Part shown: one piece after another, positions 1 through 64,000 of the stretch
Numbering within the stretch: the stretch's first letter is position 1
Layout: each line of letters starts with the position of its first letter
Assembly (NCBI GenBank): GCA_019058315.1
Contig: JAHPZH010000001.1
Location: 96,001 to 160,000 of the forward strand
Source: Candidatus Helarchaeota archaeon
GTDB taxonomy: Archaea > Asgardarchaeota > Lokiarchaeia > Helarchaeales > RDOG01
Direction of reading: 5' to 3'
Length of the DNA stretch: 64,000 bases
The notes under the pieces: model-generated
What the model was told of the DNA's origin: nothing
What the model saw: only the letters and a program-made list of their open reading frames with translations
Database searches by the model: none
Program-made: the position numbers and the translations under genes

Positions 1-452
1 GGAGTAAAAAGCAATTGAAAACGATTGATCAAGAAGATAAAAAAGTTATACTTGGACATGGAACTTATAGCACTGTTGCAGTTTTTGCAGAAAAAGATCT
101 ACCTGTTATACATGAAAAGGCTGCTGAATTCTTAAAAATATTTGAAGATTCTTTTTCATCGAAAATAAAACAATGGGATGGTTCAACCTCAATTTTTAAA
201 GGAGTCAGTAGTATAGTTGAGAAATATTTTCCGATTTCGGCAGAAGCTAAAATTATTCAAGGCGTTGGGAAAGAACTATTATTATTAAAAGAAAGTATTA
301 ATTCGACTTCTGATCCACAAGAAGTAATTTCGTTATTACAAAAAGTTACTGGATTAGCCGAAAGATATCAAGAAATTATAAGAGAACATTTTAATAAAGA
401 ATACGGCGAAATTTTAAAGATAGCAAATCAAAAAGTAATCAAATTAGTCTAA
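1..452 (+). CDS. C-terminal part of a longin-like domain protein (truncated at window edge)
   Basis: The frame is open back to the window start. 'FLKIFEDSF..KIKQWDG...F' matches the F..KY/EF...WDG end of the longin-like domains at 46-48 kb, followed by a helical tail. Confidence 0.55.
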   Translation, partial: SKKQLKTIDQEDKKVILGHGTYSTVAVFAEKDLPVIHEKAAEFLKIFEDSFSSKIKQWDGSTSIFKGVSSIVEKYFPISAEAKIIQGVGKELLLLKESINSTSDPQEVISLLQKVTGLAERYQEIIREHFNKEYGEILKIANQKVIKLV

Positions 453-586
453 ATTCATTCTGTATGAATCTCAAAGTAATAGATTTAAGAATACATTTTT
501 TTAGCAAAAATATATCAAGATTAATTTATATTTTTTAAATGAAGAACTGGAATAAATTATTAATCATTAAGTGGAGTAGAAATAAG

Positions 587-1036
587 ATGGAAGAACTTTT
601 TAAATCTATGGAAAAAAGGATATCTAACTTAAAGAAGTTAAGTGAATTAATGGTACAAATGAAGGATATTTCTCAATTAATTAAAGGCGACATTCAAAAA
701 CTTGATGATTTCAAGGATATGATAAAAGTTAACGAGTTAGACGAATGGTCTTTTAGTTTAATAAAGAATTTGCAGGAAATTGAAAAAACACAAGCTATTG
801 AAATAGGAAAAGCCGACTTAAAACTAAGTGATTATAATTTTCTTAATTGGGAAAATGTGCGTAAAGGACTTTCCGAAAGGGGTGTAAAAGTGATTAAGGA
901 TGAACAAGTAAAGCACTTTTTTAATAATGCAATGGTCATTGCAATGCAATATTTCACATCCAAGGAAAAAGCAAGAGATAAAGCCAAAAAATTAGTTAAA
1001 GAAAGCCGAAAACAAATTAAAAAAAGAAAAAAATAA
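587..1036 (+). CDS. hypothetical protein
   Basis: ORF 539..1036; the likely start is ATG 587 after GGAG. Helical and K-rich; no family recognised. Confidence 0.55.
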   Translation: MEELFKSMEKRISNLKKLSELMVQMKDISQLIKGDIQKLDDFKDMIKVNELDEWSFSLIKNLQEIEKTQAIEIGKADLKLSDYNFLNWENVRKGLSERGVKVIKDEQVKHFFNNAMVIAMQYFTSKEKARDKAKKLVKESRKQIKKRKK

Positions 1037-1208
1037 TCCAGAAGATTTTTTAGCCAAAAAATTAATTGCAAATAAAAAAATCTAAATTTTTTTATTTTTT
1101 CTGAAGTATTTTTTCATTTCATCAATTTTTCTCAATTTTGCAAAAATCTAAAAAATAATTTTAGAAATTATTAAATGAAATTCAAATTTATTTACATGGA
1201 AGCTTAAA

Positions 1209-2963
1209 ATGTCGACTAATCAAGAGAATGCAGTTGAAGTAACGGATTTATTGAAATATTATAATCTTTCGTCTGGTGAAAGATTAACAGCATTAGATTC
1301 TATATCTTTTAATTTAAAAACTTCCGAAATCGTAGGTATAATAGGTAAATCTGGCGGAGGTAAAACTACCTTACTTAGAATATTAAGAGGGGTTGAACCT
1401 TTTAATGGAGGAAAATTCATTCTTCGTGATAAAAATGGTGAAATTATTTTAACTCCTGATTCACCTGAAAGTCTCTTCCGTGAAGCAAAAAAGAAGACAG
1501 TTATACATTTACAACGTTCCTTTGGTCTATGGGCCACAACTGCTTTAGATAATGTAATGAGAAGATTAAATGCTCTAAAGACTGACGATGAAACTGCTCC
1601 ATTACCAGAAGATTATACAAGTGAATATCAAGAGCTGAAGGAGAAAGCCCTTGAAATTTTAGATGCAGTAAAATTAAAACATAAAGCGGATCAAGTTGCT
1701 CCTGTTATGAGTGGTGGGGAAAAACAACGTCTAGTGTTAGCTCGACAATTAGCAATTGCAGGTTCCGAAAGAAATATGGGGAAAATATTGCTTCTGGATG
1801 AACCTGTTACTATGTCTGACCCATTAACTAAACAAATTTCATTAGATTATATAAAGGAATTAAGAAACAAGTATAATCTTTCTATTCTTGTAGCCAGTCA
1901 CCACCCCCAGTTATTGGAGTACTTAAGTGATAGAATAATATGGTTAGAAAAGGGTAAAATTATCAAGATAGGAGATCCAAAGGAAATTGTCAAAGGATTT
2001 TTAGATAAAATGCCTGATCCAATTCCTTTAGAACCTCTTAAATCAAAAAAACCGATAATATCAGTTAAAAATGTTTCTAGGAAATTTTATACGCCTGAAG
2101 TGTTAAAGTTAGAGTTCGATATGTCAAACATAAATTTTGAAGTTTTTGACAGTGAAATTCTGGGTATAATAGGTCCTTCTGGAATTGGAAAAACAGTATT
2201 ATTAGAATTACTTTCTGGAGTAACTTTACCAAAAGATGGCGAAGTACTTTACAATATTATTGGTAAAAACGTCAATATCGGTGTGTTAGGAGAAGAAGCA
2301 ATGATGTCAAGACGTAATATAAGTTATGTTAGACAAGAACTTTCGCTTACTCATAATGCAATAGTTAAAGATTTAGCTGCTGCTACATTAGGTCTTAAGG
2401 GAGAAAGAGCACTCTATAATGCCAGAAAAAAAGCGAAAGAACTTAATATTCGTGAAGAGATAATTGATGTTCTTCACCGGTTAAGTGATCTTCCCGATTC
2501 TGAGGTGAATATAAGATTGGAAAAACTTGGTTTAGATAAAAGTATAATTCATGATTTGTTTCCAATACCTCCATGGTCAGCTATTTCAGACATAGTAATA
2601 CCTATTTTTAACGAATTTGATCTCCCTTCAAAAATATTAGAACGTAAAACGCAAGAACTTTCTGGCGGTGAAAGTATAAGAGTTGCAATTGCATTAGCTC
2701 TGCTCTCCAGCCCAAAGGTAATTATTTTAGATGAACCATTTGGTGATTTAGATCCTAATACATTACGAAATTTAGCAAATATGATAAAAAGAGTAAATAA
2801 AATGGATGTAACCATAATAATTGTTTCTCATCATACAGAATTTCTTAAAGAAGTCACACATCGTGTTATTTATATGAAGGAAGGAAAGCTTCTTAAAATT
2901 GGAGACCCTGATGAAATTACTAAGGAATTTTTAAAGGATAGTAGTGCAGAATTCATGTATTAA
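1209..2963 (+). CDS. atwA: methyl/alkyl-CoM reductase system component A2 (AtwA)-like dual ABC ATPase
   Basis: Two ABC domains (GKSGGGKT/MSGGEKQR/LLLDEP and GPSGIGKT/LSGGESIR/IILDEP), A2-type 'HLQRSFGLW', no TM segments and no adjacent permease. Confidence 0.75.
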   Translation: MSTNQENAVEVTDLLKYYNLSSGERLTALDSISFNLKTSEIVGIIGKSGGGKTTLLRILRGVEPFNGGKFILRDKNGEIILTPDSPESLFREAKKKTVIHLQRSFGLWATTALDNVMRRLNALKTDDETAPLPEDYTSEYQELKEKALEILDAVKLKHKADQVAPVMSGGEKQRLVLARQLAIAGSERNMGKILLLDEPVTMSDPLTKQISLDYIKELRNKYNLSILVASHHPQLLEYLSDRIIWLEKGKIIKIGDPKEIVKGFLDKMPDPIPLEPLKSKKPIISVKNVSRKFYTPEVLKLEFDMSNINFEVFDSEILGIIGPSGIGKTVLLELLSGVTLPKDGEVLYNIIGKNVNIGVLGEEAMMSRRNISYVRQELSLTHNAIVKDLAAATLGLKGERALYNARKKAKELNIREEIIDVLHRLSDLPDSEVNIRLEKLGLDKSIIHDLFPIPPWSAISDIVIPIFNEFDLPSKILERKTQELSGGESIRVAIALALLSSPKVIILDEPFGDLDPNTLRNLANMIKRVNKMDVTIIIVSHHTEFLKEVTHRVIYMKEGKLLKIGDPDEITKEFLKDSSAEFMY

Positions 2964-2974
2964 GAGGGAAAATA

Positions 2975-4246
2975 ATGTCGAAGCTTACTCCAGAACAACA
3001 AAAAAAATATGATAAAGCTCTAAAATTATATGCCAAAGCAGAGAAAATGATTGCAAAACAGAAATTTGATAAAGCAAAAGATAACTTCAAAAAAGCGATT
3101 AATGAATTCTATTCAATGCAGGCATATGCACAAGCCCAGAAAATTATTAATAAATTTGTAGAATCCGCTTTAATAGAAAAAGAATATCAAGAAGCCGCTG
3201 TTGCCTTGTATCAAGCTGCAAATATCGCCTTAATTGAAAATAAGGTCAAAAAAGCACTAGAAAATTATAAATCATCAATTAATTTTTTTATAGAACAATC
3301 AGGATTTAGCAAGAAAAATGAAGATATAAAATATAACGCTTTATGCCTTTCTCCTCTTTGTGAAGCCGCATTAGGTAAATTTGAGTATGCAATTGATTAT
3401 TTTAAAACAAACCTTAATCAAATTCCTCGCCGATTTAGAATCAAACTCCCAATTGTTGATTTTTGCACTTCAATTTTTAATACGCTTATTACTAAAAAGA
3501 TTGAAAATCTAAATAATTCTAAAACAATTTTAAAAGATTTAAAGTTACTAGAAGGCGAAACAATATTACTCGAAAATCTCATAAGTATTGCTGAACTTTA
3601 TGTAAAAACTAAAATCGAATCTCGTCTAAATAAAGAAAAAATAGAAGCAGGGGATAGTTTTTCTTTAAATATTTCATTAAACTCGCCTGAAAATATAGAA
3701 ATTCTTAAATATTATTTGGATTATGACACACAACGATTAGAATTAACTAATGTACCAAAAATTTCTGAGAATAAACCTATTGAATTTATATTCGATGCTA
3801 AAGTTCAAGGGAAGGCAAAATTTGGACCTCTTTTATTAACATGTAAGGCAAAAGAAATAGAGTTTCCTTTTAAATATCAAAGCATTTTAAACATATTACC
3901 AGGGAGACCAAGACTTCAAATAGATGCTCAAAGTGAGATAAATATATTCGAGGGTGATGCCTTTGATTTTGATTTCGAAATAACAAATAGAGGTAAAGGA
4001 GAGGCTATTAATTTAGCTGTAACACTTGAGGTTCCCGAAGAAATTATGATCATAGCAGGCACTAAAGAAAAAAAACTTTATTCCCTAAATTCTCAAGAAA
4101 ATTATATTTTCACATTTCCTCTACAAGCCATAAAGAGCGGAGCTTATGAAGGAAAAATCCTTATTAGTTTTGAAATTCCTCGAGGTATTTCTAGTAAGCC
4201 GGAAGAGATAGAGGAAGTAAAAACAATTAATTTTAAAGTTACTTAA
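2975..4246 (+). CDS. TPR/SNAP-like helical repeat protein with C-terminal Ig-like (CARDB/BatD-type) domains
   Basis: The N-terminal half has A/Y-patterned helical repeats (EYQEAAVALYQAAN...ALENY). The C-terminal half has 'ITNRGKGEAINLAVTLEVPE' beta-sandwich motifs. No signal peptide. Confidence 0.55.
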   Translation: MSKLTPEQQKKYDKALKLYAKAEKMIAKQKFDKAKDNFKKAINEFYSMQAYAQAQKIINKFVESALIEKEYQEAAVALYQAANIALIENKVKKALENYKSSINFFIEQSGFSKKNEDIKYNALCLSPLCEAALGKFEYAIDYFKTNLNQIPRRFRIKLPIVDFCTSIFNTLITKKIENLNNSKTILKDLKLLEGETILLENLISIAELYVKTKIESRLNKEKIEAGDSFSLNISLNSPENIEILKYYLDYDTQRLELTNVPKISENKPIEFIFDAKVQGKAKFGPLLLTCKAKEIEFPFKYQSILNILPGRPRLQIDAQSEINIFEGDAFDFDFEITNRGKGEAINLAVTLEVPEEIMIIAGTKEKKLYSLNSQENYIFTFPLQAIKSGAYEGKILISFEIPRGISSKPEEIEEVKTINFKVT

Positions 4247-4307
4247 TAAAAAATAATATTATTATCATAATTTATTTTTAAAAATAACTCAATAATTTGT
4301 TTATAAG

Positions 4308-4841
4308 TTATAAAGCGAGCCCGAATTCATAAGCGTTTTTTAATTCTTTTTGATTATTTTTAATCTCTCCCCTCTCATAAGCAGATGCTAGTATCTTACC
4401 TGCAAATTCCATCCCCAAATAATCAAAAGACATTTTAAACATCTCAATTAATGGTCCACAAGCTTTTGGTCCTTCTTCTGATGGGGAAACAATAACTCCT
4501 TTTTTATTCTTTAATTTCTTAGTTTCAATAAACGGTCGCATTCTATCAATTAAAAGCTTCATCTGTCCAGTTGGGCCGTACCAATATATTGGAGTCCCAA
4601 AGATTATTAGATCGGCATTTTCCATCTTCGAATAAATTTCATGCATCATATCTTCTATAGTACAAATGAATAATCCTCTTTTACAATTACGACAATCGAT
4701 ACATGGAAGAATTTCATAATCATATAAGTAAATTTTTTCACTTATATGTCCATTCTCTTTAGCCCCCTCTAATATTTTTTCAACTAATATATCCGTATTG
4801 CTCCCTTTCCTAGGGCTTCCAATTAAAGCTAAAATCTTCAT
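4308..4841 (-). CDS. iron-sulfur flavoprotein (Isf)/NADPH-dependent FMN reductase family
   Basis: GSPRKGSNT FMN loop, C-x2-C-x2-C-x6-C (CIDCRNC...C), FGTPIYW, KLLIDR. Confidence 0.88.
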   Translation of the reverse strand: MKILALIGSPRKGSNTDILVEKILEGAKENGHISEKIYLYDYEILPCIDCRNCKRGLFICTIEDMMHEIYSKMENADLIIFGTPIYWYGPTGQMKLLIDRMRPFIETKKLKNKKGVIVSPSEEGPKACGPLIEMFKMSFDYLGMEFAGKILASAYERGEIKNNQKELKNAYEFGLAL

Positions 4842-4872
4842 AGTCAATCATTAAAATAGAGGGAAAATTTAA

Positions 4873-5565
4873 TCATACCTTTAAATCAAAAAACAAGTCA
4901 ATTCCATATTTATCATAAAGCTCATCAATCAGGTAAATCAATGGGTTTAAATGACTTTTATAACGATCCCAAACAAGATGAGTTGTTTTTTCTCTTCTTT
5001 GTGCAAAATGTAAGAATCCCTCGCTATCAAAACATGGATCTTTTGGTCGGGGCGTTACTTGAATCGTAGGAGGAACATCTGGATATTCTGCATTGAATAA
5101 AATTTTCGAAACTCTTACCACACCATCTCTCCATTTAGATGATACATAAATACCCTTTTCCGGGCGTTTTTTATCTATGTATTTCCATTCACTACCGTTT
5201 ATTTCCACTATGTATTTTAGATGGGTTTTAAACAACTCAGTTCCACTTTTAATTTTACTAGAAATACTCCCACCTATGGGTTCCGGAATCCAGTATATCT
5301 TATCTGTGTCTTGTGCTATTTCCCCTATCGTGTTGCGAAGAGATATTGGTACTTTTCGACCTTGTGTAATATAGTAAAGTTTTATTGTTAGCATGTTAAT
5401 TCCGACGTTTCTAACATTGCCATATCCTAAATTTAAAACGTCTAAGATTCGATCATTATATTTCCATAATAATCTACTGGCAACATCCCTGATAATCTCA
5501 TCTTCTTGAGATTCAACATAATCTGTGGTCCCAATAAGTGGATTAACCCAAGTTATTTCTTTCAA
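4873..5565 (-). CDS. ubiquitin-like domain (ending PEPIGG, aa 99) fused to an E2/UBC-fold domain
   Basis: aa 1-99 align with the ORF at 6522 (DKIYWxPEPIGG). The C-terminal part has UBC-like 'ILFNAEYPDVPP' and aligns with the ORF at 6870. Confidence 0.7.
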   Translation of the reverse strand: MKEITWVNPLIGTTDYVESQEDEIIRDVASRLLWKYNDRILDVLNLGYGNVRNVGINMLTIKLYYITQGRKVPISLRNTIGEIAQDTDKIYWIPEPIGGSISSKIKSGTELFKTHLKYIVEINGSEWKYIDKKRPEKGIYVSSKWRDGVVRVSKILFNAEYPDVPPTIQVTPRPKDPCFDSEGFLHFAQRREKTTHLVWDRYKSHLNPLIYLIDELYDKYGIDLFFDLKV

Positions 5566-5640
5566 TGTGTTTCCGTCTTTAATTTATTATCAATTATTTA
5601 GAAATTAAAATTAATATTTATAAATTAGGTTTTTAATTTG

Positions 5641-6405
5641 ATGAAAAGATTTTTCTTTGGTCCTGTTCTTTCTCGTAGATTGGGTTTTTCTTTAGGGATT
5701 GATATATTACCCGATAAAAAGACTTGTACTTTTGACTGTCTTTACTGTGAAATAGGAAAAACTCGACGAGTTACCTCCCCAAAAACCCGTTCTCCTTTCC
5801 TAATAGAAAATAAAAAGAATTTTGAATTACAATTAAGAAATATCTTATCTCAAGATATATTAATCGATACATTAACATTTGCAGGATATTCGGGTGAGGC
5901 AACATTAAATAGTGAATTAAATACATTTTTAAACATTACAAAATCTGTAAGATCTGACCTGCATAAAGAAAATATCCCAATATCCATTTTGACTAATTCC
6001 TCAACAATTAATTTTCCTGAAATTAGAAAAATATTAATGAATTTTGATAATATAGTTGCGAAATTAGATGTTGGAAATCAAGCTTCTTTTATGAAGGTGA
6101 ATCGTCCACATTTTTTAGTTCCACAAATTTCTGATATTATAAATGGTTTAAAGCAATTAAGGGAGGAGCTTGATAAGAATCGACTCGTTATTCAGACTCT
6201 TTTGTTTAGTGAAAATAATGATAGAAAAAACATTGATTCATTAATTGAAGCTTACAATATTATCAATCCAAATAAAATTCAACTTTACTCGATTGCCCGT
6301 CCACCCGCATATGCCGTAAAAAAAATAGATGGGCTTCAATTGGAACAGATAAAAAAGAATATGCAAGATGTATTAAAAACCAATATTAAAATTGAAACTT
6401 ATTAA
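5641..6405 (+). CDS. radical SAM Fe-S oxidoreductase (COG0731-like)
   Basis: FGPVLSRRLGFSLGIDI N-terminus, CTFDCLYC motif, LTNSS, AKLD. Confidence 0.85.
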   Translation: MKRFFFGPVLSRRLGFSLGIDILPDKKTCTFDCLYCEIGKTRRVTSPKTRSPFLIENKKNFELQLRNILSQDILIDTLTFAGYSGEATLNSELNTFLNITKSVRSDLHKENIPISILTNSSTINFPEIRKILMNFDNIVAKLDVGNQASFMKVNRPHFLVPQISDIINGLKQLREELDKNRLVIQTLLFSENNDRKNIDSLIEAYNIINPNKIQLYSIARPPAYAVKKIDGLQLEQIKKNMQDVLKTNIKIETY

Positions 6406-6521
6406 AAAGATATTTGTAGTATTGATTTTAAAATTTCATTAAACAAGAAAAACCAGAAAAATAAAAAAACATAATTTCTTTTATCCATTAATAAATTAAC
6501 TTATATTATGGTGCAAAATAG

Positions 6522-6830
6522 ATGCCAGAAATGACATATGTCTGCCCGCAAATAGGTAGTACAGATTATTTAGATTATGAAGAAGATACGACCTTCGAAG
6601 ATCAAATAAATGAACTAAAAGAGAAATATTTACGAGATATTCTTGATTACGTTCAGCAATTTCGAAATATACGTCAAAATATAGGATTAGATCAAATTAC
6701 TGTAAAGATACACTATATTGATGCTGAAGGTATCAAACAAACAATTGGACTTAAAACTTACGTTAAGGCAATGGCTGAACGTCATATTGATAAGATATAT
6801 TGGGAACCCGAACCCATTGGAGGGCATTAA
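6522..6830 (+). CDS. ubiquitin-like (beta-grasp) modifier precursor ending in GG-H
   Basis: 102 aa, C-terminus YWEPEPIGGH*. Paralogous to the N-terminus of 4873..5565, and near E2, JAB and E1 genes. Confidence 0.7.
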   Translation: MPEMTYVCPQIGSTDYLDYEEDTTFEDQINELKEKYLRDILDYVQQFRNIRQNIGLDQITVKIHYIDAEGIKQTIGLKTYVKAMAERHIDKIYWEPEPIGGH

Positions 6831-6869
6831 ACCAAACTTTTAATATAAGGGTATATCTAGAGGAAAAAA

Positions 6870-7232
6870 ATGCAGCAAACTTCTAAACAAATCTTTGCAA
6901 GTCATATTTACGATTTGACAGTTCGACCCGGTTATTATCGCTCTACATGGAAACTAATTAATAAAAAAATACCCTTAAAAGGAGCTTTCGGTCATTTTAT
7001 GGGCAAGGATTTTCGAGTAATTGTAATAAAAATCTTATTTAATTCAAAATATCCCGAAAATCCTCCAAAAATTATTAGCACTCCTCCTATCCGCGATGTT
7101 TGTTGGGATAATAAGGGTGTGTTACATTGGGCTAGATACGGGGGAGAGTTTGTATGGAGTAAATATAAAGATCACTCCAATCCATTAATTTATGTCGCAG
7201 ATGAAATTACTGAAAAATATAAAACCATGTAA
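6870..7232 (+). CDS. E2/UBC-fold protein with non-canonical active site
   Basis: 'IKILFNSKYPENPPKI' UBC signature, DVCWDNKGVLH in the HPN...C position, W..Y...NPL followed by a terminal helix. Has its own GAGG SD. Confidence 0.7.
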   Translation: MQQTSKQIFASHIYDLTVRPGYYRSTWKLINKKIPLKGAFGHFMGKDFRVIVIKILFNSKYPENPPKIISTPPIRDVCWDNKGVLHWARYGGEFVWSKYKDHSNPLIYVADEITEKYKTM

Positions 7233-7256
7233 AAAAAAAATTGATTTTTAGATCTA

Positions 7257-8834
7257 TTACTTTTTAATTATTATTGCCACTAACACTAGAATTACTATCG
7301 CCATAGCACCAATTATTATCAAGAGAATAAGAGGATCAATTGGAAAACCCGCACCTGTCGGTATAGGTATAAAATTATCCATAGGTTCTGTAGACACTAA
7401 TGAAACTTTTTGTGCATATATATCATAATCACTTAAGCTTCTATTATCCTGCCACGTTATGATAGCAACTCCAGAACTAACGTAAATAATCTCATGATTT
7501 TCTTGCAAACCATATTCTGTACATACTGGCAGACCCTTACCAACATATTGCAAAATACCATTTTTATCGAGCATTTGTGCATAGATTGATCCATTAGCAT
7601 CTTCTTCTTTATCTATCCAAGAGATAAATGAATTTCCTGAGGAGTCGCAGCAAATCCTAGACTGTTGTTGATCACTGGGTGAAGTACAAACAGGGGTACC
7701 ATTATTTCTCCATAATGTGGTGCCTATTGGGTTAATTTTTTGAGTATAGATATCCTCCTCATAAATATTTCGTAAATCCTGCCATGTAATAATTGCATTT
7801 CCCTCACTATCACAGCAAATTTTTGGATAGAATTGGCTATATTCTGCTGTACAAATTGGTGTGCCATTGAGAGTCCAATAAACAGTACCAGTTGAGTCGA
7901 TTTTTTGTGCATATATATCTGTATATGTACCGTTTCTATTATCCACCCAAGTGATAATTGCATTACCAGAACTATCACAGCAAATATCAGGCCAATATTG
8001 ACTGTCAGTTGCATTACAAATTACAGTACCATTGTCTTGCAATTGTGAATGACCTGTAGAATTAATAAATTGACAATAGATATCGTTATCTGATGTTGTC
8101 ATATTTCTATAGTCTTGCCAAGTAATAATTGCGTTTCCTGCACCATAAACACTAATTTTTGGAAATGTTTGGATGTTTATAGCATTGCAAATTATTTTTC
8201 CGTTAGTTGTCCATTGGACAACTCCACTCGAATTAATTCTCTGGGCATGGATATTAGATGTTGCAAATTCATCATTTATCCATGTAAGAATCGCACCGCC
8301 TAAATTATCGCTGCAAATTTCTATCCTTGATTCATCATTAGGCAAACCAGTAATTTGCACACCGTTGGCAGTCCATTGCGTAATCCCGTTTGCGTCCACT
8401 CTTTGAGCTTTAATATTTTGAGTATCTTCCCATGCGATGATTGCCCCCCCAGAACCATCAGAACATATCTGGGGAAGAGTTTGAGAACCAGGAGAGTTAC
8501 AAATTAATGTGCCGTTAACATCCCATAATGGATTCCCATTTGAATCGATTCTTTGAACATAAATACTAGAAATGTCTCTGGAATCCGCCCAAGTAATAAT
8601 TGCACCACCAGTTCCATCACTGCATATTTCAGGATTATATTGGTCTTGTGGCGTTTGTACACATACAGGTGTACCATTAGCTGCCCATTGCGTACTTAAA
8701 CCATTAGCCTTGAGTTTAGATTTCTCATCAATTTTTAAAAGTAAGACATTTTGATTGCTAAACCCTGTATATGAATTTATAGCTAAAATGGAAAACATCA
8801 AGATTGGGATTAAAATTAAAAACCTTTTCTTCAT
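7257..8834 (-). CDS. membrane-anchored secreted beta-propeller repeat protein
   Basis: N-terminal signal-like segment, eight ~55-60 aa repeats (P.ICxDxxG.AIITW.D...DIYAQK), C-terminal TM helix followed by KK. Confidence 0.75.
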   Translation of the reverse strand: MKKRFLILIPILMFSILAINSYTGFSNQNVLLLKIDEKSKLKANGLSTQWAANGTPVCVQTPQDQYNPEICSDGTGGAIITWADSRDISSIYVQRIDSNGNPLWDVNGTLICNSPGSQTLPQICSDGSGGAIIAWEDTQNIKAQRVDANGITQWTANGVQITGLPNDESRIEICSDNLGGAILTWINDEFATSNIHAQRINSSGVVQWTTNGKIICNAINIQTFPKISVYGAGNAIITWQDYRNMTTSDNDIYCQFINSTGHSQLQDNGTVICNATDSQYWPDICCDSSGNAIITWVDNRNGTYTDIYAQKIDSTGTVYWTLNGTPICTAEYSQFYPKICCDSEGNAIITWQDLRNIYEEDIYTQKINPIGTTLWRNNGTPVCTSPSDQQQSRICCDSSGNSFISWIDKEEDANGSIYAQMLDKNGILQYVGKGLPVCTEYGLQENHEIIYVSSGVAIITWQDNRSLSDYDIYAQKVSLVSTEPMDNFIPIPTGAGFPIDPLILLIIIGAMAIVILVLVAIIIKK

Positions 8835-8949
8835 TTTTAACAAATCCAATTTTTATTAAAATATATCAAATATACTGAGGTTATAACATATAAATTGGAG
8901 TAATAGTTCATAGAGAAATAGAATAATTAAGTTAGAAAGTCGTGTAGAA

Positions 8950-10023
8950 ATGCGAGTAATTATAGATTCGTCGGTAATTGAATCATGTAAGCAAACAATT
9001 CAAGAATGTTATGGTGAAAAAGCGTTTAAAGAAGTAGGGGGGTATATTTTAGGAATGTTTGACGGCGAAAATTTCCAAGTTAAATCCCTTTATCTTGATA
9101 AATATGCTGAATCGACTTCTATCAGAATTAAACTAAGCGTTGATGCATTCCATGAAGTTGAGGAAATACTTTCCCAATCTCCTGAAATGATGTATATTGG
9201 GACATGGCATGTTCATCCTGGGACAGATAAACCCGCATACTCAAATGTTGATGTTTCAACTCTATTTTTAGAACGGGTAATTATAGACACAGATAATCCT
9301 GAAAGTTTGAAATGCCCAAAGATTCATATAATTTTTAATAATTCTCTAACTGAATATAGTTGTTATACTATGGATATATTTTTTAATTTTTTATGCGAAC
9401 CTCTTGATTCATCTGTTGCCAAAAATTTAGTTGAAGCTGAATTGCTTGAAATTGGGCTAGATGCCCTTACGGAATCTAAAACCTTGCTAAAACTAGAAAC
9501 TCTTGAAAGTTATATCAATTTACAAAAAAATATCGAAGAAGTGTATAATAATCTCGATTTAATTTCTGACCAAATCAATTTTGCACTTGACTTTTTTAAT
9601 GAACTTGAATGGTATAATAAAGTTGAAAATAAAATCGAAAAAATAATTAAGAATGAGATTAAAAATGGAGAAAGAATTGGAGTAATCTCTTCTGAAAACG
9701 AGAAAAAAATCGAAAGCTTGAAATATAGACCTAAGAATATAAAAAATTCATATACAGATGGATCTTTAGTAGGTTTTTGGGTATTATTTCCATACGAAAG
9801 TATCAGCGATATGTTTTTGAAAATTTTTTATGCTAATTTCTTCAAAAAAATTGAGACTGAACCTGGAGATGTCTTCTTATTCTTCCTAGTTCAAAAAATT
9901 AAGGAAGAAATCATGATTAAACCGTTTTTTTTAAATTTCACATCATTTGAAGGAATATCATATATAGAATTAGAAATGACTTTGATTGAGGATGACAATG
10001 AAAATAATGTTTCAGAATCCTGA
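8950..10023 (+). CDS. JAB/MPN+ (JAMM) metalloprotease with C-terminal extension
   Basis: EVGGYILG and GTWHVHPGTDKPAYSNVD (E...HxH...S..D). Confidence 0.85.
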   Translation: MRVIIDSSVIESCKQTIQECYGEKAFKEVGGYILGMFDGENFQVKSLYLDKYAESTSIRIKLSVDAFHEVEEILSQSPEMMYIGTWHVHPGTDKPAYSNVDVSTLFLERVIIDTDNPESLKCPKIHIIFNNSLTEYSCYTMDIFFNFLCEPLDSSVAKNLVEAELLEIGLDALTESKTLLKLETLESYINLQKNIEEVYNNLDLISDQINFALDFFNELEWYNKVENKIEKIIKNEIKNGERIGVISSENEKKIESLKYRPKNIKNSYTDGSLVGFWVLFPYESISDMFLKIFYANFFKKIETEPGDVFLFFLVQKIKEEIMIKPFFLNFTSFEGISYIELEMTLIEDDNENNVSES

Positions 10024-11077
10024 TACGGGTGAAACAATATATATCGAGGATGAGGAGCTTCTTATCAGAGATATTGCCAATAAAATAATGAAAGAATACA
10101 ATCTAGAAAAACCACCAATCTTCTTCACCCTTATGAAAGAAGACCCAGTATCAGAAACTTATCTAGAAGAAGATGATAAATTAAAAACAATTAATGAAGA
10201 AAAATTGGATGTAAAGACACCAATATGGTGGCGATCGTCAGAAATTGATCTAGATTTAATTTATAAACTTCGAACAGAACGCTATGATAGATCGGGTTAT
10301 GAGCTAGAAAAAATCGGAAAAACCAAGGTATTAATTGCAGGTGTGGGATTATTAGGAGCGGATATTGCGTTTGATTGCGCAGTTTTAGGAATAAAGGACC
10401 TTACAATAATTGATTATGGGTCTGTAGATTGGTTTAATATCTATCGACAAAGTCTCTATTCCAAAAAAGATGTATTTAAATCGAAAGTTGAAGTGGCAAA
10501 AGAAAATCTCGAGGATATGGGGGGTGTAAATGTTAAATCATTAAAAATTGAGATTCCAAGTTTTATTTATCTGCCAGAAGATAAAAGTATAATACAAAAT
10601 TCCATTTTAAAAATTGAGCCTGAAGTTAAAAAATGTGATATAATAATTACTGCTCTTGATACATTCAGCGCTAGAATGATAATGCAAACTTTAGCTTTAG
10701 CAAATGATAAAATCCTTATTAATACGGCGGCTGGTCTAGTAGGTGGGGTAGTTCAATTAGTGAGAATTAAGCAAAATGATCCTTGCTTGGCATGTGGTAT
10801 TTATTTTGATAGAAATCAAGATGTGGGTGCGTGCACTTTGGCATCGTTTGGTACTCCTAAAATCATATCTGGAATTACAATGGAAATTTTGACAAATCTG
10901 ATTGAAGAAAGAGAAATCAAATATAACCATTTTAAATATATTCCCCAAACTTACCAAATAGAACAAAGTAATTTTATAAAAGGCAAAGAGTTCTGTGATT
11001 TTTGCGATAGGGAGAAAGGAATTATATTTAAATATAAAAATGGAGAAAAAAAAGCCCTAATTGATTGGTTATATTGA
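9998..11077 (+). CDS. E1-like (ThiF/MoeB) adenylating enzyme with N-terminal Ubl-like domain
   Basis: GVGLLG, DYGSVDWFNIYRQ, SKVEVAK, DTFSAR, two Zn CxxC motifs (PCLAC, FCDFC) and a candidate catalytic Cys (VGACTL). Overlaps the JAB gene. Confidence 0.88.
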   Translation: MKIMFQNPDTGETIYIEDEELLIRDIANKIMKEYNLEKPPIFFTLMKEDPVSETYLEEDDKLKTINEEKLDVKTPIWWRSSEIDLDLIYKLRTERYDRSGYELEKIGKTKVLIAGVGLLGADIAFDCAVLGIKDLTIIDYGSVDWFNIYRQSLYSKKDVFKSKVEVAKENLEDMGGVNVKSLKIEIPSFIYLPEDKSIIQNSILKIEPEVKKCDIIITALDTFSARMIMQTLALANDKILINTAAGLVGGVVQLVRIKQNDPCLACGIYFDRNQDVGACTLASFGTPKIISGITMEILTNLIEEREIKYNHFKYIPQTYQIEQSNFIKGKEFCDFCDREKGIIFKYKNGEKKALIDWLY

Positions 11078-11214
11078 TTTATATGAAAATTTATTTATTT
11101 AAAGATAAATAATAACATTTTTTAATATAATTTTTAATGTAAAAGCACGCATTAATTTATTATTGTCATACTAAATTAGTTTCAAGATTTCAAATAAATA
11201 GGAGAAAAATTAAG

Positions 11215-12060
11215 ATGGTTGAAATTACATTAACCCCTAAAAAAGATGCATTCTCTTCAAAAATTCCTCTTGAAGCAGAAATTATTACAACAGATAATCT
11301 CGCTGGAAAATCTATTGAGGAAATAAAAAAACTGCCAGTATGGAAAGGAAATCGTGAAAAAAATCTAGGAGAATTTTTCGATGTAAAAGGAGGAAAAGCA
11401 GATGCTCCAGCAGATATAAAAATAATCATCGATGGTGATATTCCGATGGTAAAAGGGATTGGAACAAAGATGACTGCTGGTGAAATAGTTGTCAAAGGTA
11501 AAGCAGGAATGCACACAGCAGATCTATTAAATGGTGGAAAAATCACAGTGGAAGGAGACGTAGATGACTTCTGCGGCTCTGAGATGAAAAAGGGAGAATT
11601 TATTGTGAATGGAAATGCAGGAAATTACTTTATCGCAGCAGCTAGGGGTAATTGGCAAGGTATGACTGGTGGAAAAGTTGTAGTTAATGGCAGTGTTGGT
11701 TCTGAAATGGCTGCTTGGGTTCGTGGTAAGACGACCCGGATAGAAATCAATGGAAATGTTAAAGGTTTTGCGGCTGTTCATATGCACGGAGGATTGCTTA
11801 TCATAAATGGAGATGTTTTAGATAGATTAGGAGCTGAAATGGCAAGGGGAATTATTATAGTTAATGGAAAATTGGAATCTATTCTACCATCATTTAAATA
11901 TTCAGGGGAAGTGCAAGAGATAGAAGTGAATGAAACTGAAAAAATTACTGGAAAGTATTTACAATTCAATGGTGATTACGCCCAATTAGGTGTAAAATCA
12001 AAATATTTTGGTAGAATTTTCCTCGCTGCGGATAAGAATAAACATTTAATTCCAAAATAA
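11215..12060 (+). CDS. fwdC: formylmethanofuran dehydrogenase subunit C
   Basis: PLEAEIIT...VWKGNR..LGEFFDV, GxGxxMxxG beta-helix repeats, ILPSF. Confidence 0.9.
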   Translation: MVEITLTPKKDAFSSKIPLEAEIITTDNLAGKSIEEIKKLPVWKGNREKNLGEFFDVKGGKADAPADIKIIIDGDIPMVKGIGTKMTAGEIVVKGKAGMHTADLLNGGKITVEGDVDDFCGSEMKKGEFIVNGNAGNYFIAAARGNWQGMTGGKVVVNGSVGSEMAAWVRGKTTRIEINGNVKGFAAVHMHGGLLIINGDVLDRLGAEMARGIIIVNGKLESILPSFKYSGEVQEIEVNETEKITGKYLQFNGDYAQLGVKSKYFGRIFLAADKNKHLIPK

Positions 12061-12145
12061 TTTGCTTTTTTTATAAAATATTATAAATAAAATTAACTTA
12101 ATTATAGTTTAAATATTCTAATTAATTAAAACGGTAGTTAATTTT

Positions 12146-13312
12146 ATGCCAAAACCTGAAAATTGGATACTTATAAAGGTCCACGCTAATACAAAATTAG
12201 ATATTCCAAAGACAAAAATTCCACATCATAAAACTTGCGGGTTTCTTTCAAGAAGATTAAAAAATTTGTTAATGGATTCATTTGCATATGCATTTATTTC
12301 AGCAATAAATGAACCATATTTTAAAGTAGCAATAGGAAAATCTGATGAAGCTTTTGAAAAAAGGTTTTTAAATGTAATCAAGCGAACCTTTTTGAAAGAG
12401 CTAGTATTAGAGGTCTTTAGAAAGGGTGGTTTGGGATATGGTAAAAAAGGATACTTAGAACCACTTCCTTATTCAAAGCCCTACTGGGAGTATGACTTCG
12501 TAAATGCTAAAAGATTCGATGTTGATGGTAATCTAAAGGGTTTTATTGATGTAAAAGTTATTTATATTAATTACTCTTCTGAAAAAAACGTTACAATTGA
12601 AGAATTAGACACCACAAAAATAAAAAGATCGAAAAAAGCTTCAAAAGATGCTCCAGATATATCGCATCCTTTAGGAATATTGCTTGAAGCACCATGGCGT
12701 CATTATTATAAACTAATTGAACAAACTAAAAGAAAGAATGGTGACAAATTAGAGGTTCCATTCGAAATTCTATTCGTTTTAGCACCTTGGTTTGATCAAA
12801 CAGTTGAAGGTGAAATTTTAGATTTATTAGAAGAATATGTGCACCTTGATCATTCTAAAAAATCATTACCTATTCCTTCACAAGTACCTAAATTAATCGA
12901 GAGATATTTCCCTCTTGTTGAAGAAAGACCAGCGAGTTCCGATTGGATTTTGGAAAACTGGAATAAAATTTATGATGTTATTGGTTATGAGGCCGAGAGA
13001 TCTATTAAAGATTTAGAAGGATTTTGGTTATGGGTTTTGGGTGTTGTCGACAAAGGAAAAGCAAAAAAATTCGTGAATGTATACTACGATGATCAAATAA
13101 TGATGAACATTGAAGGAAAAGATACTGCGATCTGGAGCTCTGTGGTTCCCCCACCATATCCGCGAATTTATTCTTCTTATCTTAAAAAGAAAGAAGCTGG
13201 AGAAGACGTATCTCCTCCTGATATCGATCCGGATCATCCAGATTATAATTTGAATAACCATGCAATCGATGTTTTTTCAGATGATGTAAAACCAATAACA
13301 GATTATATTTAG
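12146..13312 (+). CDS. hypothetical protein
   Basis: 388-aa ORF with normal composition; no family recognised. Confidence 0.6.
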   Translation: MPKPENWILIKVHANTKLDIPKTKIPHHKTCGFLSRRLKNLLMDSFAYAFISAINEPYFKVAIGKSDEAFEKRFLNVIKRTFLKELVLEVFRKGGLGYGKKGYLEPLPYSKPYWEYDFVNAKRFDVDGNLKGFIDVKVIYINYSSEKNVTIEELDTTKIKRSKKASKDAPDISHPLGILLEAPWRHYYKLIEQTKRKNGDKLEVPFEILFVLAPWFDQTVEGEILDLLEEYVHLDHSKKSLPIPSQVPKLIERYFPLVEERPASSDWILENWNKIYDVIGYEAERSIKDLEGFWLWVLGVVDKGKAKKFVNVYYDDQIMMNIEGKDTAIWSSVVPPPYPRIYSSYLKKKEAGEDVSPPDIDPDHPDYNLNNHAIDVFSDDVKPITDYI

Positions 13313-13344
13313 ATTTTACATTCTTTTTTATTTTTTTAATTGAT

Positions 13345-14346
13345 TTAACATAGCTTATATGCTGAAATTACAACTTCTAGAGCTTTTTTACCATCTATAG
13401 CATTTGCAACTGGTTCTTTATTTTCTAAAATACATTCAACAAAATGGTCTGTCATTTTTTTCTTAACATTTTCCATAAACATATCTGGTTTTAGTGACTG
13501 AACTAATTCATTTCTTTTTAATTTCTTTGGAAAAAATTCGATTTTGGGTTCAGATTTATAATTCAATGCTTGTAAACTTATTATACCATTGAATCCATGG
13601 ACCTCGATAATATTAGATGGAAGATCACACCAACTTGTTTCAAGCTCGCATATAATACCGCTCTTAAATTTAAAAACTACACTTGCGACATCTTCCCAAG
13701 TCATTTCTTTACAGAAAGTTCCCATAGAGGCTCCTGTCAGCTCTGAGATATCACCAAACAACCATATTAATGTATCAATATGATGAATTCCTAAATCCAA
13801 TAAGACTCCTCCCCCAGCTTTTACTTTATCAAAGAACCATCTATCTTTACTGCTTGCTCTCCAAGAAGTATAAGGTCCTTTATGAGAAAATCTTGCCCTT
13901 ACAAATGAAATTTCTCCCAGAACTTCTTTATCAATAATTTCTTTTAAAATTTGATATGCAGTCCAAAACCTCTGATGAGCTGCATACATAAATATTATTT
14001 TTGCCTTATTTACAGCAGCTATTATCTTATTTGCATCTTCAAGATTTGTGGTTAATGGCTTTTCACAAAAAACATGTTTCCTTGCTTCTGCTGCAGCTAT
14101 AGCCATTTCAGCATGTAAGTAATTTGGCGTACAAATAACAACAGCATCAATATCTTCCTTTTCAAACATTGTATTATAGTCTGTATAATATGATGTCATT
14201 TCAAACTTTTTAGCAAATTTTTCTGCATGTTCTTTAGTACGTGATGTCACACTAACTAGTTCAACATTTGGATTCTGATTAAAAAGTCCAGTATTTTCGT
14301 AAGCAACTGCACCGGCCCCTAAAATTCCAAAACGAATCTTTTTCAA
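13345..14346 (-). CDS. Gfo/Idh/MocA family oxidoreductase
   Basis: GILGAG, ICTPNYLH, HVFCEKP, GGGVLLDLGIHHID. The TTG start follows GGTGA. Confidence 0.92.
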   Translation of the reverse strand: MKKIRFGILGAGAVAYENTGLFNQNPNVELVSVTSRTKEHAEKFAKKFEMTSYYTDYNTMFEKEDIDAVVICTPNYLHAEMAIAAAEARKHVFCEKPLTTNLEDANKIIAAVNKAKIIFMYAAHQRFWTAYQILKEIIDKEVLGEISFVRARFSHKGPYTSWRASSKDRWFFDKVKAGGGVLLDLGIHHIDTLIWLFGDISELTGASMGTFCKEMTWEDVASVVFKFKSGIICELETSWCDLPSNIIEVHGFNGIISLQALNYKSEPKIEFFPKKLKRNELVQSLKPDMFMENVKKKMTDHFVECILENKEPVANAIDGKKALEVVISAYKLC

Positions 14347-14497
14347 AATAAATATCACCGATTATTAAATTAAATTAGATCATTTCAACAAATTCAGTAA
14401 AATTTTACATTAATTAATGTTAAATAAGACTAATCTATACTAATTTAATTCTAAGTATATTATAATTCCCAAATTATCAAAGTTTTAAGGCGTTAAT

Positions 14498-16000
14498 TTG
14501 AAAAGTTATGACGTAATTATCATTCATCCACCAAGAGTAATGGAACCAGATTATGGTAAGCACACAAAATTTGTTCGAAGTACATATATTTTTATTCCAA
14601 TGGGTGTTTTTGCAATTGCTGACTTTCTTGAGAGGGAAGGGTTTGGAGTTAAAATTATTAATTATCCTTTAGAGCAATATTTAAACCGGAAATGGTCTTT
14701 GGCTGAGTTTCTTAAAAAAATTAATTTTAAGGTATGTGGAATAGATTTACATTGGATCCACAACGCACATGGAGTCATTGAAACTGCAAAGATTGTGAAA
14801 GAGGTAAATCCTAATGCTAAAGTGGTTTTCGGAGGTTTTAGCGCTTCTTATTATCATGATCAATTATTGAAATACTATAAAAATATTGATGCAGTAATTA
14901 GAGGAGAAGGTGAAATTCCTCTTTTGAATTACGTTCGTAATACTAATAAAAATCATGATTTAGATTCTGTGGCTAATTTATCTTATCGAAATGCCTCTAA
15001 TCACATCAAAATTAATCCTATTTCTTATGTAGCAAAATCATTGAATGAATTCAATTTTACTAATGTAAATCTCTTAGAGAATGCAAAAAAATATTTCGAG
15101 TATAGTAGAAGAATTATGGGAATTTCTCTTAATCTACCCATAGCTAGAGGATGTCCCTTCAATTGTCCTTGTTGTGCAGGAGGGCAAAGGGCTCAACAAA
15201 AATTATCGGGACGGGATAAGGTAATTTTCAGAAACCCAGAAAAAGTAATAGAAGATATCCACAATATCTTGGATAAATATAACATCCCTAGCGTTTTTTT
15301 TGGACATGGTACCTATCCCACAAATTTGAAATATTGGAAAAATCTTTTTAAATTGATTCGTAAGGAAAAGTTCGATATTAGCGGTGATTTGGAAATATGG
15401 AGGCTGCCATATCCCAAAGATATGTGGGAATTGTTTTATAAGACCTTCACTCGTAGACATTCATCGATTAGTATTTCTCCTCGAACTATGTCTACAAATG
15501 TACATAATAAGGTTGCAAAAATCTGTGATCCTACTTTTCAATTTCCTAAAAATCAAATTCAAGATTTAATAAAAAATGCAAATTTATTCAGAATGACTCT
15601 AAGAATATGGTTAACAATAGGTTATCCATTTCAAACCCGTAGAGATGTTCTTAAAGATTATTTATTTACAATAAAATGTCTCATAAAATATGGAAGTTCC
15701 AATTTCAAACCAATTACTATTATGAGTGAACCATATTATATTTTTCCTGGTTCACCTGCTCATGAGGATCCCAAAAGTTTTGGAATCAAATTAGATTATA
15801 ATTCCTTTCCACAAATAGTTGATGCATTTAAAAGAATAAAAGTAACATATACAAATAGAGTTTTAAACTATGAAACTAAGTATTTTTCGAAAACCACAAA
15901 TCTTATAATAAATGATCTATTATTTTTAACTGCTGCACCCATGTTTTTAACGAGAGGTGCGAAATATCCCAAAGAAAAAGATGTAACTATTTTTAAGTAA
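14498..16000 (+). CDS. cobalamin-binding radical SAM protein (class B methyltransferase-like)
   Basis: N-terminal B12-binding domain (PMGV, GIDLHW, VVFGGFSAS, IRGEGE) and ARGCPFNCPCC. Confidence 0.85.
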   Translation: MKSYDVIIIHPPRVMEPDYGKHTKFVRSTYIFIPMGVFAIADFLEREGFGVKIINYPLEQYLNRKWSLAEFLKKINFKVCGIDLHWIHNAHGVIETAKIVKEVNPNAKVVFGGFSASYYHDQLLKYYKNIDAVIRGEGEIPLLNYVRNTNKNHDLDSVANLSYRNASNHIKINPISYVAKSLNEFNFTNVNLLENAKKYFEYSRRIMGISLNLPIARGCPFNCPCCAGGQRAQQKLSGRDKVIFRNPEKVIEDIHNILDKYNIPSVFFGHGTYPTNLKYWKNLFKLIRKEKFDISGDLEIWRLPYPKDMWELFYKTFTRRHSSISISPRTMSTNVHNKVAKICDPTFQFPKNQIQDLIKNANLFRMTLRIWLTIGYPFQTRRDVLKDYLFTIKCLIKYGSSNFKPITIMSEPYYIFPGSPAHEDPKSFGIKLDYNSFPQIVDAFKRIKVTYTNRVLNYETKYFSKTTNLIINDLLFLTAAPMFLTRGAKYPKEKDVTIFK

Positions 16001-16139
16001 AATTTTTTCGTCAATTTTAATCTTTTTTGAATGATTAACGATTTTATTGATAAGTTTTTTAATAATTTCAATTCATTTTAGAAATTTTTATATATTATTT
16101 GCTTGATTGTAATTAAAGTAAAAATTTTGGAGATAACTC

Positions 16140-16715
16140 TTGAAAGACAATAGCTTTTCTAAATTATTTGTATTAAGCTTCATAATATTTATTTTTAGTT
16201 CTTTAATGCTCCCAATTATCAAATATTTTATTGATATCATCGCTGAAATGTTATTTGTATTCCAATATAAATTCTTTTATCAATTTCATATCAACTTTAA
16301 TTTATTATTATTCGAAGAAATTCTTCCCTATTTGATTTTAGCTTGGTTAATTAGTGAAATGTTCATTTGTCCTTGTATAATTAAAGCAAGACTCTCCAAG
16401 AGATTCAAAAATTTTATTTTAAGTTATATAATGAAGAAAAAATTTGACCATTTCGAATTTAATTCAATAAAATATGAAAATAAAAGGAAGCAATCCAAAG
16501 AGAAGAAAACTAGTGATGAAATATATGTTCATTTTACTCCTAAATTAGGAAAAAATGAATCCCATTTTAATCAAGAGAGAATAAAATATAATAATAATCC
16601 TCCTGATTATAATATTTCAAATTTTTTAAGAAAATTTTCAAATATCTTTAATATTTTTTTATTATTTTTTTCAAATTTTTTTTCAAACCTATGTTCACTA
16701 TGGAGGGGGAAATAA
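16140..16715 (+). CDS. hypothetical membrane protein
   Basis: GGAG SD before TTG, two hydrophobic N-terminal segments, low complexity. Confidence 0.4.
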   Translation: MKDNSFSKLFVLSFIIFIFSSLMLPIIKYFIDIIAEMLFVFQYKFFYQFHINFNLLLFEEILPYLILAWLISEMFICPCIIKARLSKRFKNFILSYIMKKKFDHFEFNSIKYENKRKQSKEKKTSDEIYVHFTPKLGKNESHFNQERIKYNNNPPDYNISNFLRKFSNIFNIFLLFFSNFFSNLCSLWRGK

Positions 16716-16838
16716 TCGTTTGAACTCATTTTTTAACTATACTTTAAATGGAAATAATTTCTATTTTTTGGTTTCTTTACTATTAAACTTTCAAATATCT
16801 ATTTATTTTAAAAAATTAACAAAAGAAGGTGAGAAAAA

Positions 16839-18242
16839 TTGGATTGGAAACCCGAAATAAATGAATTATATGAAAAAGTAACAAGTCAAGTACCAGAAGC
16901 ATTTCGAGATGCTGTAAAACCAATGCTTAGGCAAGCTGCAGAGAAAGCTGCGATACTCCGTAATTCTGCCTATGTAAGCGAAGATGATTTACTGTCATCT
17001 CTATTTGATATTACACCAGAGGCATTTAAACCAACGGTTGTATCAGATTTGGAAAATTTAGGAATTGCTACAGGAAAATATATTGAACTATCAGAGATAA
17101 GAAAAGACTATTCACGCACTTGGGATGAGATTAGTGGAGCATTTCTACCAGGGGTGTATCATTTTACTATGTTTTTAACTGATAGATGTAATCAGAAATG
17201 TATGCATTGTGCTGCTGAAAATCCTATACATCGTCCCGAACTCTCAACTGAACAATGGATTCAAATTATAGAAAATGTTGAACAGACCCTTAGAAAACGT
17301 GGTAGAAGGGGTTGCTATATATGGTTTGGTGGTGATCCAACTTTACGTAAAGATTTGAAAGATCTTATAAAATACTGTGGGGAAAAAGGTTATTACCAAG
17401 CAGTTTCAACTAATGGAATGCTATTTACAGAAGAACTTGCAAAACTTTGTGCAGAAGTTAAAATGTCACATGTTTTTATTAGCTTTGATAGTGTTTATCC
17501 TGAAAGAGCTGCAAAGATAAGAGGAGTTCCAAAAGCTTACGAGGCAGCAGAAAAAGCTATTAAATTAGCACTGAAATATGGCCATTTTGTAATTTGTACA
17601 GCAACAGTACAAAAAACCAATTTTGACGAACTTGATGAAATAAAACAACTCATGGAGAGTTGGGGTGTAATCCCTTATTTCAGAGCCGTTATAAAACAGA
17701 GAAGTGCTGCAGTAAACTGGGATGAGATTGGACTAAGTCATGAGGAATATAAAAAGTTCTATGAATTTAAATATAAACATGTTGTTGAGGCTATTAGAAA
17801 AGGTGAGGGTTCATCTCTCAATAAATTCTATACTTATGATATGGTTCCTTTTATGGAATGTCCAATAAATATAAAAGAACTTACTGCACTTGAATGGGGA
17901 GTTGGTTGTCAAGCATGTCGGTCAGTTTCGGGTATAGATATAAATGGAGATTTTTTTCCATGTGATTATCCTTCAGAATTAACTCTTGGAAACGTATTAA
18001 AACAACCCTTCGATGAAATAATGGAATCTCAGCTTTTTAAGGATATAAGAGATAGAAAAAGAATCGGCAAATGCGCATCATGTCACCATCTCGAATTGTG
18101 TGGAGGAGGTTGTCGAGTACATGCAGAATGTGAGACTGGAGATTTTTTTGAATCATTTCCGTATTGTTGGCATGAAATGGATCATAAACATGAAGAAATT
18201 GCTGAAGTTCCTAAAGAAAAAGAGATACCCGCAAGTAAATAA
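16839..18242 (+). CDS. radical SAM/SPASM protein with N-terminal PCP_red/DUF2621-like helical domain
   Basis: CNQKCMHC, FGGDP, SPASM cysteines (CQAC...PC...KCASC....CGGGCR...YC). Confidence 0.9.
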   Translation: MDWKPEINELYEKVTSQVPEAFRDAVKPMLRQAAEKAAILRNSAYVSEDDLLSSLFDITPEAFKPTVVSDLENLGIATGKYIELSEIRKDYSRTWDEISGAFLPGVYHFTMFLTDRCNQKCMHCAAENPIHRPELSTEQWIQIIENVEQTLRKRGRRGCYIWFGGDPTLRKDLKDLIKYCGEKGYYQAVSTNGMLFTEELAKLCAEVKMSHVFISFDSVYPERAAKIRGVPKAYEAAEKAIKLALKYGHFVICTATVQKTNFDELDEIKQLMESWGVIPYFRAVIKQRSAAVNWDEIGLSHEEYKKFYEFKYKHVVEAIRKGEGSSLNKFYTYDMVPFMECPINIKELTALEWGVGCQACRSVSGIDINGDFFPCDYPSELTLGNVLKQPFDEIMESQLFKDIRDRKRIGKCASCHHLELCGGGCRVHAECETGDFFESFPYCWHEMDHKHEEIAEVPKEKEIPASK

Positions 18243-18266
18243 TTTAAATGAATATGGTGTAAATTC

Positions 18267-19679
18267 ATGGAATGGGAAGAAGAAACCAAAGATTTATACA
18301 AAAAAATAACTGAAAATATTCCTGAAGGCTTTCGGAACTCAGTAAAACCCTTAATTTACGAAGCAGCAGAGAAAAGATGCGTAGAACGTAATGGATCCTA
18401 TGTTAACGAAGCAGATTTAATAACTGCAATTTTTGATATAACTCCAGAAGCATTTAAAGCTATGATGACTGATGATCTAAAATCCTTGGGGATTAACGTT
18501 GAAAGATACATTGAACTTAAAGATATTAGAGATCGATATAGACTTTCATGGCAAAAGCTAGAAGATGCTTTTCATCCGGGAAATGTACACTTTGCAATGT
18601 ATATTACAGAAAAGTGTAATCAAAAATGTTTGCATTGTGCCGCAGATGAAAAAGTTGAACGCCCTGAGTTAACAACAGAACAATGGTGTGAAATAATAGA
18701 GAATATTGAGACAGGATTGAGAAAAAATGGTCGACGTGCTTGTTTTATATGGTTTGGAGGAGAGCCCACATTGCGGGAAGACATCCATGATATCATGAAG
18801 TTCTGTGGTGATAAAGGTTACTATCATGCAATAATAACCAATGGTGTGAGGTTTGCAGAAGAATTTGCTAAATCTTGCTCTGATAATGGAATGAGCCACG
18901 TTTTTGTGAGTTTCGACAGTGCAGATCCTATAAAAAACGATAAAATACGCGGAATGCCCGGTGGAAAAACCTTAGAATCGGCAAAGAAAGCAATCGATAA
19001 TTGCTTGAAGTATGGTTTATTCGTTTGCTCATCAATAACCGTAATGAAACATAATATTGATGAACTTGAAGATCTAAAAGCAATATCCGAGAGTTGGGGT
19101 TCACAACCATATTTTAGAGCAGTGGTTAAACAAAATAGAGCTGCTGATTATTGGGATGAAATTGGTTTAAGTCAAGAGGACTATAAAAAATTATATGAAT
19201 TTAAGTATAAACATGCCATAGAAGCTATAAGGGATGGAAAGGCAGGAACTCTACCAGCATACGAAATATATGAAATGACACCCTTTATGGAATGTCCTAA
19301 GGACGACAAGGAAATGACTGGAATTGAGTGGGGTGTTGGATGTCTCGCTTGCAGAACTATGATGGGCATTGGGGTTGATGGAACTATATATCCTTGTGGT
19401 TATCCTACTAAACTGACACTAGGTAATGCATTGAAAGATAAATTTGAAGATGTTCTTAATACACAAATTTATAAAGATATTCGAGATAGGAAGCGCACTG
19501 GTAAATGTGGAGAATGTCACCACCTTAAATATTGCGGTGGAGGATGTAGAGTGCATACAGAATGCGAAACTGGGGACTTCTTCGCTTCTTTCCCTTACTG
19601 CTGGCATGAAATGGATCATGAACATGAAAAACTAGAAGGTTTTGTTAAGGAAAAAGAATTAGAAATTATAAAGAAATAA
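18267..19679 (+). CDS. radical SAM/SPASM protein (paralogue of 16839) with the same N-terminal helical domain
   Basis: CNQKCLHC, FGGEP and SPASM cysteines; colinear with the upstream ORF over its full length. Confidence 0.9.
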   Translation: MEWEEETKDLYKKITENIPEGFRNSVKPLIYEAAEKRCVERNGSYVNEADLITAIFDITPEAFKAMMTDDLKSLGINVERYIELKDIRDRYRLSWQKLEDAFHPGNVHFAMYITEKCNQKCLHCAADEKVERPELTTEQWCEIIENIETGLRKNGRRACFIWFGGEPTLREDIHDIMKFCGDKGYYHAIITNGVRFAEEFAKSCSDNGMSHVFVSFDSADPIKNDKIRGMPGGKTLESAKKAIDNCLKYGLFVCSSITVMKHNIDELEDLKAISESWGSQPYFRAVVKQNRAADYWDEIGLSQEDYKKLYEFKYKHAIEAIRDGKAGTLPAYEIYEMTPFMECPKDDKEMTGIEWGVGCLACRTMMGIGVDGTIYPCGYPTKLTLGNALKDKFEDVLNTQIYKDIRDRKRTGKCGECHHLKYCGGGCRVHTECETGDFFASFPYCWHEMDHEHEKLEGFVKEKELEIIKK

Positions 19680-19689
19680 AAATCAAAAA

Positions 19690-20103
19690 ATGGAGTTGAT
19701 GAAAATTATAAACACGAAAGAAGAATGGGAATCTTATTTAGATAAATTCATAGAGGGTTATAATATTTTACCTGAGTTACCTGCAATAATTCAATCCATA
19801 GCCCCATTGGTTTTTAATTATGTAATAACTGATCGCCCAGAAATGAGCTATTGGTTTTTAATAGAAAAAGACAAAATAAGTTGGGGATTGGGGCAATATT
19901 CTGGAACTAATCATCCAACTATCATCCATAAGACTGATTTTGAGACCATGAAAAAGGTTAATTCAGGTGAGACTGATCCTATTCAAGCAACAATGTTGGG
20001 GACTTATAATGTCGATGGTGATGTTTCTAAACTCATGGCATGTGCATCCTTACTTCCGCTTGGAGTAAAAGCACATGCTTATGCTCTAGAAAAAATAAAA
20101 TAA
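19690..20103 (+). CDS. SCP2 sterol/lipid-binding domain protein
   Basis: 'TDFETMKKVNSGETDPIQATMLGTYNVDGD' fits the SCP2 pattern (G..DP..A...G...V.GD). Confidence 0.75.
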   Translation: MELMKIINTKEEWESYLDKFIEGYNILPELPAIIQSIAPLVFNYVITDRPEMSYWFLIEKDKISWGLGQYSGTNHPTIIHKTDFETMKKVNSGETDPIQATMLGTYNVDGDVSKLMACASLLPLGVKAHAYALEKIK

Positions 20104-20115
20104 TGGAGTAATAAA

Positions 20116-21324
20116 ATGAATTTTAAATATAATACAGATATAGAAAAGATGCATTATGATATTATAAAGGCTGCTAAACTCGCTGATGCTCCATACAATG
20201 AAGATATAATTCAAAGAATTCTTAAAGCTTATAAGGATTTTTTTAGAGGTTCGGTTGTTACCTTTGTAACTTCAACTAAGCCAAAGAACAAACGCACTCT
20301 GTCAATCCGTTATGTGGAAATAGATGTTAAACATGATCCTTATGAAATTGCGATATCTAATAATCTACTTAAACAAGAAAAACATTTAATCCACCATTTA
20401 TTAACCGAAATTAAAAGTAATTATCCCATTATGGGGTATGGAGTGGATGCTGACGTAAATTATGGTGTAACGAAAATTTGGAGTTTCTTTCAAATTCCAC
20501 AACCCTTAGAAAAAGCATTTAAAACACCTGCAGTTCCTGAAAGTATCCAGAAATTTACAGATTATTTTAAAAAATATGACCTTGATGTTTTTCATCTATT
20601 TGCTTTAGATTTCCGTAATAAAACTGCTAATGTATATTTTATGGTGAAGGATCCAAAAGCAAACCCAGCTGATAAGGTTGCGAACATGATTTCAGACTTA
20701 GGTTTAAAAGTTCCATCACAAGAGATACTTGAACATTGCTCCAAAGCATTAACAATTTATCTTACATTTGCGTGGGAATCCTCCATGGTTGATAGAATAT
20801 GTTTCGGAACTGCCGTTGATGATCCTAGCTTGATCCCAACACATTTAGACCCATTATTAAAAAAGTATTCACAAAATGCACCATTTCAATCAAAAAATCG
20901 CCTATTTATTTACAGTATAACACCATCACGTTCAGGTGACTATATCAAAATCGAAAATGATTATATGGGGGAGATGATTAATTTAATGAAATCTGGAATT
21001 CAAGCTGAAGTTTGGATGGATGACTTAAAAAAACAAAGAGAAAATGTTCAGCCAAAAACTGTTGAACTAAGTGGGGTTAAGTGGGTAGATGGAGTTTCAA
21101 TATTATTTGAAAAAATTACAGATGATATTCCCGAGACGTTCCGTTCATTTGTAAAACCTATGCTGCTTGAAACTGCCGAAAAAAAAAGTCAAATTAGAAA
21201 TGGAAATGGAATTACTGAATCGGATCTTATAACTGCACTATTAGAAATAACACCAGAACCATTCAAACCTGACGCAATTAATAATTTGAAAAAATTAGGA
21301 GTAGATATGCAAAAATATATTTAA
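20116..21324 (+). CDS. ABBA-type soluble aromatic prenyltransferase (NphB/CloQ family) with C-terminal helical tag domain
   Basis: YGVDADV..GVTKIWSFF, ALDF..KTANVYF, IYLTFAW....DRICF and YIKIENDY match PT-barrel strands of NphB/CloQ. Confidence 0.85.
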   Translation: MNFKYNTDIEKMHYDIIKAAKLADAPYNEDIIQRILKAYKDFFRGSVVTFVTSTKPKNKRTLSIRYVEIDVKHDPYEIAISNNLLKQEKHLIHHLLTEIKSNYPIMGYGVDADVNYGVTKIWSFFQIPQPLEKAFKTPAVPESIQKFTDYFKKYDLDVFHLFALDFRNKTANVYFMVKDPKANPADKVANMISDLGLKVPSQEILEHCSKALTIYLTFAWESSMVDRICFGTAVDDPSLIPTHLDPLLKKYSQNAPFQSKNRLFIYSITPSRSGDYIKIENDYMGEMINLMKSGIQAEVWMDDLKKQRENVQPKTVELSGVKWVDGVSILFEKITDDIPETFRSFVKPMLLETAEKKSQIRNGNGITESDLITALLEITPEPFKPDAINNLKKLGVDMQKYI

Positions 21325-21363
21325 TTCTTAATTTTTTGATCACAAAATAAAAATTAAAAGGAA

Positions 21364-22773
21364 GTGATTGCAATTCAATTTACTGTAGCAACAAATTGGG
21401 ATTTTAAACTAATAGATGAATTAGCTAAATACCCTGTGAAAGATATTTATGGAGTTGCAAAATTTTCGATAGTTGGTCATGGTAGACCCTCATTTTTATT
21501 AAATGAAGTTTCAGAAGAAGAAATTGCGGAGTATATTCGAAAAATTCATGAGAAAAAAATGAAATTTTCTTATTTATTAAATGCACCTTGTATGAATAAC
21601 ATGGAATATGATGCTGAATATCATAAAAAGCTGTTAAATTACATTCAATGGATTTGTGATATTGGATCAGATAATGTAATAGTTACAACACCTTTTTTAA
21701 TCAGTCTTATTAAAGAACAATTTCCAAAATTGAAAATTCGGGTTTCAACTATAGCCCACGTTAATAGTGTGAATCGAGCAAAATTCTATGAAGCATTGGG
21801 TGCAGAAGAAATCACTCCTGATGTAATGATTAATCGCGATTTTAAGACTTTGATAAAAATTAAAAAAGCAGTGAAATGTGACATTGTTCTGCTTTTAACT
21901 GATGGTTGTTTATATCAATGTCCCTTTAGATATTATCATTATAATATCCTTGGGCATTCTTCCCAATCTTCCCACATACTTGGAGGTAATTATGTAGATT
22001 TTTGCATATTAAATTGTAGTGCTATTAAATTCTCTAATCCTACCGAAGTAATTAAAGCAAGATGGGTTCGCCCTGAAGATTTATCCCATTATGAAGCTAT
22101 CGGGATTGATAAATTTAAAATTGCTGGACGCCGTATGCCTACTAAATGGATTCTTCGAGCAGTGAAAGCATTTTCTTCTCGAAAATATAATGGGAATCTT
22201 ATAGATATAATCCAAGGTTTTTCTATGTCCGTTGGGGTTGAGAAAGATCCAAATGCTAAATTTATCGACACGATTGATAAAGAGCCTAAAGCAAAACTTA
22301 TAATTGATAATACTAAATTGGATGGTTTTATTGATTTTTTTAAAAAACAAGATTGTATATCAATGTGTGATGACTGCAAATATTGTGAAAATTGGGCAAA
22401 AAAAGCTGTAATTCTTGATAAAGAGCAAGCTCCTAGGTATGTCGAATCATTAGAAGGTTATATTAAAGATATCACTACGAGCCGAGAATTTGGTATTGAA
22501 TCGGTTAAACCAGAAAAGAAGAAGAAAAAAGGCTTAGAATGGAATCCTGAAACTGAAAAAATTTTTGAGGATTTAATTCAACTATCTCCCCAACAATTCC
22601 AATCAATGGCAAAGATGGTTATTTCTTCAATGTCAGAAGAAAATGCAAAAAAAAGAGATTCTAAGGTAGTAGAAAACCAAGATATTGTAAAAGCATTTAT
22701 TGCTGGAACTCCTGAACCTTTTCAAGCAGATATGAGAGAAGGACTTAAAAAATATGGTCTATTAAACGAATGA
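21364..22773 (+). CDS. U32 family Fe-S protein (O2-independent hydroxylase type) with C-terminal helical tag domain
   Basis: GHGR, YLLNAPC, STIAHV, GCLYQCPFRYYH, DFC...C, WVRPEDL, FKIAGR, extra C..C..C..C cluster. Confidence 0.85.
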   Translation: MIAIQFTVATNWDFKLIDELAKYPVKDIYGVAKFSIVGHGRPSFLLNEVSEEEIAEYIRKIHEKKMKFSYLLNAPCMNNMEYDAEYHKKLLNYIQWICDIGSDNVIVTTPFLISLIKEQFPKLKIRVSTIAHVNSVNRAKFYEALGAEEITPDVMINRDFKTLIKIKKAVKCDIVLLLTDGCLYQCPFRYYHYNILGHSSQSSHILGGNYVDFCILNCSAIKFSNPTEVIKARWVRPEDLSHYEAIGIDKFKIAGRRMPTKWILRAVKAFSSRKYNGNLIDIIQGFSMSVGVEKDPNAKFIDTIDKEPKAKLIIDNTKLDGFIDFFKKQDCISMCDDCKYCENWAKKAVILDKEQAPRYVESLEGYIKDITTSREFGIESVKPEKKKKKGLEWNPETEKIFEDLIQLSPQQFQSMAKMVISSMSEENAKKRDSKVVENQDIVKAFIAGTPEPFQADMREGLKKYGLLNE

Positions 22774-22814
22774 TAGAAAGGTAATTTTTAATTTTTTTTT
22801 ATAGTGACGTATAA

Positions 22815-23438
22815 TTGAAAACTGTTATAATAACCTCACCACACCCCGATGATGCTGTATTAGGTTGTGGTGGAACAATCATCAAATCCATCCAAGAAAA
22901 TACACAAGTTTATGTCATTTATCTAACAGATGGAAGGGCTTGTTATACTTATCTTAAAATTAAATCCAATTTAACTCCATCAGATGTTGCAGCAGGAAGA
23001 AAGAAAGAAGCAATAGAAAGTTGTAGAATTTTAGGAGTTCCAGAATCAAATCTAAAATTTCTTGAAATTTGGGATAGAGAACTTGGGAAACCAAAAAATT
23101 TTAAAAAAGCACTAGCTGCTGTAAAAGAATTAGTGAGAAAAACTAATCCTTATAGAATCTTTGGTCCAGTTTTTAAAAATAGACATATTGATCATCAAGC
23201 AACCCATGATATTATATTAGAAGTTCTTAAAGATTGTCCTGATATTGAATTTTATATGTACGGTCTTCAGAAATCTATTGGAAAATCAGATTTAAAAATT
23301 GATATAACTAGTGTTAGAGAACAAAGAGCAAAAGCTATGTTTATTCACGAAATTGAGCTTGTTTATGAAAGAGATATTTATAAAATTTTAGCAAAACAAA
23401 CAAAGGAAAGATTTAGATTATATAGAAGAAGTAATTAA
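22815..23438 (+). CDS. PIG-L/LmbE family deacetylase
   Basis: SPHPDDAVLGCGG, LTDG, R..EA...LG, HIDH. Confidence 0.9.
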   Translation: MKTVIITSPHPDDAVLGCGGTIIKSIQENTQVYVIYLTDGRACYTYLKIKSNLTPSDVAAGRKKEAIESCRILGVPESNLKFLEIWDRELGKPKNFKKALAAVKELVRKTNPYRIFGPVFKNRHIDHQATHDIILEVLKDCPDIEFYMYGLQKSIGKSDLKIDITSVREQRAKAMFIHEIELVYERDIYKILAKQTKERFRLYRRSN

Positions 23439-23644
23439 CAATTTTTTATAAAAATATTTTAAAAATTTAATATAACTATCCATTTTTTATTATTTCTTAT
23501 CTTATGTTTATTTTTTTTTAATGATGGATAAAAAATTAAATTAAAAAAAATCTAAATTATTAAAAAGATAATAAATTTCAAATAATTAATATAGATTCCT
23601 TATCAATAAATCAAGTAATAGAATGAATTATTTGAGGATTTAAA

Positions 23645-24175
23645 TTGAAAAGGTCTTCTTGGCAAGGATTATTCATCTTATTTAACCTTTGTGGGATTAT
23701 TCTTGCAATTTCTGGTATATTACTTGCCACGCTTGCCTTAAATGATTTCATAATTTTGGCTAATAATAGCTATATTTTTAGATTTTTTTGGGGATTCATA
23801 GAAATTTGGCTTAATTTTCTATTTTTTATTACTAGTATTGTCCCCTTATCTCTGGATATAGTCGCGATAATTTTAAGTATTGAGGCAGCAATTTCCGTTA
23901 TCAGCCTAATTCTCTTACTTGATTTTTCTCAGGTTCAAGGGTGGCGATTTAGGTTCTTAATTTTTAGTGGTATTTTTAATGTAGTACTTATTTGTATTGG
24001 ATTAGGTCTATTTGATGCTACATTAATTAACGCAAAAGTGAATTGGCTACTAGGAACATTCTTCTTTACTCCTTTAACCTCCTTAGGCGGTTCAATCCCT
24101 ATTTTAATAGGAGTAGCACTTATGGGTGTCAATGTATATATATTTTTTAGTATGAGAAAAGACAAAAATTATTAA
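23645..24175 (+). CDS. hypothetical multi-pass membrane protein
   Basis: About four hydrophobic segments; GAGG upstream of TTG. Confidence 0.6.
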   Translation: MKRSSWQGLFILFNLCGIILAISGILLATLALNDFIILANNSYIFRFFWGFIEIWLNFLFFITSIVPLSLDIVAIILSIEAAISVISLILLLDFSQVQGWRFRFLIFSGIFNVVLICIGLGLFDATLINAKVNWLLGTFFFTPLTSLGGSIPILIGVALMGVNVYIFFSMRKDKNY

Positions 24176-24189
24176 AAATAAAGAGTTTT

Positions 24190-24939
24190 TTAAAGAACCG
24201 CGTTTCCAATTAAGTTTCCAATCTCAAAATTTTTCTGAATTTCATGTCCAATCTTTTTATACTTTTCTATTTTCGATTCTGGAACTTTTAAAATTCGTAA
24301 AAATGGCTCAATTTCATTTATTTTTGCGAAATATATTAAATCATTATTTTCTCTTACTTCCTTTATTAAATCTATTTCCTGTAGATTAAAAAGAAAATCT
24401 TGGACTATTTGAGATTTTAATTTAGACTTTTTTGCTAATATGTTCAAATTGATACCAGGCTCTAATAAAATATATTCCAAAATCCTAAAAATCTTGTCAT
24501 CTCTAAGTAAAAGAATATTATTATCTAATTCTGAATTTATTTTGAAATCAAAATAAGTTATTTTATTTTTAAATCTCCTACTTCTTATATATTCAAATTT
24601 CTCAAGCATCCTTAAGTGCCAAGCTGTCTGATGAGGCGATAACTCTAGATTTCTTTGAATATCTCTTAAATGAGCGCCTGGGCTGTTGAAAACGTATTCA
24701 TAAATTTTGTTCCTTGTATTGTTATTTAAGACGGAATCTTTTGTTATTTTAGAATCTTCAAATAAAACTTTTTTTGAAAATAATCCGTAAATCGCTTGAT
24801 TAATTTCAACATTCGAATATTTTAAGTTTAAAACGGAAATAGTGTATAATTTTTCAACATTTAAAGGACTTACTTTAACCATTTTTTTTGCTAATTCTAA
24901 TATTGACCTCTCAATGGGTAAGAGATTTAATGTTTTAAT
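24190..24939 (-). CDS. double winged-HTH transcriptional regulator (archaeal COG3398-like)
   Basis: R..IYEYV..SPG.H.R.IQR.L......WHL..LE and a second 'ILLEPGI' HTH. Homology to the paralogue extends upstream of ATG 24882 to ATT 24939. Confidence 0.8.
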   Translation of the reverse strand: MKTLNLLPIERSILELAKKMVKVSPLNVEKLYTISVLNLKYSNVEINQAIYGLFSKKVLFEDSKITKDSVLNNNTRNKIYEYVFNSPGAHLRDIQRNLELSPHQTAWHLRMLEKFEYIRSRRFKNKITYFDFKINSELDNNILLLRDDKIFRILEYILLEPGINLNILAKKSKLKSQIVQDFLFNLQEIDLIKEVRENNDLIYFAKINEIEPFLRILKVPESKIEKYKKIGHEIQKNFEIGNLIGNAVL

Positions 24940-24981
24940 ATAAATTCACCCTAAATATATTCCTTTTAAAATAAAAAAAAA

Positions 24982-27900
24982 TTATTTGATATTCTCAAGA
25001 TATCTTAGAAATTCCTCTCTTTCTTTTGGAGATAAACTAGCTAATTCCTTTAGAATTGTTGCTTTTTCAGCGTTATCCGGAATGTTTAATTTTAAAATTC
25101 TTATTACTTCATCTTCAGATAAGAAGGAAATGTCTCGCTTTAAATCAGTTAAATATTTTTCCTTTTTGAGTCTATTTAATAAGAATTCTAAATTAGCAGA
25201 GCTATCTTTTTTATGTTCCATTCGAGGAGCTAAAGAATCTATTTTTTTCTTCTTCTTTGCTAATTTCTGCTTCGATATTTTTTGCTGAGTTGAGGTTTGT
25301 CTTTTTCTTATTACAATAACACCCACAGTGCCAGCTGAGGCTCCTACTATTCCAATTATTATAATTATAATAGTTATTGTATTATTAGGTGGTGGTATCC
25401 AAGGAATCCTAAAAGGACCTTTTATTTTTATTTTTATAATTAATGATTCACCTGTATTATTTGCCTCATCAACTGGAATTATTTCGTACGTATATTTTTT
25501 CTTTGAAGCGTTGAGATCCATATAATACGTTAAAGATGTTATTCCCAAATATTCTCCGTCTCTTCGAATAATATAATTTACAGAATTATTATCTGCCGAT
25601 GGAAACCATGAAATTGTGATATTACCTGATTGGATTATAACGCTTTTATATGTTGGTTTTGTGGGAGGAGTATCATCGAATGTTAAAATTATTGTCGTTA
25701 TATTTTGATTCCCGAATGTATCATTAGCTCTTATCCAAAATTGAACTACTTGATCACTATTGAAACTTGATAAATCAATATCGAAAGAACCAACAAATGA
25801 ATTTGTCCAAGTTAACTGTGTAACATTTGCCCTCCATTCCACAGTTGAAATATCTAGATTATCATCAGTAATAGTCAGATATATAAAGGCTGGCTTATTT
25901 AAGACTGTTTCATTCTGAGGAGAATCTAAGACAATTGAAGGGTTAATACTATCTGTATCCCATGTTGCAATATCCAAAACCCTCGCCGATTCACCAGTTA
26001 TTGTATGTGTGTCATTATAGATAACCATAACAGTATCTCCAACTTGAACCAAGATTATATCTGAAGGATCGTTACTTGAACTCGTACTAAATGTGAAATT
26101 CCCTGTAAATATGCCAGTAGTTGGTCCAGTCTCACCTAACTGAACTATTATGCCAGAATTATCACTAGAACTATTTACATTGACATCAACATAATCATTT
26201 CCACCCGTTGTATCTAGATCTGAATCTATTACTGTTATCATAGCAACTGTTCCTGTTCCGTAATATGCAGTTGAATCCAAAGTTATGGATCCTGTTACTG
26301 TTTCGATCCAGGTTGCTGTATCTACCATTTGTGCTGAAGCACCAGTAACATCATATAAGTCATTATAAATCACCATAATTATGTCCCCATCTTGAGCACG
26401 AATAATATCCAAAAGATCACTACTAAAGTTACTGCTGAATGTGAAATTTCCCATAAATATACCTGTCGTTGAACCAATTTCAGTTAATTGAACATATATT
26501 CCACCCACGTCACTTGAACTATTAACAAGCACTGTTGCATTATCAGGCGAAGCCGATATGTCTAGATCTGAATCATTTAACATTATATTCGCAACAGCAT
26601 CTGTTCCATAGTAAGTTGCTGAATCTAAATTTACGATACCAGTAACTGTCTCAATCCAAATGGCTGTATCATTTAAGCTATCATGAATTACCATGATAGT
26701 ATCACCATCTTGAGCCCAAATAATATCTAAAGGATCGTTGCTTGAAGTAGTGCTAAATGTAAAAGTTCCGCTAAATATAGCTGAATTGACTGCTGTTTCA
26801 AATAATTGAACCATTATACCTGGATTATCACTTGTGCTATTTACAGTTACGTTTACATTTTCAATAATTGTAGAATTCAAATTATAACTACTATCAATAA
26901 CCGTTATAGTTGCTATTGCTGCTGTTCCATAGTAGTATGTTGAATCAAGATCTAAAGTTATAGTCACTGTATCTATCCAGATTGCAGTATCTTTTGGTTG
27001 TGCGAAAGCTCCAGTAATTGTATGTGAATCATTATACATTGACATAATAGTATCACCATCTTGAGCCCAGATTATATCTGCAGCATCATTACTTGAGGTA
27101 TTGTTGAATGTAAAACTTCCAATAAAAATGCCTGTAGTAGCTCCAGTTTCATCTAAACGAACAACAATTCCAGTAGGATCGGAGGTACTATTTACATTCA
27201 CATCTACATAATCCATTGCTCCCGTTACATCCAGATCTGAGTCGACAACTGTTATAGTAGCTATAGCCCCAGATCCAACATAAGTAGGAGAATCTAGATC
27301 TATGGTTCCTGTAACTGTTGCAATCCAAATTGCACTATCTAATGTTTGGGCTGGCATACCTGTTACAGTGTGAGAATCATTATACCTCGTAGTTATTATA
27401 TCACCATCTAGAGCTAAAATTATATCTAAAGGGTCATTACTTGCGGTAGTGCTAAATGTGAAAGTCCCCATAAATACTCCTGTTGTTGGACCTGTTTCAA
27501 TTAATTGGACATTTATACCAACAATATCGCTTGTACTGTAAACATCTACGCCTACGCTATCAGGCGCCCCCGTTATATCTAGATCCGAGTCGCTTACTGC
27601 AATAACAGCAATTGCTGCTGTTCCATAATATTGAACCTCATCTAAAATTATGGTTCCAGTCACCGTCTCAACCCAAGTCGCGGTATCTGTAACATTATCA
27701 TGAATAGCCATAATAGTGTCTCCGTCTTGAGCCCAGATTATATCCGCAGGATCGTTGCTTACTATAGTACTAAATGTAAAAAAGCCTGTAAAATAACTTG
27801 TATTAACTCCAGTTTCAGTTAATTGAACAGAAATACCCGTGATATCAGTTGAACTATTAACACTAACATTTACGATATCAAGAATTGTAGGATTTAAATT

Positions 27901-28464
27901 ATAACTAGTATCAAAAACCGTTATATTAGCGATTGCCGAGACTCCATAATAAGTAGTAGCATCTAATTCTATAGTTTTACTTGCTGATTCTAACCATGTT
28001 GCACTATCGCTTAGACTAACATTGTCATGTGCAACAATAGTATCACCATTTTGAACTAGAATAATACCCAATGTATAATTACTTTCAACTGTGCTAAATG
28101 TAAAATTCCCTATGAATATACTAGTATTATATCCAGTTTCTATTAAATCAATTATGATACCAATAGAATCACTAGAACTATTTACGAATATCCACGCAGT
28201 ATCATTGGCTCCCTCATCAAAATTATATAATTCCTCATTTAGGGTTATGGTAGCAACTGCACTCGTTCCATAATAAACTTCAGCATCTAAATTAAGTGTT
28301 CCCCTAATTTCCATGGTATAACTATCATTTTCATAAGGCATAGAAAGTATTGAACTATTTAAATTACTTGAAGAGATCAAATTTGCAAAACTTATGAAAA
28401 ATATTACTGTTATTGTAAAAGTCAAAGCTATCTTAAGTCTTTTATTTTTCATTTTACTCACCAA
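24982..28464 (-). CDS. large single-pass cell-surface protein: 7 Ig-like repeats + Ig/FN3 + TM + cytoplasmic helical domain
   Basis: Signal-like N-terminus, ETG.TTG.F.G repeats, FN3-like 'ITISW...Y.YEIIPVD', poly-Ile TM, K-rich stop-transfer, C-terminal 'KELASLSPKER'. Confidence 0.85.
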   Translation of the reverse strand: MVSKMKNKRLKIALTFTITVIFFISFANLISSSNLNSSILSMPYENDSYTMEIRGTLNLDAEVYYGTSAVATITLNEELYNFDEGANDTAWIFVNSSSDSIGIIIDLIETGYNTSIFIGNFTFSTVESNYTLGIILVQNGDTIVAHDNVSLSDSATWLESASKTIELDATTYYGVSAIANITVFDTSYNLNPTILDIVNVSVNSSTDITGISVQLTETGVNTSYFTGFFTFSTIVSNDPADIIWAQDGDTIMAIHDNVTDTATWVETVTGTIILDEVQYYGTAAIAVIAVSDSDLDITGAPDSVGVDVYSTSDIVGINVQLIETGPTTGVFMGTFTFSTTASNDPLDIILALDGDIITTRYNDSHTVTGMPAQTLDSAIWIATVTGTIDLDSPTYVGSGAIATITVVDSDLDVTGAMDYVDVNVNSTSDPTGIVVRLDETGATTGIFIGSFTFNNTSSNDAADIIWAQDGDTIMSMYNDSHTITGAFAQPKDTAIWIDTVTITLDLDSTYYYGTAAIATITVIDSSYNLNSTIIENVNVTVNSTSDNPGIMVQLFETAVNSAIFSGTFTFSTTSSNDPLDIIWAQDGDTIMVIHDSLNDTAIWIETVTGIVNLDSATYYGTDAVANIMLNDSDLDISASPDNATVLVNSSSDVGGIYVQLTEIGSTTGIFMGNFTFSSNFSSDLLDIIRAQDGDIIMVIYNDLYDVTGASAQMVDTATWIETVTGSITLDSTAYYGTGTVAMITVIDSDLDTTGGNDYVDVNVNSSSDNSGIIVQLGETGPTTGIFTGNFTFSTSSSNDPSDIILVQVGDTVMVIYNDTHTITGESARVLDIATWDTDSINPSIVLDSPQNETVLNKPAFIYLTITDDNLDISTVEWRANVTQLTWTNSFVGSFDIDLSSFNSDQVVQFWIRANDTFGNQNITTIILTFDDTPPTKPTYKSVIIQSGNITISWFPSADNNSVNYIIRRDGEYLGITSLTYYMDLNASKKKYTYEIIPVDEANNTGESLIIKIKIKGPFRIPWIPPPNNTITIIIIIIGIVGASAGTVGVIVIRKRQTSTQQKISKQKLAKKKKKIDSLAPRMEHKKDSSANLEFLLNRLKKEKYLTDLKRDISFLSEDEVIRILKLNIPDNAEKATILKELASLSPKEREEFLRYLENIK
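25960..28299 (-). repeat. seven tandem ~100-115 aa intragenic repeats
   Basis: Units begin TLNLD/TIELD/TIILD/TIDLD/TLDLD/IVNLD/SITLD, then Y.G..A.ITV.D...SD..GI.V.L.ETG...F.G.FTF...DII..QDGD. Confidence 0.9.
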
Positions 28465-28514
28465 AACGAAGATAAGTCATTATCCTATCTTATTACTAAT
28501 TTCCGATTTTTTCT

Positions 28515-28537
28515 CTTATAAATGCGTTTGGTTCAAT
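28515..28537 (-). promoter_or_regulatory. putative promoter (TATA plus conserved upstream motif) of surface protein 1
   Basis: Minus strand reads ATTGAACCAAACGCATTTATAAG; 18/23 identical to 32445..32467. Confidence 0.5.
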
Positions 28538-28767
28538 ATTTCTTTTAAGGAAATAGTATATCTAATTTAAATAATGGTGTTTAAGCCAATTATGGACATA
28601 ATCTATAAAAAAATGTTTAAATTAACTATTTTAAATTAAAATTACATAAATATTAAATTAATCAAATTATTTAATTTCATTTAAAAATGAAAATTCATCA
28701 AATTTTAATTGAAATTAAAAAATATCTAGTTTTGGATATTAAAAAAAATGAACAATGAAAATACTTA

Positions 28768-29517
28768 TTATTTAGTAATTAATCCCCAATCTCCCTTTGA
28801 AATTATGTTATTGTTATTTATACATTTTAGAGTTTCTATTTCTCTGTACTTTTTTATTTTTACTTCTGGAACTTTTAATATTTTTAATATTGGCTCAATT
28901 TTTTCCATTTTTCCAAAATATCTTAGAGTATCTTTTTCTAATGCTCCAAATACTAAATCTAGCGATTGTAGATTAAAAGTAATATTCTCAACAACTTCCG
29001 CCTTTATTTTAGCGTTCTTTGCTAATGTATTTAAATCAATACCAGGCTCTAATAAAATATTTTTTAAAACTCTCAAAAAACTTACATCCCTAAGCATAAA
29101 AATGGATTTAAATAATTCAGGATTAATTTTAAAATTAAAATAGGTTATTTTATTGCTAATTTTATTTTTTCTAATAAAACCAAATTCTTCAAGCATTTCT
29201 AAATGCCAAATAGTTTGATGAATTGATAAATCCAGAGTTCTTTGAATTTCTCTAAAATGAGAGCCAGGGTTACTGGAAATATATTCAAAAATTTTATTCC
29301 TTATTTGATTTTTGAGGGCTGTATCTTTTGTAATTTTAGATCCTTTAACTAATATTCTTTTTGAAAATAGTTGGTAAATGGCTTGACTAATTTCACTATT
29401 ATCATATCTTAAATTCAAAATTGATATAGTATATAATCTTTCAATATTTATTGGACCTATTTTCAATAATTTTTTAGCCAATTTTAAAACTGATCTCTCG
29501 ATTGGTGAAAGGTTCAA
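28768..29517 (-). CDS. double winged-HTH regulator (paralogue of 24190)
   Basis: Colinear with 24190..24939 (LYTISILNL.Y...EI.QAIY.LFSK, PG.H.R.IQR.L, WHL..LE, ILLEPGI). A possible ATA start lies at 29526. Confidence 0.8.
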   Translation of the reverse strand: MNLSPIERSVLKLAKKLLKIGPINIERLYTISILNLRYDNSEISQAIYQLFSKRILVKGSKITKDTALKNQIRNKIFEYISSNPGSHFREIQRTLDLSIHQTIWHLEMLEEFGFIRKNKISNKITYFNFKINPELFKSIFMLRDVSFLRVLKNILLEPGIDLNTLAKNAKIKAEVVENITFNLQSLDLVFGALEKDTLRYFGKMEKIEPILKILKVPEVKIKKYREIETLKCINNNNIISKGDWGLITK

Positions 29518-29573
29518 TTGGCTTATTTTATATTCACCTCAAAATTAATTACGTTTAAAAATTAAAAAAATTT

Positions 29574-32369
29574 TCAATTATCTTGAAAATTTTCGAGTGC
29601 TTCTATTAATTTTCTTCTTTTTTTTGGATTTAAATTTGCTAATTCCTCTAATATTAGTGTTATATCTGAAAAATTAAAAATATTTAATTGTAAAATTCTT
29701 TTTAATTCGTCATTAGATACTACAGTAATTTCTTGCTTGAAATTATCTAAATAATTTTCTTCTTTAAGATTTTTAAATAAACTATTAAGAGCAGCAACAT
29801 TATCCGTCCCAAATTTTGTTCGAGGAATTAATAAACTCATTCCTTTCTTTCCTTTTTTTCTTTTATCCAACTTTAACTTTTTTCCTTTTGTTGGAATGAT
29901 ATTTCGTCTTTTTCGTATTATTAAAACACTTGAACCACAAACAGCGCTTCCTACTATCCCTAAGATTATTATTATGATAATTTTACCATTGTCTGGAGGA
30001 GGAAACAGAAATGGGGGGAGCTTAATTGGACCAATAATTCTGAATTTAATTATTAGTGCCTCACCTGTATTATTTGCTTCATCGACTGGAATTATTTCAT
30101 ATTTATATTTTCCATGGCTTAAATTCTCAAGTTCTCTATAATAATTTAAAGTTGTATTTCCCAAGTATAGACCATTTCTCCAAATTTGGTAAAATACAAC
30201 ATTATTATCTGAAGAGGCAGTCCATGAGAGAGTAATATTACCTTGCTGAATTGTTATTGCTGGATTCGTAGGTTTAGTTGGAGAAGTATCATCAAATGTT
30301 AAAATAATAGTTATTGAACTCTGAGTTCCGACTATATCACTTGCTCTTATCCAAAATTGAATTACTTGGTCACTTGTAAAACTTGATAAACCAATATCAT
30401 AAGAACCAATAAAAGAATTAGTCCAGCTGGTTTGGGTTACATTTGCTTTCCATTCTACAGAAGAAGAGTTCAAATTATCATCAGTTATAGTCAGATTAAT
30501 ATAAGCAGGTTTATTTATTACTGTTGCGTTCATAGGTGAGTTCAAGATAATTGAAGGTGCTGTATTATTAATTGCAGAAATAATACCTACATTAAGCAAC
30601 AAATCTGTTTTATATCTTCTATATTCAAGTTTTGCTCTTTCAAGATCTGAAACATTATCAAACATATCATAAATAAATCTAAAATTATAAGGTTCCGTAG
30701 CTAGTAGATCCCCTTCACTAGCCGTGATGCCACCACCACACACTCCCAGTTCAGTATAAGATGATATGTCATTATAATACATATAAGGTGTAGTTCCAAA
30801 TGAAGAAAGAGGATCAACAAATTCTTTTCTTGGTAAATAAGCCCAAAATCCTCCATGTGTCTGCGAAGCAACCATAACATAATCTGGAAGTCCCTCATTA
30901 GAAGCAGGCGGAACTTGACCTGGATCTAATGTCGGGTTTCCTCCGTTTTGTAAATCATCATCTGTGTCACTACCATTAAAATATAGATATTTTTCATTAC
31001 TAATTGTATAATTGGGATTGGCATCTCCAGGAGTATATCCAGGATAACCTCCGGGATTACCACCAAGAACTGCAGAAAAATCGTCTCTTATGGAAGAATT
31101 AATTCTGATAGTCTCTAAATAAAGACATATAGGGTCATAAGTGACACTAAGACCTACTTCGGGAAGATCTATTTCTATTTTGGTTTCACTTGTTTGTTCC
31201 ATATTATTATAAAAATGATTCTCCAGCGTAGCGTGAATGTATACATCTACATCTACCGAAAAAACGGTCAAACCAACATGTATATATGTCTGTTTCAATA
31301 AAATAACACGGATAGGACCATTCTTAATTGCCAATCGGTCGCCTTCTGTATCCCAACCAACCCAACCTCGGGTATTTGAAGGATCTGGCGAAGATAGTTG
31401 AATAGCTTCTTCATTTGGATTATCTATTCCACATGCTGTACCATTGTAATATATTCCAGACCAATTGCCATGTGTCATCAAATCCAAATGAAATGTTCCA
31501 AAAATGGGAATATTAATCTGAACTGACCCAAAGCTTTTCGAACCTTCTTCTAATATATCCATTCCATCAGAACTTGGAGATAATATTCTTAATAAATTCC
31601 GAATATCTGGATCATAAGCATCAAAACTTGTTTGATAAGTTTGAGTAGTTATAGTCAAATTGGATGGATCCCAATTCACATAACTTTCATATAGGGGTAT
31701 CCCTTGGCCGGTTTCATTATTATAATAAATATACATAAATGATTGCCCTCCATCAACAGGATCGGTTATGTTAATATTTATTCTATAAGGAAAATTCGAT
31801 TCATTCCACCAAACTGTAGATGGAACCCATTTCCCATTTTCTGCATAAAAACAAATTTCATCATCATAATCTATAGCATATGGTATTTGAAGTCCAGTAT
31901 CTCTACCATATGGATCAGTCGGTTCATAATTATTTGAACCATTTTGAGAAACATAAGTATAAGAATAATTAAGTATAGGTCCATTTTGCCATGTTAAAAT
32001 CCACCCCTTCTCATCTATTTGAAATGGAACTTCAATCCATTGATTTGAAGTATTATAGTATAAAATTCGAATGTGACTTTCATTCAAACCTTCTAAAGCA
32101 TTAAATATATACGGACTTTCAATCATTTGTATTATTATAGGATAACCAACCCTTGTTAAATTAGGATTATTTGCATCATTAGTAGTTAAATCAAGAATTT
32201 CTTCTTTAGGAATATTGATTTCGTTAGCCATATTATTATAATTAATAGGAGGTATAGTAATATTATAATTATAGAGAGAGATAATATTAGCAGTAGTAAA
32301 CAAAAATATTGCTGCAACCGTTAAAATTAGGGAAATTTTAAATTTTTTATTTTTCAAATTCTTCACCAT
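29574..32369 (-). CDS. large single-pass cell-surface protein with a unique ectodomain and a C-terminus shared with 24982..28464
   Basis: Signal-like N-terminus; 'W.EVPFQIDE' and 'IDYDDEICF' domain; last ~330 aa homologous to the other surface protein. Confidence 0.85.
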   Translation of the reverse strand: MVKNLKNKKFKISLILTVAAIFLFTTANIISLYNYNITIPPINYNNMANEINIPKEEILDLTTNDANNPNLTRVGYPIIIQMIESPYIFNALEGLNESHIRILYYNTSNQWIEVPFQIDEKGWILTWQNGPILNYSYTYVSQNGSNNYEPTDPYGRDTGLQIPYAIDYDDEICFYAENGKWVPSTVWWNESNFPYRININITDPVDGGQSFMYIYYNNETGQGIPLYESYVNWDPSNLTITTQTYQTSFDAYDPDIRNLLRILSPSSDGMDILEEGSKSFGSVQINIPIFGTFHLDLMTHGNWSGIYYNGTACGIDNPNEEAIQLSSPDPSNTRGWVGWDTEGDRLAIKNGPIRVILLKQTYIHVGLTVFSVDVDVYIHATLENHFYNNMEQTSETKIEIDLPEVGLSVTYDPICLYLETIRINSSIRDDFSAVLGGNPGGYPGYTPGDANPNYTISNEKYLYFNGSDTDDDLQNGGNPTLDPGQVPPASNEGLPDYVMVASQTHGGFWAYLPRKEFVDPLSSFGTTPYMYYNDISSYTELGVCGGGITASEGDLLATEPYNFRFIYDMFDNVSDLERAKLEYRRYKTDLLLNVGIISAINNTAPSIILNSPMNATVINKPAYINLTITDDNLNSSSVEWKANVTQTSWTNSFIGSYDIGLSSFTSDQVIQFWIRASDIVGTQSSITIILTFDDTSPTKPTNPAITIQQGNITLSWTASSDNNVVFYQIWRNGLYLGNTTLNYYRELENLSHGKYKYEIIPVDEANNTGEALIIKFRIIGPIKLPPFLFPPPDNGKIIIIIILGIVGSAVCGSSVLIIRKRRNIIPTKGKKLKLDKRKKGKKGMSLLIPRTKFGTDNVAALNSLFKNLKEENYLDNFKQEITVVSNDELKRILQLNIFNFSDITLILEELANLNPKKRRKLIEALENFQDN

Positions 32370-32444
32370 TATTGAATTCTTATATTTTAAATGGCAAAAA
32401 TATAAAATCCAGCATCTTATTTGATATAAAAATTTAATTTATTC

Positions 32445-32467
32445 TTTATAAATGGGTCTGGAACAAT
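32445..32467 (-). promoter_or_regulatory. putative promoter of surface protein 2
   Basis: Minus strand reads ATTGTTCCAGACCCATTTATAAA, matching 28515..28537. Confidence 0.5.
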
Positions 32468-32580
32468 CTAAAATTAAAAATTCAATAGCTTTACATCTAT
32501 TGATTATGTTTAGAAAGTGGAAAAAGAATAAAAATTGAAATCAGTTAAAATTTTTTCCTTAATTAGAAAATAAAAATGTT

Positions 32581-33237
32581 TTAGATATTCTTAAAATAAA
32601 ATTTTGAATTATTTAATAGTTCGAGAACTTCATTTTCATTTAAATCATACCAATGTTTATATGCCGAAGCTACTGCAAAATATCTTGTCCTTCTTATGTC
32701 AGGACAAATTAAATCATCTATTAAAGGACCGACTTTATCAACTGAACTTCCAGAAGCAGTAGGAACGGCAACAATAATTTTACTAATTGACCTTTTTTTA
32801 ATTGAATTAATTGCTGCTATCATAGTAAAACCAGAAGCAAGACCATCATCAACCAAAATCACATCCTTATCCGTAAGATCCAAAAATTTCTCGTCTGATT
32901 TATATAAAGAAATTCTATCTTTAATTTCCTTCATTGTCTTTTCAGCTTGCTTTTTAATTTGGTCTTCAGTTAGTCCTAAAGCCATTACTAAACCTTTATT
33001 TAAAATAATTTCTCCATCTCTTGTAATTGACCCAAAACCAGCTTCTGTATTCCACGGAATTTTGATTTTTCTAATAATGAGAATATCAAATGGTATTTTT
33101 AATATATCCGATATTTCCTTGGCAACAGGAACTCCACCATTTGGGATTGCTAGGATTACTGCATTTTTTAAATACAGTTCGTCTTTAAGTTTTTCAGCTA
33201 AAACCCTTCCAGCATGAAACCTAGTTTCATAAATCAT
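32581..33237 (-). CDS. phosphoribosyltransferase (type I PRTase)
   Basis: VILVDDGLASGFT PRPP loop, LAIPNGGVPV. Confidence 0.9.
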   Translation of the reverse strand: MIYETRFHAGRVLAEKLKDELYLKNAVILAIPNGGVPVAKEISDILKIPFDILIIRKIKIPWNTEAGFGSITRDGEIILNKGLVMALGLTEDQIKKQAEKTMKEIKDRISLYKSDEKFLDLTDKDVILVDDGLASGFTMIAAINSIKKRSISKIIVAVPTASGSSVDKVGPLIDDLICPDIRRTRYFAVASAYKHWYDLNENEVLELLNNSKFYFKNI

Positions 33238-33279
33238 TTGCTTTTAATCACCGAATTAAAAAATTGCTTATTGGACCTT

Positions 33280-34143
33280 TTAAAAAGGATCATATTTAGC
33301 AAAGAGAAATGGTATCATCTTCTCTTCGTCCAATTCTTTGAACTCCAAATCAAGAGATATTGAAGTATCGGCTTTTAAGTAAAAAGCACCAATGATTTCC
33401 GACGGTTTTAAAAGACATATGGGATCAAATGGTGATTCATGGAATCCCAACTTTACATTGTCCATTGACCGGAACGAATGAGTTTTATTTACCTTTGCCC
33501 ACAGCTTCATTAGGCGTGGTTTATAAGCATAGTATGGTCCGTCATGACCAAGAAGAGGCCCCATAACTTGATGAAGGTGGTAAGTTGGTTTCTCTAATAA
33601 TTCGGTAAGTATTCTTGAGTCAAGTTCTTTAGGCTCAATCTCTCCCTCTGCTTCAACAAGAGTAATCCCCCTTCGAATGGTTTTACAGGAAAATTTATTC
33701 CCATCTTTTTTGTATTCGAATTGACCTACCTTTTTCTGGGTTCCTATCATCTCGCGTCCCGCCATAGCACCAATATCAGACTCAATAAAGATTGCTATTG
33801 GATAAAATCCTACTGTCCCATTGAAGTCCGCGAAGGCTCCAGTGATATTCTCATAATAACCCATATTTAACCCATCATTACCTTTACCATCGTTTAGATT
33901 TAGCTGCTGTACGAATAAATTAAGCAAAGGCATTGCGGTCATAGTCTTTAAAGGTGGGGGAAGAAATTTCTGGATTATATCGATATCTTTTATTTTAAAA
34001 AGATACGCATAGTATTCAGCGTTAAATAATTCCCAGCGTAATCTTTTTGCCATAGCCTTACTTTCATCTGGATCAAGACCATAAAGAGGTTTTATTTCAT
34101 ATTTTGTTGGATTGGGGTTTGTTTTAAGTATCTCATACTTCAT
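33280..34143 (-). CDS. acetoacetate decarboxylase-like superfamily protein
   Basis: FLPPPL, Y.E, GREMIGTQKK (Schiff-base Lys region), SPFDP. Confidence 0.8.
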   Translation of the reverse strand: MKYEILKTNPNPTKYEIKPLYGLDPDESKAMAKRLRWELFNAEYYAYLFKIKDIDIIQKFLPPPLKTMTAMPLLNLFVQQLNLNDGKGNDGLNMGYYENITGAFADFNGTVGFYPIAIFIESDIGAMAGREMIGTQKKVGQFEYKKDGNKFSCKTIRRGITLVEAEGEIEPKELDSRILTELLEKPTYHLHQVMGPLLGHDGPYYAYKPRLMKLWAKVNKTHSFRSMDNVKLGFHESPFDPICLLKPSEIIGAFYLKADTSISLDLEFKELDEEKMIPFLFAKYDPF

Positions 34144-34358
34144 ACTGCTCTCCTTCTCAATATTTTTTAATTTGTTTTATTTAATGAAATAAAATATAAT
34201 TTCACTTTTTGTTTTTTGAAATTGATACTTTTATACTACATATAAAAATTTCTTATGAAAAATTAAAAAGAAATATAGTAAATAAAAAGTTACAAACAAA
34301 AAAATAAAACTTATCTTATTTTTATAACATATAATATAAAAAGAAGAGGTATGCATTT

Positions 34359-36602
34359 ATGGAAAATAAAGAACTAAGTCCAAATGAGGATGAAATAAAA
34401 TTTATTCGAACAACATCCACCTTTGATTGTGGAGGACGTTGTCCGATAAAACTTCATGTTAAAAATGACAAAATTCTCCGTGTTGAAGGAGATGATTATG
34501 AAATAGAGGATGAACAGCTTCGAGCCTGCTTGAGATGCCGTGCATTTCGCAAATATGTTCATCATCCAGAACGTTTAAAATATCCTCTTAAGAGGGTAGG
34601 ACCTAAGGGAGAAGGGAAATTTGAACAGATTTCATGGGATGAAGCTTATGAAATAATTGCTAATAAGCTAAAGCATGTAATTGAAAAATACGGAAACTCC
34701 AGCGTTTTCCTAGCTAGTGGTGGAGGTTTTTTGGGTTCCTTTCATGATGGTACTTTTGCAATGATGAGATTATTTAACCACCTTGGCGGTTTTGCCACCC
34801 ATTATGGAAATGTCTCATCTGAGGGTGCCGTTTGGGCGTGTTTAGCACAATATAATTCGGTTTTTGTAGGTCATAGTCGTGAAGATCTATTAAATTCAAA
34901 GCTTATTATACTGTGGGGATGGGATCCAGCAAGAATGATATCTGGGACTAATACTATGTACCATGTAATAAAAGCCAAGGAAGCTGGGGCGAAAGTTATT
35001 TGTATAGATCCAAAATACACCGATTCCGCTGTTGTATTAGCTAATCAATGGATTCCGATTTACCCAGGTACTGATGCAGCGATGATGGTTGCAATAGCTA
35101 ATGTTATGATTAAAGAGGGACTTCATGATCAAGCATTCCTTGATAAATATACTGTTGGATTCGATAAATTCAAAGATTATGTAATGGGAAAAGAGGATGA
35201 GGTAGAAAAAACACCTGAATGGGCTGAAAAAATCACTGGGGTGGATGCTTCGATAATAGAGCAACTGGCTCGGGAGTATGCAACTACTAAACCAGCTGCC
35301 CTAATGGATTGCCAAGGTCCAGCACGCAGTGCTATTGGTGAACAATATAATCGATGTGCCATGACTTTATGTGCAATGACTGGAAATGTAGGACGCCCTG
35401 GAGGAAGTGCTGGGGGAGGTTTAATGGGTATTCGCCCTGGTCATATGTTTTATGGTATGAGAATACCGCCTGGTAAGAATCCAGCAGAAGCAGGTGGACC
35501 AAAGGTAAGCAGATCCCTTAATTTAAAACTTCGCCTGGTTAAACGCGTTCATATTAATAAAATGTTTGATGCCATTGCTAAGGGTAAAGCTGGAGGCTAT
35601 CCGTTTGATGTTAAGTTTGCTTGGTTTGTCAATAATAATTTTTTAAACCAACTTGGTAATACGAATAAATCTGCTGAGGCATTGAAGAAACTCGATTTTA
35701 TGGTTGTTGCGGAGCTATTCTTAACACCCACAGCTAGATATGCAGATATTGTACTACCAGTAACCAGTGCTGCGGAAAAAAATGATTTAACTCGACCTTG
35801 GCCTTCTGGACCTTATTTTACATATGTAAACAAAGCCATTGAACCATTGGGTGAGTGTAAATCAGATTTGACAATCGCTGAAGAATTAGCTGAAAAACTC
35901 GGAATAGATAACTTTGAAAAATATGAGGAAGAAAAAACTCTTAAGAATTTTATTAAAGCGAGACCCGATACAGGTAGAGCGATGCCAAAACGTAAAGATC
36001 GGGAAAAATACAAAGAAACAGCTGTTCATAGACTCAAGTTATCTGAGCCTATCGTCGCATTCAAGGAACAAATTGAAGACCTCGAAAATCATCCTTTCGA
36101 TACTCCTTCTGGAAAGATTGAAATATTTTCTCAGAAAGCAGCTGATATAAAAAATCCACTTTGTCCTCCGATTCCAAAATACATTAGCACATGGGAAGAT
36201 AGAAATGATCCGCTATTTGAAAAATATCCTTTACAACTTTTATCTCCCCATCCCAGAAATAGGGTTCATTCCGAGTTATATAAAGTTAAATGGTTAGCAG
36301 AAGTTGAACCTCATGTTGCTTGGATTAATCCAGTCGATGCTGAACCTAGAGGAATTAAAGATGGGGATGAAATTTATGTATTTAATGATAGAGGGAAGAT
36401 CCTAATAAAAGCATGGCTTACTGAACGTATAATTCCTGGTGTTATAAGTATATCCGAAGGTGCTTGGTACGCCCCTGATGATAATGGCATTGATAGGGGT
36501 GGATGTGTAAATACTTTAACTAAAGATGCATATTCAGCTGGTGGGGCCTCAGCTTTAAAAACATGTCTTGTTCAAATAAGCAAAGTTCAAGGAGGAAAAT
36601 AA
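34359..36602 (+). CDS. molybdopterin oxidoreductase catalytic subunit, DmsA-like, no Tat signal
   Basis: DCGGRC...CLR, HPERLKYPLKRVG, ISWDEA, PGTDAA, TPTARYADIVLP, TPSGKIEI, HS, INP.DA..RGI. Confidence 0.9.
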   Translation: MENKELSPNEDEIKFIRTTSTFDCGGRCPIKLHVKNDKILRVEGDDYEIEDEQLRACLRCRAFRKYVHHPERLKYPLKRVGPKGEGKFEQISWDEAYEIIANKLKHVIEKYGNSSVFLASGGGFLGSFHDGTFAMMRLFNHLGGFATHYGNVSSEGAVWACLAQYNSVFVGHSREDLLNSKLIILWGWDPARMISGTNTMYHVIKAKEAGAKVICIDPKYTDSAVVLANQWIPIYPGTDAAMMVAIANVMIKEGLHDQAFLDKYTVGFDKFKDYVMGKEDEVEKTPEWAEKITGVDASIIEQLAREYATTKPAALMDCQGPARSAIGEQYNRCAMTLCAMTGNVGRPGGSAGGGLMGIRPGHMFYGMRIPPGKNPAEAGGPKVSRSLNLKLRLVKRVHINKMFDAIAKGKAGGYPFDVKFAWFVNNNFLNQLGNTNKSAEALKKLDFMVVAELFLTPTARYADIVLPVTSAAEKNDLTRPWPSGPYFTYVNKAIEPLGECKSDLTIAEELAEKLGIDNFEKYEEEKTLKNFIKARPDTGRAMPKRKDREKYKETAVHRLKLSEPIVAFKEQIEDLENHPFDTPSGKIEIFSQKAADIKNPLCPPIPKYISTWEDRNDPLFEKYPLQLLSPHPRNRVHSELYKVKWLAEVEPHVAWINPVDAEPRGIKDGDEIYVFNDRGKILIKAWLTERIIPGVISISEGAWYAPDDNGIDRGGCVNTLTKDAYSAGGASALKTCLVQISKVQGGK

Positions 36603-36604
36603 AA

Positions 36605-37165
36605 ATGCAACTTGGTATTTATTTTAATCAAACTCGGTGTACTGGTTGTAATGCTTGTCGAATCGCCTGTAAAGACTGGAATGACATTGAAGCTGGACCG
36701 GAGAACTGGATGAAAGTATTATATCATGAAGAGGGAAAACTTCCTAATATTTATGTCTGCTACATGATTAGACCTTGTTTTCACTGCATTGATCCTGTCT
36801 GTATTCCTGCATGTCCTATTAATGCAATAACAAAAAGAAAAGAAGATGGTATCGTAATCGTAGATAGTGATAAATGTATTGGTAAGGATGAGTGTGGCAA
36901 TAAATGTTTAAAAGCATGTCCATATGATGCTCCACAATTTGGAGCTGAAAAAAACTCAAAGATGAGAAAATGTACGTTTTGTATAGATCGAATAAAGGAT
37001 AACAAGAAACCAGAATGTATTGATGCTTGCCCAACCAGAGCGCTCGATTCCGGACCTTTAAATGAATTAAAAACAAAGTATGGCAATATTAATGAAACTA
37101 TAGGATTTAAATATTCAGAAAGATGCAAACCAGCTATTATTTTTAAGCCCAAAATCAAGAAATGA
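36605..37165 (+). CDS. dmsB: DmsB-like 4x[4Fe-4S] electron-transfer subunit
   Basis: CTGCNACRIAC, CFHCIDPVC..ACP, C..ACPY, KCTFC...CIDACP. GGAGG SD before ATG 36605. Confidence 0.88.
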   Translation: MQLGIYFNQTRCTGCNACRIACKDWNDIEAGPENWMKVLYHEEGKLPNIYVCYMIRPCFHCIDPVCIPACPINAITKRKEDGIVIVDSDKCIGKDECGNKCLKACPYDAPQFGAEKNSKMRKCTFCIDRIKDNKKPECIDACPTRALDSGPLNELKTKYGNINETIGFKYSERCKPAIIFKPKIKK

Positions 37166-37260
37166 AGAGCGAAATATCTGGTTAGATTTATACTAAGTCT
37201 TTTAATATAGTATTATTATTAAAAAGATTGTAATATTCCATCAAAAATATGTGATATATA

Positions 37261-38019
37261 ATGAGCTTTGAAAAAAATATTGAGCTCGCAGCTAAATGGA
37301 TAGCAAAATCCAAACACTTTGTTGCATTTACTGGTGCTGGAATTAGTACAGAATCGGGATTGCCAGACTTTAGAGGACCTGATGGTGTCTGGACCAGAAG
37401 AGATAAGGGGCTACCACCACCAAAAACTACAAAACCTTGGCATATGGTGGAACCTAACAGCGGCCATCTAGCACTTGTAGAGCTCCAAAATATGGGCATT
37501 TTAAAGTTCTTGATTTCCCAAAATGTAGATAACTTGCACATAAAATCCGGAATTAAACCTGATTTAATTGCAGAATTACATGGAAATACCACATTAATGG
37601 TTTGTTTAGAATGTGGAAAAAAGGATACTCTTGAAGCCTTTGGCTGGGATAAAAAAATTTGGGGTTCGGGATATAGAACTTCTCCAACCAGTCCTGGACA
37701 ACCTAAATGCAATGTCTGTAAAGGAAGAATAATCTCAAGTATTGTAAACTTTGGTGATTCGTTACCTGAAAAAGATTTGACCCTTGGATTCTATCATGCC
37801 AAGCAATCCGATGTTTTTTTCGTTATCGGAAGTAGTTTAGTCGTTACACCTGCAGCTAACATGCCACAAGTTGCATTACAATCTGGAGCAAAATTAATAT
37901 TGCTAAATAAGGGAGAAACACCATTTGATAATGCTGCACATATTAGGTTCTGGGAAAAAATAGGTGATGTTCTGCCAGAGATTGTAAAAAAAGTGAAAAA
38001 AATAAAAGAAACTAATTAA
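37261..38019 (+). CDS. cobB: Sir2/CobB NAD-dependent deacylase
   Basis: GAGISTESGLPDFRG, SQNVDNLH, ELHG, two CxxC motifs, GSSLVVTPAA. Confidence 0.92.
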   Translation: MSFEKNIELAAKWIAKSKHFVAFTGAGISTESGLPDFRGPDGVWTRRDKGLPPPKTTKPWHMVEPNSGHLALVELQNMGILKFLISQNVDNLHIKSGIKPDLIAELHGNTTLMVCLECGKKDTLEAFGWDKKIWGSGYRTSPTSPGQPKCNVCKGRIISSIVNFGDSLPEKDLTLGFYHAKQSDVFFVIGSSLVVTPAANMPQVALQSGAKLILLNKGETPFDNAAHIRFWEKIGDVLPEIVKKVKKIKETN

Positions 38020-38109
38020 ATTTCTTGATTAAAATATTTAATTTTCGTCTAATTTAATTGATTACAATTAAAATAAAAAAAAAAATAGTTTTTAAAATTT
38101 ATTAAAGAA

Positions 38110-39723
38110 CTATATCAACTCTGAAAGCATCTGAATTAAAAGACTTATGTCATTTTGGACATTCTCAATTCTATTCTGTAAATCATTAGCCACATCATCA
38201 TCGATAGATCCAAGCTTATCAGCAATTTTTATAATTTTACTAAGAATGTTCAGTCTTATCTTTATTAAATATACATTTATTTTTGCTTTGAGGATTTTAT
38301 CATTTAGATATGCATCTATTGCGTCATTAATATTGTCTAATGCTTTGTCAGTTAATTTATTTAAAATACATTTTACACATCCTTGGGTTTCGGTCTCGAT
38401 GATTTCGTCTATATCCGTTAGTTGTTGTAATATATCGTTCATCAGCTCTAATATTGGGTCTGGAACTTCTAATTGGCAGTATTTATAATAAAGTCCATAT
38501 GTTCCGTCCCGATTATCCACCCAAATAATATAAATCCTATTATTATATGTTGCGACGACCGCTGGCCATGCTGAAACACCCGTGGCGTTAGTAAGTTGAA
38601 TTCTTTCACTCCAACCATTTTGATCCTTAACTTTATAGTATATTTCAGCATCTCCTGTTATTGCATCAGAATAAGCTAGATGTACCTTATTATCAGGACC
38701 AACTGCAATGTTTCGGTAAAGGGGAGCATAACCATAAGGACCCCAATCTACTATATCAATGAGTTCTATTTCGCTCCAAATATCATTTTCTATATCATAG
38801 GATCTATAATTAAGATCAGTTGAACCTCCTGAAGAATTATACCATTCAATATGAACTATGTTATCCGATCCTATTGCCATAGCTGCTTCAGGCCTATGTG
38901 CTTGAATTGTTACTGGAAATTCATCAGACCATTCTATACCATCATATGAAATATGATATAATGTCTCAAGCGAACCTAACCGCCCATCAGTATACACTAT
39001 ATGAAGATTTCCTATCTGATCTATTTCAAATTCGTAAATACAAGAATCTCCAGAACCATTAGTTACCCGATAATCTTGACTCCAAGTAGTCCCATCAAAA
39101 AATTTGTAATATACTTCTGAATCTTCATTTTGAGGATCGTCTCTTTTATCTGGCCAAACCACATGAATTCTATTATCAATTCCAATTTCAATATATGGAT
39201 ACCATTCTCCGGCTGAAGAATTAGTAATTTGTTCCACTCCGCTCCAGATATTCCCATCGAAAGAATTATAATAGACATTACTACTTTCCCCTACAGCTTC
39301 CATCCAAACAATATGTACTTTATCATCAGGTCCAATAGCTATTGCGGAGTAGACAGAAATATCCGAACTATTAGAGACTTGATAATAGTTAGTCCAAGAA
39401 TTTCCGTTAAAACAAGCATAATAGATTTCATAATTTCCAATTTTATCATCATTCCAAACAACATGTATATTATTATTAGAATCAACTGCAGCATAATGAT
39501 AAGGATGAGATGCTGATAAATTAATAAATTTAGTATCTTCGCTCCAAGAATTAGATGCCATCGAAATTTCTGAATCAGGATTGGGTATATTAGAATTTTG
39601 GTTTATGTTTGTGGATAATATGTCTAAAAGAAGTACTTGACTATTATTTGAGTTAATAAAACTCAGTCCAACAGTTCCTAAGAGCAATATAGTAAAAACT
39701 ATTCCAAATATCGTTTTTTTCAT
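38110..39723 (-). CDS. secreted 7-repeat beta-propeller protein with C-terminal helical domain
   Basis: Signal peptide and seven 'G.D..IH.VW.D.....IYY..FDG..WS' repeats. Confidence 0.75.
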   Translation of the reverse strand: MKKTIFGIVFTILLLGTVGLSFINSNNSQVLLLDILSTNINQNSNIPNPDSEISMASNSWSEDTKFINLSASHPYHYAAVDSNNNIHVVWNDDKIGNYEIYYACFNGNSWTNYYQVSNSSDISVYSAIAIGPDDKVHIVWMEAVGESSNVYYNSFDGNIWSGVEQITNSSAGEWYPYIEIGIDNRIHVVWPDKRDDPQNEDSEVYYKFFDGTTWSQDYRVTNGSGDSCIYEFEIDQIGNLHIVYTDGRLGSLETLYHISYDGIEWSDEFPVTIQAHRPEAAMAIGSDNIVHIEWYNSSGGSTDLNYRSYDIENDIWSEIELIDIVDWGPYGYAPLYRNIAVGPDNKVHLAYSDAITGDAEIYYKVKDQNGWSERIQLTNATGVSAWPAVVATYNNRIYIIWVDNRDGTYGLYYKYCQLEVPDPILELMNDILQQLTDIDEIIETETQGCVKCILNKLTDKALDNINDAIDAYLNDKILKAKINVYLIKIRLNILSKIIKIADKLGSIDDDVANDLQNRIENVQNDISLLIQMLSELI

Positions 39724-40014
39724 TTTTATCCCATCATTATTAATTTATTGAATCCTCTAATTTTAGAGTGAATATTAATTTTTTTCGCAATATAAAAAGA
39801 TTTCTTTATGAATCTTACTAAAAATAAATAATTAACTTGTGATTTATCAAATATAAAACATTAAAAATTGCGAAATTTATGAAATATTAAATTATAAAGC
39901 CAATATCTTTTATCTCATTGATTTATATTATAGAAGTTGAACCGTCTCAATGATACATAATAATTATAAATTTATTTATAAGAACAGATGAAAGTTGTAA
40001 TTTAGGGTAGACTA

Positions 40015-41154
40015 ATGAATAGGATTAAAATTAAAAACAAAAAACTGGACGAATTTGATTTTCCTTTTATGGGATACACTGGATATACTATAACCAAATT
40101 CTTTGATAACTTTAAACACCTCTCATTTCTACTTGATAAATTAGAAACATCTACAATGCGTAGAGATATGGTAAAAATAAGAGTTGACCGACCAATTTAT
40201 ATTACTGGACTTGCTCGAGCTGGAACAACAATTGTTTTAGAGATGTTAAGCAAACATCCTGATTTAGCTACGCATCGATATAAACATATGCTCATGCCAT
40301 ATCTCCCGCATTGGGTAAGTCAGCTTGCGAAAAGAACTAACATTTACTCAGAACCTTTTGAGCGTTACCATAAGGATGGAATATTTGTTACAAGAGAAAG
40401 TCCTGAGGCTGTAGAGGAAATATTGTGGCAAAAATTTTTTAATAGAGTCTTTAGCGAAAATACTTCAAATATATTTGATATGAAAGTTTCTAATCCAAAA
40501 TTTGAGAAATTTTACCGAAATCACATTCTGAAGCTTATATTAAATCAAAAAAGTTCTCGTTATCTAGCAAAAAATAATTATAACGTTACAAGAATGGAAT
40601 ATCTACTCCGGATTTTTCCAAGCTCTAAATTCTTACTAATTATTCGAAATCCCGTAAATCATATAGCTTCGCTTATTAAACAAACAAGATTATTTTTAGG
40701 AATAGAAATAAAAAAACCACTTTTTAACGAATGGTTAAGAATGATTGGGCATCGTGAATTTGGTCATAATAGTATTTGTATTAATGTAGGTAACACTGAA
40801 CTTATTCATAAAATTCGTAAATTGTGGAAAAATAATAAAACATATGTTAAGGGTTGGGCATATTATTGGGCTTCTATATACAATTATGTTGCTGATCGGC
40901 TTGAGAAGAATAAAAAGCTTAAAAGTGCAACCTTAATGGTGAGATATGAAGATTTATGTAAAACTCCTGCGAAAATAATAGATAAAATACTTACACATAC
41001 AGAGTTACCATTAAGAAAGTTCGAGAAAGTTAAGGATTATTATGTTAGAAATCTACATGAACCTACTTATTACGTTCCAAATTTTTCCGATCAAGAATTA
41101 GAAGACATTATTGAAGTAACTAGTTCAACAACTAAACGCTTTGGTTATGATTAG
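40015..41154 (+). CDS. sulfotransferase family protein
   Basis: PIYITGLARAGTT PAPS loop, IIRNP...IAS, VRYEDL. Confidence 0.85.
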   Translation: MNRIKIKNKKLDEFDFPFMGYTGYTITKFFDNFKHLSFLLDKLETSTMRRDMVKIRVDRPIYITGLARAGTTIVLEMLSKHPDLATHRYKHMLMPYLPHWVSQLAKRTNIYSEPFERYHKDGIFVTRESPEAVEEILWQKFFNRVFSENTSNIFDMKVSNPKFEKFYRNHILKLILNQKSSRYLAKNNYNVTRMEYLLRIFPSSKFLLIIRNPVNHIASLIKQTRLFLGIEIKKPLFNEWLRMIGHREFGHNSICINVGNTELIHKIRKLWKNNKTYVKGWAYYWASIYNYVADRLEKNKKLKSATLMVRYEDLCKTPAKIIDKILTHTELPLRKFEKVKDYYVRNLHEPTYYVPNFSDQELEDIIEVTSSTTKRFGYD

Positions 41155-41159
41155 ATAAT

Positions 41160-41591
41160 TTAAAGAAATTTACTAAAAAATACCTCTCCTATATCTCCTT
41201 CATTTATACCTGTAATATATCCACATTCTTTAAATCCAACCTTTCTATGCCATGCTTGGGGCTCGGGTTCATTTACTTGCGAAGAACTATATAGTACCTT
41301 ATGCCCATTTTTAATCAAATAATCTTCTAAAAAATGTATCATTGCAGTTCCTATTCCTTGTTTCCGGTACCCATCGACAACAAAAATAAGACCTATATAT
41401 GGTATTATCAACCAAAGATACTCAATTCGTAAATAACCTACTGGTTTTCCATCGAACTCAGCAAGAATTATCATCTTATCTTCAATATGCCTTTTAATTA
41501 AAGCTTTTTTAACATGTTTATAGTCCATCTTAATACAAAAATCAAAATCATTGGATTCGGCAAATCTTATTTTTATTTTTTGATTCATCAT
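41160..41591 (-). CDS. GNAT acetyltransferase
   Basis: V..GYRKQGIGT motif A, W.RKVGF. Confidence 0.88.
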   Translation of the reverse strand: MMNQKIKIRFAESNDFDFCIKMDYKHVKKALIKRHIEDKMIILAEFDGKPVGYLRIEYLWLIIPYIGLIFVVDGYRKQGIGTAMIHFLEDYLIKNGHKVLYSSSQVNEPEPQAWHRKVGFKECGYITGINEGDIGEVFFSKFL

Positions 41592-41671
41592 TTATCCCCA
41601 ATTATTAGAATTTTTATCCAATTAATTAAAAAAAGAAAGGATATTTTTTTGTTTATTTTCTAGTTAATTCC

Positions 41672-43417
41672 CTAGTTTTCATTTTCTACTCGTTTTTTAA
41701 ATTTGCGTAATAATTGAGTAAATCTAAGGGGTTTTCCTTGATAATTAAGCTCGGCAAGTGCTTGATCTTGGTAAGCATTAAATATTTTAGTAGATAATAT
41801 TTCCCAATCTCGACATATGGCAAGAGTTTGTTCATCATTTTTCAATAGAGTCTCATGTGACATGATACGATGAAATTCTGCAGCGAGTGGTTCAACTAGG
41901 TCTGGGTCCATTCCTTCAAGAATATCTCTAACGAATTCTTCAGCAGGATACCAATTTTTAACCCTTTGAAAATCGCGATGTATTTGGGTTAAAAGAACAT
42001 TACGAGGACCTTCCCACAATTCATTTATCATAGCATCTCGTTGGAAACGCGGTAAAGATAAAAAATCCTCCATTATACCGTGTCCACCGAAAAAAGATAT
42101 AGCTAATCTTATCATTTCAGGTGCTTCATAAGCTACAACAATTTTTTGTAACATGATTATTTCGCGTAATCGGTACCGTCGTCTTCTTTCAACGAGATCT
42201 TCAATCTCTTGTAAGTTCTTTAAACCAGCGGTAAGCTGTTCATCAAAATGAAGGAATTCTTTATAGATTTTAAAAGCGGCAGCCGCAGTTCTTTTTACTC
42301 CATGGTCTAATCTATTAATTTGATTTATCATAAGTGGAAACAAAGAAGTTGGTATTCCAAATGCCTCTCTAAATTGAGCATATAAATTAGCTTCTCTTGC
42401 AGCACGCAGACCCCCACCAGCTGCTTGGAATCCGACATGAACTCTAGACATTGAAAGCACAATACCGACAATATTAGCAAGTCCCTTTTCTAATGGACCG
42501 ATAGGATAAGCGACAGCTCCGTTATAAGTAATTTCAGCAGTGGGAAGTTCGGCAGTTCCGAGCTTTTGTTTGAGTCTATCTATTGTATATGAATTTCTAA
42601 TTTCACGCTCTTTATTACCTGGAAGCCAAGCAGGTACTGCAAAAACTGCAATTCTTGTTGATGATGGAGTCCCCTTTGGTTTTGCACTTACAATGGCATA
42701 ATCCGCTTGAGTTGCAGAGCAGAAAAATTTTTTGCCATAAATTCTCCAGCAGTTAGAAATACCATCGGGACCTTCAGCTTCTTCAAAGACTGCCTCAACT
42801 AGATTTGAGGGAACATCGCTTCCACCTTGAATTTCGGTAATAAATTGTGAACCGAGAGCGTATTCACGTTCTCCATTATTTATTATTCCATCCCTCATAT
42901 GGGCGAGAATTTTTTTTGCCTCATCTTTTAGTGTATCCTCGTATTTTTCCATAAGCCTGATCATACCATGAGTGCATGCTATTGGACACATCACTCCTGC
43001 CTCGCCATTTTGGGCAAGTAAAAATATTTTGACAAACCTACTCCAAGGGGAATTTTTTTTCGGATCAAAAATACCAAGGTTAAAAATTTCACGTTCTAGA
43101 ATTTCGGTTTCCATACAACGCTTTAAGCGATCAACTCGATGATTATGAGCATCATAATGTTGGATTAGAGTACATTTTATTCGATTTTCAAGTTTATTAG
43201 CCTCTTCTGCAAGGTATTTAAATTTAAAAGATACTTTTTGTGATAGTTCACGAAGTTCACGATCAATTTTCTCGAATTCATTTCCAGTATACTTTTTAAC
43301 TAGAAACTGAAAAAAATCATCATCTTCATAGCAGTTAAAATTATCTCTAACAAATAAATAATCATCAAATGAATATTTATTATTCCTGTCACCTTCTTTA
43401 GCCATTTGGGCACACAT
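41672..43417 (-). CDS. acyl-CoA dehydrogenase, AidB-like
   Basis: CPIACT, TEIQGGSDV, KFFCS, RLKQKLGT, GGHG..E, WEGPRNV. Confidence 0.88.
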   Translation of the reverse strand: MCAQMAKEGDRNNKYSFDDYLFVRDNFNCYEDDDFFQFLVKKYTGNEFEKIDRELRELSQKVSFKFKYLAEEANKLENRIKCTLIQHYDAHNHRVDRLKRCMETEILEREIFNLGIFDPKKNSPWSRFVKIFLLAQNGEAGVMCPIACTHGMIRLMEKYEDTLKDEAKKILAHMRDGIINNGEREYALGSQFITEIQGGSDVPSNLVEAVFEEAEGPDGISNCWRIYGKKFFCSATQADYAIVSAKPKGTPSSTRIAVFAVPAWLPGNKEREIRNSYTIDRLKQKLGTAELPTAEITYNGAVAYPIGPLEKGLANIVGIVLSMSRVHVGFQAAGGGLRAAREANLYAQFREAFGIPTSLFPLMINQINRLDHGVKRTAAAAFKIYKEFLHFDEQLTAGLKNLQEIEDLVERRRRYRLREIIMLQKIVVAYEAPEMIRLAISFFGGHGIMEDFLSLPRFQRDAMINELWEGPRNVLLTQIHRDFQRVKNWYPAEEFVRDILEGMDPDLVEPLAAEFHRIMSHETLLKNDEQTLAICRDWEILSTKIFNAYQDQALAELNYQGKPLRFTQLLRKFKKRVENEN

Positions 43418-43602
43418 TCTTAATATTCTCCTTATTTTTTAATAATTTATTAATAAAAGATTTTCTAATTATTATTTGTATAAATTATTTTATTATTCTT
43501 TATGTTAAAAATCGATATTGTTATTCCTATTCAAATTCAAAATTTTTATAAATTATTTTTTTTACTTCTTTTTAAGTAAATAATAATTGGAGAAGAAAAA
43601 AT

Positions 43603-44241
43603 ATGGAATGGAATCCCTTAAAATGGCCTATGAGTTGTCTTGCTGGCATTTTGATGATTGTATTTTTTTTCATATTCATTCCTACTGCAGTATTACTATT
43701 TCCAAGTTTCAATATCAATCTTGGACCTGTTCACTATTGGATTATGGGTCCTTATAGTATTATAGATAATTATTTGAGTGATTTAGGAAACTATATCTTC
43801 AATCCTAAAGGAGCAGACTTCTTTAATTATGGCTTAATAATTATTGGAATTGCTATGATACCATTTTTTCTTGGAATTTCGCAATTCTGGGAGGAAAATC
43901 CCCACACAGAGATCTTAAAAATAACAAGACTACTTGGATTTGCAGCAGCATTTGCTTTGATTATGATAGGAGTTTTCTCAGAGAACGCCCCTGAGCCATT
44001 ACATGAACTTTGGTCGATGATATTTTTCTTATTAATTCTTATTCTAATGGGTCTCGCAAGTTATGCACTAATCGATGACGACAATTTTATGAAAATTACT
44101 AGTTATTATGGTTTTGGAGCAATTATATTCAATATCATCTTTTTAACGACAGGATCACCCTTCTTGGAATGGATAACGGTTTTTTCGGCATTAGGCTTTG
44201 TTGCTATGTTAATATATGATGTATTTAAAACGGAATCTTAA
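43603..44241 (+). CDS. DUF998-like membrane protein
   Basis: About five TM segments, YLSDLG..FN, IGVFSE....LH, LEW. Confidence 0.7.
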   Translation: MEWNPLKWPMSCLAGILMIVFFFIFIPTAVLLFPSFNINLGPVHYWIMGPYSIIDNYLSDLGNYIFNPKGADFFNYGLIIIGIAMIPFFLGISQFWEENPHTEILKITRLLGFAAAFALIMIGVFSENAPEPLHELWSMIFFLLILILMGLASYALIDDDNFMKITSYYGFGAIIFNIIFLTTGSPFLEWITVFSALGFVAMLIYDVFKTES

Positions 44242-44379
44242 GAGATTAGAACTAAATCTAATTTCACCTTTTATTTTTTAAAAAATTCTCCTTTTGAATT
44301 TATCAGTTCCATTAAATTAAAATTTTATAAAGAAAATTAATTTTATAAAAAAAATAATAGTAGATTAAAGTGATTTATT

Positions 44380-44622
44380 ATGGGATGACCATGTCCTCCA
44401 CTTCCTGACCCTTCTGAATCCCCAGATATATACTATGCGGTTCTATGGGTGTTAATGGATCGGAGGAATCAAATTGACCCAGTTCAACTAGGGATCATTG
44501 CTGGAATTATTTGCTTGGCTGTTCTTGCTGTCATCCTTGCTTGGGAAATAAAAAAGTCAAGTTCCAAGGCAAAAGGAAAAGGGATGAAAGCAAACAGTAA
44601 AATAAATAATTCAGAGAAATAA
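44380..44622 (+). CDS. small single-TM protein with in-frame UGA at codon 3 (M-G-U-P-C; selenoprotein candidate) or 55-aa ORF from ATG 44455
   Basis: GTGA SD, then ATG GGA TGA CCA TGT and an open frame to TAA 44622. TM segment LGIIAGIICLAVLAVILAW followed by a K-rich tail. Not in the ORF track. Confidence 0.45.
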
Positions 44623-44678
44623 TTAATTTAGGCTACTCTATATTTTAAAATAAAAAGTTTGAAAACAATAAAAATTAA

Positions 44679-45860
44679 TTAAGATTTCTTCTCTTCGAAT
44701 TCTCTTTCTTGTTTCAATACTTTTTCTTTCATATTTGCTACTTTTTCGTATTTTTCTTTAAATTTTTCTTCTTTTTCCCTCATTTCTACAGTGTATTTGA
44801 CATAATCCTGTTTCTTTTGTATGATACTCTGATATCTTTTTTCTAATTCTTTTTCTTTTGTCTGTATCTCTCTTTGTTTATTTTTTAATTCCGTAATTTT
44901 GGCTTTTATATCTAATAATTTTTTATCATAATCTTCACTTTCTTCGATGACTTTTTTATATTTACCGTTAATTTCTGCAAGACTTTGTTCAACTGCTTTA
45001 AGCTTATTAAGCGCAACATTAAGATTCCGTAATTCCGATTCTTTCTTTTGAATATCCTTGTAATTATTATCAATATCTTTTTTTACCTTAGCAATTTCTT
45101 GATTTTTATCCTTTATTTCTTTTTCTTTTAATTTTAATTTTTCTTCAACATTCTCAAATTCTTCTGATTTCTTCTTCAGTTCATTGTATTTCGCATTAAT
45201 TTGTTCTAATTCAGTTCTAATGGTTCCTAATTTTCGATTTAACTCTTCTTCCTTAGCATCTATTACTTTATGTTGTTGACCAATTTCAGCTTCTAATTTT
45301 TGGTTAGACTTTGATTTAGTTTCTATCTCTTTTTTGAGTTGTTCTATTGTATTTTGTTTTTTCTTAAGTTCCTGTAATTTAGTTTCATAATTTTGTTCAA
45401 ATGATCTAAATTTCTGTAGTTTTTGGTTTTGGTTCTGCAATTCAGCTCTAGTTTCGGCAAATTCTTTTTCAACTCTTTGTTCTTCTTTGTTTAATTCTTC
45501 TTGTGTTTTTTTGAATTCGTCTTCTTTTGCCTGAACTTCAGCTTGCTTATTTATAATTTCTTCTTTTAAATTCATTAAGTTTTGTAATTTTTGGCTCATT
45601 TTTTGTTTTTTAATTTCATTTTCTTTCATTAAATTCTTTACATTTTCATATTTTTGTCTAAGCTCCAGTTCTCTTGCAGATAAACTTTCTTTGCGCGTTT
45701 CAATATCTTGTATATTTTGATCAAACTCTATGGCAGCACTTTTTACTTTCGCCATTAATCTTTCTAGTTTTAATTCCCTCTCCTTAAGCTCTTGCTCCTT
45801 TTTCTCAAGCTCAAGACGTTTTGATTCTAATTTCTCTTCATCCATACAATTACTTTCCAT
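44679..45860 (-). CDS. long coiled-coil protein
   Basis: About 390 aa of uninterrupted E/K/Q-rich heptads, no Pro, no globular motif. Confidence 0.75.
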   Translation of the reverse strand: MESNCMDEEKLESKRLELEKKEQELKERELKLERLMAKVKSAAIEFDQNIQDIETRKESLSARELELRQKYENVKNLMKENEIKKQKMSQKLQNLMNLKEEIINKQAEVQAKEDEFKKTQEELNKEEQRVEKEFAETRAELQNQNQKLQKFRSFEQNYETKLQELKKKQNTIEQLKKEIETKSKSNQKLEAEIGQQHKVIDAKEEELNRKLGTIRTELEQINAKYNELKKKSEEFENVEEKLKLKEKEIKDKNQEIAKVKKDIDNNYKDIQKKESELRNLNVALNKLKAVEQSLAEINGKYKKVIEESEDYDKKLLDIKAKITELKNKQREIQTKEKELEKRYQSIIQKKQDYVKYTVEMREKEEKFKEKYEKVANMKEKVLKQEREFEEKKS

Positions 45861-46045
45861 TATTAAACCATTATTAAATTAATAATAAATTATTAATATT
45901 AACAACTATTTTGAGTTTCGATTTTTCTATAAAGCATTCTTTAAAATGAATTCAAGAATTATTCAAATAATAAAAAATAAAGGATATTTCTAAAAAAAAG
46001 AAGGATAAAATTTAAGTAAAATTCTGTTAATTTTACATCTTTCAG

Positions 46046-47014
46046 TTAATTTATTTTATTTTTTCTTCTTTCAATTATTTTTTTTGCTATGTAATTAAAT
46101 ACATCTCTGACATTTTCCCCAGTTTTTGCTGAAGTTTCAAAGAATTCGTATCCAAGCTCATTTGCTTTTTTCTTCCCGTTTTCCAAAGAAACATTTCTTT
46201 GGTTTTTTAGATCGCTTTTATTTCCAACTAATAAAAATAATCCATCATTTTTTGCATAAGGTCTTATTTCTTCTATCCAGCGATCAATCTCTATAAAACT
46301 ACTTGGATCTGAAATATCATACATAAGTATAAAAGATTCGGTATTTGGATAATAATTTCTTCTAAGTTGTTTGAAAGTTTTTTGGCCAGAGACATCCCAA
46401 GCGGTGAATGAACAATGTGTATTCGTGTTACAATCATAAGTATGTTTCTTTATATCAACACCTAAAGTTGGAATATATTCCACTGCAAATTCACCATCGG
46501 AAAATTTATTTAATAATGAGGTCTTACCTACTCCAGGTTCTCCTGCTATTATGATTTTATAAAGAACTTTCCTTTTTGCTTTGGTTTCTGGTTTGGTTTT
46601 ATCTATTGATGAATATTTCTTAAAAGTACTCAAATTCTCAAAATCAAATTCCGTCTCTAATATGTTTGAGAAATTAACAAACCTATTGATCTTTCCATCC
46701 CATCCATCAAGGTTGCCGAATTCTTCTAAGAATCTGTTTCCAATAGAATTCATAATATCTTTCATCATAACAATTTCATCTGTTCGGTCACAACCAAGAA
46801 CAACAAAAATAGTACCAAAATTCATATAAACAAATTTTGCATCTTTCAGAACCAGACTATCAATTGCTCCTTTTCCACTGGCTTTAGCAAAATTATCAAT
46901 AGCAATGAAAAATCCTGAAAGTAAATCTTGACTTATTCGGGATTTAACTTCGCCGAAATCTTTATAATATAAATTTTCGCCACTATTTCTAATTATCCAG
47001 ATGTTGTGGATCAT
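46046..47014 (-). CDS. longin domain-Rab-like small GTPase fusion
   Basis: N-terminal longin-like domain (IWII..SG..L, LLSGFF.A...FA, WDG); G1 GEPGVGKTS, G2 PTLGVD, G3 WDVSGQ, G4 NKSD, G5 ETSAK. Confidence 0.88.
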   Translation of the reverse strand: MIHNIWIIRNSGENLYYKDFGEVKSRISQDLLSGFFIAIDNFAKASGKGAIDSLVLKDAKFVYMNFGTIFVVLGCDRTDEIVMMKDIMNSIGNRFLEEFGNLDGWDGKINRFVNFSNILETEFDFENLSTFKKYSSIDKTKPETKAKRKVLYKIIIAGEPGVGKTSLLNKFSDGEFAVEYIPTLGVDIKKHTYDCNTNTHCSFTAWDVSGQKTFKQLRRNYYPNTESFILMYDISDPSSFIEIDRWIEEIRPYAKNDGLFLLVGNKSDLKNQRNVSLENGKKKANELGYEFFETSAKTGENVRDVFNYIAKKIIERRKNKIN

Positions 47015-47155
47015 AAAAAAATCCACTCCTCGTAATTTTATGAATCATAGAAATATATAATATTTGGATTATATATATTCTATTGCTTTACTTCAAAATG
47101 TCTTAAAAAAGGAGTTTTTTAAGGATAAAAGCAATTATTCCCCTGTTTATTATTA

Positions 47156-48130
47156 TCAATTTAGTTTTAAATGCTTATTATTGTCTCTTATTTTTTCTCC
47201 GATAAAATAAAACAAATTATTCACATTAAATCCAGTCTTTGCAGAAGTTTGAAAAAATTCAAATCCAAGTTCACTTGCCTTTCTTCTTCCTACCTCTGGA
47301 GAAATAACTTTTTCTCCATTTAAATCTATTTTGTTCCCAACTAATAAAAAAATACTATCCTTTCTAGCATAAGGTTTTATTTCATCTACCCATCTATCAA
47401 TTTCTTCAAAACTATTCAAATTAGAAACATCATACAAAATTACAAAAGATTCCGTATTTGGATAATAAATTTTTCTAAGTTTTTTAAAAGATTTTTGCCC
47501 TGATACATCCCATGCAGTAAATGAGGCATTTATATCTGAATTAAGATTATAGGAGTGTTTTTTTACATCAACTCCTAAAGTTGGTATATATTGAGAGTCA
47601 AATTCACCTTTAGAAAATTTATTCAATAAAGAGGTTTTTCCTACCCCAGGATTTCCTATTACCACGATCTTATAAGCGATATTATTTCTTGGTTTAAGTT
47701 TTCTTTCATTTTCGTCAATTGAAGATTTAGATTTACGTATGATACTCGACTTTTCAAATTTGAACTCTGTATCTAAAATATTAGAAAAATCTCTAAATTT
47801 AGAAAGTTTTCCGTCCCAATCTTCAAGATCTCCGTATTTTTCTAAAAATAAATTTCCAATATCTGCCATTATTTCTTTTAGCCCATTAATTTCCTCTGAT
47901 CGATCACAACCAAGAACGATAAAAATAGGATCTAGATTCATATAAATGAATTTTGCATCCTTCAAAATTATACTATCTATATTTCCCTTTCCACTTTCAT
48001 TAGCAAAATTATCGAGTGCAACAAAGAACCCAGAAAATAAATCATTATCAATATTTGATGTTGTTTTATTAAAATTTTTATAAAATAAGTTTTGTCCGCT
48101 ATTTTTTATTATCCAAATGCTATTTATCAT
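47156..48130 (-). CDS. longin domain-Rab-like small GTPase fusion (paralogue)
   Basis: GNPGVGKTS, PTLGVD, WDVSGQ, NKID, QTSAK; colinear with 46046. Confidence 0.88.
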   Translation of the reverse strand: MINSIWIIKNSGQNLFYKNFNKTTSNIDNDLFSGFFVALDNFANESGKGNIDSIILKDAKFIYMNLDPIFIVLGCDRSEEINGLKEIMADIGNLFLEKYGDLEDWDGKLSKFRDFSNILDTEFKFEKSSIIRKSKSSIDENERKLKPRNNIAYKIVVIGNPGVGKTSLLNKFSKGEFDSQYIPTLGVDVKKHSYNLNSDINASFTAWDVSGQKSFKKLRKIYYPNTESFVILYDVSNLNSFEEIDRWVDEIKPYARKDSIFLLVGNKIDLNGEKVISPEVGRRKASELGFEFFQTSAKTGFNVNNLFYFIGEKIRDNNKHLKLN

Positions 48131-48380
48131 AAATCTAGGAGCTCCTTTTTAGTACATAAATTTTGGTCTATCGGAATATAACAATATAATGATATACCAA
48201 TAATTTATATACAAAACACCTACTTATATTTTTCTATTATTTTTTAAGATGATGTTAAATAATTAAGAATTTTAAATTGATTTTAAAAATAGTAAATATT
48301 TGGGAGGATTTAACTTAATTAATCGTTATTTTACTATAGACCAATAATATGAAAATAAATAAAAAAATGGGAATAAGATT

Positions 48381-50225
48381 TTAAGAATTTTTTAAATCCT
48401 CTATAACATATCTAAGTCCTAGTTCAATTAATTTCTCTTTTTTTGGAGTTCCCTTTTCCAAATCCCAACCTCGTTCATCATAATAATCATCCAGTAGTTT
48501 ATTTGCTAACTCATTAGTAATTTTTACTCCACCATAGAAATATTTAATCCTCTTTTTAATCAATTTCTCAGGAAACTCATCATGTTTCCTATTAAAACCC
48601 TCCCTAACGTTAGCAACTTTAAGAAGATTCCATGACCTTTCAGCTGCTTTCATAAGTTCTTCTCTACTAATTTCAATTCCAGTTACAAAGGAATATAGTT
48701 CAGTACAAAGTTTGGCACTATAAAATCTATTAATTTGTGCTCTCGCACATATTCCTAACGAACCTAATGCAGTAAACCACTCTTCGGAATATTTAGTAAG
48801 CCGTCCAATATTCAATCCCATCTCCTTAATGGGTGGTTTAAATATTCTATCCATTGCATCTTCTGGAACGCCCATTCTATCAAAATGAGATCTGAAATCA
48901 TCTAGCTTACGTCCTGGGGCAAAGTAAGTAGGAGAACCACCCGCAGCATCATGACTTCCTCTAGGATTAACAAATTGCTCAAATTCCATTGTTCCAAGAT
49001 TAAACATCTTTGGATCTAAAATTAAATTTTGTTTTTTAACTAATGGAATTTTCTTAACGGCTTCTTTACCAAATCGATTAATTACACCTTCAAATCCATC
49101 TGCTAAAATATCTCCAAATCCTTTTCGATATGAAATATTCTCAAGTAATTTTGATAACGTTTCAAAATCATTTTTTATCTCTAAATCAGTTTCTTCAAAA
49201 GTTAGGATTCCTCGTTTATATAAACTTTTAACTAAGGGAAATAACGCCATAATTGTTATTGAATCCAGCCCATATCTATTCATTAAATCAAAACTTTTAA
49301 TATTTTCATCATAAGTGCCAAAATTCATTGCAAGAAGTGCATACGCATTTACCACAGATGCTTCATACGATACTAATCCCTCAAACCTTCCTTCTTTTAT
49401 CTGAATTACATCTTTATCTCCAATTGGACAAGATGGGCATGCTATCCTCGCTTTTTTCAAATTATCAAGATAAAAATCCTTAGGTACAATGGGTGCTGTC
49501 CGAATTAATCCAAATTTGACCCAATCTTCACGATGTTTATAATTTCTTATTCGCTCGTATAACTCTTTATGTATTTTCATTAATTTTTTTGGCTCTGCTA
49601 CATTTACACCCTTGCTCCCATGAGCAATGATGGCCTTTAGATTTTTTGACCCCAATACCGCACCTGCCCCTCCTCTTCCAATGGTTGAAATTTTATCAAC
49701 TAAAGCAATTGAATATTTAACCAAATTTTCTCCTGATTGCCCAATTGAAATAATTCCACAATTACCATGAAGTTTCCATAAATCATCCGCAGTTTGATTT
49801 GTATCTTTTCCCCATAAATTAGTTGCATCTTCTAAACTCACATTATCATCAAAAATTTTTAGATAAATAGGAGAATCTGCTCTCCCAGTAATTATTATAT
49901 GATCATAACCTGCATTCTTCAACATCATTCCAAAACTCATTGACCCTCCTGTCCAAGCAACTGCATTATTCATTGGCACTTTCGTTGTTATATATATCCT
50001 AGAAGTTGAAGGTAAAATAGTTCCAACAAGTGGACCTACACCAATTACTATAGGATTATCCGGGGAAAAAGGATCTATTTTTGGAGTGAAAATATCATAG
50101 AATAATTTTATATTGATACCAAGACCGCCAATGAAGTCTTTAATAAGTTTATCATCAAGTTTTTTTAGTTTTATTTCTTTATTAGTCAAATTTACATGTA
50201 ATATTTTCCCAGAATAACCAAACAT
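48381..50225 (-). CDS. aor: tungsten aldehyde:ferredoxin oxidoreductase family
   Basis: GYSGKILHVNL, FIGGLG, AGYD, GRGGAGAVLGSKNLKAI, GLDSI, SLGIC, YYDERGWD. Confidence 0.9.
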   Translation of the reverse strand: MFGYSGKILHVNLTNKEIKLKKLDDKLIKDFIGGLGINIKLFYDIFTPKIDPFSPDNPIVIGVGPLVGTILPSTSRIYITTKVPMNNAVAWTGGSMSFGMMLKNAGYDHIIITGRADSPIYLKIFDDNVSLEDATNLWGKDTNQTADDLWKLHGNCGIISIGQSGENLVKYSIALVDKISTIGRGGAGAVLGSKNLKAIIAHGSKGVNVAEPKKLMKIHKELYERIRNYKHREDWVKFGLIRTAPIVPKDFYLDNLKKARIACPSCPIGDKDVIQIKEGRFEGLVSYEASVVNAYALLAMNFGTYDENIKSFDLMNRYGLDSITIMALFPLVKSLYKRGILTFEETDLEIKNDFETLSKLLENISYRKGFGDILADGFEGVINRFGKEAVKKIPLVKKQNLILDPKMFNLGTMEFEQFVNPRGSHDAAGGSPTYFAPGRKLDDFRSHFDRMGVPEDAMDRIFKPPIKEMGLNIGRLTKYSEEWFTALGSLGICARAQINRFYSAKLCTELYSFVTGIEISREELMKAAERSWNLLKVANVREGFNRKHDEFPEKLIKKRIKYFYGGVKITNELANKLLDDYYDERGWDLEKGTPKKEKLIELGLRYVIEDLKNS

Positions 50226-50453
50226 TTATTCCTCCACCCTTTCTAATGCTTTATATAAACAATATTTAGCACATAGACCGCAATTATTGCATTCACTTGT
50301 AAAACTAATCTTTTTTGTATGGTCAATAGTTTGAATTCGTATAAATGCTTCCGATGGATTGAAGATCTTTCTATGAGTAAAAGAACATATAAGTTGACAA
50401 GTTAAACAGCCGGTACAATTTTGATCGTGAATAATAATTTTATTGGTTTGCAT
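50226..50453 (-). CDS. 2x[4Fe-4S] ferredoxin-like AOR partner
   Basis: CTGCLTCQLICS and CNNCGLCAKYC. Its stop abuts the aor start (TAAATG). Confidence 0.88.
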   Translation of the reverse strand: MQTNKIIIHDQNCTGCLTCQLICSFTHRKIFNPSEAFIRIQTIDHTKKISFTSECNNCGLCAKYCLYKALERVEE

Positions 50454-50512
50454 AAAAACATCTCTTAAAAAAAAGAAAATATAATGTGGTTTATTATAAT
50501 GAATTTTTAGAT

Positions 50513-52264
50513 CTATTCTTTTGCCGCTTGTATTTTTTGTAACTCTTTTTGTAACAATGATCTTCTCATAGTTTTACCAACAGGTGTTTTAGGTATCATG
50601 CCTATGAATTCAACCTGTCTAGGGTATTTATAGGCAGCCATATTTTCTTTAGCCCAATCAATAATTTCCTGTTCGGTAATCTTGTCAACATATTCCGGTT
50701 TTATTTTAATAAATGCTTTAATAGTTTCGCCAGACAATTCATCAGGTATTCCTATAACTCCACAATCCATAACTGCAGGATGCTCGAATAACCCATCTTC
50801 AACTTCTGCGGGTAACACTCGATATCCTTTATATTTGATTTGCTCTTTTGTTCTACCAACAATGAAGAAAAATCCATTTTCATCCATATATGCCACGTCT
50901 CCTGTTCGTAGCCAGAGATTACCCTTCTCGTCTTCTATTAATGTGTTCTTAGTTGCTTCTGGATTTCTCCAGTATCCTTTCATTACTTGAGGTCCTCGAA
51001 GTAGCAGTTCTCCCTGTTGTCCTGGTTCTAATTCGGTAATATAATCGGGTGGTTCTACAATTTTTGCATCGGTGTCAACAACGGGGAAACCAATGCTTTT
51101 GGGGTTTATTTCTTCCCAAGACTGTGCCCAATGGCATAAGCAATTTACTTCAGTTAGTCCATAACCATTAGTAACTTTCAATCCCGTACGATCCCCCCAA
51201 ACTTTTGCAACTTTATACGGTAAGGGTGCTGAACCAGAACCACAAGTTTCTAATGCGGAAAGATCTCGCGTTTTAAAATCCGGATGATTTATTAGGAAAT
51301 TATATGCGGTTGGAACTGTAGTAAATCCTGTTATTTTATAGCGTTCTAGCAATTCTAGAGTGAGACCTGGGTCAAACGAGGACAGGATGATCAAGGATCC
51401 CGCACTCGCAACACTAACGTTTAGGATAAAGAATCCCATAGCATGACATAAAGGGTTTGTGGTTATGGTTCTAGTAGCTCCAATTGTTTTAAAAGCTTCT
51501 TCATAGGAACCTTTCCAGGTACCTGCTGTTGAAGTACCAAAAAACTGGAAAGCGTTGGAAATAAGATTCGAATGGGTTATCATCACGCCTTTAGGTAGTC
51601 CTGTAGTTCCGCCTGTGAATAAGAGACCTGCTAAATCTTCCTTAACATCGATTTTTACATTTGGTTCTTTCGGTGGATATTTTTTTAATAATTTTGTAAT
51701 CGTTAAGTCATCTTCCTTATCAGATGATACTTTTACTATATTCTCAACCCCTGCTTCTTTACAAGATCGTTTAACCATTCCAAAGAATTGTCTATCCGTA
51801 ATAAAAACTTTAACTATACCTGCACTATCTACGATATGTTTAATTTCTTTCTTTTTCAATAAATAATTAACAGGTATTAAAATACCGCCTGACATTCCTA
51901 CTGAGAAGGTAGCAAAGGCAAATTCGGGGCAGTTTGGTGTCATTATCGCTACACCATCACCTTTCTTAAGATTGAACTCAGAGATTAGGGCGTTACTTAA
52001 TACATTGGAATAATATTCTGTCTCATAGAATGTATATTTCGAGTCATTTAACTGGGGGAAATGCATGCAAACATTATTTGGAAAATCATTTGCTGATTTT
52101 TTTAAAAAATCAGGAAATCCGTTAAGTTTAGGATATTTAACCGTCTTAGCTACTTCTGGTGGTCTCTTTCTTAACCAAACTCTGTCTGGCCTTACCCATG
52201 GGCTCTCGTTTTCAGTATCTATTAGATCTAACCATTCAAAAAACATACTTTCATCTTCACTCAT
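50513..52264 (-). CDS. long-chain fatty acid-CoA ligase
   Basis: FTGGTTGLPKGV, GYGLTE, GPQVMKGYW, RTGD, PKTPVGK. Confidence 0.9.
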   Translation of the reverse strand: MSEDESMFFEWLDLIDTENESPWVRPDRVWLRKRPPEVAKTVKYPKLNGFPDFLKKSANDFPNNVCMHFPQLNDSKYTFYETEYYSNVLSNALISEFNLKKGDGVAIMTPNCPEFAFATFSVGMSGGILIPVNYLLKKKEIKHIVDSAGIVKVFITDRQFFGMVKRSCKEAGVENIVKVSSDKEDDLTITKLLKKYPPKEPNVKIDVKEDLAGLLFTGGTTGLPKGVMITHSNLISNAFQFFGTSTAGTWKGSYEEAFKTIGATRTITTNPLCHAMGFFILNVSVASAGSLIILSSFDPGLTLELLERYKITGFTTVPTAYNFLINHPDFKTRDLSALETCGSGSAPLPYKVAKVWGDRTGLKVTNGYGLTEVNCLCHWAQSWEEINPKSIGFPVVDTDAKIVEPPDYITELEPGQQGELLLRGPQVMKGYWRNPEATKNTLIEDEKGNLWLRTGDVAYMDENGFFFIVGRTKEQIKYKGYRVLPAEVEDGLFEHPAVMDCGVIGIPDELSGETIKAFIKIKPEYVDKITEQEIIDWAKENMAAYKYPRQVEFIGMIPKTPVGKTMRRSLLQKELQKIQAAKE

Positions 52265-52398
52265 TTTGATTCACCTTCAATTTTAAGATTGAATTAATTG
52301 AATTATTTTTTTGTCTTTATCCCTAATTATTTTAAATTAATTGATTATTTTTTTGTATATTAAGAATATCTATATTTTAATAGATAAAAAATGTTAAT

Positions 52399-52415
52399 AT
52401 TGTCAATCTGACAAT
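52399..52415. promoter_or_regulatory. perfect inverted repeat ATTGTCA-N3-TGACAAT (possible operator)
   Basis: 7-bp arms in the intergenic region between the two ligase genes. Confidence 0.35.
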
Positions 52416-52424
52416 TTTTAGATT

Positions 52425-54170
52425 TTATCCTTTAGCTGCTTTTATGTTCTGAAGTTCTTTTTCTAATAATGCTCTTCTCATTGTCTTTCCAACAGGAGTT
52501 TTAGGTATCATGCCAACAAATTCAACCATTCGAGGATATTTATAACCAGCTAAATTCTCTTTAGCCCAATCAATGATTTCCTGCTCAGTAATTTTCCCAA
52601 CATATTCAGGTTTCAATTTGATAAATGCTTTAATTGTTTCACCAGCTATTTCATCAGGCACCCCGATAACACCACAATCAAGGACTGCAGGATGCTCAAA
52701 TAATGAATCTTCAACTTCTGCAGGTAATATCCGATATCCTTTATATTTAATTTGCTCCTTAGTTCTTCCCACAATGAAGAAAAATCCATTTTTATCCATT
52801 ATAGCAACATCTCCCGTTCTTAACCAAATATTACCGTTTTCATCTTCGACCAATGTTCTTTGAGTCGCTTCTGGATTTTTCCAGTATCCTTTCATTACTT
52901 GGGGACCCCGAATAAGCAATTCTCCACGTTCTCCTGGTTTTAATTCGGTAATGTAGTCGGGTGGATCGACTATTTTTGCATCGGTATCAATAATTGGGAA
53001 GCCAATACTTTGAGGATTTATTTCTTCCCAAAAGCCTGTTCCAAGGCACATGCAAGTCACTTCAGTTAAACCATAGGCATTAGATACTTTTAATCCTGTA
53101 CGTTCTCCCCAAATTTTTGCAAGTTTATAAGGTAAAGGAGCTGAACCAGAACCACTAGCTTCTAATGAGGAAAGGTCTCGAGTTTTAAAATCTGGATGAT
53201 TAATTATAATATTATACGCTGTTGGGACTGAAGAAAATGATTTTATTCGGTATTTCTCCACCATCTTTAGAACTCCACCTGCATCAAAAGATGAAAATAA
53301 AATTAAAGAAACTGCCCCTGCAACACATAGATTCAAGATATAAAATCCCATTGCATGACATAACGGATTAACTGTTACAGTTCTTCCTGTTCCCATCTCT
53401 TTGAAGCCATCTTCATACCCTTTCCAGGAGGAACCAAAACCAGTAGAAAAAGCTTGGAAGCAATTAGATATAAGATTCGAATGAGTCAACATTACACCTT
53501 TTGGTAGACCTGTAGTTCCACCTGTGAATAAAAGTCCCGCCAAATCCTCATACACATTTATTTTTACATTTGGTTCTTTTGGAGGATATTTTTCCAATAA
53601 TTTTTGAACGGTTAAGTCATCAGGGTTATCAGAGGATATTTTTATTATATTTTCAATACCAATTTCTTTAGAAGCTCGTTTTACAATTCCAACAAATTGT
53701 CTATCTGTTATGAAAACTTTAACTATTCCTGCCGAATCAACAATGTGTTTAACTTCTTTCTTTTTTAATAAATAATTGACGGGTATTAAAGTAGCACCCG
53801 TCTGCCCAGTAGCGTACGTTGCAAAGACAAATTCAGGGCAATTTGGGGTCATAACAGCAATTCCATCACCCCTTTTCACGCCAAACTCGGAAATTAGGGC
53901 GTTGCTTAATATATCGGCATTATATTTAGTTTCATAAAATGTATATTTTAAATTTGTCTGGGTAAAATGCATACATACATTATTAGGAAAATATTGAACT
54001 GTTCTTTTCAAAAAGTCTGGGAATCCGTTAAGTTTGGGATATTTTACGGTCTTAGCTGCTTCGAGAGGTCTATTTTTTAACCAAGGGCGGTCTGGTCTGA
54101 CCCATGGACTATCATTTTCCATATCTAATACATCTAGAAAGTTAAAATCATAATTCTCCTTTTCGTTCAT
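52425..54170 (-). CDS. long-chain fatty acid-CoA ligase (tandem paralogue)
   Basis: Same motifs as 50513 and colinear with it throughout. Confidence 0.9.
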   Translation of the reverse strand: MNEKENYDFNFLDVLDMENDSPWVRPDRPWLKNRPLEAAKTVKYPKLNGFPDFLKRTVQYFPNNVCMHFTQTNLKYTFYETKYNADILSNALISEFGVKRGDGIAVMTPNCPEFVFATYATGQTGATLIPVNYLLKKKEVKHIVDSAGIVKVFITDRQFVGIVKRASKEIGIENIIKISSDNPDDLTVQKLLEKYPPKEPNVKINVYEDLAGLLFTGGTTGLPKGVMLTHSNLISNCFQAFSTGFGSSWKGYEDGFKEMGTGRTVTVNPLCHAMGFYILNLCVAGAVSLILFSSFDAGGVLKMVEKYRIKSFSSVPTAYNIIINHPDFKTRDLSSLEASGSGSAPLPYKLAKIWGERTGLKVSNAYGLTEVTCMCLGTGFWEEINPQSIGFPIIDTDAKIVDPPDYITELKPGERGELLIRGPQVMKGYWKNPEATQRTLVEDENGNIWLRTGDVAIMDKNGFFFIVGRTKEQIKYKGYRILPAEVEDSLFEHPAVLDCGVIGVPDEIAGETIKAFIKLKPEYVGKITEQEIIDWAKENLAGYKYPRMVEFVGMIPKTPVGKTMRRALLEKELQNIKAAKG

Positions 54171-54329
54171 TATAATTCACCTTCCATTCTAATATTCATT
54201 TAATTGTATTTTTCAGTCTTTATCCCCTATTTATTTTAATTGATAGTTTATTTTTTGTACATTTATAAATTTAATATTTTAAGTTTATATAACCTATTAA
54301 GTATTAGCAGTTAATAATGGAGTTTTTTT

Positions 54330-54917
54330 ATGAAAAAACCTTTGTTCTGCTTAAAATGCGGAGAAAAAATAGCTGAAGATGCTAAAATATGTGATAAATG
54401 CAAGAGTGATGCTTCAAAAAGTCCAAATCCTCTAAAAATTGAGATAAATGATATCAGTCAGAAATCTTGTTTTAATTGTAAATCAAAAAATTTAGCTCCT
54501 CTAATGTTTATTTACCACAATGGTATACCTCCAGGACGAGAAGGGCATAATGTCGTCTACGGTCATTTTTTAATCGTTGAGTGTTTAGATTGTAGGACAG
54601 GTTTTATAGAAAAAATGGACCACGATTGTTGGTCTTACGACGAAATTTGGGATTTAAATGAATGGTATGTATTAAATGAATATAATATGGGGATACTAAA
54701 AAATATATTAGAAAATTGCCCGCAGCCTCTCTCTTCATTATGCACTTGTACTCTTCACAAAACATTTAGGTCAGAAATATATTCATTACCAACCGAGCCA
54801 TGGGAAAGTGTTTCTAAAGATTTTAAACACGTCCCAAAATTTGATAAAAAACATGTACATGAAATATCATTGAAAATAGAAGGTACCAAACCAAATTTAG
54901 AAATTATATTAAAATAA
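54330..54917 (+). CDS. Cys-rich zinc-ribbon hypothetical protein
   Basis: CLKC..CDKC, CFNC, CLDC, HDCW, C.C..H. Confidence 0.6.
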   Translation: MKKPLFCLKCGEKIAEDAKICDKCKSDASKSPNPLKIEINDISQKSCFNCKSKNLAPLMFIYHNGIPPGREGHNVVYGHFLIVECLDCRTGFIEKMDHDCWSYDEIWDLNEWYVLNEYNMGILKNILENCPQPLSSLCTCTLHKTFRSEIYSLPTEPWESVSKDFKHVPKFDKKHVHEISLKIEGTKPNLEIILK

Positions 54918-54936
54918 AGTTAAAAAACATAGTTAA

Positions 54937-55839
54937 TCATTGAGATTTCTTTGATTTTAAATCCTTCAATATGAGTTTAATTTGATCAAACGCATCCATA
55001 ATTCCATCAAATCGAGTTTGTAAACCTCTTTTCCACGAAGGTCCTGTTTCTGTATAGATATAAAATATATTTTTACGAATTGCCTCAAACACAACATCAC
55101 CAACTTGATCAGCTGAAGTTCCGTAATCCCATAATTTTGGAAGTTCTTCAGCCAATTTTTCAAGTTCGGGATAATTTTTTTTAACTCTATCTATGCACGG
55201 TTCATAATCAGAATCACAAAATTCTTCTGGACGATTTCTTTCGCTATTAGCAATTTTAGTGTTCACTATTCCTGGACAAAGAACTGAAACATTAATTTTC
55301 TTTCTCAATAGCGTCAAACATGATCTTAAACTCTCAGAAAGACCTATTACTGCATGCTTAGAGACAGTATAGATTCCATTCCAAGCTTCTCCAAGTAGTA
55401 ACCCCGCCATAGATGATGTATTAACAATATGACATTCATTATCTTGCTCAATCATTATAGGAATAAAAACTCGGATCCCATGAATAATACCCCATAAGTT
55501 TACTCCTAAAGCCCAATTCCAATCAGATAAATTTAACTCCCAAAGAATTCCTGGAGCGGCAACCCCAGCATTATTACATAATATATGGACTTCTCCAAAC
55601 GCATCAATCGTTTTTTTGGCTAATATTTCAATATTTTCGGCTTTTGAAACATCTGTCAATACAGATATTACCTCTATCCCAGATGATTTTAATTCTTGTT
55701 CGGCTTGATTTAGAGAATCTTTTTCAATATCACACAATACTACTTTCATACCCTCTTTCGCAGCTCTTCTGGCTATACCAAGACCGATTCCGCTTGCCGC
55801 ACCAGTTACAACTGCTACTTTATCTTTAAATTCTTTCAT
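54937..55839 (-). CDS. short-chain dehydrogenase/reductase
   Basis: TGAASGIG, NNAG, NTSS, YTVSK, LCPG.V.T. Confidence 0.92.
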   Translation of the reverse strand: MKEFKDKVAVVTGAASGIGLGIARRAAKEGMKVVLCDIEKDSLNQAEQELKSSGIEVISVLTDVSKAENIEILAKKTIDAFGEVHILCNNAGVAAPGILWELNLSDWNWALGVNLWGIIHGIRVFIPIMIEQDNECHIVNTSSMAGLLLGEAWNGIYTVSKHAVIGLSESLRSCLTLLRKKINVSVLCPGIVNTKIANSERNRPEEFCDSDYEPCIDRVKKNYPELEKLAEELPKLWDYGTSADQVGDVVFEAIRKNIFYIYTETGPSWKRGLQTRFDGIMDAFDQIKLILKDLKSKKSQ

Positions 55840-55942
55840 AATTTTTAAGCTCTTTTTTTTTTAATAATATTAATAAAATAACATAGAATTACTAATCTTA
55901 AAAATTAAAAATTATAATAATAAATAACGATACTTTATCTAA

Positions 55943-57637
55943 TCAGACTGTTGTCCAACGTGGTTGTGGTTTTAAATTCCATGCTTGAGTTGCATACTCA
56001 CTTACCATTCTGTGAGTGTTGAAATAAGGTATTAATCGAATTGCCTGTTTCATTCTTTCAATCCAATCATTTTGCTTATTATAATATGTTGGAATAATCT
56101 CATCTTCTAATGTTTCATAAATATCATTTGCGTCTGCCTCATCATTATTAATTTCTGCATTTGGCTCGTTTGGTTTTGGTCCAATTTTCCAGCCTGCCAT
56201 GCCACCGCTTATTGCGTAGCCTTCTATAAACCAACCATCTAGTACAGAAAAATTTAAAACACCATTATGTGCTGCTTTCATTCCACTCGTTCCCGATGCC
56301 TCCATGTATCTCATGGGATTATTTAACCATACATCTACACCAGCAGTCATTAATGCGCCTAAGTCCATATCATAATTTCCTAGAAAAGCAAGACCAACCC
56401 TATAATTATCCCATAAATATTGTGAAGCCCAGAAGATATGCTTTATTATATTTTTTCCATCTTGATCCCTTGGATGAGTCTTCCCACACCATATAAACTG
56501 TGCTCTACCTTTTGCTATTTTTCCCAATCTATCAATATCGTTCAGAATCAAAGTGGCTCTTTTATATTTTGTCACTCTTCTTGCGAATCCAATTGTTAAT
56601 AATTTTTGATCTGAAAGTACCCAACTATGTGATTTTTCATAATCTAATAGCTTTGATTTTATTTTTTGATGGATTCGCCAAATTTCATTTGAATCTAAAA
56701 GATAGGCTCTATCAAAAACTGAAGGATCATGTTTCCAATTTGGAAGGGCTTCTCTGTAATAATCTGCAAATTCAGGGTGTATCCACCTTACTGTATGAAC
56801 GCCGTTAGTAATTCCGTGTATTTTATAATTTGGGTACATTTTCTGTGCTACTTCACTGTGTTTTTTAGAAACACCGTTGATATATCTTGAGAAATATAAA
56901 GCTAAATGAGTCATGTTTAATTGGTCTTTTCCTGCATATTTCTTAATCTCTTCTGGTATAAGTGAATTTCTAAAAACATCATAAACTAATCCATAATCAA
57001 ACCTATCATGTCCTGCGGGGACTGGTGTATGAGTAGTAAAAACGGTTCTTTTTCTGACTTCATCGACATCTTTCAAATCTCTTAATAATTCTAAAGTAAG
57101 AAATGCCGCATGCCCCTCATTACTATGAAAAGTATGAATATCATTATATTTCATAGCTTTTAGAATTTTAACACCACCAATACCTAATATGATTTCTTGA
57201 CAAATTCGTTGAAATGGTGTTGCATCGTATAAAACTCTCGTGAAATTTTTTTGCCATTCCTCATTTCCTTCAATATCAGTGTTCAAAAGATAAACTGGAA
57301 CTCTGTGTCCTGTATGTCCAATAATTTCATAAACCCAAGCATCAACTAAGACATCTTTTCCTTGAATATTGACCTTAACTGTTACAGGGGCTTTATCAAG
57401 AACAGATCCAAAGTCCCATCTAACATCTCGCTCAATTTGGGTCCCATCATGGCCAAGCATTTGATAGAAATATCCAGAGTTGTAAGCAAGCGTCACAGCT
57501 ATAATAGGTATCTCCAAATCTGCACAAGATTTTAAAGTATCTCCCGCAAGTACTCCTAAACCACCAGAATAGGTAGGAATATCCGCATTAAGTCCAATTT
57601 CCATGCTGAAATAAGCAATTTTAGGAACGATTTTCAT
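55943..57637 (-). CDS. glgP: alpha-glucan phosphorylase (GT35)
   Basis: AYFSMEIG, YSGGLGVLAGD, NEGHAA, FTTHTPVPAGHD, EASGTSGMKA (PLP Lys). Confidence 0.93.
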   Translation of the reverse strand: MKIVPKIAYFSMEIGLNADIPTYSGGLGVLAGDTLKSCADLEIPIIAVTLAYNSGYFYQMLGHDGTQIERDVRWDFGSVLDKAPVTVKVNIQGKDVLVDAWVYEIIGHTGHRVPVYLLNTDIEGNEEWQKNFTRVLYDATPFQRICQEIILGIGGVKILKAMKYNDIHTFHSNEGHAAFLTLELLRDLKDVDEVRKRTVFTTHTPVPAGHDRFDYGLVYDVFRNSLIPEEIKKYAGKDQLNMTHLALYFSRYINGVSKKHSEVAQKMYPNYKIHGITNGVHTVRWIHPEFADYYREALPNWKHDPSVFDRAYLLDSNEIWRIHQKIKSKLLDYEKSHSWVLSDQKLLTIGFARRVTKYKRATLILNDIDRLGKIAKGRAQFIWCGKTHPRDQDGKNIIKHIFWASQYLWDNYRVGLAFLGNYDMDLGALMTAGVDVWLNNPMRYMEASGTSGMKAAHNGVLNFSVLDGWFIEGYAISGGMAGWKIGPKPNEPNAEINNDEADANDIYETLEDEIIPTYYNKQNDWIERMKQAIRLIPYFNTHRMVSEYATQAWNLKPQPRWTTV

Positions 57638-57777
57638 ATTTTCATCTCAAGTTCACTTTTTAAATATCAAATTAAGTAATCTTCAATAGAATTTAAATTT
57701 AGCATAATATCATAAAATGTAAAATTAAACTTTTTCAATAATCAAAGATTTATATCTTCAAAAAATTTGTGATTGAT

Positions 57778-59901
57778 ATGAAAGAAAAAATCAATTTTGC
57801 ACTAGTTTTTCATTTTCATCAGCCAATAGGTAATTTTGATCATGTAATTGAGCATGCTTATCAAAAATCATATTTACCATTAATTAAAATGATTAAGAAA
57901 TTTCCAAAAATTAAAGTTAGTCTTCATTATACTGGCTATTTACTAGAATGGCTAGAAAAAAATCATCCAGAATATGATGATATATTAAAAGAGATGTCAA
58001 ATGAAGGGCAGATTGAAATAATTGGTGGAGCTTTTTACGAACCAATTATACCAATAATTCCTGATAGAGATAAGAAAGCTCAAATTGAATTATTAAGAGA
58101 TTATATCAAAAAACATTTTAATTTAGATATAAAGGGATTTTGGTTAGCAGAAAGGGCTTGGGAACCCCATTTGCCTAAAATCTTGAGTGAATGTGGCATT
58201 GAATATATATTAATTGATGATTTTCATCTAAGAGCGAATGGTCTTTATGAAGAAGAAACATTTTTTCCTTATATTACCGAGGAACAAGGTTACATAGTAA
58301 AAGTAATACCAATAAACGAACCTTTAAGATATATGGTTCCATGGAAACAACCTTGGGAACCAGTAGAATATTTAGAAAAAAATAAAAATACAGAAGGAAG
58401 TAGATTAATTACTCTCATTTCAGATGCAGAAAAGATGGGTGTTTGGCCTGCAGGTGATATGACGACTTATGATATATGTTATGTAAAAGGATATGATGGA
58501 ACACCTTGGCTTGAATCTTGGTTTCGACGGCTCACAGAAGGTATGGACAGTTGGCTTAATATGCTTCATATAAGCGAATATTTGAAAAATTATAAGCCCA
58601 AGGGTCTAATTTATATGCCTACAGCATCATATGATAAAATGTCATATTGGGTTCTGCCTACTCGTGCAAGAAGGAGCTTGGAAAACCTCATTCAAAAAGC
58701 AAAATGGAAACAATTCGGAGAACCCTTTTCAGATGAACTTCTACAATTTTTAAAGGGAGGATATTGGAGAGGATTCCTCGTAAAATACCCCGAATCTAAT
58801 TTAATGCATAAAAAAATGTTATATGTAAGACAAAAACTTATAAATTATGAAGAAGAGTTTGGAAAAAGTGAGAATTTAAAAGAAATTTGGATTGACATCT
58901 ATAAAAGCCAATGCAATGATCCTTATTGGCATGGTCAATTTGGAGGAGTATACTTTTCATTTATGCGCGAAACAATTTATTCATGCCTGATAAATGCAGA
59001 AAGAAAAATTGATAAATTATTAAAGCAAAGAAACCAGCCAACTAACAATTTATATGAAAAAGATTTAACTTTTGATGGCAGATCTGAAATTTTGATGGAA
59101 AATGAGTTTTTAAATGTATATATTCAACCTCATTACGGAGCCAGCATATTAGAAATTGATATCAAAAACGCAACCCATAATATTTTAAATGTATTTACTA
59201 GAAAAGAGGAAGCATATCATGATCCTAAAGAGAAATTTCCAATTGATCGATGGAGAAAACAAGCTTTTATTGACCATTTTATTCAAAATGCTTTTATTAT
59301 GAACCAATTACAGATTCCAATCGATAAACTAGAGGAAAATTCATTAGAGAAAAAAGTCTATTTTGATGAATTCGAAGAAAGGGGTAATTTTGCAGGAACT
59401 ACTTATGAATATGAAATCACCTCTAAAGAAGAAAATCAAATAGCAAATTTAACTAAGAAGGGTAAGATTAAAGGGAATAATGTTCAAATCGATAAAGTAA
59501 TCGTTTTAAAAAATAAAACAATCGAAATTAAATATAAAATTATTAACAATTCAAAGGAAAAATTGGACACTCATCATTATGTTGAATTTCCAGTATATAT
59601 TGATTCTGATATTTCACAAAATATAATATTAGCAAATAATAACGAAATAAATGTTAAAAATATTTCTAATTGGAAAGGTAGTCAATTACACATCAAGAAT
59701 TCAAAGAAAAATTTGTTTCTGACAATTTCTACGCAAAAATTTTGCAATTTTTTAATTTATCCATTAATGACCTATGTAACTACTGATGGAGGATATGATA
59801 CCTTATTTCAAGGAGCGGTAATTGGCTTACAGAGTAAAATAGAATTAAAACCAAGTGAGGTTTATAATAACTCAATCATTATTGATTTTAAGGACGAATA
59901 A
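57778..59901 (+). CDS. GH57 4-alpha-glucanotransferase/amylase
   Basis: HFHQPIGN, GFWLAERAWEP, DAEKMG, QCNDPYWHG.FGG.Y. Confidence 0.9.
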   Translation: MKEKINFALVFHFHQPIGNFDHVIEHAYQKSYLPLIKMIKKFPKIKVSLHYTGYLLEWLEKNHPEYDDILKEMSNEGQIEIIGGAFYEPIIPIIPDRDKKAQIELLRDYIKKHFNLDIKGFWLAERAWEPHLPKILSECGIEYILIDDFHLRANGLYEEETFFPYITEEQGYIVKVIPINEPLRYMVPWKQPWEPVEYLEKNKNTEGSRLITLISDAEKMGVWPAGDMTTYDICYVKGYDGTPWLESWFRRLTEGMDSWLNMLHISEYLKNYKPKGLIYMPTASYDKMSYWVLPTRARRSLENLIQKAKWKQFGEPFSDELLQFLKGGYWRGFLVKYPESNLMHKKMLYVRQKLINYEEEFGKSENLKEIWIDIYKSQCNDPYWHGQFGGVYFSFMRETIYSCLINAERKIDKLLKQRNQPTNNLYEKDLTFDGRSEILMENEFLNVYIQPHYGASILEIDIKNATHNILNVFTRKEEAYHDPKEKFPIDRWRKQAFIDHFIQNAFIMNQLQIPIDKLEENSLEKKVYFDEFEERGNFAGTTYEYEITSKEENQIANLTKKGKIKGNNVQIDKVIVLKNKTIEIKYKIINNSKEKLDTHHYVEFPVYIDSDISQNIILANNNEINVKNISNWKGSQLHIKNSKKNLFLTISTQKFCNFLIYPLMTYVTTDGGYDTLFQGAVIGLQSKIELKPSEVYNNSIIIDFKDE

Positions 59902-59903
59902 AA

Positions 59904-62399
59904 ATGACAATCGATGATGATAGATTCGTTTGCATTCACGGACATTTCTATCAGCCACCCAGGGAAAATCCTTGGATTGAAGAAATAGAATTAGAAGACT
60001 CTGCAGCACCATTCCCAAATTGGAATGAAAAAATTACCCATGAGTGTTATGCACCTAATGCATACGCTAGAATTTTGGATAAAGATGGTAAAATATCTAA
60101 GATTAAAAATAATTATGAAAAAATGAGCTTTAATTTTGGACCCACTCTATTAGATTGGCTTGAAAAAAAAGTTCCATCTGTTTATAAGAAGATACTAGAG
60201 GCAGATGAAAATAGTAAAAAATTTAATGGAGGACATGGTAACGCTATTGCTCAGATATATAATCATATTATTATGCCTCTAGCTTTGAAACATGATAAAG
60301 AGACCGAAATTATCTGGGGCATTAAAAGTTTTCTACGGGATTTTAAAAGAAAACCTGAAGGGATGTGGCTTTCTGAAACTGCAGTCGATTTAGAAACAAT
60401 CGAGCTCCTAATAAAGCATGGTATTAAGTTCATAATTCTATCACCTCATCAAGCTTCAAAAATTCGAAAAATAGGCACAGAAGATTGGACTGATATTGAT
60501 GTCCAAAGTCTAGATACTTCAAGATGTTATAAGTTAAATATTTCTGATGATAAATCAATCGCCATTTTTTTCTATGATAAGGGTTTATCCAGTGATATAG
60601 CATTTAATGGGATCCTAAAAGAAGGAATTCGATTCATTGATCGCATTACTTATTCATTTGATCCATCCAAAAATACTCCTCAATTAGTAAATGCTGCTAC
60701 TGATGGAGAGAGCTATGGACATCATAAAAAATTTGCAGAAATGGCTCTTGCCTATGCACTAGAATATATTGAATCAAGAAAACTTGCGACAATTATAAAT
60801 TATGGTTATTATTTAGAACTTTTTCCACCCCAATATGAAGTAGAAATTTTAGAAAATACATCATGGAGTGATTCTCAAGGTGTTGAGCGATGGAGAAGTG
60901 ATCTTGGGGATTCCATTTCTGAAAAACCTGGTTGGAATCAAAAATGGAGAACTCCTCTTCGAGATGCTATGAATTTCTTAAAAGAAAAAGTAGATGTTCT
61001 CTATGTTCAAGAGGTCTCAAAATATCTTCAAGATCCTTGGGATGCTCGTAATTATTATATTGATGTTGTAATTAATCGAACCGATAAACAAAGAGAAAAA
61101 TTCTTCTCAAAATATCAAAAGAAAGATTTAGATGAGGAGGAGATACATAAAGTTATCAGTTTAATGGAAATGCAAAGAAATGCTCTATTAATGTTTACTA
61201 GCTGTGGTTGGTTCTTTGATGATATGGGAATTGAAACCAAACAAATTCTAAAATACGCAATTAGGGTTATTCAAATAGCAAGAGAATTTAACTGGGATTT
61301 AGAAAATGAATATAAGAATATAATGAAAAAAGCCAGAAGTAATATAGCTCCCTATAAAACTGGTGATATGATATTTGAAGAGGTAAAAAAGGAATATATT
61401 GTTAATTTTGAAAAAGCAATTTCCAATTATGCATTATTATCAACAATGGTTCCTATGGAAAAAGAATGTGAACTTTATGTCTATAGAGTTCGTAATTTAG
61501 ATCATGTAAGATTGGAGTATGGATTCGCTGTTTGCGTTATAGGCTACTTAGAAATCTTTTCCAATTTAACTTGCCATTTTGAAAAGTCTATGTTTATTGG
61601 GATAAAAATGGAAAGAGATTTTATAGCAGGTGCAAAAATAATCCAAGATTTTGATGAATATGAGCGAAATAAAAAAACATTGATGAAAATTTTTGAAGGT
61701 GAATCAATAACAGAACTGATTAGAGCAGTTGATCATATTTTTAAAGATCACATCTTTGGGATTACAGATTTATTCTTTAAGGAACGAAAAGAAGTTTTAA
61801 ATAAGTTAATAACCTCTAATTTTATATTTTTAGACACAGAATTTAATCAATTTTATAATATAAATCTCAAATTCATGAGATATTTGAAAAATATTAGTGT
61901 ACAAATTCCAGATAAATTCAAACTTGTACTAGAATATGTGTTAAATCAAGATTTGACACAAGAATTTGATAATTTTTTAAAGGAAAAAAATTATGAAAAC
62001 CTAGAAAAGACATTACAAAAGGCTGAATATTGGGGAATTAAATTAAATACAACAAGATTTGACAAAGAAATCACAAGAACCATTATTAATCTATTAAATA
62101 CAATTTTAAAATCAAGTTTAAAAAATCCAAATGCAATAACTTATCTCGAACAAATCGAAGAGGCATTAAATTTCGCAGTTAAATACAAACTTAATATTAT
62201 TATGTGGGAAATTCAAAATGAATTTATCCATATAATTGAAGAAAATATAGAATTGCTTAAGGAAATTAAAAGAATGAAAAGATCAGAAATAGATTTCAAA
62301 TATGTCCAAATTTTAAGTTTAATAAATACTATTGGAACAAATCTTAATCTTGATATTGAAATAATTATGAGATCGATAATTGGAAGTAAAATGATATAA
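59904..62399 (+). CDS. GH57 glycoside hydrolase (DUF3536 type)
   Basis: HGHFYQPPRENPW, MWLSETAVD, ATDGESYGHH, MFTSCGWFFDD. Confidence 0.9.
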   Translation: MTIDDDRFVCIHGHFYQPPRENPWIEEIELEDSAAPFPNWNEKITHECYAPNAYARILDKDGKISKIKNNYEKMSFNFGPTLLDWLEKKVPSVYKKILEADENSKKFNGGHGNAIAQIYNHIIMPLALKHDKETEIIWGIKSFLRDFKRKPEGMWLSETAVDLETIELLIKHGIKFIILSPHQASKIRKIGTEDWTDIDVQSLDTSRCYKLNISDDKSIAIFFYDKGLSSDIAFNGILKEGIRFIDRITYSFDPSKNTPQLVNAATDGESYGHHKKFAEMALAYALEYIESRKLATIINYGYYLELFPPQYEVEILENTSWSDSQGVERWRSDLGDSISEKPGWNQKWRTPLRDAMNFLKEKVDVLYVQEVSKYLQDPWDARNYYIDVVINRTDKQREKFFSKYQKKDLDEEEIHKVISLMEMQRNALLMFTSCGWFFDDMGIETKQILKYAIRVIQIAREFNWDLENEYKNIMKKARSNIAPYKTGDMIFEEVKKEYIVNFEKAISNYALLSTMVPMEKECELYVYRVRNLDHVRLEYGFAVCVIGYLEIFSNLTCHFEKSMFIGIKMERDFIAGAKIIQDFDEYERNKKTLMKIFEGESITELIRAVDHIFKDHIFGITDLFFKERKEVLNKLITSNFIFLDTEFNQFYNINLKFMRYLKNISVQIPDKFKLVLEYVLNQDLTQEFDNFLKEKNYENLEKTLQKAEYWGIKLNTTRFDKEITRTIINLLNTILKSSLKNPNAITYLEQIEEALNFAVKYKLNIIMWEIQNEFIHIIEENIELLKEIKRMKRSEIDFKYVQILSLINTIGTNLNLDIEIIMRSIIGSKMI

Positions 62400-62418
62400 T
62401 CTTTTGTGGTGATATGAT

Positions 62419-64000
62419 TTGAGTCCAGAAGTTAAGGGATATTTTTCTTTTGTATTACACTCTCATCTACCTTATGTAACAAACCATGGCATTTGGCCAC
62501 ATGGTATGGATTGGTTAAACGAGGCTAGCGCAGAAACATATATTCCCATCCTCAATACGCTTTATCAATTGAGAGATGAGGGATTTAAACCAAGATTAAC
62601 CATAGGATTGACTCCAATTCTATGTGAACAAATGAGAAATGGTACATTTATTGAGGGCTTTATTAACTATCTAGAAAACAAGATAACGATGGCAGAAGAT
62701 GATAAGAAATTATTTATTGAGTGGAAATCTGAAAATCTAATCAGATTAAGTGACATGTGGAAGCAATTTTACACCGATATTATTGTTGATTTTAAAGAAA
62801 AGTATAATAGAGATTTGGTTAATGCGTTTAAAATCCTCCAAGACGAGGGAATAATAGAAATAATTACATGTGCTGCTACTCATGGATATCTACCACTCTT
62901 AAGTCAAGATTATAGTATTGAAAATCAAATTAAAGTAGGAATTCAAAATTATAAAAAACATTTTAAAAAAGCCCCTATTGGAATCTGGTTACCTGAATGT
63001 GCTTATAGACCCGCTTACAATTGGAAAAATCCAATTTTTACAGATGAACATGAATATGCTAGAAAAGGGGTAGAAGAAATTCTTAATTCGAATGGAATTA
63101 AATATTTTGTAATCGACACACATCTCCTAATGGGTGGAGAAGCCATAGGAGTTTATGCAGCACGATTTGAAGCTTTAAAAATGCTTTGGGAAAATTTCAA
63201 AAGACAATACAAACCTCCACCTGTAGATTTTAATAAATCTCCCTATAGATCATATCTGGTTTCGTCCACTTCTAATTTTGAAGCTCAGGTCGCCATCTTT
63301 GTAAGAGATCCAAAAACTTCAATCCAACTATGGTCTGCCGAACATGGTTATCCTGGGGATGGATGGTACTTAGAATTTCATAAGAAACATTTTCCATCCG
63401 GTCATCGATATTGGCGAATCACGTCTGTTAAATCTTCCCTCGGTGATAAATTGGAATATGTCCCTGAAAATGTTGAAGCGAGATTAGTGGAAAATGCAGG
63501 TCATTACAAGCAACTCATTAAAGATATTCTATTTGATTTTCATTATAAGAATAACAAAGAATTAGGTATAGTAATTGCACCATACGATACTGAGCTTTTG
63601 GGTCATTGGTGGTTTGAAGGCCCCCGGTTTCTCTATAAGGTTTTAAAATGGGTAGAAATGGACCCTGAAATCGAATTAACAACTTGTGGAAAACATTTGA
63701 CAGAATTTCCACCGATTAATATAGTACATATACCTGAAGGCTCTTGGGGAGAGGGTCAAGGGCACTGGATTTGGCTAAACGAATGGACCACATGGACCTG
63801 GGAAAAAATTTATGAAATTGAAAGGAAACTTAAAGCTATTTTCGAAAAATATAGGGGCACCAAAGATGAAAACTTGGGAAGAATAATTGTCCAAATCGAA
63901 CGAGAGAATTTACTCTTACAATCTAGCGACTGGCAATTTCTCATTTCAACTTGGAGTGCTCGGGATTATGCGGAAAATCGAGTAGCACAGCATTATAACC
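62419..64000 (+). CDS. GH57 glycogen branching enzyme (DUF1957 type), truncated at window end
   Basis: Not in the ORF track because no stop occurs. GGTGA then TTG, giving MSPEVKGYFSFVLHSHLPYV, ATHGYLPL, GIWLPECAY, APYDTELLGHWWFEG, QSSDWQF. Confidence 0.9.
   Translation, partial: MSPEVKGYFSFVLHSHLPYVTNHGIWPHGMDWLNEASAETYIPILNTLYQLRDEGFKPRLTIGLTPILCEQMRNGTFIEGFINYLENKITMAEDDKKLFIEWKSENLIRLSDMWKQFYTDIIVDFKEKYNRDLVNAFKILQDEGIIEIITCAATHGYLPLLSQDYSIENQIKVGIQNYKKHFKKAPIGIWLPECAYRPAYNWKNPIFTDEHEYARKGVEEILNSNGIKYFVIDTHLLMGGEAIGVYAARFEALKMLWENFKRQYKPPPVDFNKSPYRSYLVSSTSNFEAQVAIFVRDPKTSIQLWSAEHGYPGDGWYLEFHKKHFPSGHRYWRITSVKSSLGDKLEYVPENVEARLVENAGHYKQLIKDILFDFHYKNNKELGIVIAPYDTELLGHWWFEGPRFLYKVLKWVEMDPEIELTTCGKHLTEFPPINIVHIPEGSWGEGQGHWIWLNEWTTWTWEKIYEIERKLKAIFEKYRGTKDENLGRIIVQIERENLLLQSSDWQFLISTWSARDYAENRVAQHYN

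What the first reader, a model, noticed from the sequence alone, without database searches (positions are those of the whole stretch)
9998..10250. E1 carries its own GG-less copy of the same Ubl family at its N-terminus
Seen: E1 'MFQNPDTGETIYIEDEELLIRDIANKIMKEYN...PIWW' resembles the Ubl 'TWVNPLIGTTDYVESQEDEIIRDVASRLLWKYN...KIYW' but has no GG. This ties the JAB-E1 pair to the Ubl/E2 genes despite the intervening propeller gene. Known: eukaryotic E1s recruit E2 through a C-terminal ubiquitin-fold domain (UFD). Inference: an independently acquired N-terminal UFD analogue.
Basis: partly seen in the sequence, partly recalled or inferred. Interest (0 to 1): 0.7.

Follow-up and report, generated by a model that had tools for sequence, protein, structure and literature searches.

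The report
E1 enzyme with built-in ubiquitin-fold domain
An Asgard archaeon's divergent ubiquitin-like tagging system has an activating enzyme (E1) whose first ~78 residues form a ubiquitin-fold domain that cannot be conjugated, is weakly related to the system's own tag protein, and is predicted to hold the partner E2 enzyme.

Summary
The E1 (window 9998..11077, +) starts with a ~78-residue domain that AlphaFold2 models as a ubiquitin-like beta-grasp (pLDDT 94). All strong fold matches are ubiquitin-fold domains. It has no Gly-Gly tail in any of 32 homologues.

Sequence likeness to the system's own Ubl is real but covers only strand1-strand2-helix1 (39 columns). Against the fused Ubl lineage hhalign gives 82% probability, P 1.1e-5, with 0 of 200 shuffles as good. 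Against the operon Ubl P is 0.002. The 'PIWW/KIYW' match is not supported statistically.

The genes belong together. In relatives Ubl-E2-JAB-E1 are contiguous, so the propeller gene is a local insertion. The cassette is in 7 of 7 genomes of the order (Helarchaeales by source names), which also carry a second Ubl/E2 pair elsewhere.

The E1 body most resembles Atg7, the autophagy E1 that recruits E2s through an N-terminal domain. A complex prediction puts the beta-grasp on the E2's beta-sheet 'backside' (score 0.61, best control 0.00).

Best reading: an N-terminal E2-recruiting module, working like a UFD or the Atg7 N-terminal domain and probably derived from the system's own Ubl. Binding is predicted, not shown. 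This is a new variant of a known kind.

The parts
9998..10240 (+). N-terminal ubiquitin-like beta-grasp domain of the E1 (P0001 residues 1-78 plus the MKI leader). It has no Gly-Gly tail. Invariant residues are Q3 N4 D6 T7 P36 P37 T41 P47 E55 L59 L67 P72 W74.
10241..11077 (+). E1 linker helix, adenylation domain (Pfam ThiF, residues 100-304) and C-terminal subdomain. Cys260/263/330/333 (10784-10795, 10994-11005) would be the zinc-binding tetrad (inferred). Invariant Cys276 (10832..10834) sits in the low-confidence crossover loop as the candidate thioester cysteine.
8950..10023 (+). JAB/JAMM peptidase (E28, H87xH89, D100) with a ~230-residue C-terminal extension. It overlaps the E1 start by 26 nt. 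It probably trims the residues after the Ubl GG and cuts the Ubl-E2 fusion.
   Evidence: PADLOC JAB models E 1.6e-10; Pfam Prok-JAB E 0.011. It abuts E1 in relatives and is fused to it in P0061 and P0065. The cleavage role is inferred from BubCD/BubAB (PMC11601596).
6522..6830 (+). Free Ubl (lineage A), 102 aa, ending ...YWEPEPIGG-H. GG codons are at 6819..6824.
   Evidence: Conserved ...EPEPIGG plus 1 to about 22 extra residues in 10 homologues. First gene of the conserved Ubl-E2-JAB-E1 cassette. No Pfam or PDB sequence match. Its fold was not modelled here.
6870..7232 (+). Minimal E2-like protein, 120 aa, with invariant Cys78 (7101..7103) and the YPxxPP motif.
   Evidence: A profile of 15 homologues finds only UBC/UEV chains in the PDB (best E 5e-4). 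Invariant residues. Predicted partner of the E1 beta-grasp.
4873..5565 (-). Ubl-E2 fusion (lineage B), 230 aa, with internal ...PEPIGG|S (GG codons 5269..5274) and E2 Cys178 (5032..5034). This Ubl is the one most like the E1 N-terminus.
   Evidence: The lineage is present, fused or as adjacent genes, in all 7 genomes of the order, at loci away from the cassette in the six relatives.
5638..6405 (+). Radical SAM protein, a recurrent neighbour of the Ubl gene. Its role in the system is unknown.
   Evidence: Pfam Radical_SAM E 2.6e-6, just under the cut-off. The same gene sits next to the Ubl in L015, L046 and L047.
7257..8849 (-). Repeat-rich, propeller-like membrane-anchored protein inserted between E2 and JAB. 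It is not part of the conserved cassette.
   Evidence: Absent from this position in the 80%-identical relative L046 and in L012-L017. No Pfam family.

Best explanation
The E1 is a single-adenylation-domain, Atg7/Cap2-type (non-canonical, presumably homodimeric) Ubl-activating enzyme. Its N-terminus carries a non-conjugatable ubiquitin-fold domain.

Proposed cycle:
1. JAB trims the residues after Gly-Gly of the free Ubl and cuts the Ubl-E2 fusion (inferred).
2. The adenylation domain adenylates the Ubl C-terminus and passes it to Cys276 on the crossover loop (inferred from conserved residues and alignment to the Cys of the Atg7 crossover loop).
3. The N-terminal beta-grasp uses its beta-sheet face, including invariant Q3, T7, P47, L67, P72 and W74, to dock on the four-stranded sheet of the small E2. 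This holds the E2 next to the E1 active site for transfer to E2 Cys78 (predicted in silico).

In this reading the domain does the job of the C-terminal UFD of canonical E1s and of the N-terminal domain of Atg7. One E1 would serve two Ubl/E2 pairs. The domain most likely arose by duplication of the system's own Ubl and then lost the helix-1 insert and the GG tail (inferred from a partial profile match).
For: Fold:
- AF2 pLDDT 94.
- ESM Atlas neighbours at TM 0.64-0.78 are ubiquitin-fold families.
- 11 of 30 N-termini weakly hit Pfam RA_2.

Relation to the cognate Ubl: hhalign 82%, P 1.1e-5; 0 of 200 shuffles; specific relative to other ubiquitins of the genome.

Conservation:
- The domain is present in all 48 sequence homologues that cover the N-terminus.
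- It is present in distant Cloacimonadota-binned and unassigned relatives.
- In two cases it lies internally, between a fused JAB and the E1. There it cannot be a modifier.

E2 docking:
- ipSAE 0.61 (runs 0.56-0.64) against 0.00 for the best of 3 controls. The mark was reached by 58 of 80 solved complexes and 2 of 110 mismatched pairs. Contacts agree in at least 94%; partner pLDDT is at least 86.
- Predicted interface residues are more conserved than the rest of the domain: entropy 0.80 against 1.45 bits, one-sided Mann-Whitney p 0.009. Kin are not independent.

Atg7-type body.

The E1 has no C-terminal UFD. The model ends in a short subdomain that aligns with the end of the Atg7 chain (to residue 593).
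Against: - No experiment supports binding. It is the model's own confidence. Ub/SUMO-E2 backside complexes are common in the PDB, so the pass may reflect likeness to those.
- The controls were unrelated proteins, not other beta-grasp domains.
- The sequence link to the Ubl covers only 39 columns. HMMER does not find it. It is absent in the distant systems.
- RA-like domains match about as well by fold.
- BilD shows that a prokaryotic E1 can bind its E2 through the adenylation domain and zinc loop without any extra domain (10.1101/2023.09.26.559546).
- Where the beta-grasp sits against the E1 body could not be inspected, because no coordinates are available.
- The Ubl itself was not modelled.
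Confidence: 0.5

Rival explanations
1. Pseudo-substrate or regulatory domain. The tail-less Ubl copy binds in cis or in trans to the Ubl-binding surface of the adenylation domain or to the dimer partner. It would gate access of the real Ubls, stabilise the dimer, or help the second Ubl bind, rather than recruit E2.
For: - It resembles the cognate Ubl in strand1-strand2-helix1.
- The full-length model has pTM 0.82 with high pLDDT through the linker, which suggests a fixed position on the body.
- ThiF proteins with an N-terminal Ubl-like domain plus a separate solo ThiS are known (PMC1779556).
Against: - It has no C-terminal tail to enter the active site.
- The conserved sheet face is the one predicted to hold E2.
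Confidence: 0.17
2. JAB tether. The uncleavable Ubl mimic keeps the JAB peptidase on the E1, so that Ubl maturation and activation are coupled.
For: - The JAB and E1 genes overlap or abut in every genome.
- They are fused as JAB-beta-grasp-E1 in P0061 and P0065.
- JAB enzymes bind Ubl folds.
Against: - In the fusions a tether would be redundant, yet the domain is kept.
- The solved JAB-Ubl complexes listed (8TYX, 8TYY) have the Ubl C-terminal tail at the cleavage site, and this domain has no such tail.
- Not tested.
Confidence: 0.1
3. A beta-grasp of unrelated origin, for example RA/TGS-like, used as a generic adaptor or solubility domain. In this reading the likeness to the Ubl is convergence or chance, and the E2 docking is a prediction artefact.
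For: - The likeness is limited to 39 columns, is weak against the operon Ubl (P 0.002) and is undetected in distant systems.
- Pfam RA_2 is the only family hit.
- Fold matches to RA and FERM-F1 are as good as those to ubiquitin.
Against: - 0 of 200 shuffles reach the profile score.
- No likeness to five other ubiquitins of the genome.
- The matched motif (xNPxxGxTxY...IRDIAxxxxxKY) is conserved in both families.
- The domain is strictly conserved wherever this E1 occurs.
Confidence: 0.13

Closest known systems
Atg7 (autophagy E1) with its N-terminal E2-recruiting domain, and the CBASS Cap2 linker domain
   Same: - The candidate catalytic Cys sits on the crossover loop with no helical Cys domain, and it aligns with the Cys of the Atg7 crossover loop.
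- The extra domain sits N-terminal to the adenylation domain.
- One E1 faces two E2s and two Ubls, as Atg7 does with Atg3/Atg10 and Atg8/Atg12 (10.1101/2022.03.31.486616).
   Different: - The N-terminal domain here is an ~80-residue ubiquitin fold, not the ~290-residue Atg7 N-terminal fold.
- The E2s are minimal UBC-like proteins with no detected Atg3/Atg10 likeness.
- The protease is a JAB metalloprotease, not an Atg4-type cysteine protease.
- NCBIfam scores ThiF and MoeB models above the Atg7 model.
[quoted passage not shown]
   Same: A non-conjugatable ubiquitin-fold domain on an E1, proposed (here only predicted) to bind the cognate E2.
   Different: - It is N-terminal, not C-terminal.
- The E1 has a single adenylation domain, without IAD, FCCH or SCCH.
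- The predicted contact is with the E2 beta-sheet backside rather than mainly helix 1 and the strand1-strand2 loop. The UFD mode is from my own knowledge of the family.
Bacterial Bil (BilABCD) and Bub ubiquitination-like operons
   Same: - Gene order Ubl-E2-JAB-E1, as in Bil (10.1101/2023.09.26.559546).
- Ubl with extra residues after the conserved Gly.
- Ubl-E2 fusion proteins and JAB-E1 fusions, as in Type I Bub, where BubCD cuts BubAB after the Gly (PMC11601596).
- The system also occurs on bacterial (Cloacimonadota-binned) contigs.
   Different: - BilD has an inactive plus an active adenylation domain and a helical Cys domain, and no Ubl-fold domain.
- BubCD lacks a catalytic Cys.
- Neither is reported with a beta-grasp in front of the adenylation domain.
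- PADLOC recognises only the generic E1 and JAB parts. The Ubl and E2 here match no Pfam, NCBIfam or PADLOC model.
ThiF proteins with an N-terminal Ubl-like domain (e.g. Campylobacter jejuni; Iyer, Burroughs and Aravind 2006, PMC1779556)
   Same: A ubiquitin-like domain fused to the N-terminus of a ThiF-type adenylation domain, with a second solo Ubl in the operon.
   Different: Those are sulfur-carrier (thiamine) systems without E2 or JAB. No sequence relation was tested here, and no E2-binding role applies.

Membership tests
Ubiquitin-like beta-grasp fold (the E1 N-terminal domain) | Strand-strand-helix-strand-strand-(short helix)-strand topology, with a mixed sheet grasping the helix | tested here: met
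   [not shown]
Conjugatable Ubl (modifier) | Free or exposable C-terminal Gly(-Gly) after the last strand | tested here: not met
   All 32 aligned E1s continue ...PIWW(R/Q)SSE... into the adenylation domain without GG. The domain is internal in P0061 and P0065.
The cassette's own Ubl family (lineages A and B) | Detectable sequence homology over the domain | tested here: inconclusive
   Only 39 N-terminal columns match: P 1.1e-5 against lineage B and 0.002 against lineage A, with 0 of 200 shuffles as good. The second half does not align. HMMs do not cross-detect. The Ubl fold was not modelled.
UFD-type or Atg7-NTD-type E2-recruiting domain (functional class) | Binds the cognate E2 and is needed for E1-to-E2 transfer | not testable with these tools
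   Only a prediction is available: ipSAE 0.61 against a best control of 0.00. The mark was reached by 58 of 80 solved complexes and 2 of 110 mismatched pairs. It needs a binding and charging assay.
E1-like adenylating enzymes (ThiF/MoeB/Atg7 superfamily) | Rossmann-type adenylation domain with the Gly-rich loop, the Arg/Gln and Asp motifs, and the CxxC...CxxC zinc site | tested here: met
   [not shown]
Atg7 family | Atg7 N-terminal domain (Pfam ATG7_N) plus an adenylation domain scoring above the family cut-off | tested here: not met
   No ATG7_N match. TIGR01381 scores 57 bits against a cut-off of 571. The N-terminal domain is a beta-grasp. The protein works like an Atg7-type E1 and resembles one, but it is not a member.
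E2 / UBC fold (the 120-aa protein) | UBC core with a catalytic Cys after the fourth strand | tested here: inconclusive
   The profile finds only UBC/UEV chains, but weakly (best E 5e-4). Cys78 and YPxxPP are invariant. No Pfam UQ_con hit. No separate fold model or fold search of the E2 was made; it was folded only as the partner, with pLDDT 86-88.
BilABCD / Bub operons | Bil: E1 with IAD+AAD+CYS. Bub: JAB-E1 without a catalytic Cys, plus DUF6527. | tested here: not met
   A single adenylation domain with an invariant crossover-loop Cys. Only gene order and fusion habits are shared.

The most novel reading that the evidence does not exclude
The Helarchaeales cassette is an archaeal counterpart, possibly a relative, of the autophagy-type conjugation machinery. 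It has one Atg7-like homodimeric E1 whose N-terminal domain recruits E2s in trans. That E1 serves two minimal E2s and two Ubls, as Atg7 serves Atg3/Atg10 and Atg8/Atg12. If so, Atg7-type Ubl conjugation would be placed inside Asgard archaea, and the case would show how an E2-recruiting domain can be built from the modifier itself.
Probability: 0.1. Interest if true: 0.85.

Novelty: new variant of a known kind. Interest (0 to 1): 0.58.

Why it matters
How E1 enzymes came to recognise E2s is an open step in the evolution of ubiquitin signalling. Canonical E1s use a C-terminal ubiquitin-fold domain. Atg7 and Cap2 use an unrelated N-terminal or linker domain. BilD uses no extra domain.

Here a small, Atg7-like archaeal E1 appears to have solved the same problem with a tail-less copy of its own modifier placed at the N-terminus. 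That would be an independent and very simple route to a 'UFD', in the archaeal group closest to eukaryotes.

The system is small (E1 356 aa, E2 120 aa, Ubl 102 aa). It has two Ubl/E2 pairs and natural fused and split forms, so it should be easy to reconstitute. It is also invisible to Pfam for its Ubl and E2, which means such systems are being missed in surveys.

Tried and rejected
- Free Ubl against the collections: word-indexed search found only 2 close homologues. ESM Atlas had no usable hit. PDB sequence-profile hits were irrelevant. Pfam, NCBIfam and PADLOC found nothing.
- HMM of either family against the whole genome: neither found the other.
- Global and relaxed hhalign to test the 'PIWW/KIYW' pairing: not paired.
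- N-terminal domain profile against 1.84 billion representatives: 7 hits. Six are E1s or E1 fragments and one is a spurious ankyrin protein. No free-standing relative with a GG tail was found.
- Viral contigs: no relative of this E1. This was checked because Helarchaeota viruses are reported to carry ThiF-like genes (10.1101/2021.07.29.454249).
- BLASTP of the distant E1 N-termini against their own Ubls: nothing.
- The two structure jobs went to the full E1 and to the N-terminal domain alone. The Ubl and E2 were therefore not modelled, and the N-terminal domain could not be superposed on the Ubl.
- The single complex job went to N-terminal domain plus E2. Docking on JAB, on the Ubl or on the E1 body was not tested.
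- A phylogeny placing this E1 relative to Atg7, Cap2, ThiF and Uba5 was not made, because I held no tool-given sequences of those families.
- The idea that the relatives' E2 is made by a +1 frameshift from the Ubl frame was considered. I judge it less likely than initiation at a conserved ATT/ATC/ATA 8 nt after GGAGG.
Full report
**What is at the coordinates**

The window is low in G+C (about 31%). It is part of a 5.8 Mb, 12-contig genome. The closest protein homologues carry source names of Helarchaeota / Promethearchaeota, which are Asgard archaea.

The finding's interval 9998..10250 is the 5' end of an ORF, 9986/9998/10007..11077 (+), encoding a ThiF-family E1 (Pfam ThiF E 3e-31 over residues 100-304). 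ATG 9998 gives 'MKIMFQNPD...', which is how the homologues start, and it lies 6 nt after a GAGG. I number residues from the ATG at 10007 (protein P0001, 356 aa).

The surrounding genes are:
- a Ubl-E2 fusion on the minus strand (4873..5565);
- a radical SAM gene (5638..6405);
- a free Ubl ending PEPIGG-H (6522..6830);
- a 120-aa E2-like gene (6870..7232);
- a repeat-rich membrane protein on the minus strand (7257..8849);
- a JAB/JAMM peptidase (8950..10023) overlapping the E1 start.

**The observation**

The two Ubls are clear paralogues: 41% identity, E 2e-23.

The E1 N-terminus aligns to the fusion's Ubl over 30 residues with 13 identities (E 6e-6 for the pair). It barely aligns to the free Ubl (E 0.19). 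In a six-frame search of the whole genome with the fusion's Ubl, the E1 N-terminus is the third and last hit after the two Ubls (E 0.107).

At family level I aligned three sets:
- 30 E1 N-termini (A3);
- 10 operon-type Ubls (A2);
- 6 fusion-type Ubls (A4).

hhalign gives probability 82%, P 1.1e-5 over 39 columns for A3 against A4, and P 0.002 for A3 against A2. None of 200 column-shuffled versions of A4 reached the real score of 33.9; the best reached 24.6. Five canonical ubiquitin-like proteins of the same genome give P >= 0.039.

So the likeness is more than chance and is specific to the cognate Ubls. But it covers only strand 1, strand 2 and helix 1 (xNPxxGxTxY...IRDIAxxxxxKY). Relaxed and global alignments do not pair 'PIWW' with 'KIYW'. 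Plain HMM searches with either family do not find the other.

The lack of a Gly-Gly tail holds for all 32 aligned E1s.

**Fold**

AlphaFold2 on the 32-sequence alignment gives a confident E1 model (pLDDT 88.8, pTM 0.82). Its N-terminus has the order strand-strand-helix-strand-strand-helix-strand. Folded alone, residues 1-82 give pLDDT 94 and the same elements.

- Foldseek returns only ubiquitin-fold chains, with weak E-values.
- The ESM Atlas neighbours are RA, RAWUL and ubiquitin families, plus an Asgard 'ubiquitin-like' cluster.
- 11 of 30 N-termini weakly match Pfam RA_2.

The domain is therefore a ubiquitin-like beta-grasp.

**One system, and how far it spreads**

The E1 has 48 sequence homologues in 5.8 billion clusters. 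All that are complete are 357-378 aa and cover the N-terminal domain. Among 161 genomes of the class, the E1 is in 7 of 7 genomes of the window's order. One further genome elsewhere gave only a weak match to the adenylation domain (E 1.5e-21, residues 98-319).

In the six relatives the genes are Ubl-E2-JAB-E1 in that order. In four they are fully contiguous. In two (L016, L017) other genes lie between JAB and E1. In the 80%-identical relative L046 the arrangement equals the window's, with the divergent Ubl-E2 fusion and the radical SAM gene, but without the propeller-like gene. That gene is therefore a local insertion.

A second Ubl/E2 lineage, fused or as adjacent genes, is present in all 7 genomes; in the six relatives it lies at a locus away from the cassette, and in the window just upstream of it. 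One E1 and one JAB thus face two Ubls and two E2s.

The genome also holds at least three canonical Asgard clusters with Pfam-recognisable ubiquitin, UQ_con and ThiF genes. This cassette is an additional, very divergent system. Its Ubl and E2 match no Pfam, NCBIfam or PADLOC model.

A profile of the N-terminal domain run against 1.84 billion representative proteins found only E1s. Two of them are distant relatives:
- P0059, on contigs of two Cloacimonadota-binned MAGs. The gene order there is Ubl-E2 fusion, JAB, beta-grasp-E1, then a membrane protein.
- P0061, a 672-aa JAB-beta-grasp-E1 triple fusion next to a Ubl ending EPYGG-stop and an E2.

A second triple fusion, P0065 (685 aa), turned up in the search for longer proteins.

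The beta-grasp always sits directly in front of the adenylation domain. In the fusions it is internal, so it cannot be a modifier. In these distant systems BLASTP sees no likeness between the domain and their own Ubl.

**What kind of E1**

By sequence profile the best solved relatives are Atg7 (E 3e-18), then UBA1 (1e-12), UBA5, MccB, ThiF and MoeB.

The invariant Cys276 lies in the low-confidence crossover loop, 13 residues after the first CxxC. It aligns with the Cys of the 'qmCTv' motif in the yeast Atg7 crossover loop, where the papers place catalytic Cys507. Cys260/263/330/333 would be the zinc tetrad (inferred). There is no helical Cys domain, no second (inactive) adenylation domain and no C-terminal UFD.

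NCBIfam, however, scores ThiF and MoeB models above the Atg7 model, and all are far below their cut-offs. The enzyme is Atg7-like but not an Atg7. The literature already links Atg7 to bacterial Cap2 (6a/6b) E1s. It stresses that both place an E2-positioning domain N-terminal to the adenylation domain (10.1101/2022.03.31.486616). PADLOC's Cap2 'E1-E2' models are also this E1's best hits there.

**Does the domain hold the E2?**

The E2-like protein has an invariant Cys78 and the YPxxPP motif. Its profile finds only UBC/UEV chains in the PDB, weakly (best E 5e-4).

The verdict was that the model supports binding but does not show it.
- Score 0.61 (runs 0.61, 0.56, 0.64); best of 3 controls 0.00.
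- The mark was reached by 58 of 80 solved complexes and 2 of 110 mismatched pairs.
- The runs agree in at least 94% of contacts, and the partner's pLDDT is at least 86.

The interface is the sheet face of the beta-grasp (residues 1, 3, 5, 7-8, 10, 42, 44, 47-48, 50, 67-68, 70-72, 74). It sits against the four strands of the E2 sheet (28, 30-31, 40, 42, 47-50, 52, 54, 56, 69, 71-72). That is the 'backside', away from Cys78.

Six of the 13 invariant residues of the domain are in this interface. Interface positions are more conserved than the rest (mean entropy 0.80 against 1.45 bits; one-sided Mann-Whitney p 0.009; related sequences, so indicative only).

Caveats:
- Ub/SUMO-E2 backside complexes are frequent among solved structures, so the pass may be recall of that likeness.
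- The controls were unrelated proteins, not other ubiquitin folds.
- The cognate Ubl might dock there too.

**Best explanation and rivals**

I take the domain to be an E2-recruiting module of an Atg7-type E1, functionally like a UFD or the Atg7 N-terminal domain. It was probably derived from the system's own Ubl by duplication, with loss of the helix-1 insert and of the GG tail.

Shown:
- the fold;
- the absence of a tail;
- strict conservation in front of the adenylation domain;
- a partial, specific sequence link to the Ubl;
- the operon context.

Predicted: E2 docking.

Inferred:
- thioester chemistry at Cys276 and at E2 Cys78;
- JAB processing, by analogy with BilC and with BubCD, which cuts a Ubl-E2 fusion (10.1101/2023.09.26.559546; PMC11601596);
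- dimeric trans transfer.

Rivals I cannot exclude:
- a pseudo-substrate or regulatory domain on the E1's own Ubl site;
- a tether for JAB;
- an unrelated beta-grasp adaptor.

**Novelty**

Ubl-like domains fused N-terminally to ThiF proteins of thiamine operons were noted in 2006 (PMC1779556). E2 recruitment by a UFD or by the Atg7 N-terminal domain is textbook. I found no description of:
- an E2-containing conjugation system whose E1 carries an N-terminal ubiquitin fold;
- this Helarchaeales cassette.

This is based on paper searches, and on papers read. One review states that no homologue of the Atg7 catalytic domain was found in Archaea or Bacteria (PMC11354881). The present E1, like Cap2, qualifies that statement at the level of closest structural relative.

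I rate it a new variant of a known kind, of moderate to good interest. Its value would rise sharply if the Atg7 parallel (one E1, two E2s, two Ubls, N-terminal E2 recruitment) proved to reflect common descent.

Noticed in passing
L012:8240-8300, L013, L014, L015, L016, L017, L047:3540-3640 (relatives); window 6819..6872 for contrast: In seven relatives the E2 gene has no ATG/GTG/TTG before its conserved N-terminal block 'ISK(R/K)xFxEH'. Its frame is +1 to the Ubl frame and overlaps the Ubl tail. A conserved ATT/ATC/ATA codon lies exactly 8 nt after GGAGG, which is formed by the Ubl's own Gly-Gly codons (GGGGG in L014). The diglycine codons therefore seem to double as the Shine-Dalgarno site for a non-canonical start. 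The alternative is a +1 frameshift that makes a Ubl-E2 fusion. The window and L046 instead have a spacer, their own GAGG and an ATG.
   Followed up: partly
window 4873..5565 (-) and G001-G006 loci L024-L028: A second, paralogous Ubl/E2 lineage exists in all 7 genomes of the order; in the six relatives it lies away from the cassette. It is fused in four (one of these reads with two stops in L025's genome) and split in two. One E1 and one JAB therefore serve two Ubl/E2 pairs.
   Followed up: partly
window 5638..6405 (+); L015:4012-4818, L046:3210-3974, L047:2371-3135: A small radical SAM gene (CxxxCxxC, ~255 aa) lies immediately beside the Ubl gene in several lineages of the cassette. Its function is unknown. 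It may modify the Ubl or a target.
   Followed up: no
L035:3431-4165, L036:4178-4939, L048:6264-7505: In the three distant (non-Helarchaeales) versions, the gene after the E1 encodes a membrane protein. Its N-terminal ~80 residues look Ubl-like by eye (...TFxDI...FYW/FWIY...). A transmembrane segment follows, and in two of the three an outer domain: LysM in L035 (Pfam) and, by eye only, a sulfatase-modifying-factor-like domain in L048. L036 has only membrane segments. It may be a fifth component or a target.
   Followed up: no
window 7257..8849 (-): A 530-aa protein has about nine ~45-residue repeats (C..S.GGAII.W.D...) and a C-terminal transmembrane helix, with no Pfam family. It is inserted between E2 and JAB only in this genome.
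   Followed up: partly
G000:C10:103165-104834, C2:154995-157174, C6:266123-271061: The same genome carries at least three canonical, Pfam-recognisable ubiquitin / UQ_con E2 / ThiF E1 clusters and eight ThiF-family genes in all.
   Followed up: partly
window 8950..10023 (+), residues ~125-357: The JAB peptidase has a conserved ~230-residue C-terminal extension with no family match. It is retained, shortened, in the JAB-beta-grasp-E1 fusions.
   Followed up: no
L036 (contigs of two Cloacimonadota-binned MAGs), L035 and L048 (unassigned read-archive contigs): The cassette occurs sporadically outside Asgard archaea, with GIY-YIG and POTRA neighbours on L036. This suggests horizontal transfer. MAG binning of these 5-6 kb contigs is not verified.
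   Followed up: partly

Follow-up and report, generated by a model that had tools for sequence, protein, structure and literature searches.

A conserved, tag-bearing gene cassette of Asgard archaea and other anaerobes that may make a prenylated, hydroxylated hydrophobic small molecule without O2

Eight open reading frames (ORFs), all on the + strand, occupy positions 14498–23438 of the 64,000-nt stretch of DNA analysed here (the window), and from 16839 onward they are separated by gaps of 24, 10, 12, 39 and 41 nt. ORF coordinates and profile matches confirmed the co-orientation, the protein families and the 10–41 nt spacing across 16839–23438 that an earlier note on this DNA had described. The first ORF (14498–16000) encodes a 500-aa class-B (B12-binding) radical SAM protein, B12-rSAM-A, with a B12-binding match of 61.5 bits, a Radical_SAM match of 28.8 bits (slightly below the cut-off of 29.5), a CX3CX2C motif (GCPFNCPCC) and a score of 249 bits against TIGR04190 (cut-off 500); it is presumed to be a methylase or another radical tailoring enzyme. 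Orthologs scoring 714–811 bits lie ~0.9 kb upstream of the first SPASM radical SAM gene in loci L028, L029, L031, L033, L034, L051, L062 and L067, and the B12 radical SAM gene is a syntenic neighbour of the core. The second ORF (16140–16715, 191 aa) lies in a region of 20% GC, has hydrophobic segments at residues 4–35 and 53–71, and gave no Pfam or NCBIfam match. Its position matches that of a conserved 226–263-aa membrane ORF, as 14 of 19 Asgard loci carry mutually similar membrane ORFs with two hydrophobic segments directly upstream of the first SPASM gene, yet its score of −8.8 against the profile of that family shows no significant similarity, and its status as a real gene in this window is uncertain.

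The next two ORFs encode radical SAM/SPASM enzymes, each of which starts with a copy of an ~80-aa domain, hereafter the tag. Enzyme 1 (16839–18242, 467 aa; Radical_SAM 76 bits, SPASM 40 bits) combines an N-terminal tag of ~84 aa (16839–17090; DUF2621-like at residues 3–83) with a CNQKCMHC motif and a complete SPASM cysteine set, while enzyme 2 (18267–19679, 470 aa; Radical_SAM 81 bits, SPASM 39.5 bits) has its tag at 18267–18518. Enzyme 2 is an old paralog of enzyme 1: orthologs of enzyme 1 score 775–872 bits in ~20 loci, and those of enzyme 2 form a separate group in relatives (767–855 bits). The best NCBIfam matches of enzyme 1 are AhbD, AhbC and NirJ at 124–135 bits (cut-offs at least 500); enzyme 2 scores 145 bits against AhbD (cut-off 500), and its best PDB matches are PqqE, the tetraether synthase GDGT-MAS and a decarboxylase (E 1e-8 to 1e-11). 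AhbC, AhbD and NirJ, the SPASM enzymes of alternative heme and heme d1 synthesis, are the top curated families for both enzymes (124–145 bits); their substrates are small molecules, in which they trim the carboxyalkyl side chains of aromatic rings. In contrast, the enzymes described here score far under the equivalog cut-offs (500–650), carry an N-terminal tag and form two conserved paralogous groups, with no tetrapyrrole genes nearby.

The fifth ORF (19690–20103) encodes a 137-aa SCP2-type lipid-binding protein whose SCP2 score is marginal in this window (22.3 bits, cut-off 21.3). Atlas features (0.94 to clusters of SCP2) lend support to the assignment, as does orthology to the SCP2 domains of fusion proteins, including alignment with the C-terminal SCP2 domain of ~680-aa U32 fusions; the protein is 58–72% identical to its orthologs in related cassettes, and proteins P0133 and P0058 score 45–66 bits to SCP2. 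SCP2 binds lipids in general, and the protein is presumed to be a substrate chaperone. The sixth ORF (20116–21324, 402 aa) encodes an ABBA aromatic prenyltransferase with a C-terminal tag (21076–21321). Its identity as a bona fide member of the family was upheld by a PTase_Orf2 (PF11468) match of 215 bits over residues 8–292 and by an invariant set of basic and tyrosine residues (R60, R65, K120, N172, Y174, R227, Y276 and K278 across 23 relatives), with PDB matches to AmbP3 (E 1e-49), AmbP1 (1e-40), 4ee6 (2e-39), NphB (9e-32) and CloQ (2e-18). ABBA enzymes are soluble and typically use C5–C15 donors, and all characterised PF11468 enzymes, to our knowledge, transfer the prenyl group to an aromatic C, O or N atom. 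The prenyltransferase thus shares its fold family and invariant basic and tyrosine residues with the enzymes of the NphB, CloQ, EpzP/PpzP and AmbP1/AmbP3 pathways, but it differs from these in occurring in archaea and strict anaerobes, in its fusion to the ~80-aa tag (N- or C-terminal by lineage) and in its partners, which are radical SAM and U32 enzymes rather than oxygenases, PKS or phenazine genes.

The seventh ORF (21364–22773, 469 aa) encodes a divergent U32-family Fe-S enzyme, again with a C-terminal tag (22531–22770). The Peptidase_U32 match (48.5 bits, residues 88–150) covers only 63 of 233 profile positions; the AF2 model (pLDDT 81.5) is a TIM barrel, with the U32 structure Mk0906 as its best PDB match (E 9.6e-11). 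The first two canonical Fe-S cysteines are missing. C76, C172, C182, C186 and C218 are kept in all or nearly all of 19 aligned relatives, and an additional conserved CX3CX2CX2C motif occurs at 331–341, a cysteine complement that would allow one or two Fe-S clusters. The last ORF (22815–23438) encodes a 207-aa PIG-L/LmbE-family de-N-acetylase (PIG-L 92 bits; 69 bits against BshB1, cut-off 182). Although it had been counted with the cluster, no homolog was found at E ≤ 1e-5 in ~35 related loci, and we regard it as a co-oriented neighbour rather than part of the core.

The tag, a helical domain resembling DUF2621 and PCP_red, is common to the two radical SAM/SPASM enzymes, the prenyltransferase and the U32 protein. 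The four tags share 24–49% pairwise identity with 13 invariant positions, and they are the four copies present in the 5.8-Mb genome, all inside the cassette. The tag model is an all-helical, four-helix bundle (pLDDT 96) that resembles PCP_red and AAA+ lid domains. At E ≤ 0.001 a profile of the tag retrieved 238 representatives among 1.8 billion, a set that includes some false TPR matches; TPR proteins aside, the Pfam-scanned matches lie on PTase_Orf2, radical SAM/SPASM, U32, SCP2 or LuxC proteins, and many other matches are proteins of 80–100 aa.

The same gene set was found in ~20 loci from Asgard archaea, Thermoplasmata and anaerobic bacteria, with carriers among Promethearchaeota, Hermodarchaeota, Thermoplasmata, Clostridia (Pseudobacteroides), Aminicenantes, Thermoanaerobaculia and Deferrimicrobium. 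The prenyltransferase gene adjoins tagged radical SAM/SPASM genes in all loci with enough flanking sequence, with the exception of the minimal Bacillota and Anaerolineae loci L053–L055, and the linkage that the earlier note had proposed to check is kept across Asgard archaea, Thermoplasmata and several anaerobic bacterial phyla. The distribution is patchy, with the prenyltransferase in 17 of 61 class-level relatives and missing from many genomes of 98–100% completeness; tags occur in all 17 prenyltransferase-positive relatives, and most Asgard copies include the prenyltransferase, itself tagged. Loci L062 and L063 contain the radical SAM, SCP2 and U32 genes and lack the prenyltransferase. Bacterial tag-bearing clusters have LuxC/LuxE, AFOR, alpha/beta hydrolase and many B12 radical SAM genes as neighbours. 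Some bacterial loci also contain an extra trypsin-like protease and ABC/ECF components. The recurrence of the gene set in ~20 loci, together with the common tag, indicates that the cluster is more than chance, and synteny across genomes supports the view that this previously undescribed, conserved cassette acts as a functional unit, with a core of two tagged radical SAM/SPASM enzymes, SCP2, the ABBA prenyltransferase and U32.

Gene fusions tie the U32 and radical SAM/SPASM enzymes to a hydrophobic substrate. In eight Asgard loci a U32–tag–SCP2 fusion (~680 aa) stands beside a 383-aa U32-like partner, radical SAM/SPASM–SCP2 fusions occur in Thermoplasmata (L001) and Asgard archaea (L025), and further Rosetta-stone fusions join SCP2 to the tag (P0106) and LuxC to a tagged radical SAM/SPASM enzyme (P0080). 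These fusions reinforce the proposed parallel with UbiT/UbiU/UbiV, the O2-independent hydroxylation module of ubiquinone biosynthesis in E. coli (PMC6747719), in which an SCP2 lipid-binding protein is likewise genetically coupled to U32-family Fe-S proteins, and the adjacent U32 paralogs, one of which bears a fused SCP2, recall the UbiT–UbiU fusion of Zymomonas (cited in PMC6747719). Cassette hosts are also anaerobes throughout, as judged from record names. The U32 itself, however, is not of UbiU/UbiV type: cassette U32s form a third, deep clade apart from UbiU, UbiV, TrhP and RlhA, and the UbiU C169/C176 segment is deleted, while other conserved cysteines and the extra CX3CX2CX2C are present. 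Moreover, only one U32 is encoded in the window, prenyl transfer would fall to a soluble ABBA enzyme instead of UbiA, UbiD/X/E/G are absent, and SPASM and B12 radical SAMs and the common tag are added. The U32 enzymes that have been characterised hydroxylate without O2 and carry 4Fe-4S clusters (PMC6747719), and the cassette U32 is by analogy presumed to be an O2-independent hydroxylase as well, an extrapolation across a deep split given the two missing canonical cysteines and BLAST scores of 25 bits to UbiU and 46 to TrhP.

We lean towards reading 14498–22773 as a single instance of a modular biosynthetic cassette, conserved among anaerobes, which would produce, without using O2, a hydrophobic small molecule that is both prenylated and hydroxylated; every cassette enzyme is of an oxygen-independent or oxygen-sensitive type. 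From the observed gene content, synteny, common tag, SCP2 fusions and fold and family assignments, we infer which chemical steps take place and in what order, which acceptor and donor are used and what the tag does, as follows. The soluble prenyltransferase would add a short prenyl group to an aromatic acceptor from primary metabolism, after which the SCP2 protein would hold the hydrophobic intermediate. Radical tailoring could then be the task of the SPASM paralogs, whose nearest relatives suggest either side-chain trimming/oxidative decarboxylation or C-C bond formation, while the U32 enzyme would hydroxylate the intermediate in UbiU/UbiV-like fashion and the B12 radical SAM enzyme would probably methylate it. 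The tag may be a common docking or recognition module that brings the four enzymes to one carrier, partner or assembly. No precursor-supply gene was found within the cassette, and no gene in it points to the aromatic acceptor.

A membrane electron carrier, namely an anaerobic quinone- or methanophenazine-like cofactor for energy conservation as the earlier note envisaged, would fit the parallel with UbiT/UbiU/UbiV, the relatives with a U32 pair and fused SCP2, the 63–85% identity of the U32-tag protein across many Asgard lineages, and the failure to find futalosine MqnA/D in the genome, so that a known menaquinone route is not evident. We nevertheless consider this product improbable. Searches of this 94%-complete genome yielded no quinone- or phenazine-interacting subunits of the NuoH/FpoH, NrfD/PsrC or NarI/HdrE types, the prenyltransferase is patchily distributed, the UbiU/UbiV clade does not include the U32, and long-chain respiratory quinones are the work of membrane UbiA-type enzymes rather than of soluble ABBA enzymes with C5–C15 donors; nothing in the evidence gathered points to a phenazine or quinone specifically. 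With the respiratory partners missing, the cassette patchy and the donors short, a specialised prenylated aromatic lipid is a likelier product than a respiratory quinone, and an accessory or specialised role (signal, antioxidant, membrane additive or antibiotic) is more likely than that of a core respiratory quinone. The reading of the earlier note is supported in its linkage, its U32/SCP2 parallel, its ABBA enzyme and its B12 radical SAM, and is unsupported or weakened as regards the PIG-L member, the clade of the U32 and the electron carrier.

An RNA-modification operon, in which the U32 and radical SAM enzymes would act as RlhA and TrhP do, is the least probable alternative. TrhP is the sole NCBIfam match of the U32, but its 32.8 bits are far under the 534 cut-off; the higher BLAST score to TrhP than to UbiU is set against a tree that separates cassette U32s from TrhP and RlhA too, a separate canonical U32 (274 bits) in the genome could serve RNA hydroxylation, and SCP2 fusions and an aromatic prenyltransferase are ill-suited to an RNA substrate. 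Modification of a precursor peptide is very unlikely. SPASM radical SAMs typically serve as RiPP maturases, the SPASM enzymes weakly match PqqE, MftC and sactipeptide/ranthipeptide maturases, and proteases and transporter components occur in some bacterial loci; the tag, moreover, resembles PqqD-like RRE leader-recognition domains in being a small domain found on several otherwise unrelated enzymes within a pathway as well as on its own. However, this is an analogy only, as the tag is a four-helix bundle rather than a winged helix and no peptide substrate is evident: a conserved small ORF was not found in the Asgard cassettes, whose only extra conserved ORF is the 226–263-aa membrane protein, and the SCP2 fusions to U32 and radical SAM enzymes and the NphB/CloQ family of the prenyltransferase also argue against it. 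Tailoring of membrane or storage lipids (isoprenoid/alkyl hydroxylation, methylation or cross-linking), with the prenyltransferase as an optional add-on acting on an unusual acceptor, is unlikely to the same degree as the electron carrier, since characterised U32 hydroxylases, as far as we know, target sp2 carbons of aromatics or pyrimidines, characterised PF11468 enzymes prenylate aromatics, and most Asgard copies include a tagged prenyltransferase. It would account for the general lipid binding of SCP2 and the weak resemblance of enzyme 2 to GDGT-MAS/Tes (PDB 7tol, E 1e-10; NF045702, 62 bits). The loci lacking the prenyltransferase, and the company of LuxC/LuxE fatty-acyl reductase, AFOR, hydrolase and B12 radical SAM genes in bacteria, are in its favour too, and they suggest that the tag system overall may act on lipids other than aromatic ones.

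Eight co-oriented ORFs lie on the + strand between 14498 and 23438, as the earlier note had described, and their coordinates and Pfam/NCBIfam assignments bear that description out. The leading gene (B12-rSAM-A, 14498–16000) encodes a radical SAM protein with an N-terminal B12-binding domain (61.5 bits), the CX3CX2C motif and a Radical_SAM score slightly below the cut-off (28.8 vs 29.5 bits), a combination of B12-binding domain and radical SAM core that makes it a class B (B12-binding) radical SAM protein; it is not a TIGR04190 equivalog (249 vs a cut-off of 500). It is followed by a hydrophobic ORF without Pfam or NCBIfam assignment (16140–16715), two proteins with Radical_SAM and SPASM domains (rSAM1, 16839–18242, 76/40 bits; rSAM2, 18267–19679, 81/39.5 bits), an SCP2 protein (19690–20103), a strong match to PTase_Orf2 (PTase, 20116–21324, 215 bits), a partial match to Peptidase_U32 (U32, 21364–22773, 48.5 bits) and a PIG-L protein (22815–23438, 92 bits). 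From 16839 onward, successive ORFs are separated by 24, 10, 12, 39 and 41 nt. The SCP2 assignment is marginal by profile (PF02036, 22.3 bits vs a cut-off of 21.3) and draws further support from Atlas features, which score 0.94 to SCP2 clusters, and from orthologous domains of fusion proteins that are unambiguously SCP2 (45–66 bits).

Four of these proteins share a domain of ~80 aa (the tag), which is N-terminal in both SPASM enzymes and C-terminal in the PTase and the U32 protein, with pairwise identities of 24–49% and 13 invariant positions. The 5.8-Mb host genome holds 4 copies, every one inside the cassette. The tag appears only weakly similar to described families, scoring 15.5–28.5 bits against DUF2621 (cut-off 27.7, passed by the U32 tag only) and 15 bits against PCP_red (cut-off 32.5). 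It is modelled as a four-helix bundle (pLDDT 96) whose structural neighbours, PCP_red 2kru (Z 5.8), asr4154 (Z 7.0) and the BchI lid (Z 9.5), all fall within the usual range for helical bundles; since the fold search returned generic helical matches only (histone folds, AAA+ lids and PCP_red), no function follows from it. A predicted complex of SCP2 with the tag scored 0.01, which is evidence neither for nor against binding. Among 1.8 billion proteins, the tag profile matched 238 representatives (E ≤ 0.001), TPR false positives included; the Pfam-scanned non-TPR matches sit on rSAM/SPASM, U32, SCP2 or LuxC proteins or at one or the other end of PTase_Orf2 proteins, and many further matches are proteins of 80–100 aa. 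Apparent tag arrays in proteins of 800–1600 aa, with several stretches each, were rejected as TPR_10/TPR_12 false positives on the basis of Pfam. On a bacterial metagenome contig (L068:7420–12850), LuxE, LuxC and a 949-aa LuxC-tag-rSAM/SPASM fusion are encoded consecutively, linking the tag family to fatty-acyl reduction.

A search for related loci with the single PTase found none; an alignment-based scan retrieved them, and tagged PTase relatives were found in metagenomes and MAGs. Gene calls with Pfam, together with phmmer searches using the window proteins, recovered this cassette from about 20 loci, so that the linkage on which the earlier note's reading depended does hold in related genomes. 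The usual order among class-level Asgard relatives is B12-rSAM-A, a 226–263-aa membrane ORF, rSAM1, rSAM2, a second B12-binding radical SAM gene (B12-rSAM-B), PTase, SCP2 and U32. In 8 loci, a 383-aa U32-like gene and then a ~680-aa U32-tag-SCP2 fusion replace the single U32-tag and the free SCP2, giving these relatives a second U32 paralog (the window itself has one U32); one of the 8, L034, has both U32/SCP2 forms. Of 61 class-level relatives, 17 carry the PTase and 23 the tag; every PTase carrier is tagged, and tagged genes occur without a PTase in six genomes. One such PTase-less locus (L062) consists of B12-rSAM-A, the membrane ORF, rSAM1, SCP2 and U32. A relative with SCP2, U32 and B12-rSAM-B and no PTase also has a tag match interrupted by a single in-frame TGA (G031:C1:300264–300461). 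On a MAG contig (L005:1–3230) whose PTase is 81% identical to that of the window, rSAM2 is called as 344+121 aa and the B12-rSAM as 274+192 aa, splits that may reflect frameshifts, decay or assembly errors.

Outside the Asgard archaea, a Thermoplasmata chromosome encodes an rSAM, a PTase-tag, a fusion of rSAM/SPASM with SCP2 and a tag-rSAM; in a Pseudobacteroides MAG, the PTase is accompanied by three U32-tag genes, one B12-rSAM and three tag-rSAMs; and minimal Bacillota loci comprise the tag, a PTase and a NUDIX protein only. The named hosts (among them Promethearchaeota, Hermodarchaeota, Thermoplasmata, Deferrimicrobium, Aminicenantes, Clostridia, Thermoanaerobaculia, Anaerolineae and Bacillota) are all anaerobes. 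A search for cultured carriers of the anaerobe-type PTase returned MAGs only, and the nearest cultured match is from Streptomyces (34% identity). The sequencing runs listed are of DNA from sediment metagenomes, one of them probably the source, with no RNA run among them. Four loci of bacterial type (L006–L009) combine an ECF transporter (a 188-aa putative S component, a double ATPase and CbiQ/EcfT) and a tag-rSAM/SPASM with an untagged 301-aa PTase, a 111-aa ORF, a trypsin-like protease and a 131–135-aa ORF, gene content that suggests an imported acceptor. Large clusters in a MAG assembly (L070) and an Aminicenantes assembly (L071) each have four or five B12-radical SAM genes, with aldehyde:ferredoxin oxidoreductases and an alpha/beta hydrolase; L071 also has a U32-tag-SCP2 and two U32 genes, and L070 a 1104-aa double tag-SCP2 protein and a stand-alone DUF2621 gene. 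They appear to represent a separate, as yet undescribed system of anaerobic lipid tailoring that employs this same tag.

Comparison across loci also redraws the boundaries of the window copy. PIG-L, counted as part of the cluster in the earlier note, has no homologue (E ≤ 1e-5) in any related locus examined and reads as a local neighbour. The ORF at 16140–16715 occupies exactly the position of the relatives' conserved membrane ORF and has a similar pair of hydrophobic segments, with no detectable homology to that family; divergence or decay of a former copy may account for it. B12-rSAM-B is absent from the window and has no orthologue in the genome (best match 33% identical), which makes the window copy a variant that is short of one tailoring enzyme.

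The PTase scores 215.1 bits against PF11468 (cut-off 22), with residues 8–292 aligned over profile positions 2–284 of 287. Solved ABBA enzymes were matched in the order AmbP3 (E 1e-49), AmbP1 (1e-40), 4ee6 (2e-39), NphB (9e-32) and CloQ (2e-18), and the basic and Tyr residue set R60, R65, K120, N172, Y174, R227, Y276 and K278 is invariant across 23 relatives. Profile, similarity and conserved residues place the predicted protein in the ABBA aromatic prenyltransferase family (NphB/CloQ), with prenyl transfer to an aromatic acceptor as its presumed activity. We take the invariant residues to be collinear with the diphosphate-binding K119/N173/R228/K284 of NphB and with the Mg-replacing Arg of CloQ; the equivalence of these sites, based on collinear numbering, is offered as a lead.

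The U32 protein matches PF01136 over profile positions 2–64 only, and its AF2 model (pLDDT 81.5) has as best PDB match the U32 protein Mk0906 (E 9.6e-11, TMt 0.71), with the next-best, generic TIM-barrel matches trailing by a factor of 10^4 in E-value; domain and predicted fold together place it in the U32 family. Its SCP2 partner lies one gene (the PTase) upstream, with gaps of 12–39 nt, an arrangement resembling the coupling of UbiT. The protein was aligned with E. coli UbiU, UbiV, TrhP and RlhA from NC_000913.3. The cysteines that bind the 4Fe-4S cluster follow the motif CX6CX16CX38C in UbiU and CXnCX12CX3C in UbiV (PMC6747719). In the cassette U32s, C182/C186 align with C193/C197 of UbiV and the segment bearing C169/C176 of UbiU is deleted, so the canonical four-Cys set of UbiU/UbiV is absent; C76, C172, C182, C186 and C218, and a CX3CX2CX2C motif at 331–341, are kept in every one, or almost every one, of the 19 aligned relatives. 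BLAST scores against the characterised E. coli enzymes are 0–46 bits (UbiU 25 bits, UbiV no match), and the TrhP NCBIfam score is 32.8 bits against a cut-off of 534. In a maximum-likelihood tree with few references sampled, the cassette U32s, whether single, long or short, all fall in one clade, and the four E. coli U32s and the canonical archaeal U32 described below form the other, with 100/99 support. Membership of the UbiU/UbiV group is therefore not supported, given the separate clade and the missing Cys set; a grouping with RlhA/TrhP, named beforehand as the outcome that would count against the cluster reading, was likewise not seen. The host archaeon has a second, canonical U32 outside the window (G000:C5:201280–201960, 444-aa frame, 274 bits to PF01136), which scores 124–164 bits to UbiU, TrhP and RlhA and 34 to UbiV, and is probably its RNA-hydroxylase-type U32.

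Both SPASM enzymes show CX3CX2C and auxiliary-cluster cysteines in their translations, and sequence comparison resolves them as old paralogues, forming separate orthologous groups in all relatives. Their best-scoring equivalog families, AhbD, AhbC and NirJ, give only 124–145 bits against cut-offs of 500–650, and their nearest PDB matches are PqqE, tetraether synthase and a decarboxylase. Tetrapyrrole tailoring, considered for its AhbD/NirJ/BchE-like enzymes and PCP_red-like tag, was dropped because no tetrapyrrole genes are linked and because both the PTase and the fusions with SCP2 suggest a different sort of substrate. No conserved small ORF of the kind expected for a RiPP precursor was found upstream of rSAM1 (intergenic regions of six loci, down to 25 aa); the ORF clustering across loci had a 90-aa minimum, at which short peptide ORFs elsewhere in the cassettes could be missed.

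The cassette is thus conserved and modular, contains oxygen-independent enzyme types only, carries the tag on four enzymes and, in relatives, has SCP2 fused to U32 or rSAM enzymes. In the pathway that we propose, the ABBA enzyme would prenylate an aromatic acceptor drawn from primary metabolism, SCP2 would keep the hydrophobic intermediate, the SPASM enzymes would trim or rearrange its side chain, the B12-rSAM would add a methyl group and the tag would gather the enzymes at a common partner. The U32 protein would perform a hydroxylation, as all characterised U32 enzymes do. A coherent but speculative start is an aromatic amino-acid-derived acid such as 4-hydroxyphenylpyruvate, the substrate of CloQ, whose side chain might be removed by AhbC/NirJ-like chemistry and whose ring might be hydroxylated to a quinol. 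We advance, tentatively and in the expectation that it may well prove wrong, the proposal that Asgard archaea, along with a scattering of anaerobic bacteria, produce aromatic lipids of a hitherto unknown class that are prenylated, hydroxylated anaerobically and methylated. The enzymes would form a metabolon, recruited around an SCP2 carrier by a docking tag of ~80 aa that is dedicated to it, and both the U32 clade and the small-molecule SPASM chemistry involved would be new.

Were the product a respiratory carrier, partner complexes might be sought in the host, and none of NuoH/FpoH, NrfD/PsrC or NarI/HdrE was found in its 94%-complete genome; many relatives of 98–100% completeness moreover lack the cassette, and ABBA enzymes use short prenyl donors, which likewise speaks against such a role. 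The description paper of Promethearchaeum holds nothing on quinones. A broader reading, in which the system serves anaerobic lipid tailoring in general, may also apply: clusters in bacteria that combine the tag with LuxC/LuxE, AFOR and many B12-rSAMs leave room for it, as do the PTase-less Asgard versions of the cassette.

The literature searched contained no paper on this gene combination or cassette; the kinds of enzyme are already known, and the novelty lies in the architecture, in the U32 clade and in the tag. If correct, the proposed prenylated-lipid pathway would mean that prenylated, hydroxylated aromatic lipids are made without oxygen by a second route of independent assembly, one found in the closest archaeal relatives of eukaryotes and in many anaerobes of sediments. 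The U32 family would gain a new substrate class, SPASM radical SAM enzymes would be seen to act on SCP2-bound small molecules, and the tag would be a portable docking module that marks out the members of a single pathway; the product could serve as a new sediment biomarker.

Upstream of the cassette in the window lie a ThiF/E1-like protein (9986–11077, + strand), a GXGXG-motif protein (11215–12060, + strand), a 388-aa ORF without family (12146–13312, + strand) and a GFO/IDH/MocA oxidoreductase (13345–14358, − strand), none of which recurs beside related cassettes. Downstream, a 176-aa multi-span membrane ORF without family (23645–24175, + strand) and two − strand ORFs of 230 aa (24190–24882) and 1160 aa (24982–28464) are unrelated to it. 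Elsewhere, the host genome encodes at least 17 B12-binding radical SAM paralogues, four of them clustered at C5:606970–616132.

Follow-up and report, generated by a model that had tools for sequence, protein, structure and literature searches.

A four-helix domain shared by radical SAM, prenyltransferase, and U32 enzymes of an Asgard archaeal gene cluster, and its possible role as a landing pad for an SCP2 lipid carrier

Introduction

In the UbiT/UbiU/UbiV system, U32-family Fe-S proteins and an SCP2 carrier act on a prenylated aromatic compound without O2 (Pelosi et al. 2019, PMC6747719). In that system, UbiU pairs with UbiV as a heterodimer, and Zymomonas has a fused ubiT-ubiU (PMC6747719). 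We analyzed a 64,000-nt stretch of DNA (hereafter, the window) from Candidatus Helarchaeota archaeon (GCA_019058315.1, JAHPZH010000001.1:96,001-160,000, forward strand), which carries an operon likewise encoding an SCP2 carrier together with a U32 protein that conserves the Fe-S cysteines. In this operon, a small helical domain (the tag) is attached to radical S-adenosylmethionine (rSAM), prenyltransferase (PT), and U32 enzymes. The likeness to the Ubi proteins extends to related Asgard clusters, in which a small U32 gene lies beside a U32-tag-SCP2 fusion, an arrangement that parallels UbiU/UbiV and the ubiT-ubiU fusion; the Ubi metabolon with UbiJ-UbiK serves as a comparison for a complex around an SCP2 carrier. 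However, Ubi enzymes have no common tag, prenylation is assigned here to a soluble ABBA enzyme and not to UbiA, and rSAM-SPASM and B12-binding rSAM enzymes stand in place of the Ubi methylases and decarboxylase. The window genome also encodes a single U32 protein of this kind and not two paralogues that could pair as UbiU and UbiV do.

Small domains that recur on different enzymes are known from other pathways. The PqqD-like RiPP recognition element (RRE) is found, like the tag, on or beside several unrelated enzymes of a cluster, at either terminus, and in stand-alone forms. Dockerin-cohesin pairs and the docking domains of PKS/NRPS systems are small, non-catalytic terminal modules that gather different enzymes, a role that is putative for the tag, but neither a cohesin-like scaffold nor a complementary docking pair is evident here. 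In terms of kinship, the tag is close to two Pfam families, DUF2621 (PF11084) and PCP_red (PF08369; the C-terminal domain of ChlB/BchB), with which it has in common a four-helix fold and a weak but consistent sequence similarity. It differs from them in being carried by rSAM, ABBA prenyltransferase, and U32 enzymes and in traveling with SCP2, and three of the four window copies score under the DUF2621 cut-off. Our literature search found no published function for DUF2621 or PCP_red and no paper on a common tag across these enzymes.

Results

Gene organization of the operon

The genes for rSAM A, rSAM B, SCP2, the PTase_Orf2 prenyltransferase, and U32 follow one another on the + strand with intergenic gaps of 10 to 39 nt. 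These genes and their neighbors are as follows.

14498..16000, + strand: B12-binding radical SAM protein, untagged (Pfam B12-binding and Radical_SAM)
16140..16715, + strand: membrane-protein-like, low-complexity ORF with four TM-like segments; uncertain as a real gene
16839..18242, + strand: rSAM-SPASM A with an N-terminal tag at 16839-17087 (Radical_SAM, 4.8e-21; SPASM, 4.7e-10; DUF2621, 5.5e-4)
18267..19679, + strand: rSAM-SPASM B with an N-terminal tag at 18267-18515; paralogue of rSAM A (60% identical)
19690..20103, + strand: SCP2 lipid carrier, stand-alone and untagged (Pfam SCP2, 22.3 bits; cut-off, 21.3)
20116..21324, + strand: ABBA aromatic prenyltransferase with a C-terminal tag at 21061-21321 (PTase_Orf2, 1.8e-63, residues 8-292)
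21364..22773, + strand: U32-family protein (UbiU/UbiV/TrhP-like) with a Lys-rich linker and a C-terminal tag at 22516-22770 (Peptidase_U32, 9.1e-13; DUF2621, 2.1e-5)
22815..23438, + strand: PIG-L/LmbE-type deacetylase adjoining the operon (Pfam PIG-L, 4.7e-26)

The B12-binding rSAM protein resembles NCBIfam TIGR04190 (249 bits, under that model's cut-off), and its orthologues head two related clusters (L015, E = 4.5e-232, and L058), making the gene a conserved cluster neighbor. The ORF at 16140..16715 had no match in Pfam and NCBIfam scans, and no PIG-L deacetylase gene was found in loci L011 and L015 to L017. The closest NCBIfam models for rSAM A are AhbD, AhbC, and NirJ, all scoring far under their cut-offs. 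The SCP2 protein, the only member of its SCP2 family in the genome, has relatives of 60 to 76% identity that span Asgard archaea and Ca. Deferrimicrobium. In the U32 protein, the Cys motif C331-x3-C-x2-C-x2-C341 (positions 331/335/338/341) is kept in 11 to 12 of 12 relatives.

The tag and its copies in the genome

An earlier note on this DNA had described a tag of about 76 aa, N-terminal in both radical SAM enzymes and C-terminal in the prenyltransferase and U32 protein. Its placement on the four enzymes held, with a length of about 83 aa and not 76 (the prenyltransferase tag corresponds to residues 316-402). The four stretches align without internal gaps, and the 13 invariant columns of the motif written in that note are all present in the four window copies (W3, P19, F22, K27, E35, R41, D50, T59, P60, E61, F63, L71, and G75), with several of the written spacings off by one. 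All six pairs of tags match in BLAST at proteome scale, with E values of 2.5e-30 for rSAM A and B, about 1e-23 for the prenyltransferase with either rSAM, and 4e-9 to 1.8e-7 for U32 with the others. An HMM built from the four copies, the check proposed in the note, was scanned over the whole 5.79-Mb genome and found four sites only (E ≤ 0.01), all in the operon. An internal duplication around P-E-x-F, also proposed, received moderate support from an hhalign comparison of half 1 with half 2 (probability, 80.6%; E = 1.3e-5; 25 columns).

The alignment of copies agrees with the further claim that the tag conserves neither Cys nor His, and just three residues (W3, P19, and P60) come close to invariance. 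Given this scarcity and the lack of any conserved nucleophile, Cys and His included, the tag probably has a structural or binding role and not a catalytic one. Tags from different enzyme classes are just 25 to 30% identical, and a conserved surface patch could not be mapped. They cluster by enzyme class, the rSAM A tag grouping with those of orthologous rSAM-A genes.

Fold and kinship of the tag

The AlphaFold2 (AF2) model of the rSAM B tag (pLDDT, 93.7) has four helices and is all-helical save for one beta-bridge; the predicted bundle consists of two helix-P-[ED]-x-F-helix hairpins. We read the tag as a non-catalytic four-helix domain that folds on its own and belongs to the fold group of DUF2621 and PCP_red, the two families that the note had named as similar. 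Among 129 relatives of the tag, 95 match DUF2621 (E ≤ 0.01; best E, 8.7e-12) and 26 match PCP_red (E ≤ 0.01; best E, 5.5e-7). In a fold search of the ESM Atlas, the predicted fold of the tag matched that of bona fide stand-alone DUF2621 members, with TM scores of 0.93 and 0.91 over 83 residues for an 85-aa cluster (47% DUF2621) and of 0.87 for a 96-aa DUF2621 cluster, and TM scores of 0.68 to 0.69 over 63 residues for BchZ and PCP_red clusters. DUF2621 is the nearer of the two families. With DUF2621, for which the cut-off is 27.7 bits, the window tags scanned alone scored 28.3 (U32), 25.6 (rSAM B), 24.2 (rSAM A), and 15.5 (prenyltransferase) bits, and all four remained under the PCP_red cut-off of 32.5 bits (best, 15.4 bits; E = 0.019). 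A profile search of PDB sequences with the tag recovered neither 2KRU nor BchB, and structural alignment (VIA-align) to the PCP_red NMR structures 2KRU (Z = 5.6; 60 residues; rmsd, 2.8) and 2L09 (Z = 6.4) gave scores of the size that small helical bundles reach as background.

Two other identities were considered and rejected. The top structural neighbors were AAA+ lids (BchI, 1G8P; Z = 8.3, a value typical even for models with no true match; 71 residues; rmsd, 2.6), but no tagged protein has an ATPase domain. A 46-aa helix-PDAFRP-helix repeat unit, as in TPR_10/TPR_12 of STAND NTPases, can be aligned with either half of the tag, and the reverse search of TPR proteins with the tag HMM reached E values down to 8e-19, summed from many weak repeats. 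However, Pfam TPR models match none of the 129 tags, and the tag is a predicted closed two-unit bundle and not an open solenoid. The TPR similarity is best read as a resemblance of motifs and not as proven homology.

Related clusters and natural fusions

We gathered 34 related loci through the SCP2 gene alone and counted architectures from complete genes only. These loci encode 40 tag-rSAM and 3 rSAM-SCP2 proteins; 24 tag-PT, 2 PT-tag, and 1 SCP2-tag-PT protein; and 20 U32-tag, 14 U32-tag-SCP2, and 1 U32-tag-tag protein (about 36 tagged U32 proteins in total). The B12-binding rSAM genes of related loci are untagged (0 of 32). Every catalytic unit of the cluster bar the B12-binding rSAM has acquired the tag, repeatedly and at one end or the other. 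Its portability, another claim of the note, is evident from its occurrence at the N or C terminus within the same prenyltransferase family, from several separate entries, and from solo and tandem forms; prenyltransferase relatives carry a C-terminal tag, an N-terminal tag, or a fused SCP2, or are tag-free. Other natural fusions include SCP2-tag, SCP2-tag-tag, and tag-tag. The linkers between tag and catalytic domain are 5 to 15 aa long. In enzyme-SCP2 fusions, the tag usually lies between the two parts (the 14 U32-tag-SCP2 cases and SCP2-tag-PT), and some enzymes with their own SCP2 are tag-free (rSAM-SCP2 and SCP2-PT). In clusters lacking a free SCP2, SCP2 is tethered after the tag through a disordered linker of 30 to 50 aa.

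The same gene set was found in >30 species-level genomes, and one 999-aa protein has the architecture tag-rSAM-tag-PT-SCP2, both tags being kept despite the covalent linkage. That the tagged enzymes belong to one common pathway, as previously suggested from the window, is therefore well supported. The conserved anaerobic cluster comprises two rSAM-SPASM enzymes, an ABBA prenyltransferase, at least one U32 protein, and a dedicated SCP2, and its product is presumably a membrane lipid. In a phylum sample of 251 genomes, tags occur in 20 and this SCP2 family in 17, all 17 of which have tags; none of the 231 tag-negative genomes contains this SCP2 family. One locus has a tag-rSAM and an untagged prenyltransferase, with no SCP2 gene lying within 8 kb. 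Stand-alone DUF2621 genes are also found in SCP2-free clusters, one of them adjoining Oxidored_FMN, Amidohydro_2, and Toluene_X genes.

Discussion

A possible landing pad for SCP2

Given the domain architectures, the co-occurrence, and one weak complex prediction, it is plausible that the tag docks to SCP2 or that tags dock to one another. In the mechanism that we propose, each tag would sit on its short linker next to the active site of its enzyme, and the tags would together offer one common interface on unrelated enzymes. SCP2, loaded with a hydrophobic prenylated aromatic intermediate, would visit the enzymes in turn via these landing pads, and the intermediate would be handed between soluble enzymes and never released. 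We regard this reading, in which we infer both the binding partner and the substrate hand-over, as quite possible, if somewhat short of probable. A broader version, that the tag is a pathway-wide address for a dedicated SCP2 (free or as a swinging arm) and that the clusters form an anaerobic assembly line for prenylated-aromatic, quinone-like lipids in Asgard archaea, some Thermoplasmata, and some bacteria, is more tentative.

The predicted complex of tag and SCP2 had an ipSAE of 0.32 (best of three controls, 0.00), which lends weak support to docking; the runs had at least 93% of contacts in common, and partner pLDDT was at least 82. Of 80 solved complexes, 58 reach the ipSAE mark that we used, as do 2 of 110 mismatched pairs; only 7 of those 80 complexes do so with a score of ≤0.60, a range that also contains both passing mismatches. 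SCP2 is the best-conserved part (mean column identity of 68% versus 36% for the tags), which fits a hub with many partners. The retention of both tags in the 999-aa chain is expected for a site-specific landing pad and not for a mere co-localizer. In an AlphaFold2 model of a natural tag-linker-SCP2 segment, two well-folded domains are joined by a disordered linker and the pTM is 0.56, so the tag is placed on SCP2 without confidence. All tags and SCP2 are acidic, so the two show no charge complementarity. The low identity between tags of different enzyme classes, the failure to map a conserved surface patch, the locus with a tag-rSAM but no SCP2 within 8 kb, and the presence of the fold on enzymes and in clusters that lack SCP2 also speak against docking to SCP2. 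Co-occurrence and clustering are equally explained by plain membership of one gene cluster.

The common tag and SCP2 suggest that the enzymes of an anaerobic biosynthetic pathway are kept together by a means not described before. Should SCP2 dock to the enzymes through the tag as their shared surface, the tag would represent a new, genetically portable form of metabolon organization for water-insoluble intermediates and a first function for DUF2621/PCP_red-type domains; as an address tag, it would parallel ACP docking or the RRE, but for small molecules on a lipid carrier. The tag also marks a conserved, uncharacterized Asgard pathway (rSAM-SPASM, B12-binding rSAM, ABBA prenyltransferase, U32, and SCP2), and Asgard membrane and electron-carrier chemistry bears on models of eukaryote origin. 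Its HMM can serve to find further pathway members in metagenomes, and the natural fusions indicate which proteins to co-express.

Alternative roles of the tag

The C-terminal helical domain of BchB caps the active site for protochlorophyllide in DPOR. The tag, which is related to PCP_red of BchB/BchZ in both sequence and fold, may similarly cap or line the active-site entrance and recognize the constant part of a hydrophobic aromatic or prenylated substrate, as a small-molecule counterpart of the RRE. Because the same fold also occurs on SCP2-less enzymes (BchB/BchZ, VOC/glyoxalase, and FMN reductase [FMN_red/Flavodoxin_2]), such a lid is a live alternative, albeit an unlikely one. The VOC and FMN-reductase enzymes, like U32, act on planar hydrophobic substrates, and the short linkers, the tags kept in the all-in-one 999-aa fusion, the neighborhood of the stand-alone DUF2621 gene described above, and the clustering of tags by enzyme class, as if each were co-adapted to its own catalytic domain, all agree with it. 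However, a fixed lid is hard to reconcile with attachment at either terminus of one prenyltransferase fold. The domain is also small and strongly charged, no cavity is evident in its predicted closed bundle, and the cluster already has a dedicated lipid binder in SCP2.

It is similarly doubtful that homotypic or heterotypic contacts between tags assemble the enzymes, with SCP2 either left free or kept in the complex like a swinging arm by fusions of the U32-tag-SCP2 type. Tandem tags in one chain (SCP2-tag-tag, U32-tag-tag, and tag-tag) and the flexible tethering of SCP2 behind a tag where free SCP2 is lacking are consistent with such contacts, as is the resemblance of the tag halves to the TPR-like unit, TPR being a classic protein-protein module. 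The weak structural neighbors (histone fold and AAA+ lid) are contact elements of oligomers, but these likenesses lie within the range common to small helical bundles. The window SCP2 is untagged and hence would not be recruited by contacts between tags alone, and the 999-aa chain keeps both tags although co-localization is already given. The landing-pad reading is our preferred one.

Recruitment of the enzymes to another shared partner, either an upstream 2-TM protein that would anchor them to the membrane or a chaperone or reductant used in common, appears improbable. A conserved 2-TM protein of 230 to 250 aa precedes tag-rSAM in 20 of the 34 related loci, the membrane-like ORF at 16140..16715 occupies the equivalent position in the window, and the presumed product is a membrane lipid. 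However, comparison of this ORF with the 2-TM protein detected no homology, gene neighborhood is the sole tie between the tag and the 2-TM protein, and the prenyltransferase requires no reductant.

Very improbable is a new type of RRE that recognizes a leader peptide in an operon maturing a ribosomal peptide: although rSAM-SPASM enzymes often have an N-terminal peptide-binding domain and RiPP clusters place one recognition domain on several unrelated enzymes, a layout paralleled here, the RRE is a winged helix with a three-stranded sheet and the tag an all-helical four-helix bundle, Pfam gave no PqqD/RRE match for the window copies and 129 relatives, no conserved small ORF (precursor peptide) was found between the genes, the substrate is presumed to be small and lipid-like, the constant extra member of the cluster is the SCP2 lipid carrier, and one relative adjoins a complete shikimate/chorismate-mutase gene set (chorismate/prephenate genes).

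A shared domain on four enzymes of one gene run

The window is part of a 1.48-Mb contig. Five consecutive genes on its plus strand, separated by intergenic gaps of 10 to 39 nt, encode two radical S-adenosylmethionine (rSAM) enzymes, an SCP2 lipid-carrier protein, an aromatic prenyltransferase (PT), and a U32-family protein. They lie in the following setting:

14498-16000, B12-binding rSAM gene, ahead of the five-gene run
16140-16715, doubtful membrane-like, low-complexity ORF, ahead of rSAM-SPASM A
16839-18242, + strand, rSAM-SPASM enzyme A
18267-19679, + strand, rSAM-SPASM enzyme B, about 60% identical to A in its catalytic part
19690-20103, + strand, SCP2 protein
20116-21324, + strand, PTase_Orf2 (ABBA) aromatic prenyltransferase
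21364-22773, + strand, U32-family protein
after the U32 gene, PIG-L deacetylase

The earlier note had described one helical tag at the N termini of both rSAM-SPASM enzymes and at the C termini of the PT and the U32 protein. This observation is confirmed and reaches far beyond this genome. The four copies align without internal gaps, with 13 invariant columns, and pairwise BLAST at the proteome scale gave E values from 2.5e-30 to 1.8e-7. A hidden Markov model (HMM) built from them gave matches at these four sites and nowhere else in the 5.79-Mb genome. The tag measures about 83 aa rather than the 76 aa claimed, and the proposed motif captures the conserved pattern with several spacings off by one. 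It has no conserved Cys or His, as noted, and its internal duplication is moderately supported by comparison of the two halves (hhalign probability, 80.6%; E, 1.3e-5), each consisting of a helix, a P-[ED]-x-F motif, and a second helix.

Fold and family of the tag

An AlphaFold2 model (129 relatives; pLDDT, 93.7; pTM, 0.84) predicts a bundle of four helices plus a single small beta-bridge. Pfam already lists the domain family as a DUF: DUF2621 was matched by 95 of the 129 relatives (best E, 8.7e-12) and PCP_red by 26 (best E, 5.5e-7), and among the four window copies the U32 tag alone passed the DUF2621 cutoff. In a fold search of the ESM Atlas, the tag matched stand-alone DUF2621 clusters (TM, 0.87 to 0.93) and BchZ/PCP_red clusters (TM, 0.68 to 0.69), as well as fusions that join DUF2621 to VOC/glyoxalase domains or to FMN-reductase domains. 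Among solved structures, it comes closest to the lid domains of AAA+ proteins (Z of at most 8.3) and to the PCP_red NMR structures (Z, 5.6 to 6.4), scores no higher than the background expected of small helical bundles. Comparison of PDB sequences with the tag profiles (A1 and A2) gave nothing significant, and Foldseek against the PDB returned histone H2B alone (E of about 0.1). Literature searches turned up no account of what DUF2621 or PCP_red does and no relevant paper on the gene combination. Apparently, this domain has not been described before as a tag used across a whole pathway, together with an SCP2 carrier, in a conserved Asgard cluster.

Portability of the tag

When 1.84 billion representative proteins were searched, 251 matched the tag at an E value of ≤1e-3. 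Among the best 150 of these, together with PT homologs from a separate search and with TPR proteins set aside, the architectures (N to C terminus) were U32-tag (24), PT-tag (15), tag-PT (15), tag-rSAM (12), SCP2-tag (2), U32-tag-SCP2 (1), and LuxC-tag-rSAM (1), along with many short stand-alone tag proteins. The LuxC protein (P0077; 949 aa) joins an acyl-coenzyme A reductase, a tag, and an rSAM-SPASM enzyme, and a long protein of 1,104 aa (P0060) combines U32 with two tags and with three SCP2 domains. The SCP2-tag proteins P0062 and P0089 are on short contigs with no enzyme genes alongside.

A quick-method tree of 148 tags, limited by its 90 columns, places together tags from the same host enzyme class and not those from the same genome. 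The tags of rSAM-SPASM A and B form a group with one clade of N-terminal PT tags (support, 95), C-terminal PT tags are separate (support, 92), and U32 tags fall elsewhere (support, 95). Further N-terminal PT tags are scattered at other places, and the PT therefore gained the tag more than once. The tag is thus a portable module, as the earlier note had proposed, found at either PT terminus, on several enzyme classes, and in stand-alone forms.

Long multistretch matches to the HMM (850 to 1,600 aa) were rejected as tagged proteins. They are TPR_10/TPR_12 STAND NTPases, such as P0051, P0068, and P0083 of the representative library, with long arrays of 46-aa helix-PDAFRP-helix repeats that align with each tag half. 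Such spurious matches arise because the half-tag unit recurs as this repeat in TPR-like STAND proteins; the likeness may reflect a distant common origin or convergence.

A conserved cluster in Asgard genomes

Tags occur in 20 of 251 sampled genomes of the phylum, usually 4 to 10 per genome and close together. The cluster-specific SCP2 family was found in 17 of the 251, all 17 of which are tag positive. Through the SCP2 gene alone, we gathered 34 related loci from species-representative genomes, nearly all of them Asgard, with Ca. Deferrimicrobium as the exception. The tag is nearly obligatory in this cluster.

Architectures in the 34 loci gathered via SCP2 (complete genes only; N to C terminus)
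tag-rSAM: 40
B12-rSAM: 32 (0 tagged)
tag-PT: 24
free SCP2: 21
U32-tag: 20
U32-tag-SCP2: 14
small untagged U32: 14
rSAM-SCP2: 3
PT-tag: 2
SCP2-tag-PT: 1
U32-tag-tag: 1
tag alone (64-aa ORF): 1

All 14 U32-tag-SCP2 genes (668 to 689 aa) directly follow one small untagged U32 gene (about 383 aa), as in L015:8392-11599, L017:12729-15993, L016:4756-7906, and 11 further loci (among L023 to L056). These Asgard pairs recall two arrangements described by Pelosi et al. (PMC6747719), the heterodimer of UbiU with UbiV and the fusion of ubiT to ubiU, and look UbiV/UbiU-UbiT-like. The window's genome lacks such a pair and instead encodes one U32-tag plus a free SCP2; the window represents the free-SCP2 variant of the cluster. 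Its C-terminal PT tag is rare among Asgard genomes, and the same form occurs in Thermoplasmata and Deferrimicrobium. The closest relatives of the window proteins are labeled Promethearchaeota, Hermodarchaeota, and Thorarchaeota.

Two loci encode an untagged rSAM-SPASM enzyme of a more distant family (502 to 525 aa) with the cluster-specific SCP2 domain at its C terminus (L005:9243-10763, from Thermoplasmata, CP070629; L017:8398-11515).

A shared pathway

In L058, a JGI metagenome contig, tag-rSAM-tag-PT-SCP2 forms one chain of 999 aa (4307-7306), and the neighbors up to 19446 also include U32-tag, tag-rSAM, and two B12-rSAM genes. This cluster directly adjoins a complete archaeal-type shikimate pathway, the last gene of which encodes chorismate mutase. 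U32 hydroxylation can be prephenate dependent, and the neighborhood hints that chorismate is the source either of the aromatic head group or of prephenate as the oxygen donor for U32. Even with the tag left aside, the conservation of the cluster and the fusions give good support to the claim that these enzymes belong to a single pathway.

How the tag may work

The other part of the earlier interpretation, in which the tag would bind SCP2 or another tag, is a plausible, unproven proposal. Judging from its alignment, the tag is non-catalytic, since W3, P19, and P60 alone are nearly invariant. It could serve as a landing pad for the SCP2 carrier. Several observations argue for such a role: tag and SCP2 are strictly co-distributed, most fusions place the tag between the enzyme and SCP2, some enzymes that bear an SCP2 domain themselves are untagged, the 999-aa chain keeps both of its tags, and SCP2 is highly conserved (mean column identity, 68% versus 36% for the tags). 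Linkers between tag and catalytic domain are short (5 to 15 aa), and those to a fused SCP2 are 30 to 50 aa and predicted to be disordered. A further point in favor, rated as weak by the prediction tool itself, is the predicted tag-SCP2 complex (ipSAE, 0.32, with the highest of three controls at 0.00), in which at least 93% of contacts recur between runs and the partner has a pLDDT of 82 or more. Of 80 solved complexes, 58 passed the ipSAE mark, as did 2 of 110 mismatched pairs; at scores of ≤0.60, just 7 of the 80 did so, along with both of the passing mismatches. Against a landing pad, tags (mean net charge, -1 to -5) and SCP2 (about -5) have no charge complementarity, and the same fold is also attached to enzymes that have no SCP2. 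An AlphaFold2 model of a natural tag-linker-SCP2 segment also showed no packing of the tag on SCP2, although its pTM of 0.56 and the disordered linker make it uninformative on interdomain packing.

Tandem tags and the tethering of SCP2 in fusions would also fit a role of the tag in assembling the enzymes through tag-tag contacts. The tag may instead act as a substrate lid, as the C-terminal domain of BchB does; the fold of the tag keeps company with enzymes of planar hydrophobic substrates. Papers on DPOR gave no account of what this BchB domain does. It may also recruit the enzymes to another partner, such as a conserved protein encoded upstream of the tag-rSAM genes in 20 of the 34 loci (about 230 to 250 aa, with two N-terminal transmembrane segments; e.g., L015:2114-2806 and L011:819-1514). 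A RiPP reading of the tag or operon is unlikely, given that a search for a precursor peptide placed every conserved short reading frame inside known genes and that the tag is modeled as an all-helical bundle and gave no PqqD/RRE match.

A bacterial metagenome contig (L018:684-4766) carries a stand-alone 95-aa DUF2621 gene between Oxidored_FMN and Toluene_X (FadL-type) outer-membrane channel genes, with Amidohydro_2 upstream. This neighborhood, which lacks SCP2, is a setting of hydrophobic aromatic metabolism.

Other features of the window genes

The flanking ORF 16140-16715, PIG-L, ORF 23645-24175, GFO/IDH/MocA, and a 388-aa ORF have no conservation in related clusters. The first of these occupies the same position as the two-transmembrane protein, with homology undetectable, and profile comparisons of the two membrane-like window ORFs against membrane proteins conserved in other clusters were negative.

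Among curated families, both rSAM-SPASM enzymes (16839-19679) come nearest to AhbD, AhbC, and NirJ, which act on tetrapyrrole side chains; the scores of 124 to 145 bits are far under the cutoffs of 500 to 650. Tetrapyrroles recur in the kinship of the tag with a domain of the reductases BchB and BchZ, which may be a coincidence or a clue to the substrate.

The window U32 protein has a C-x3-C-x2-C-x2-C motif (residues 331 to 341) kept in 11 to 12 of 12 relatives, and a second Cys set (C182, C186, C214, and C218) is kept in 8 to 10 of the 12. These residues suggest two Fe-S sites, compared with the single cluster per subunit described for UbiU and UbiV.
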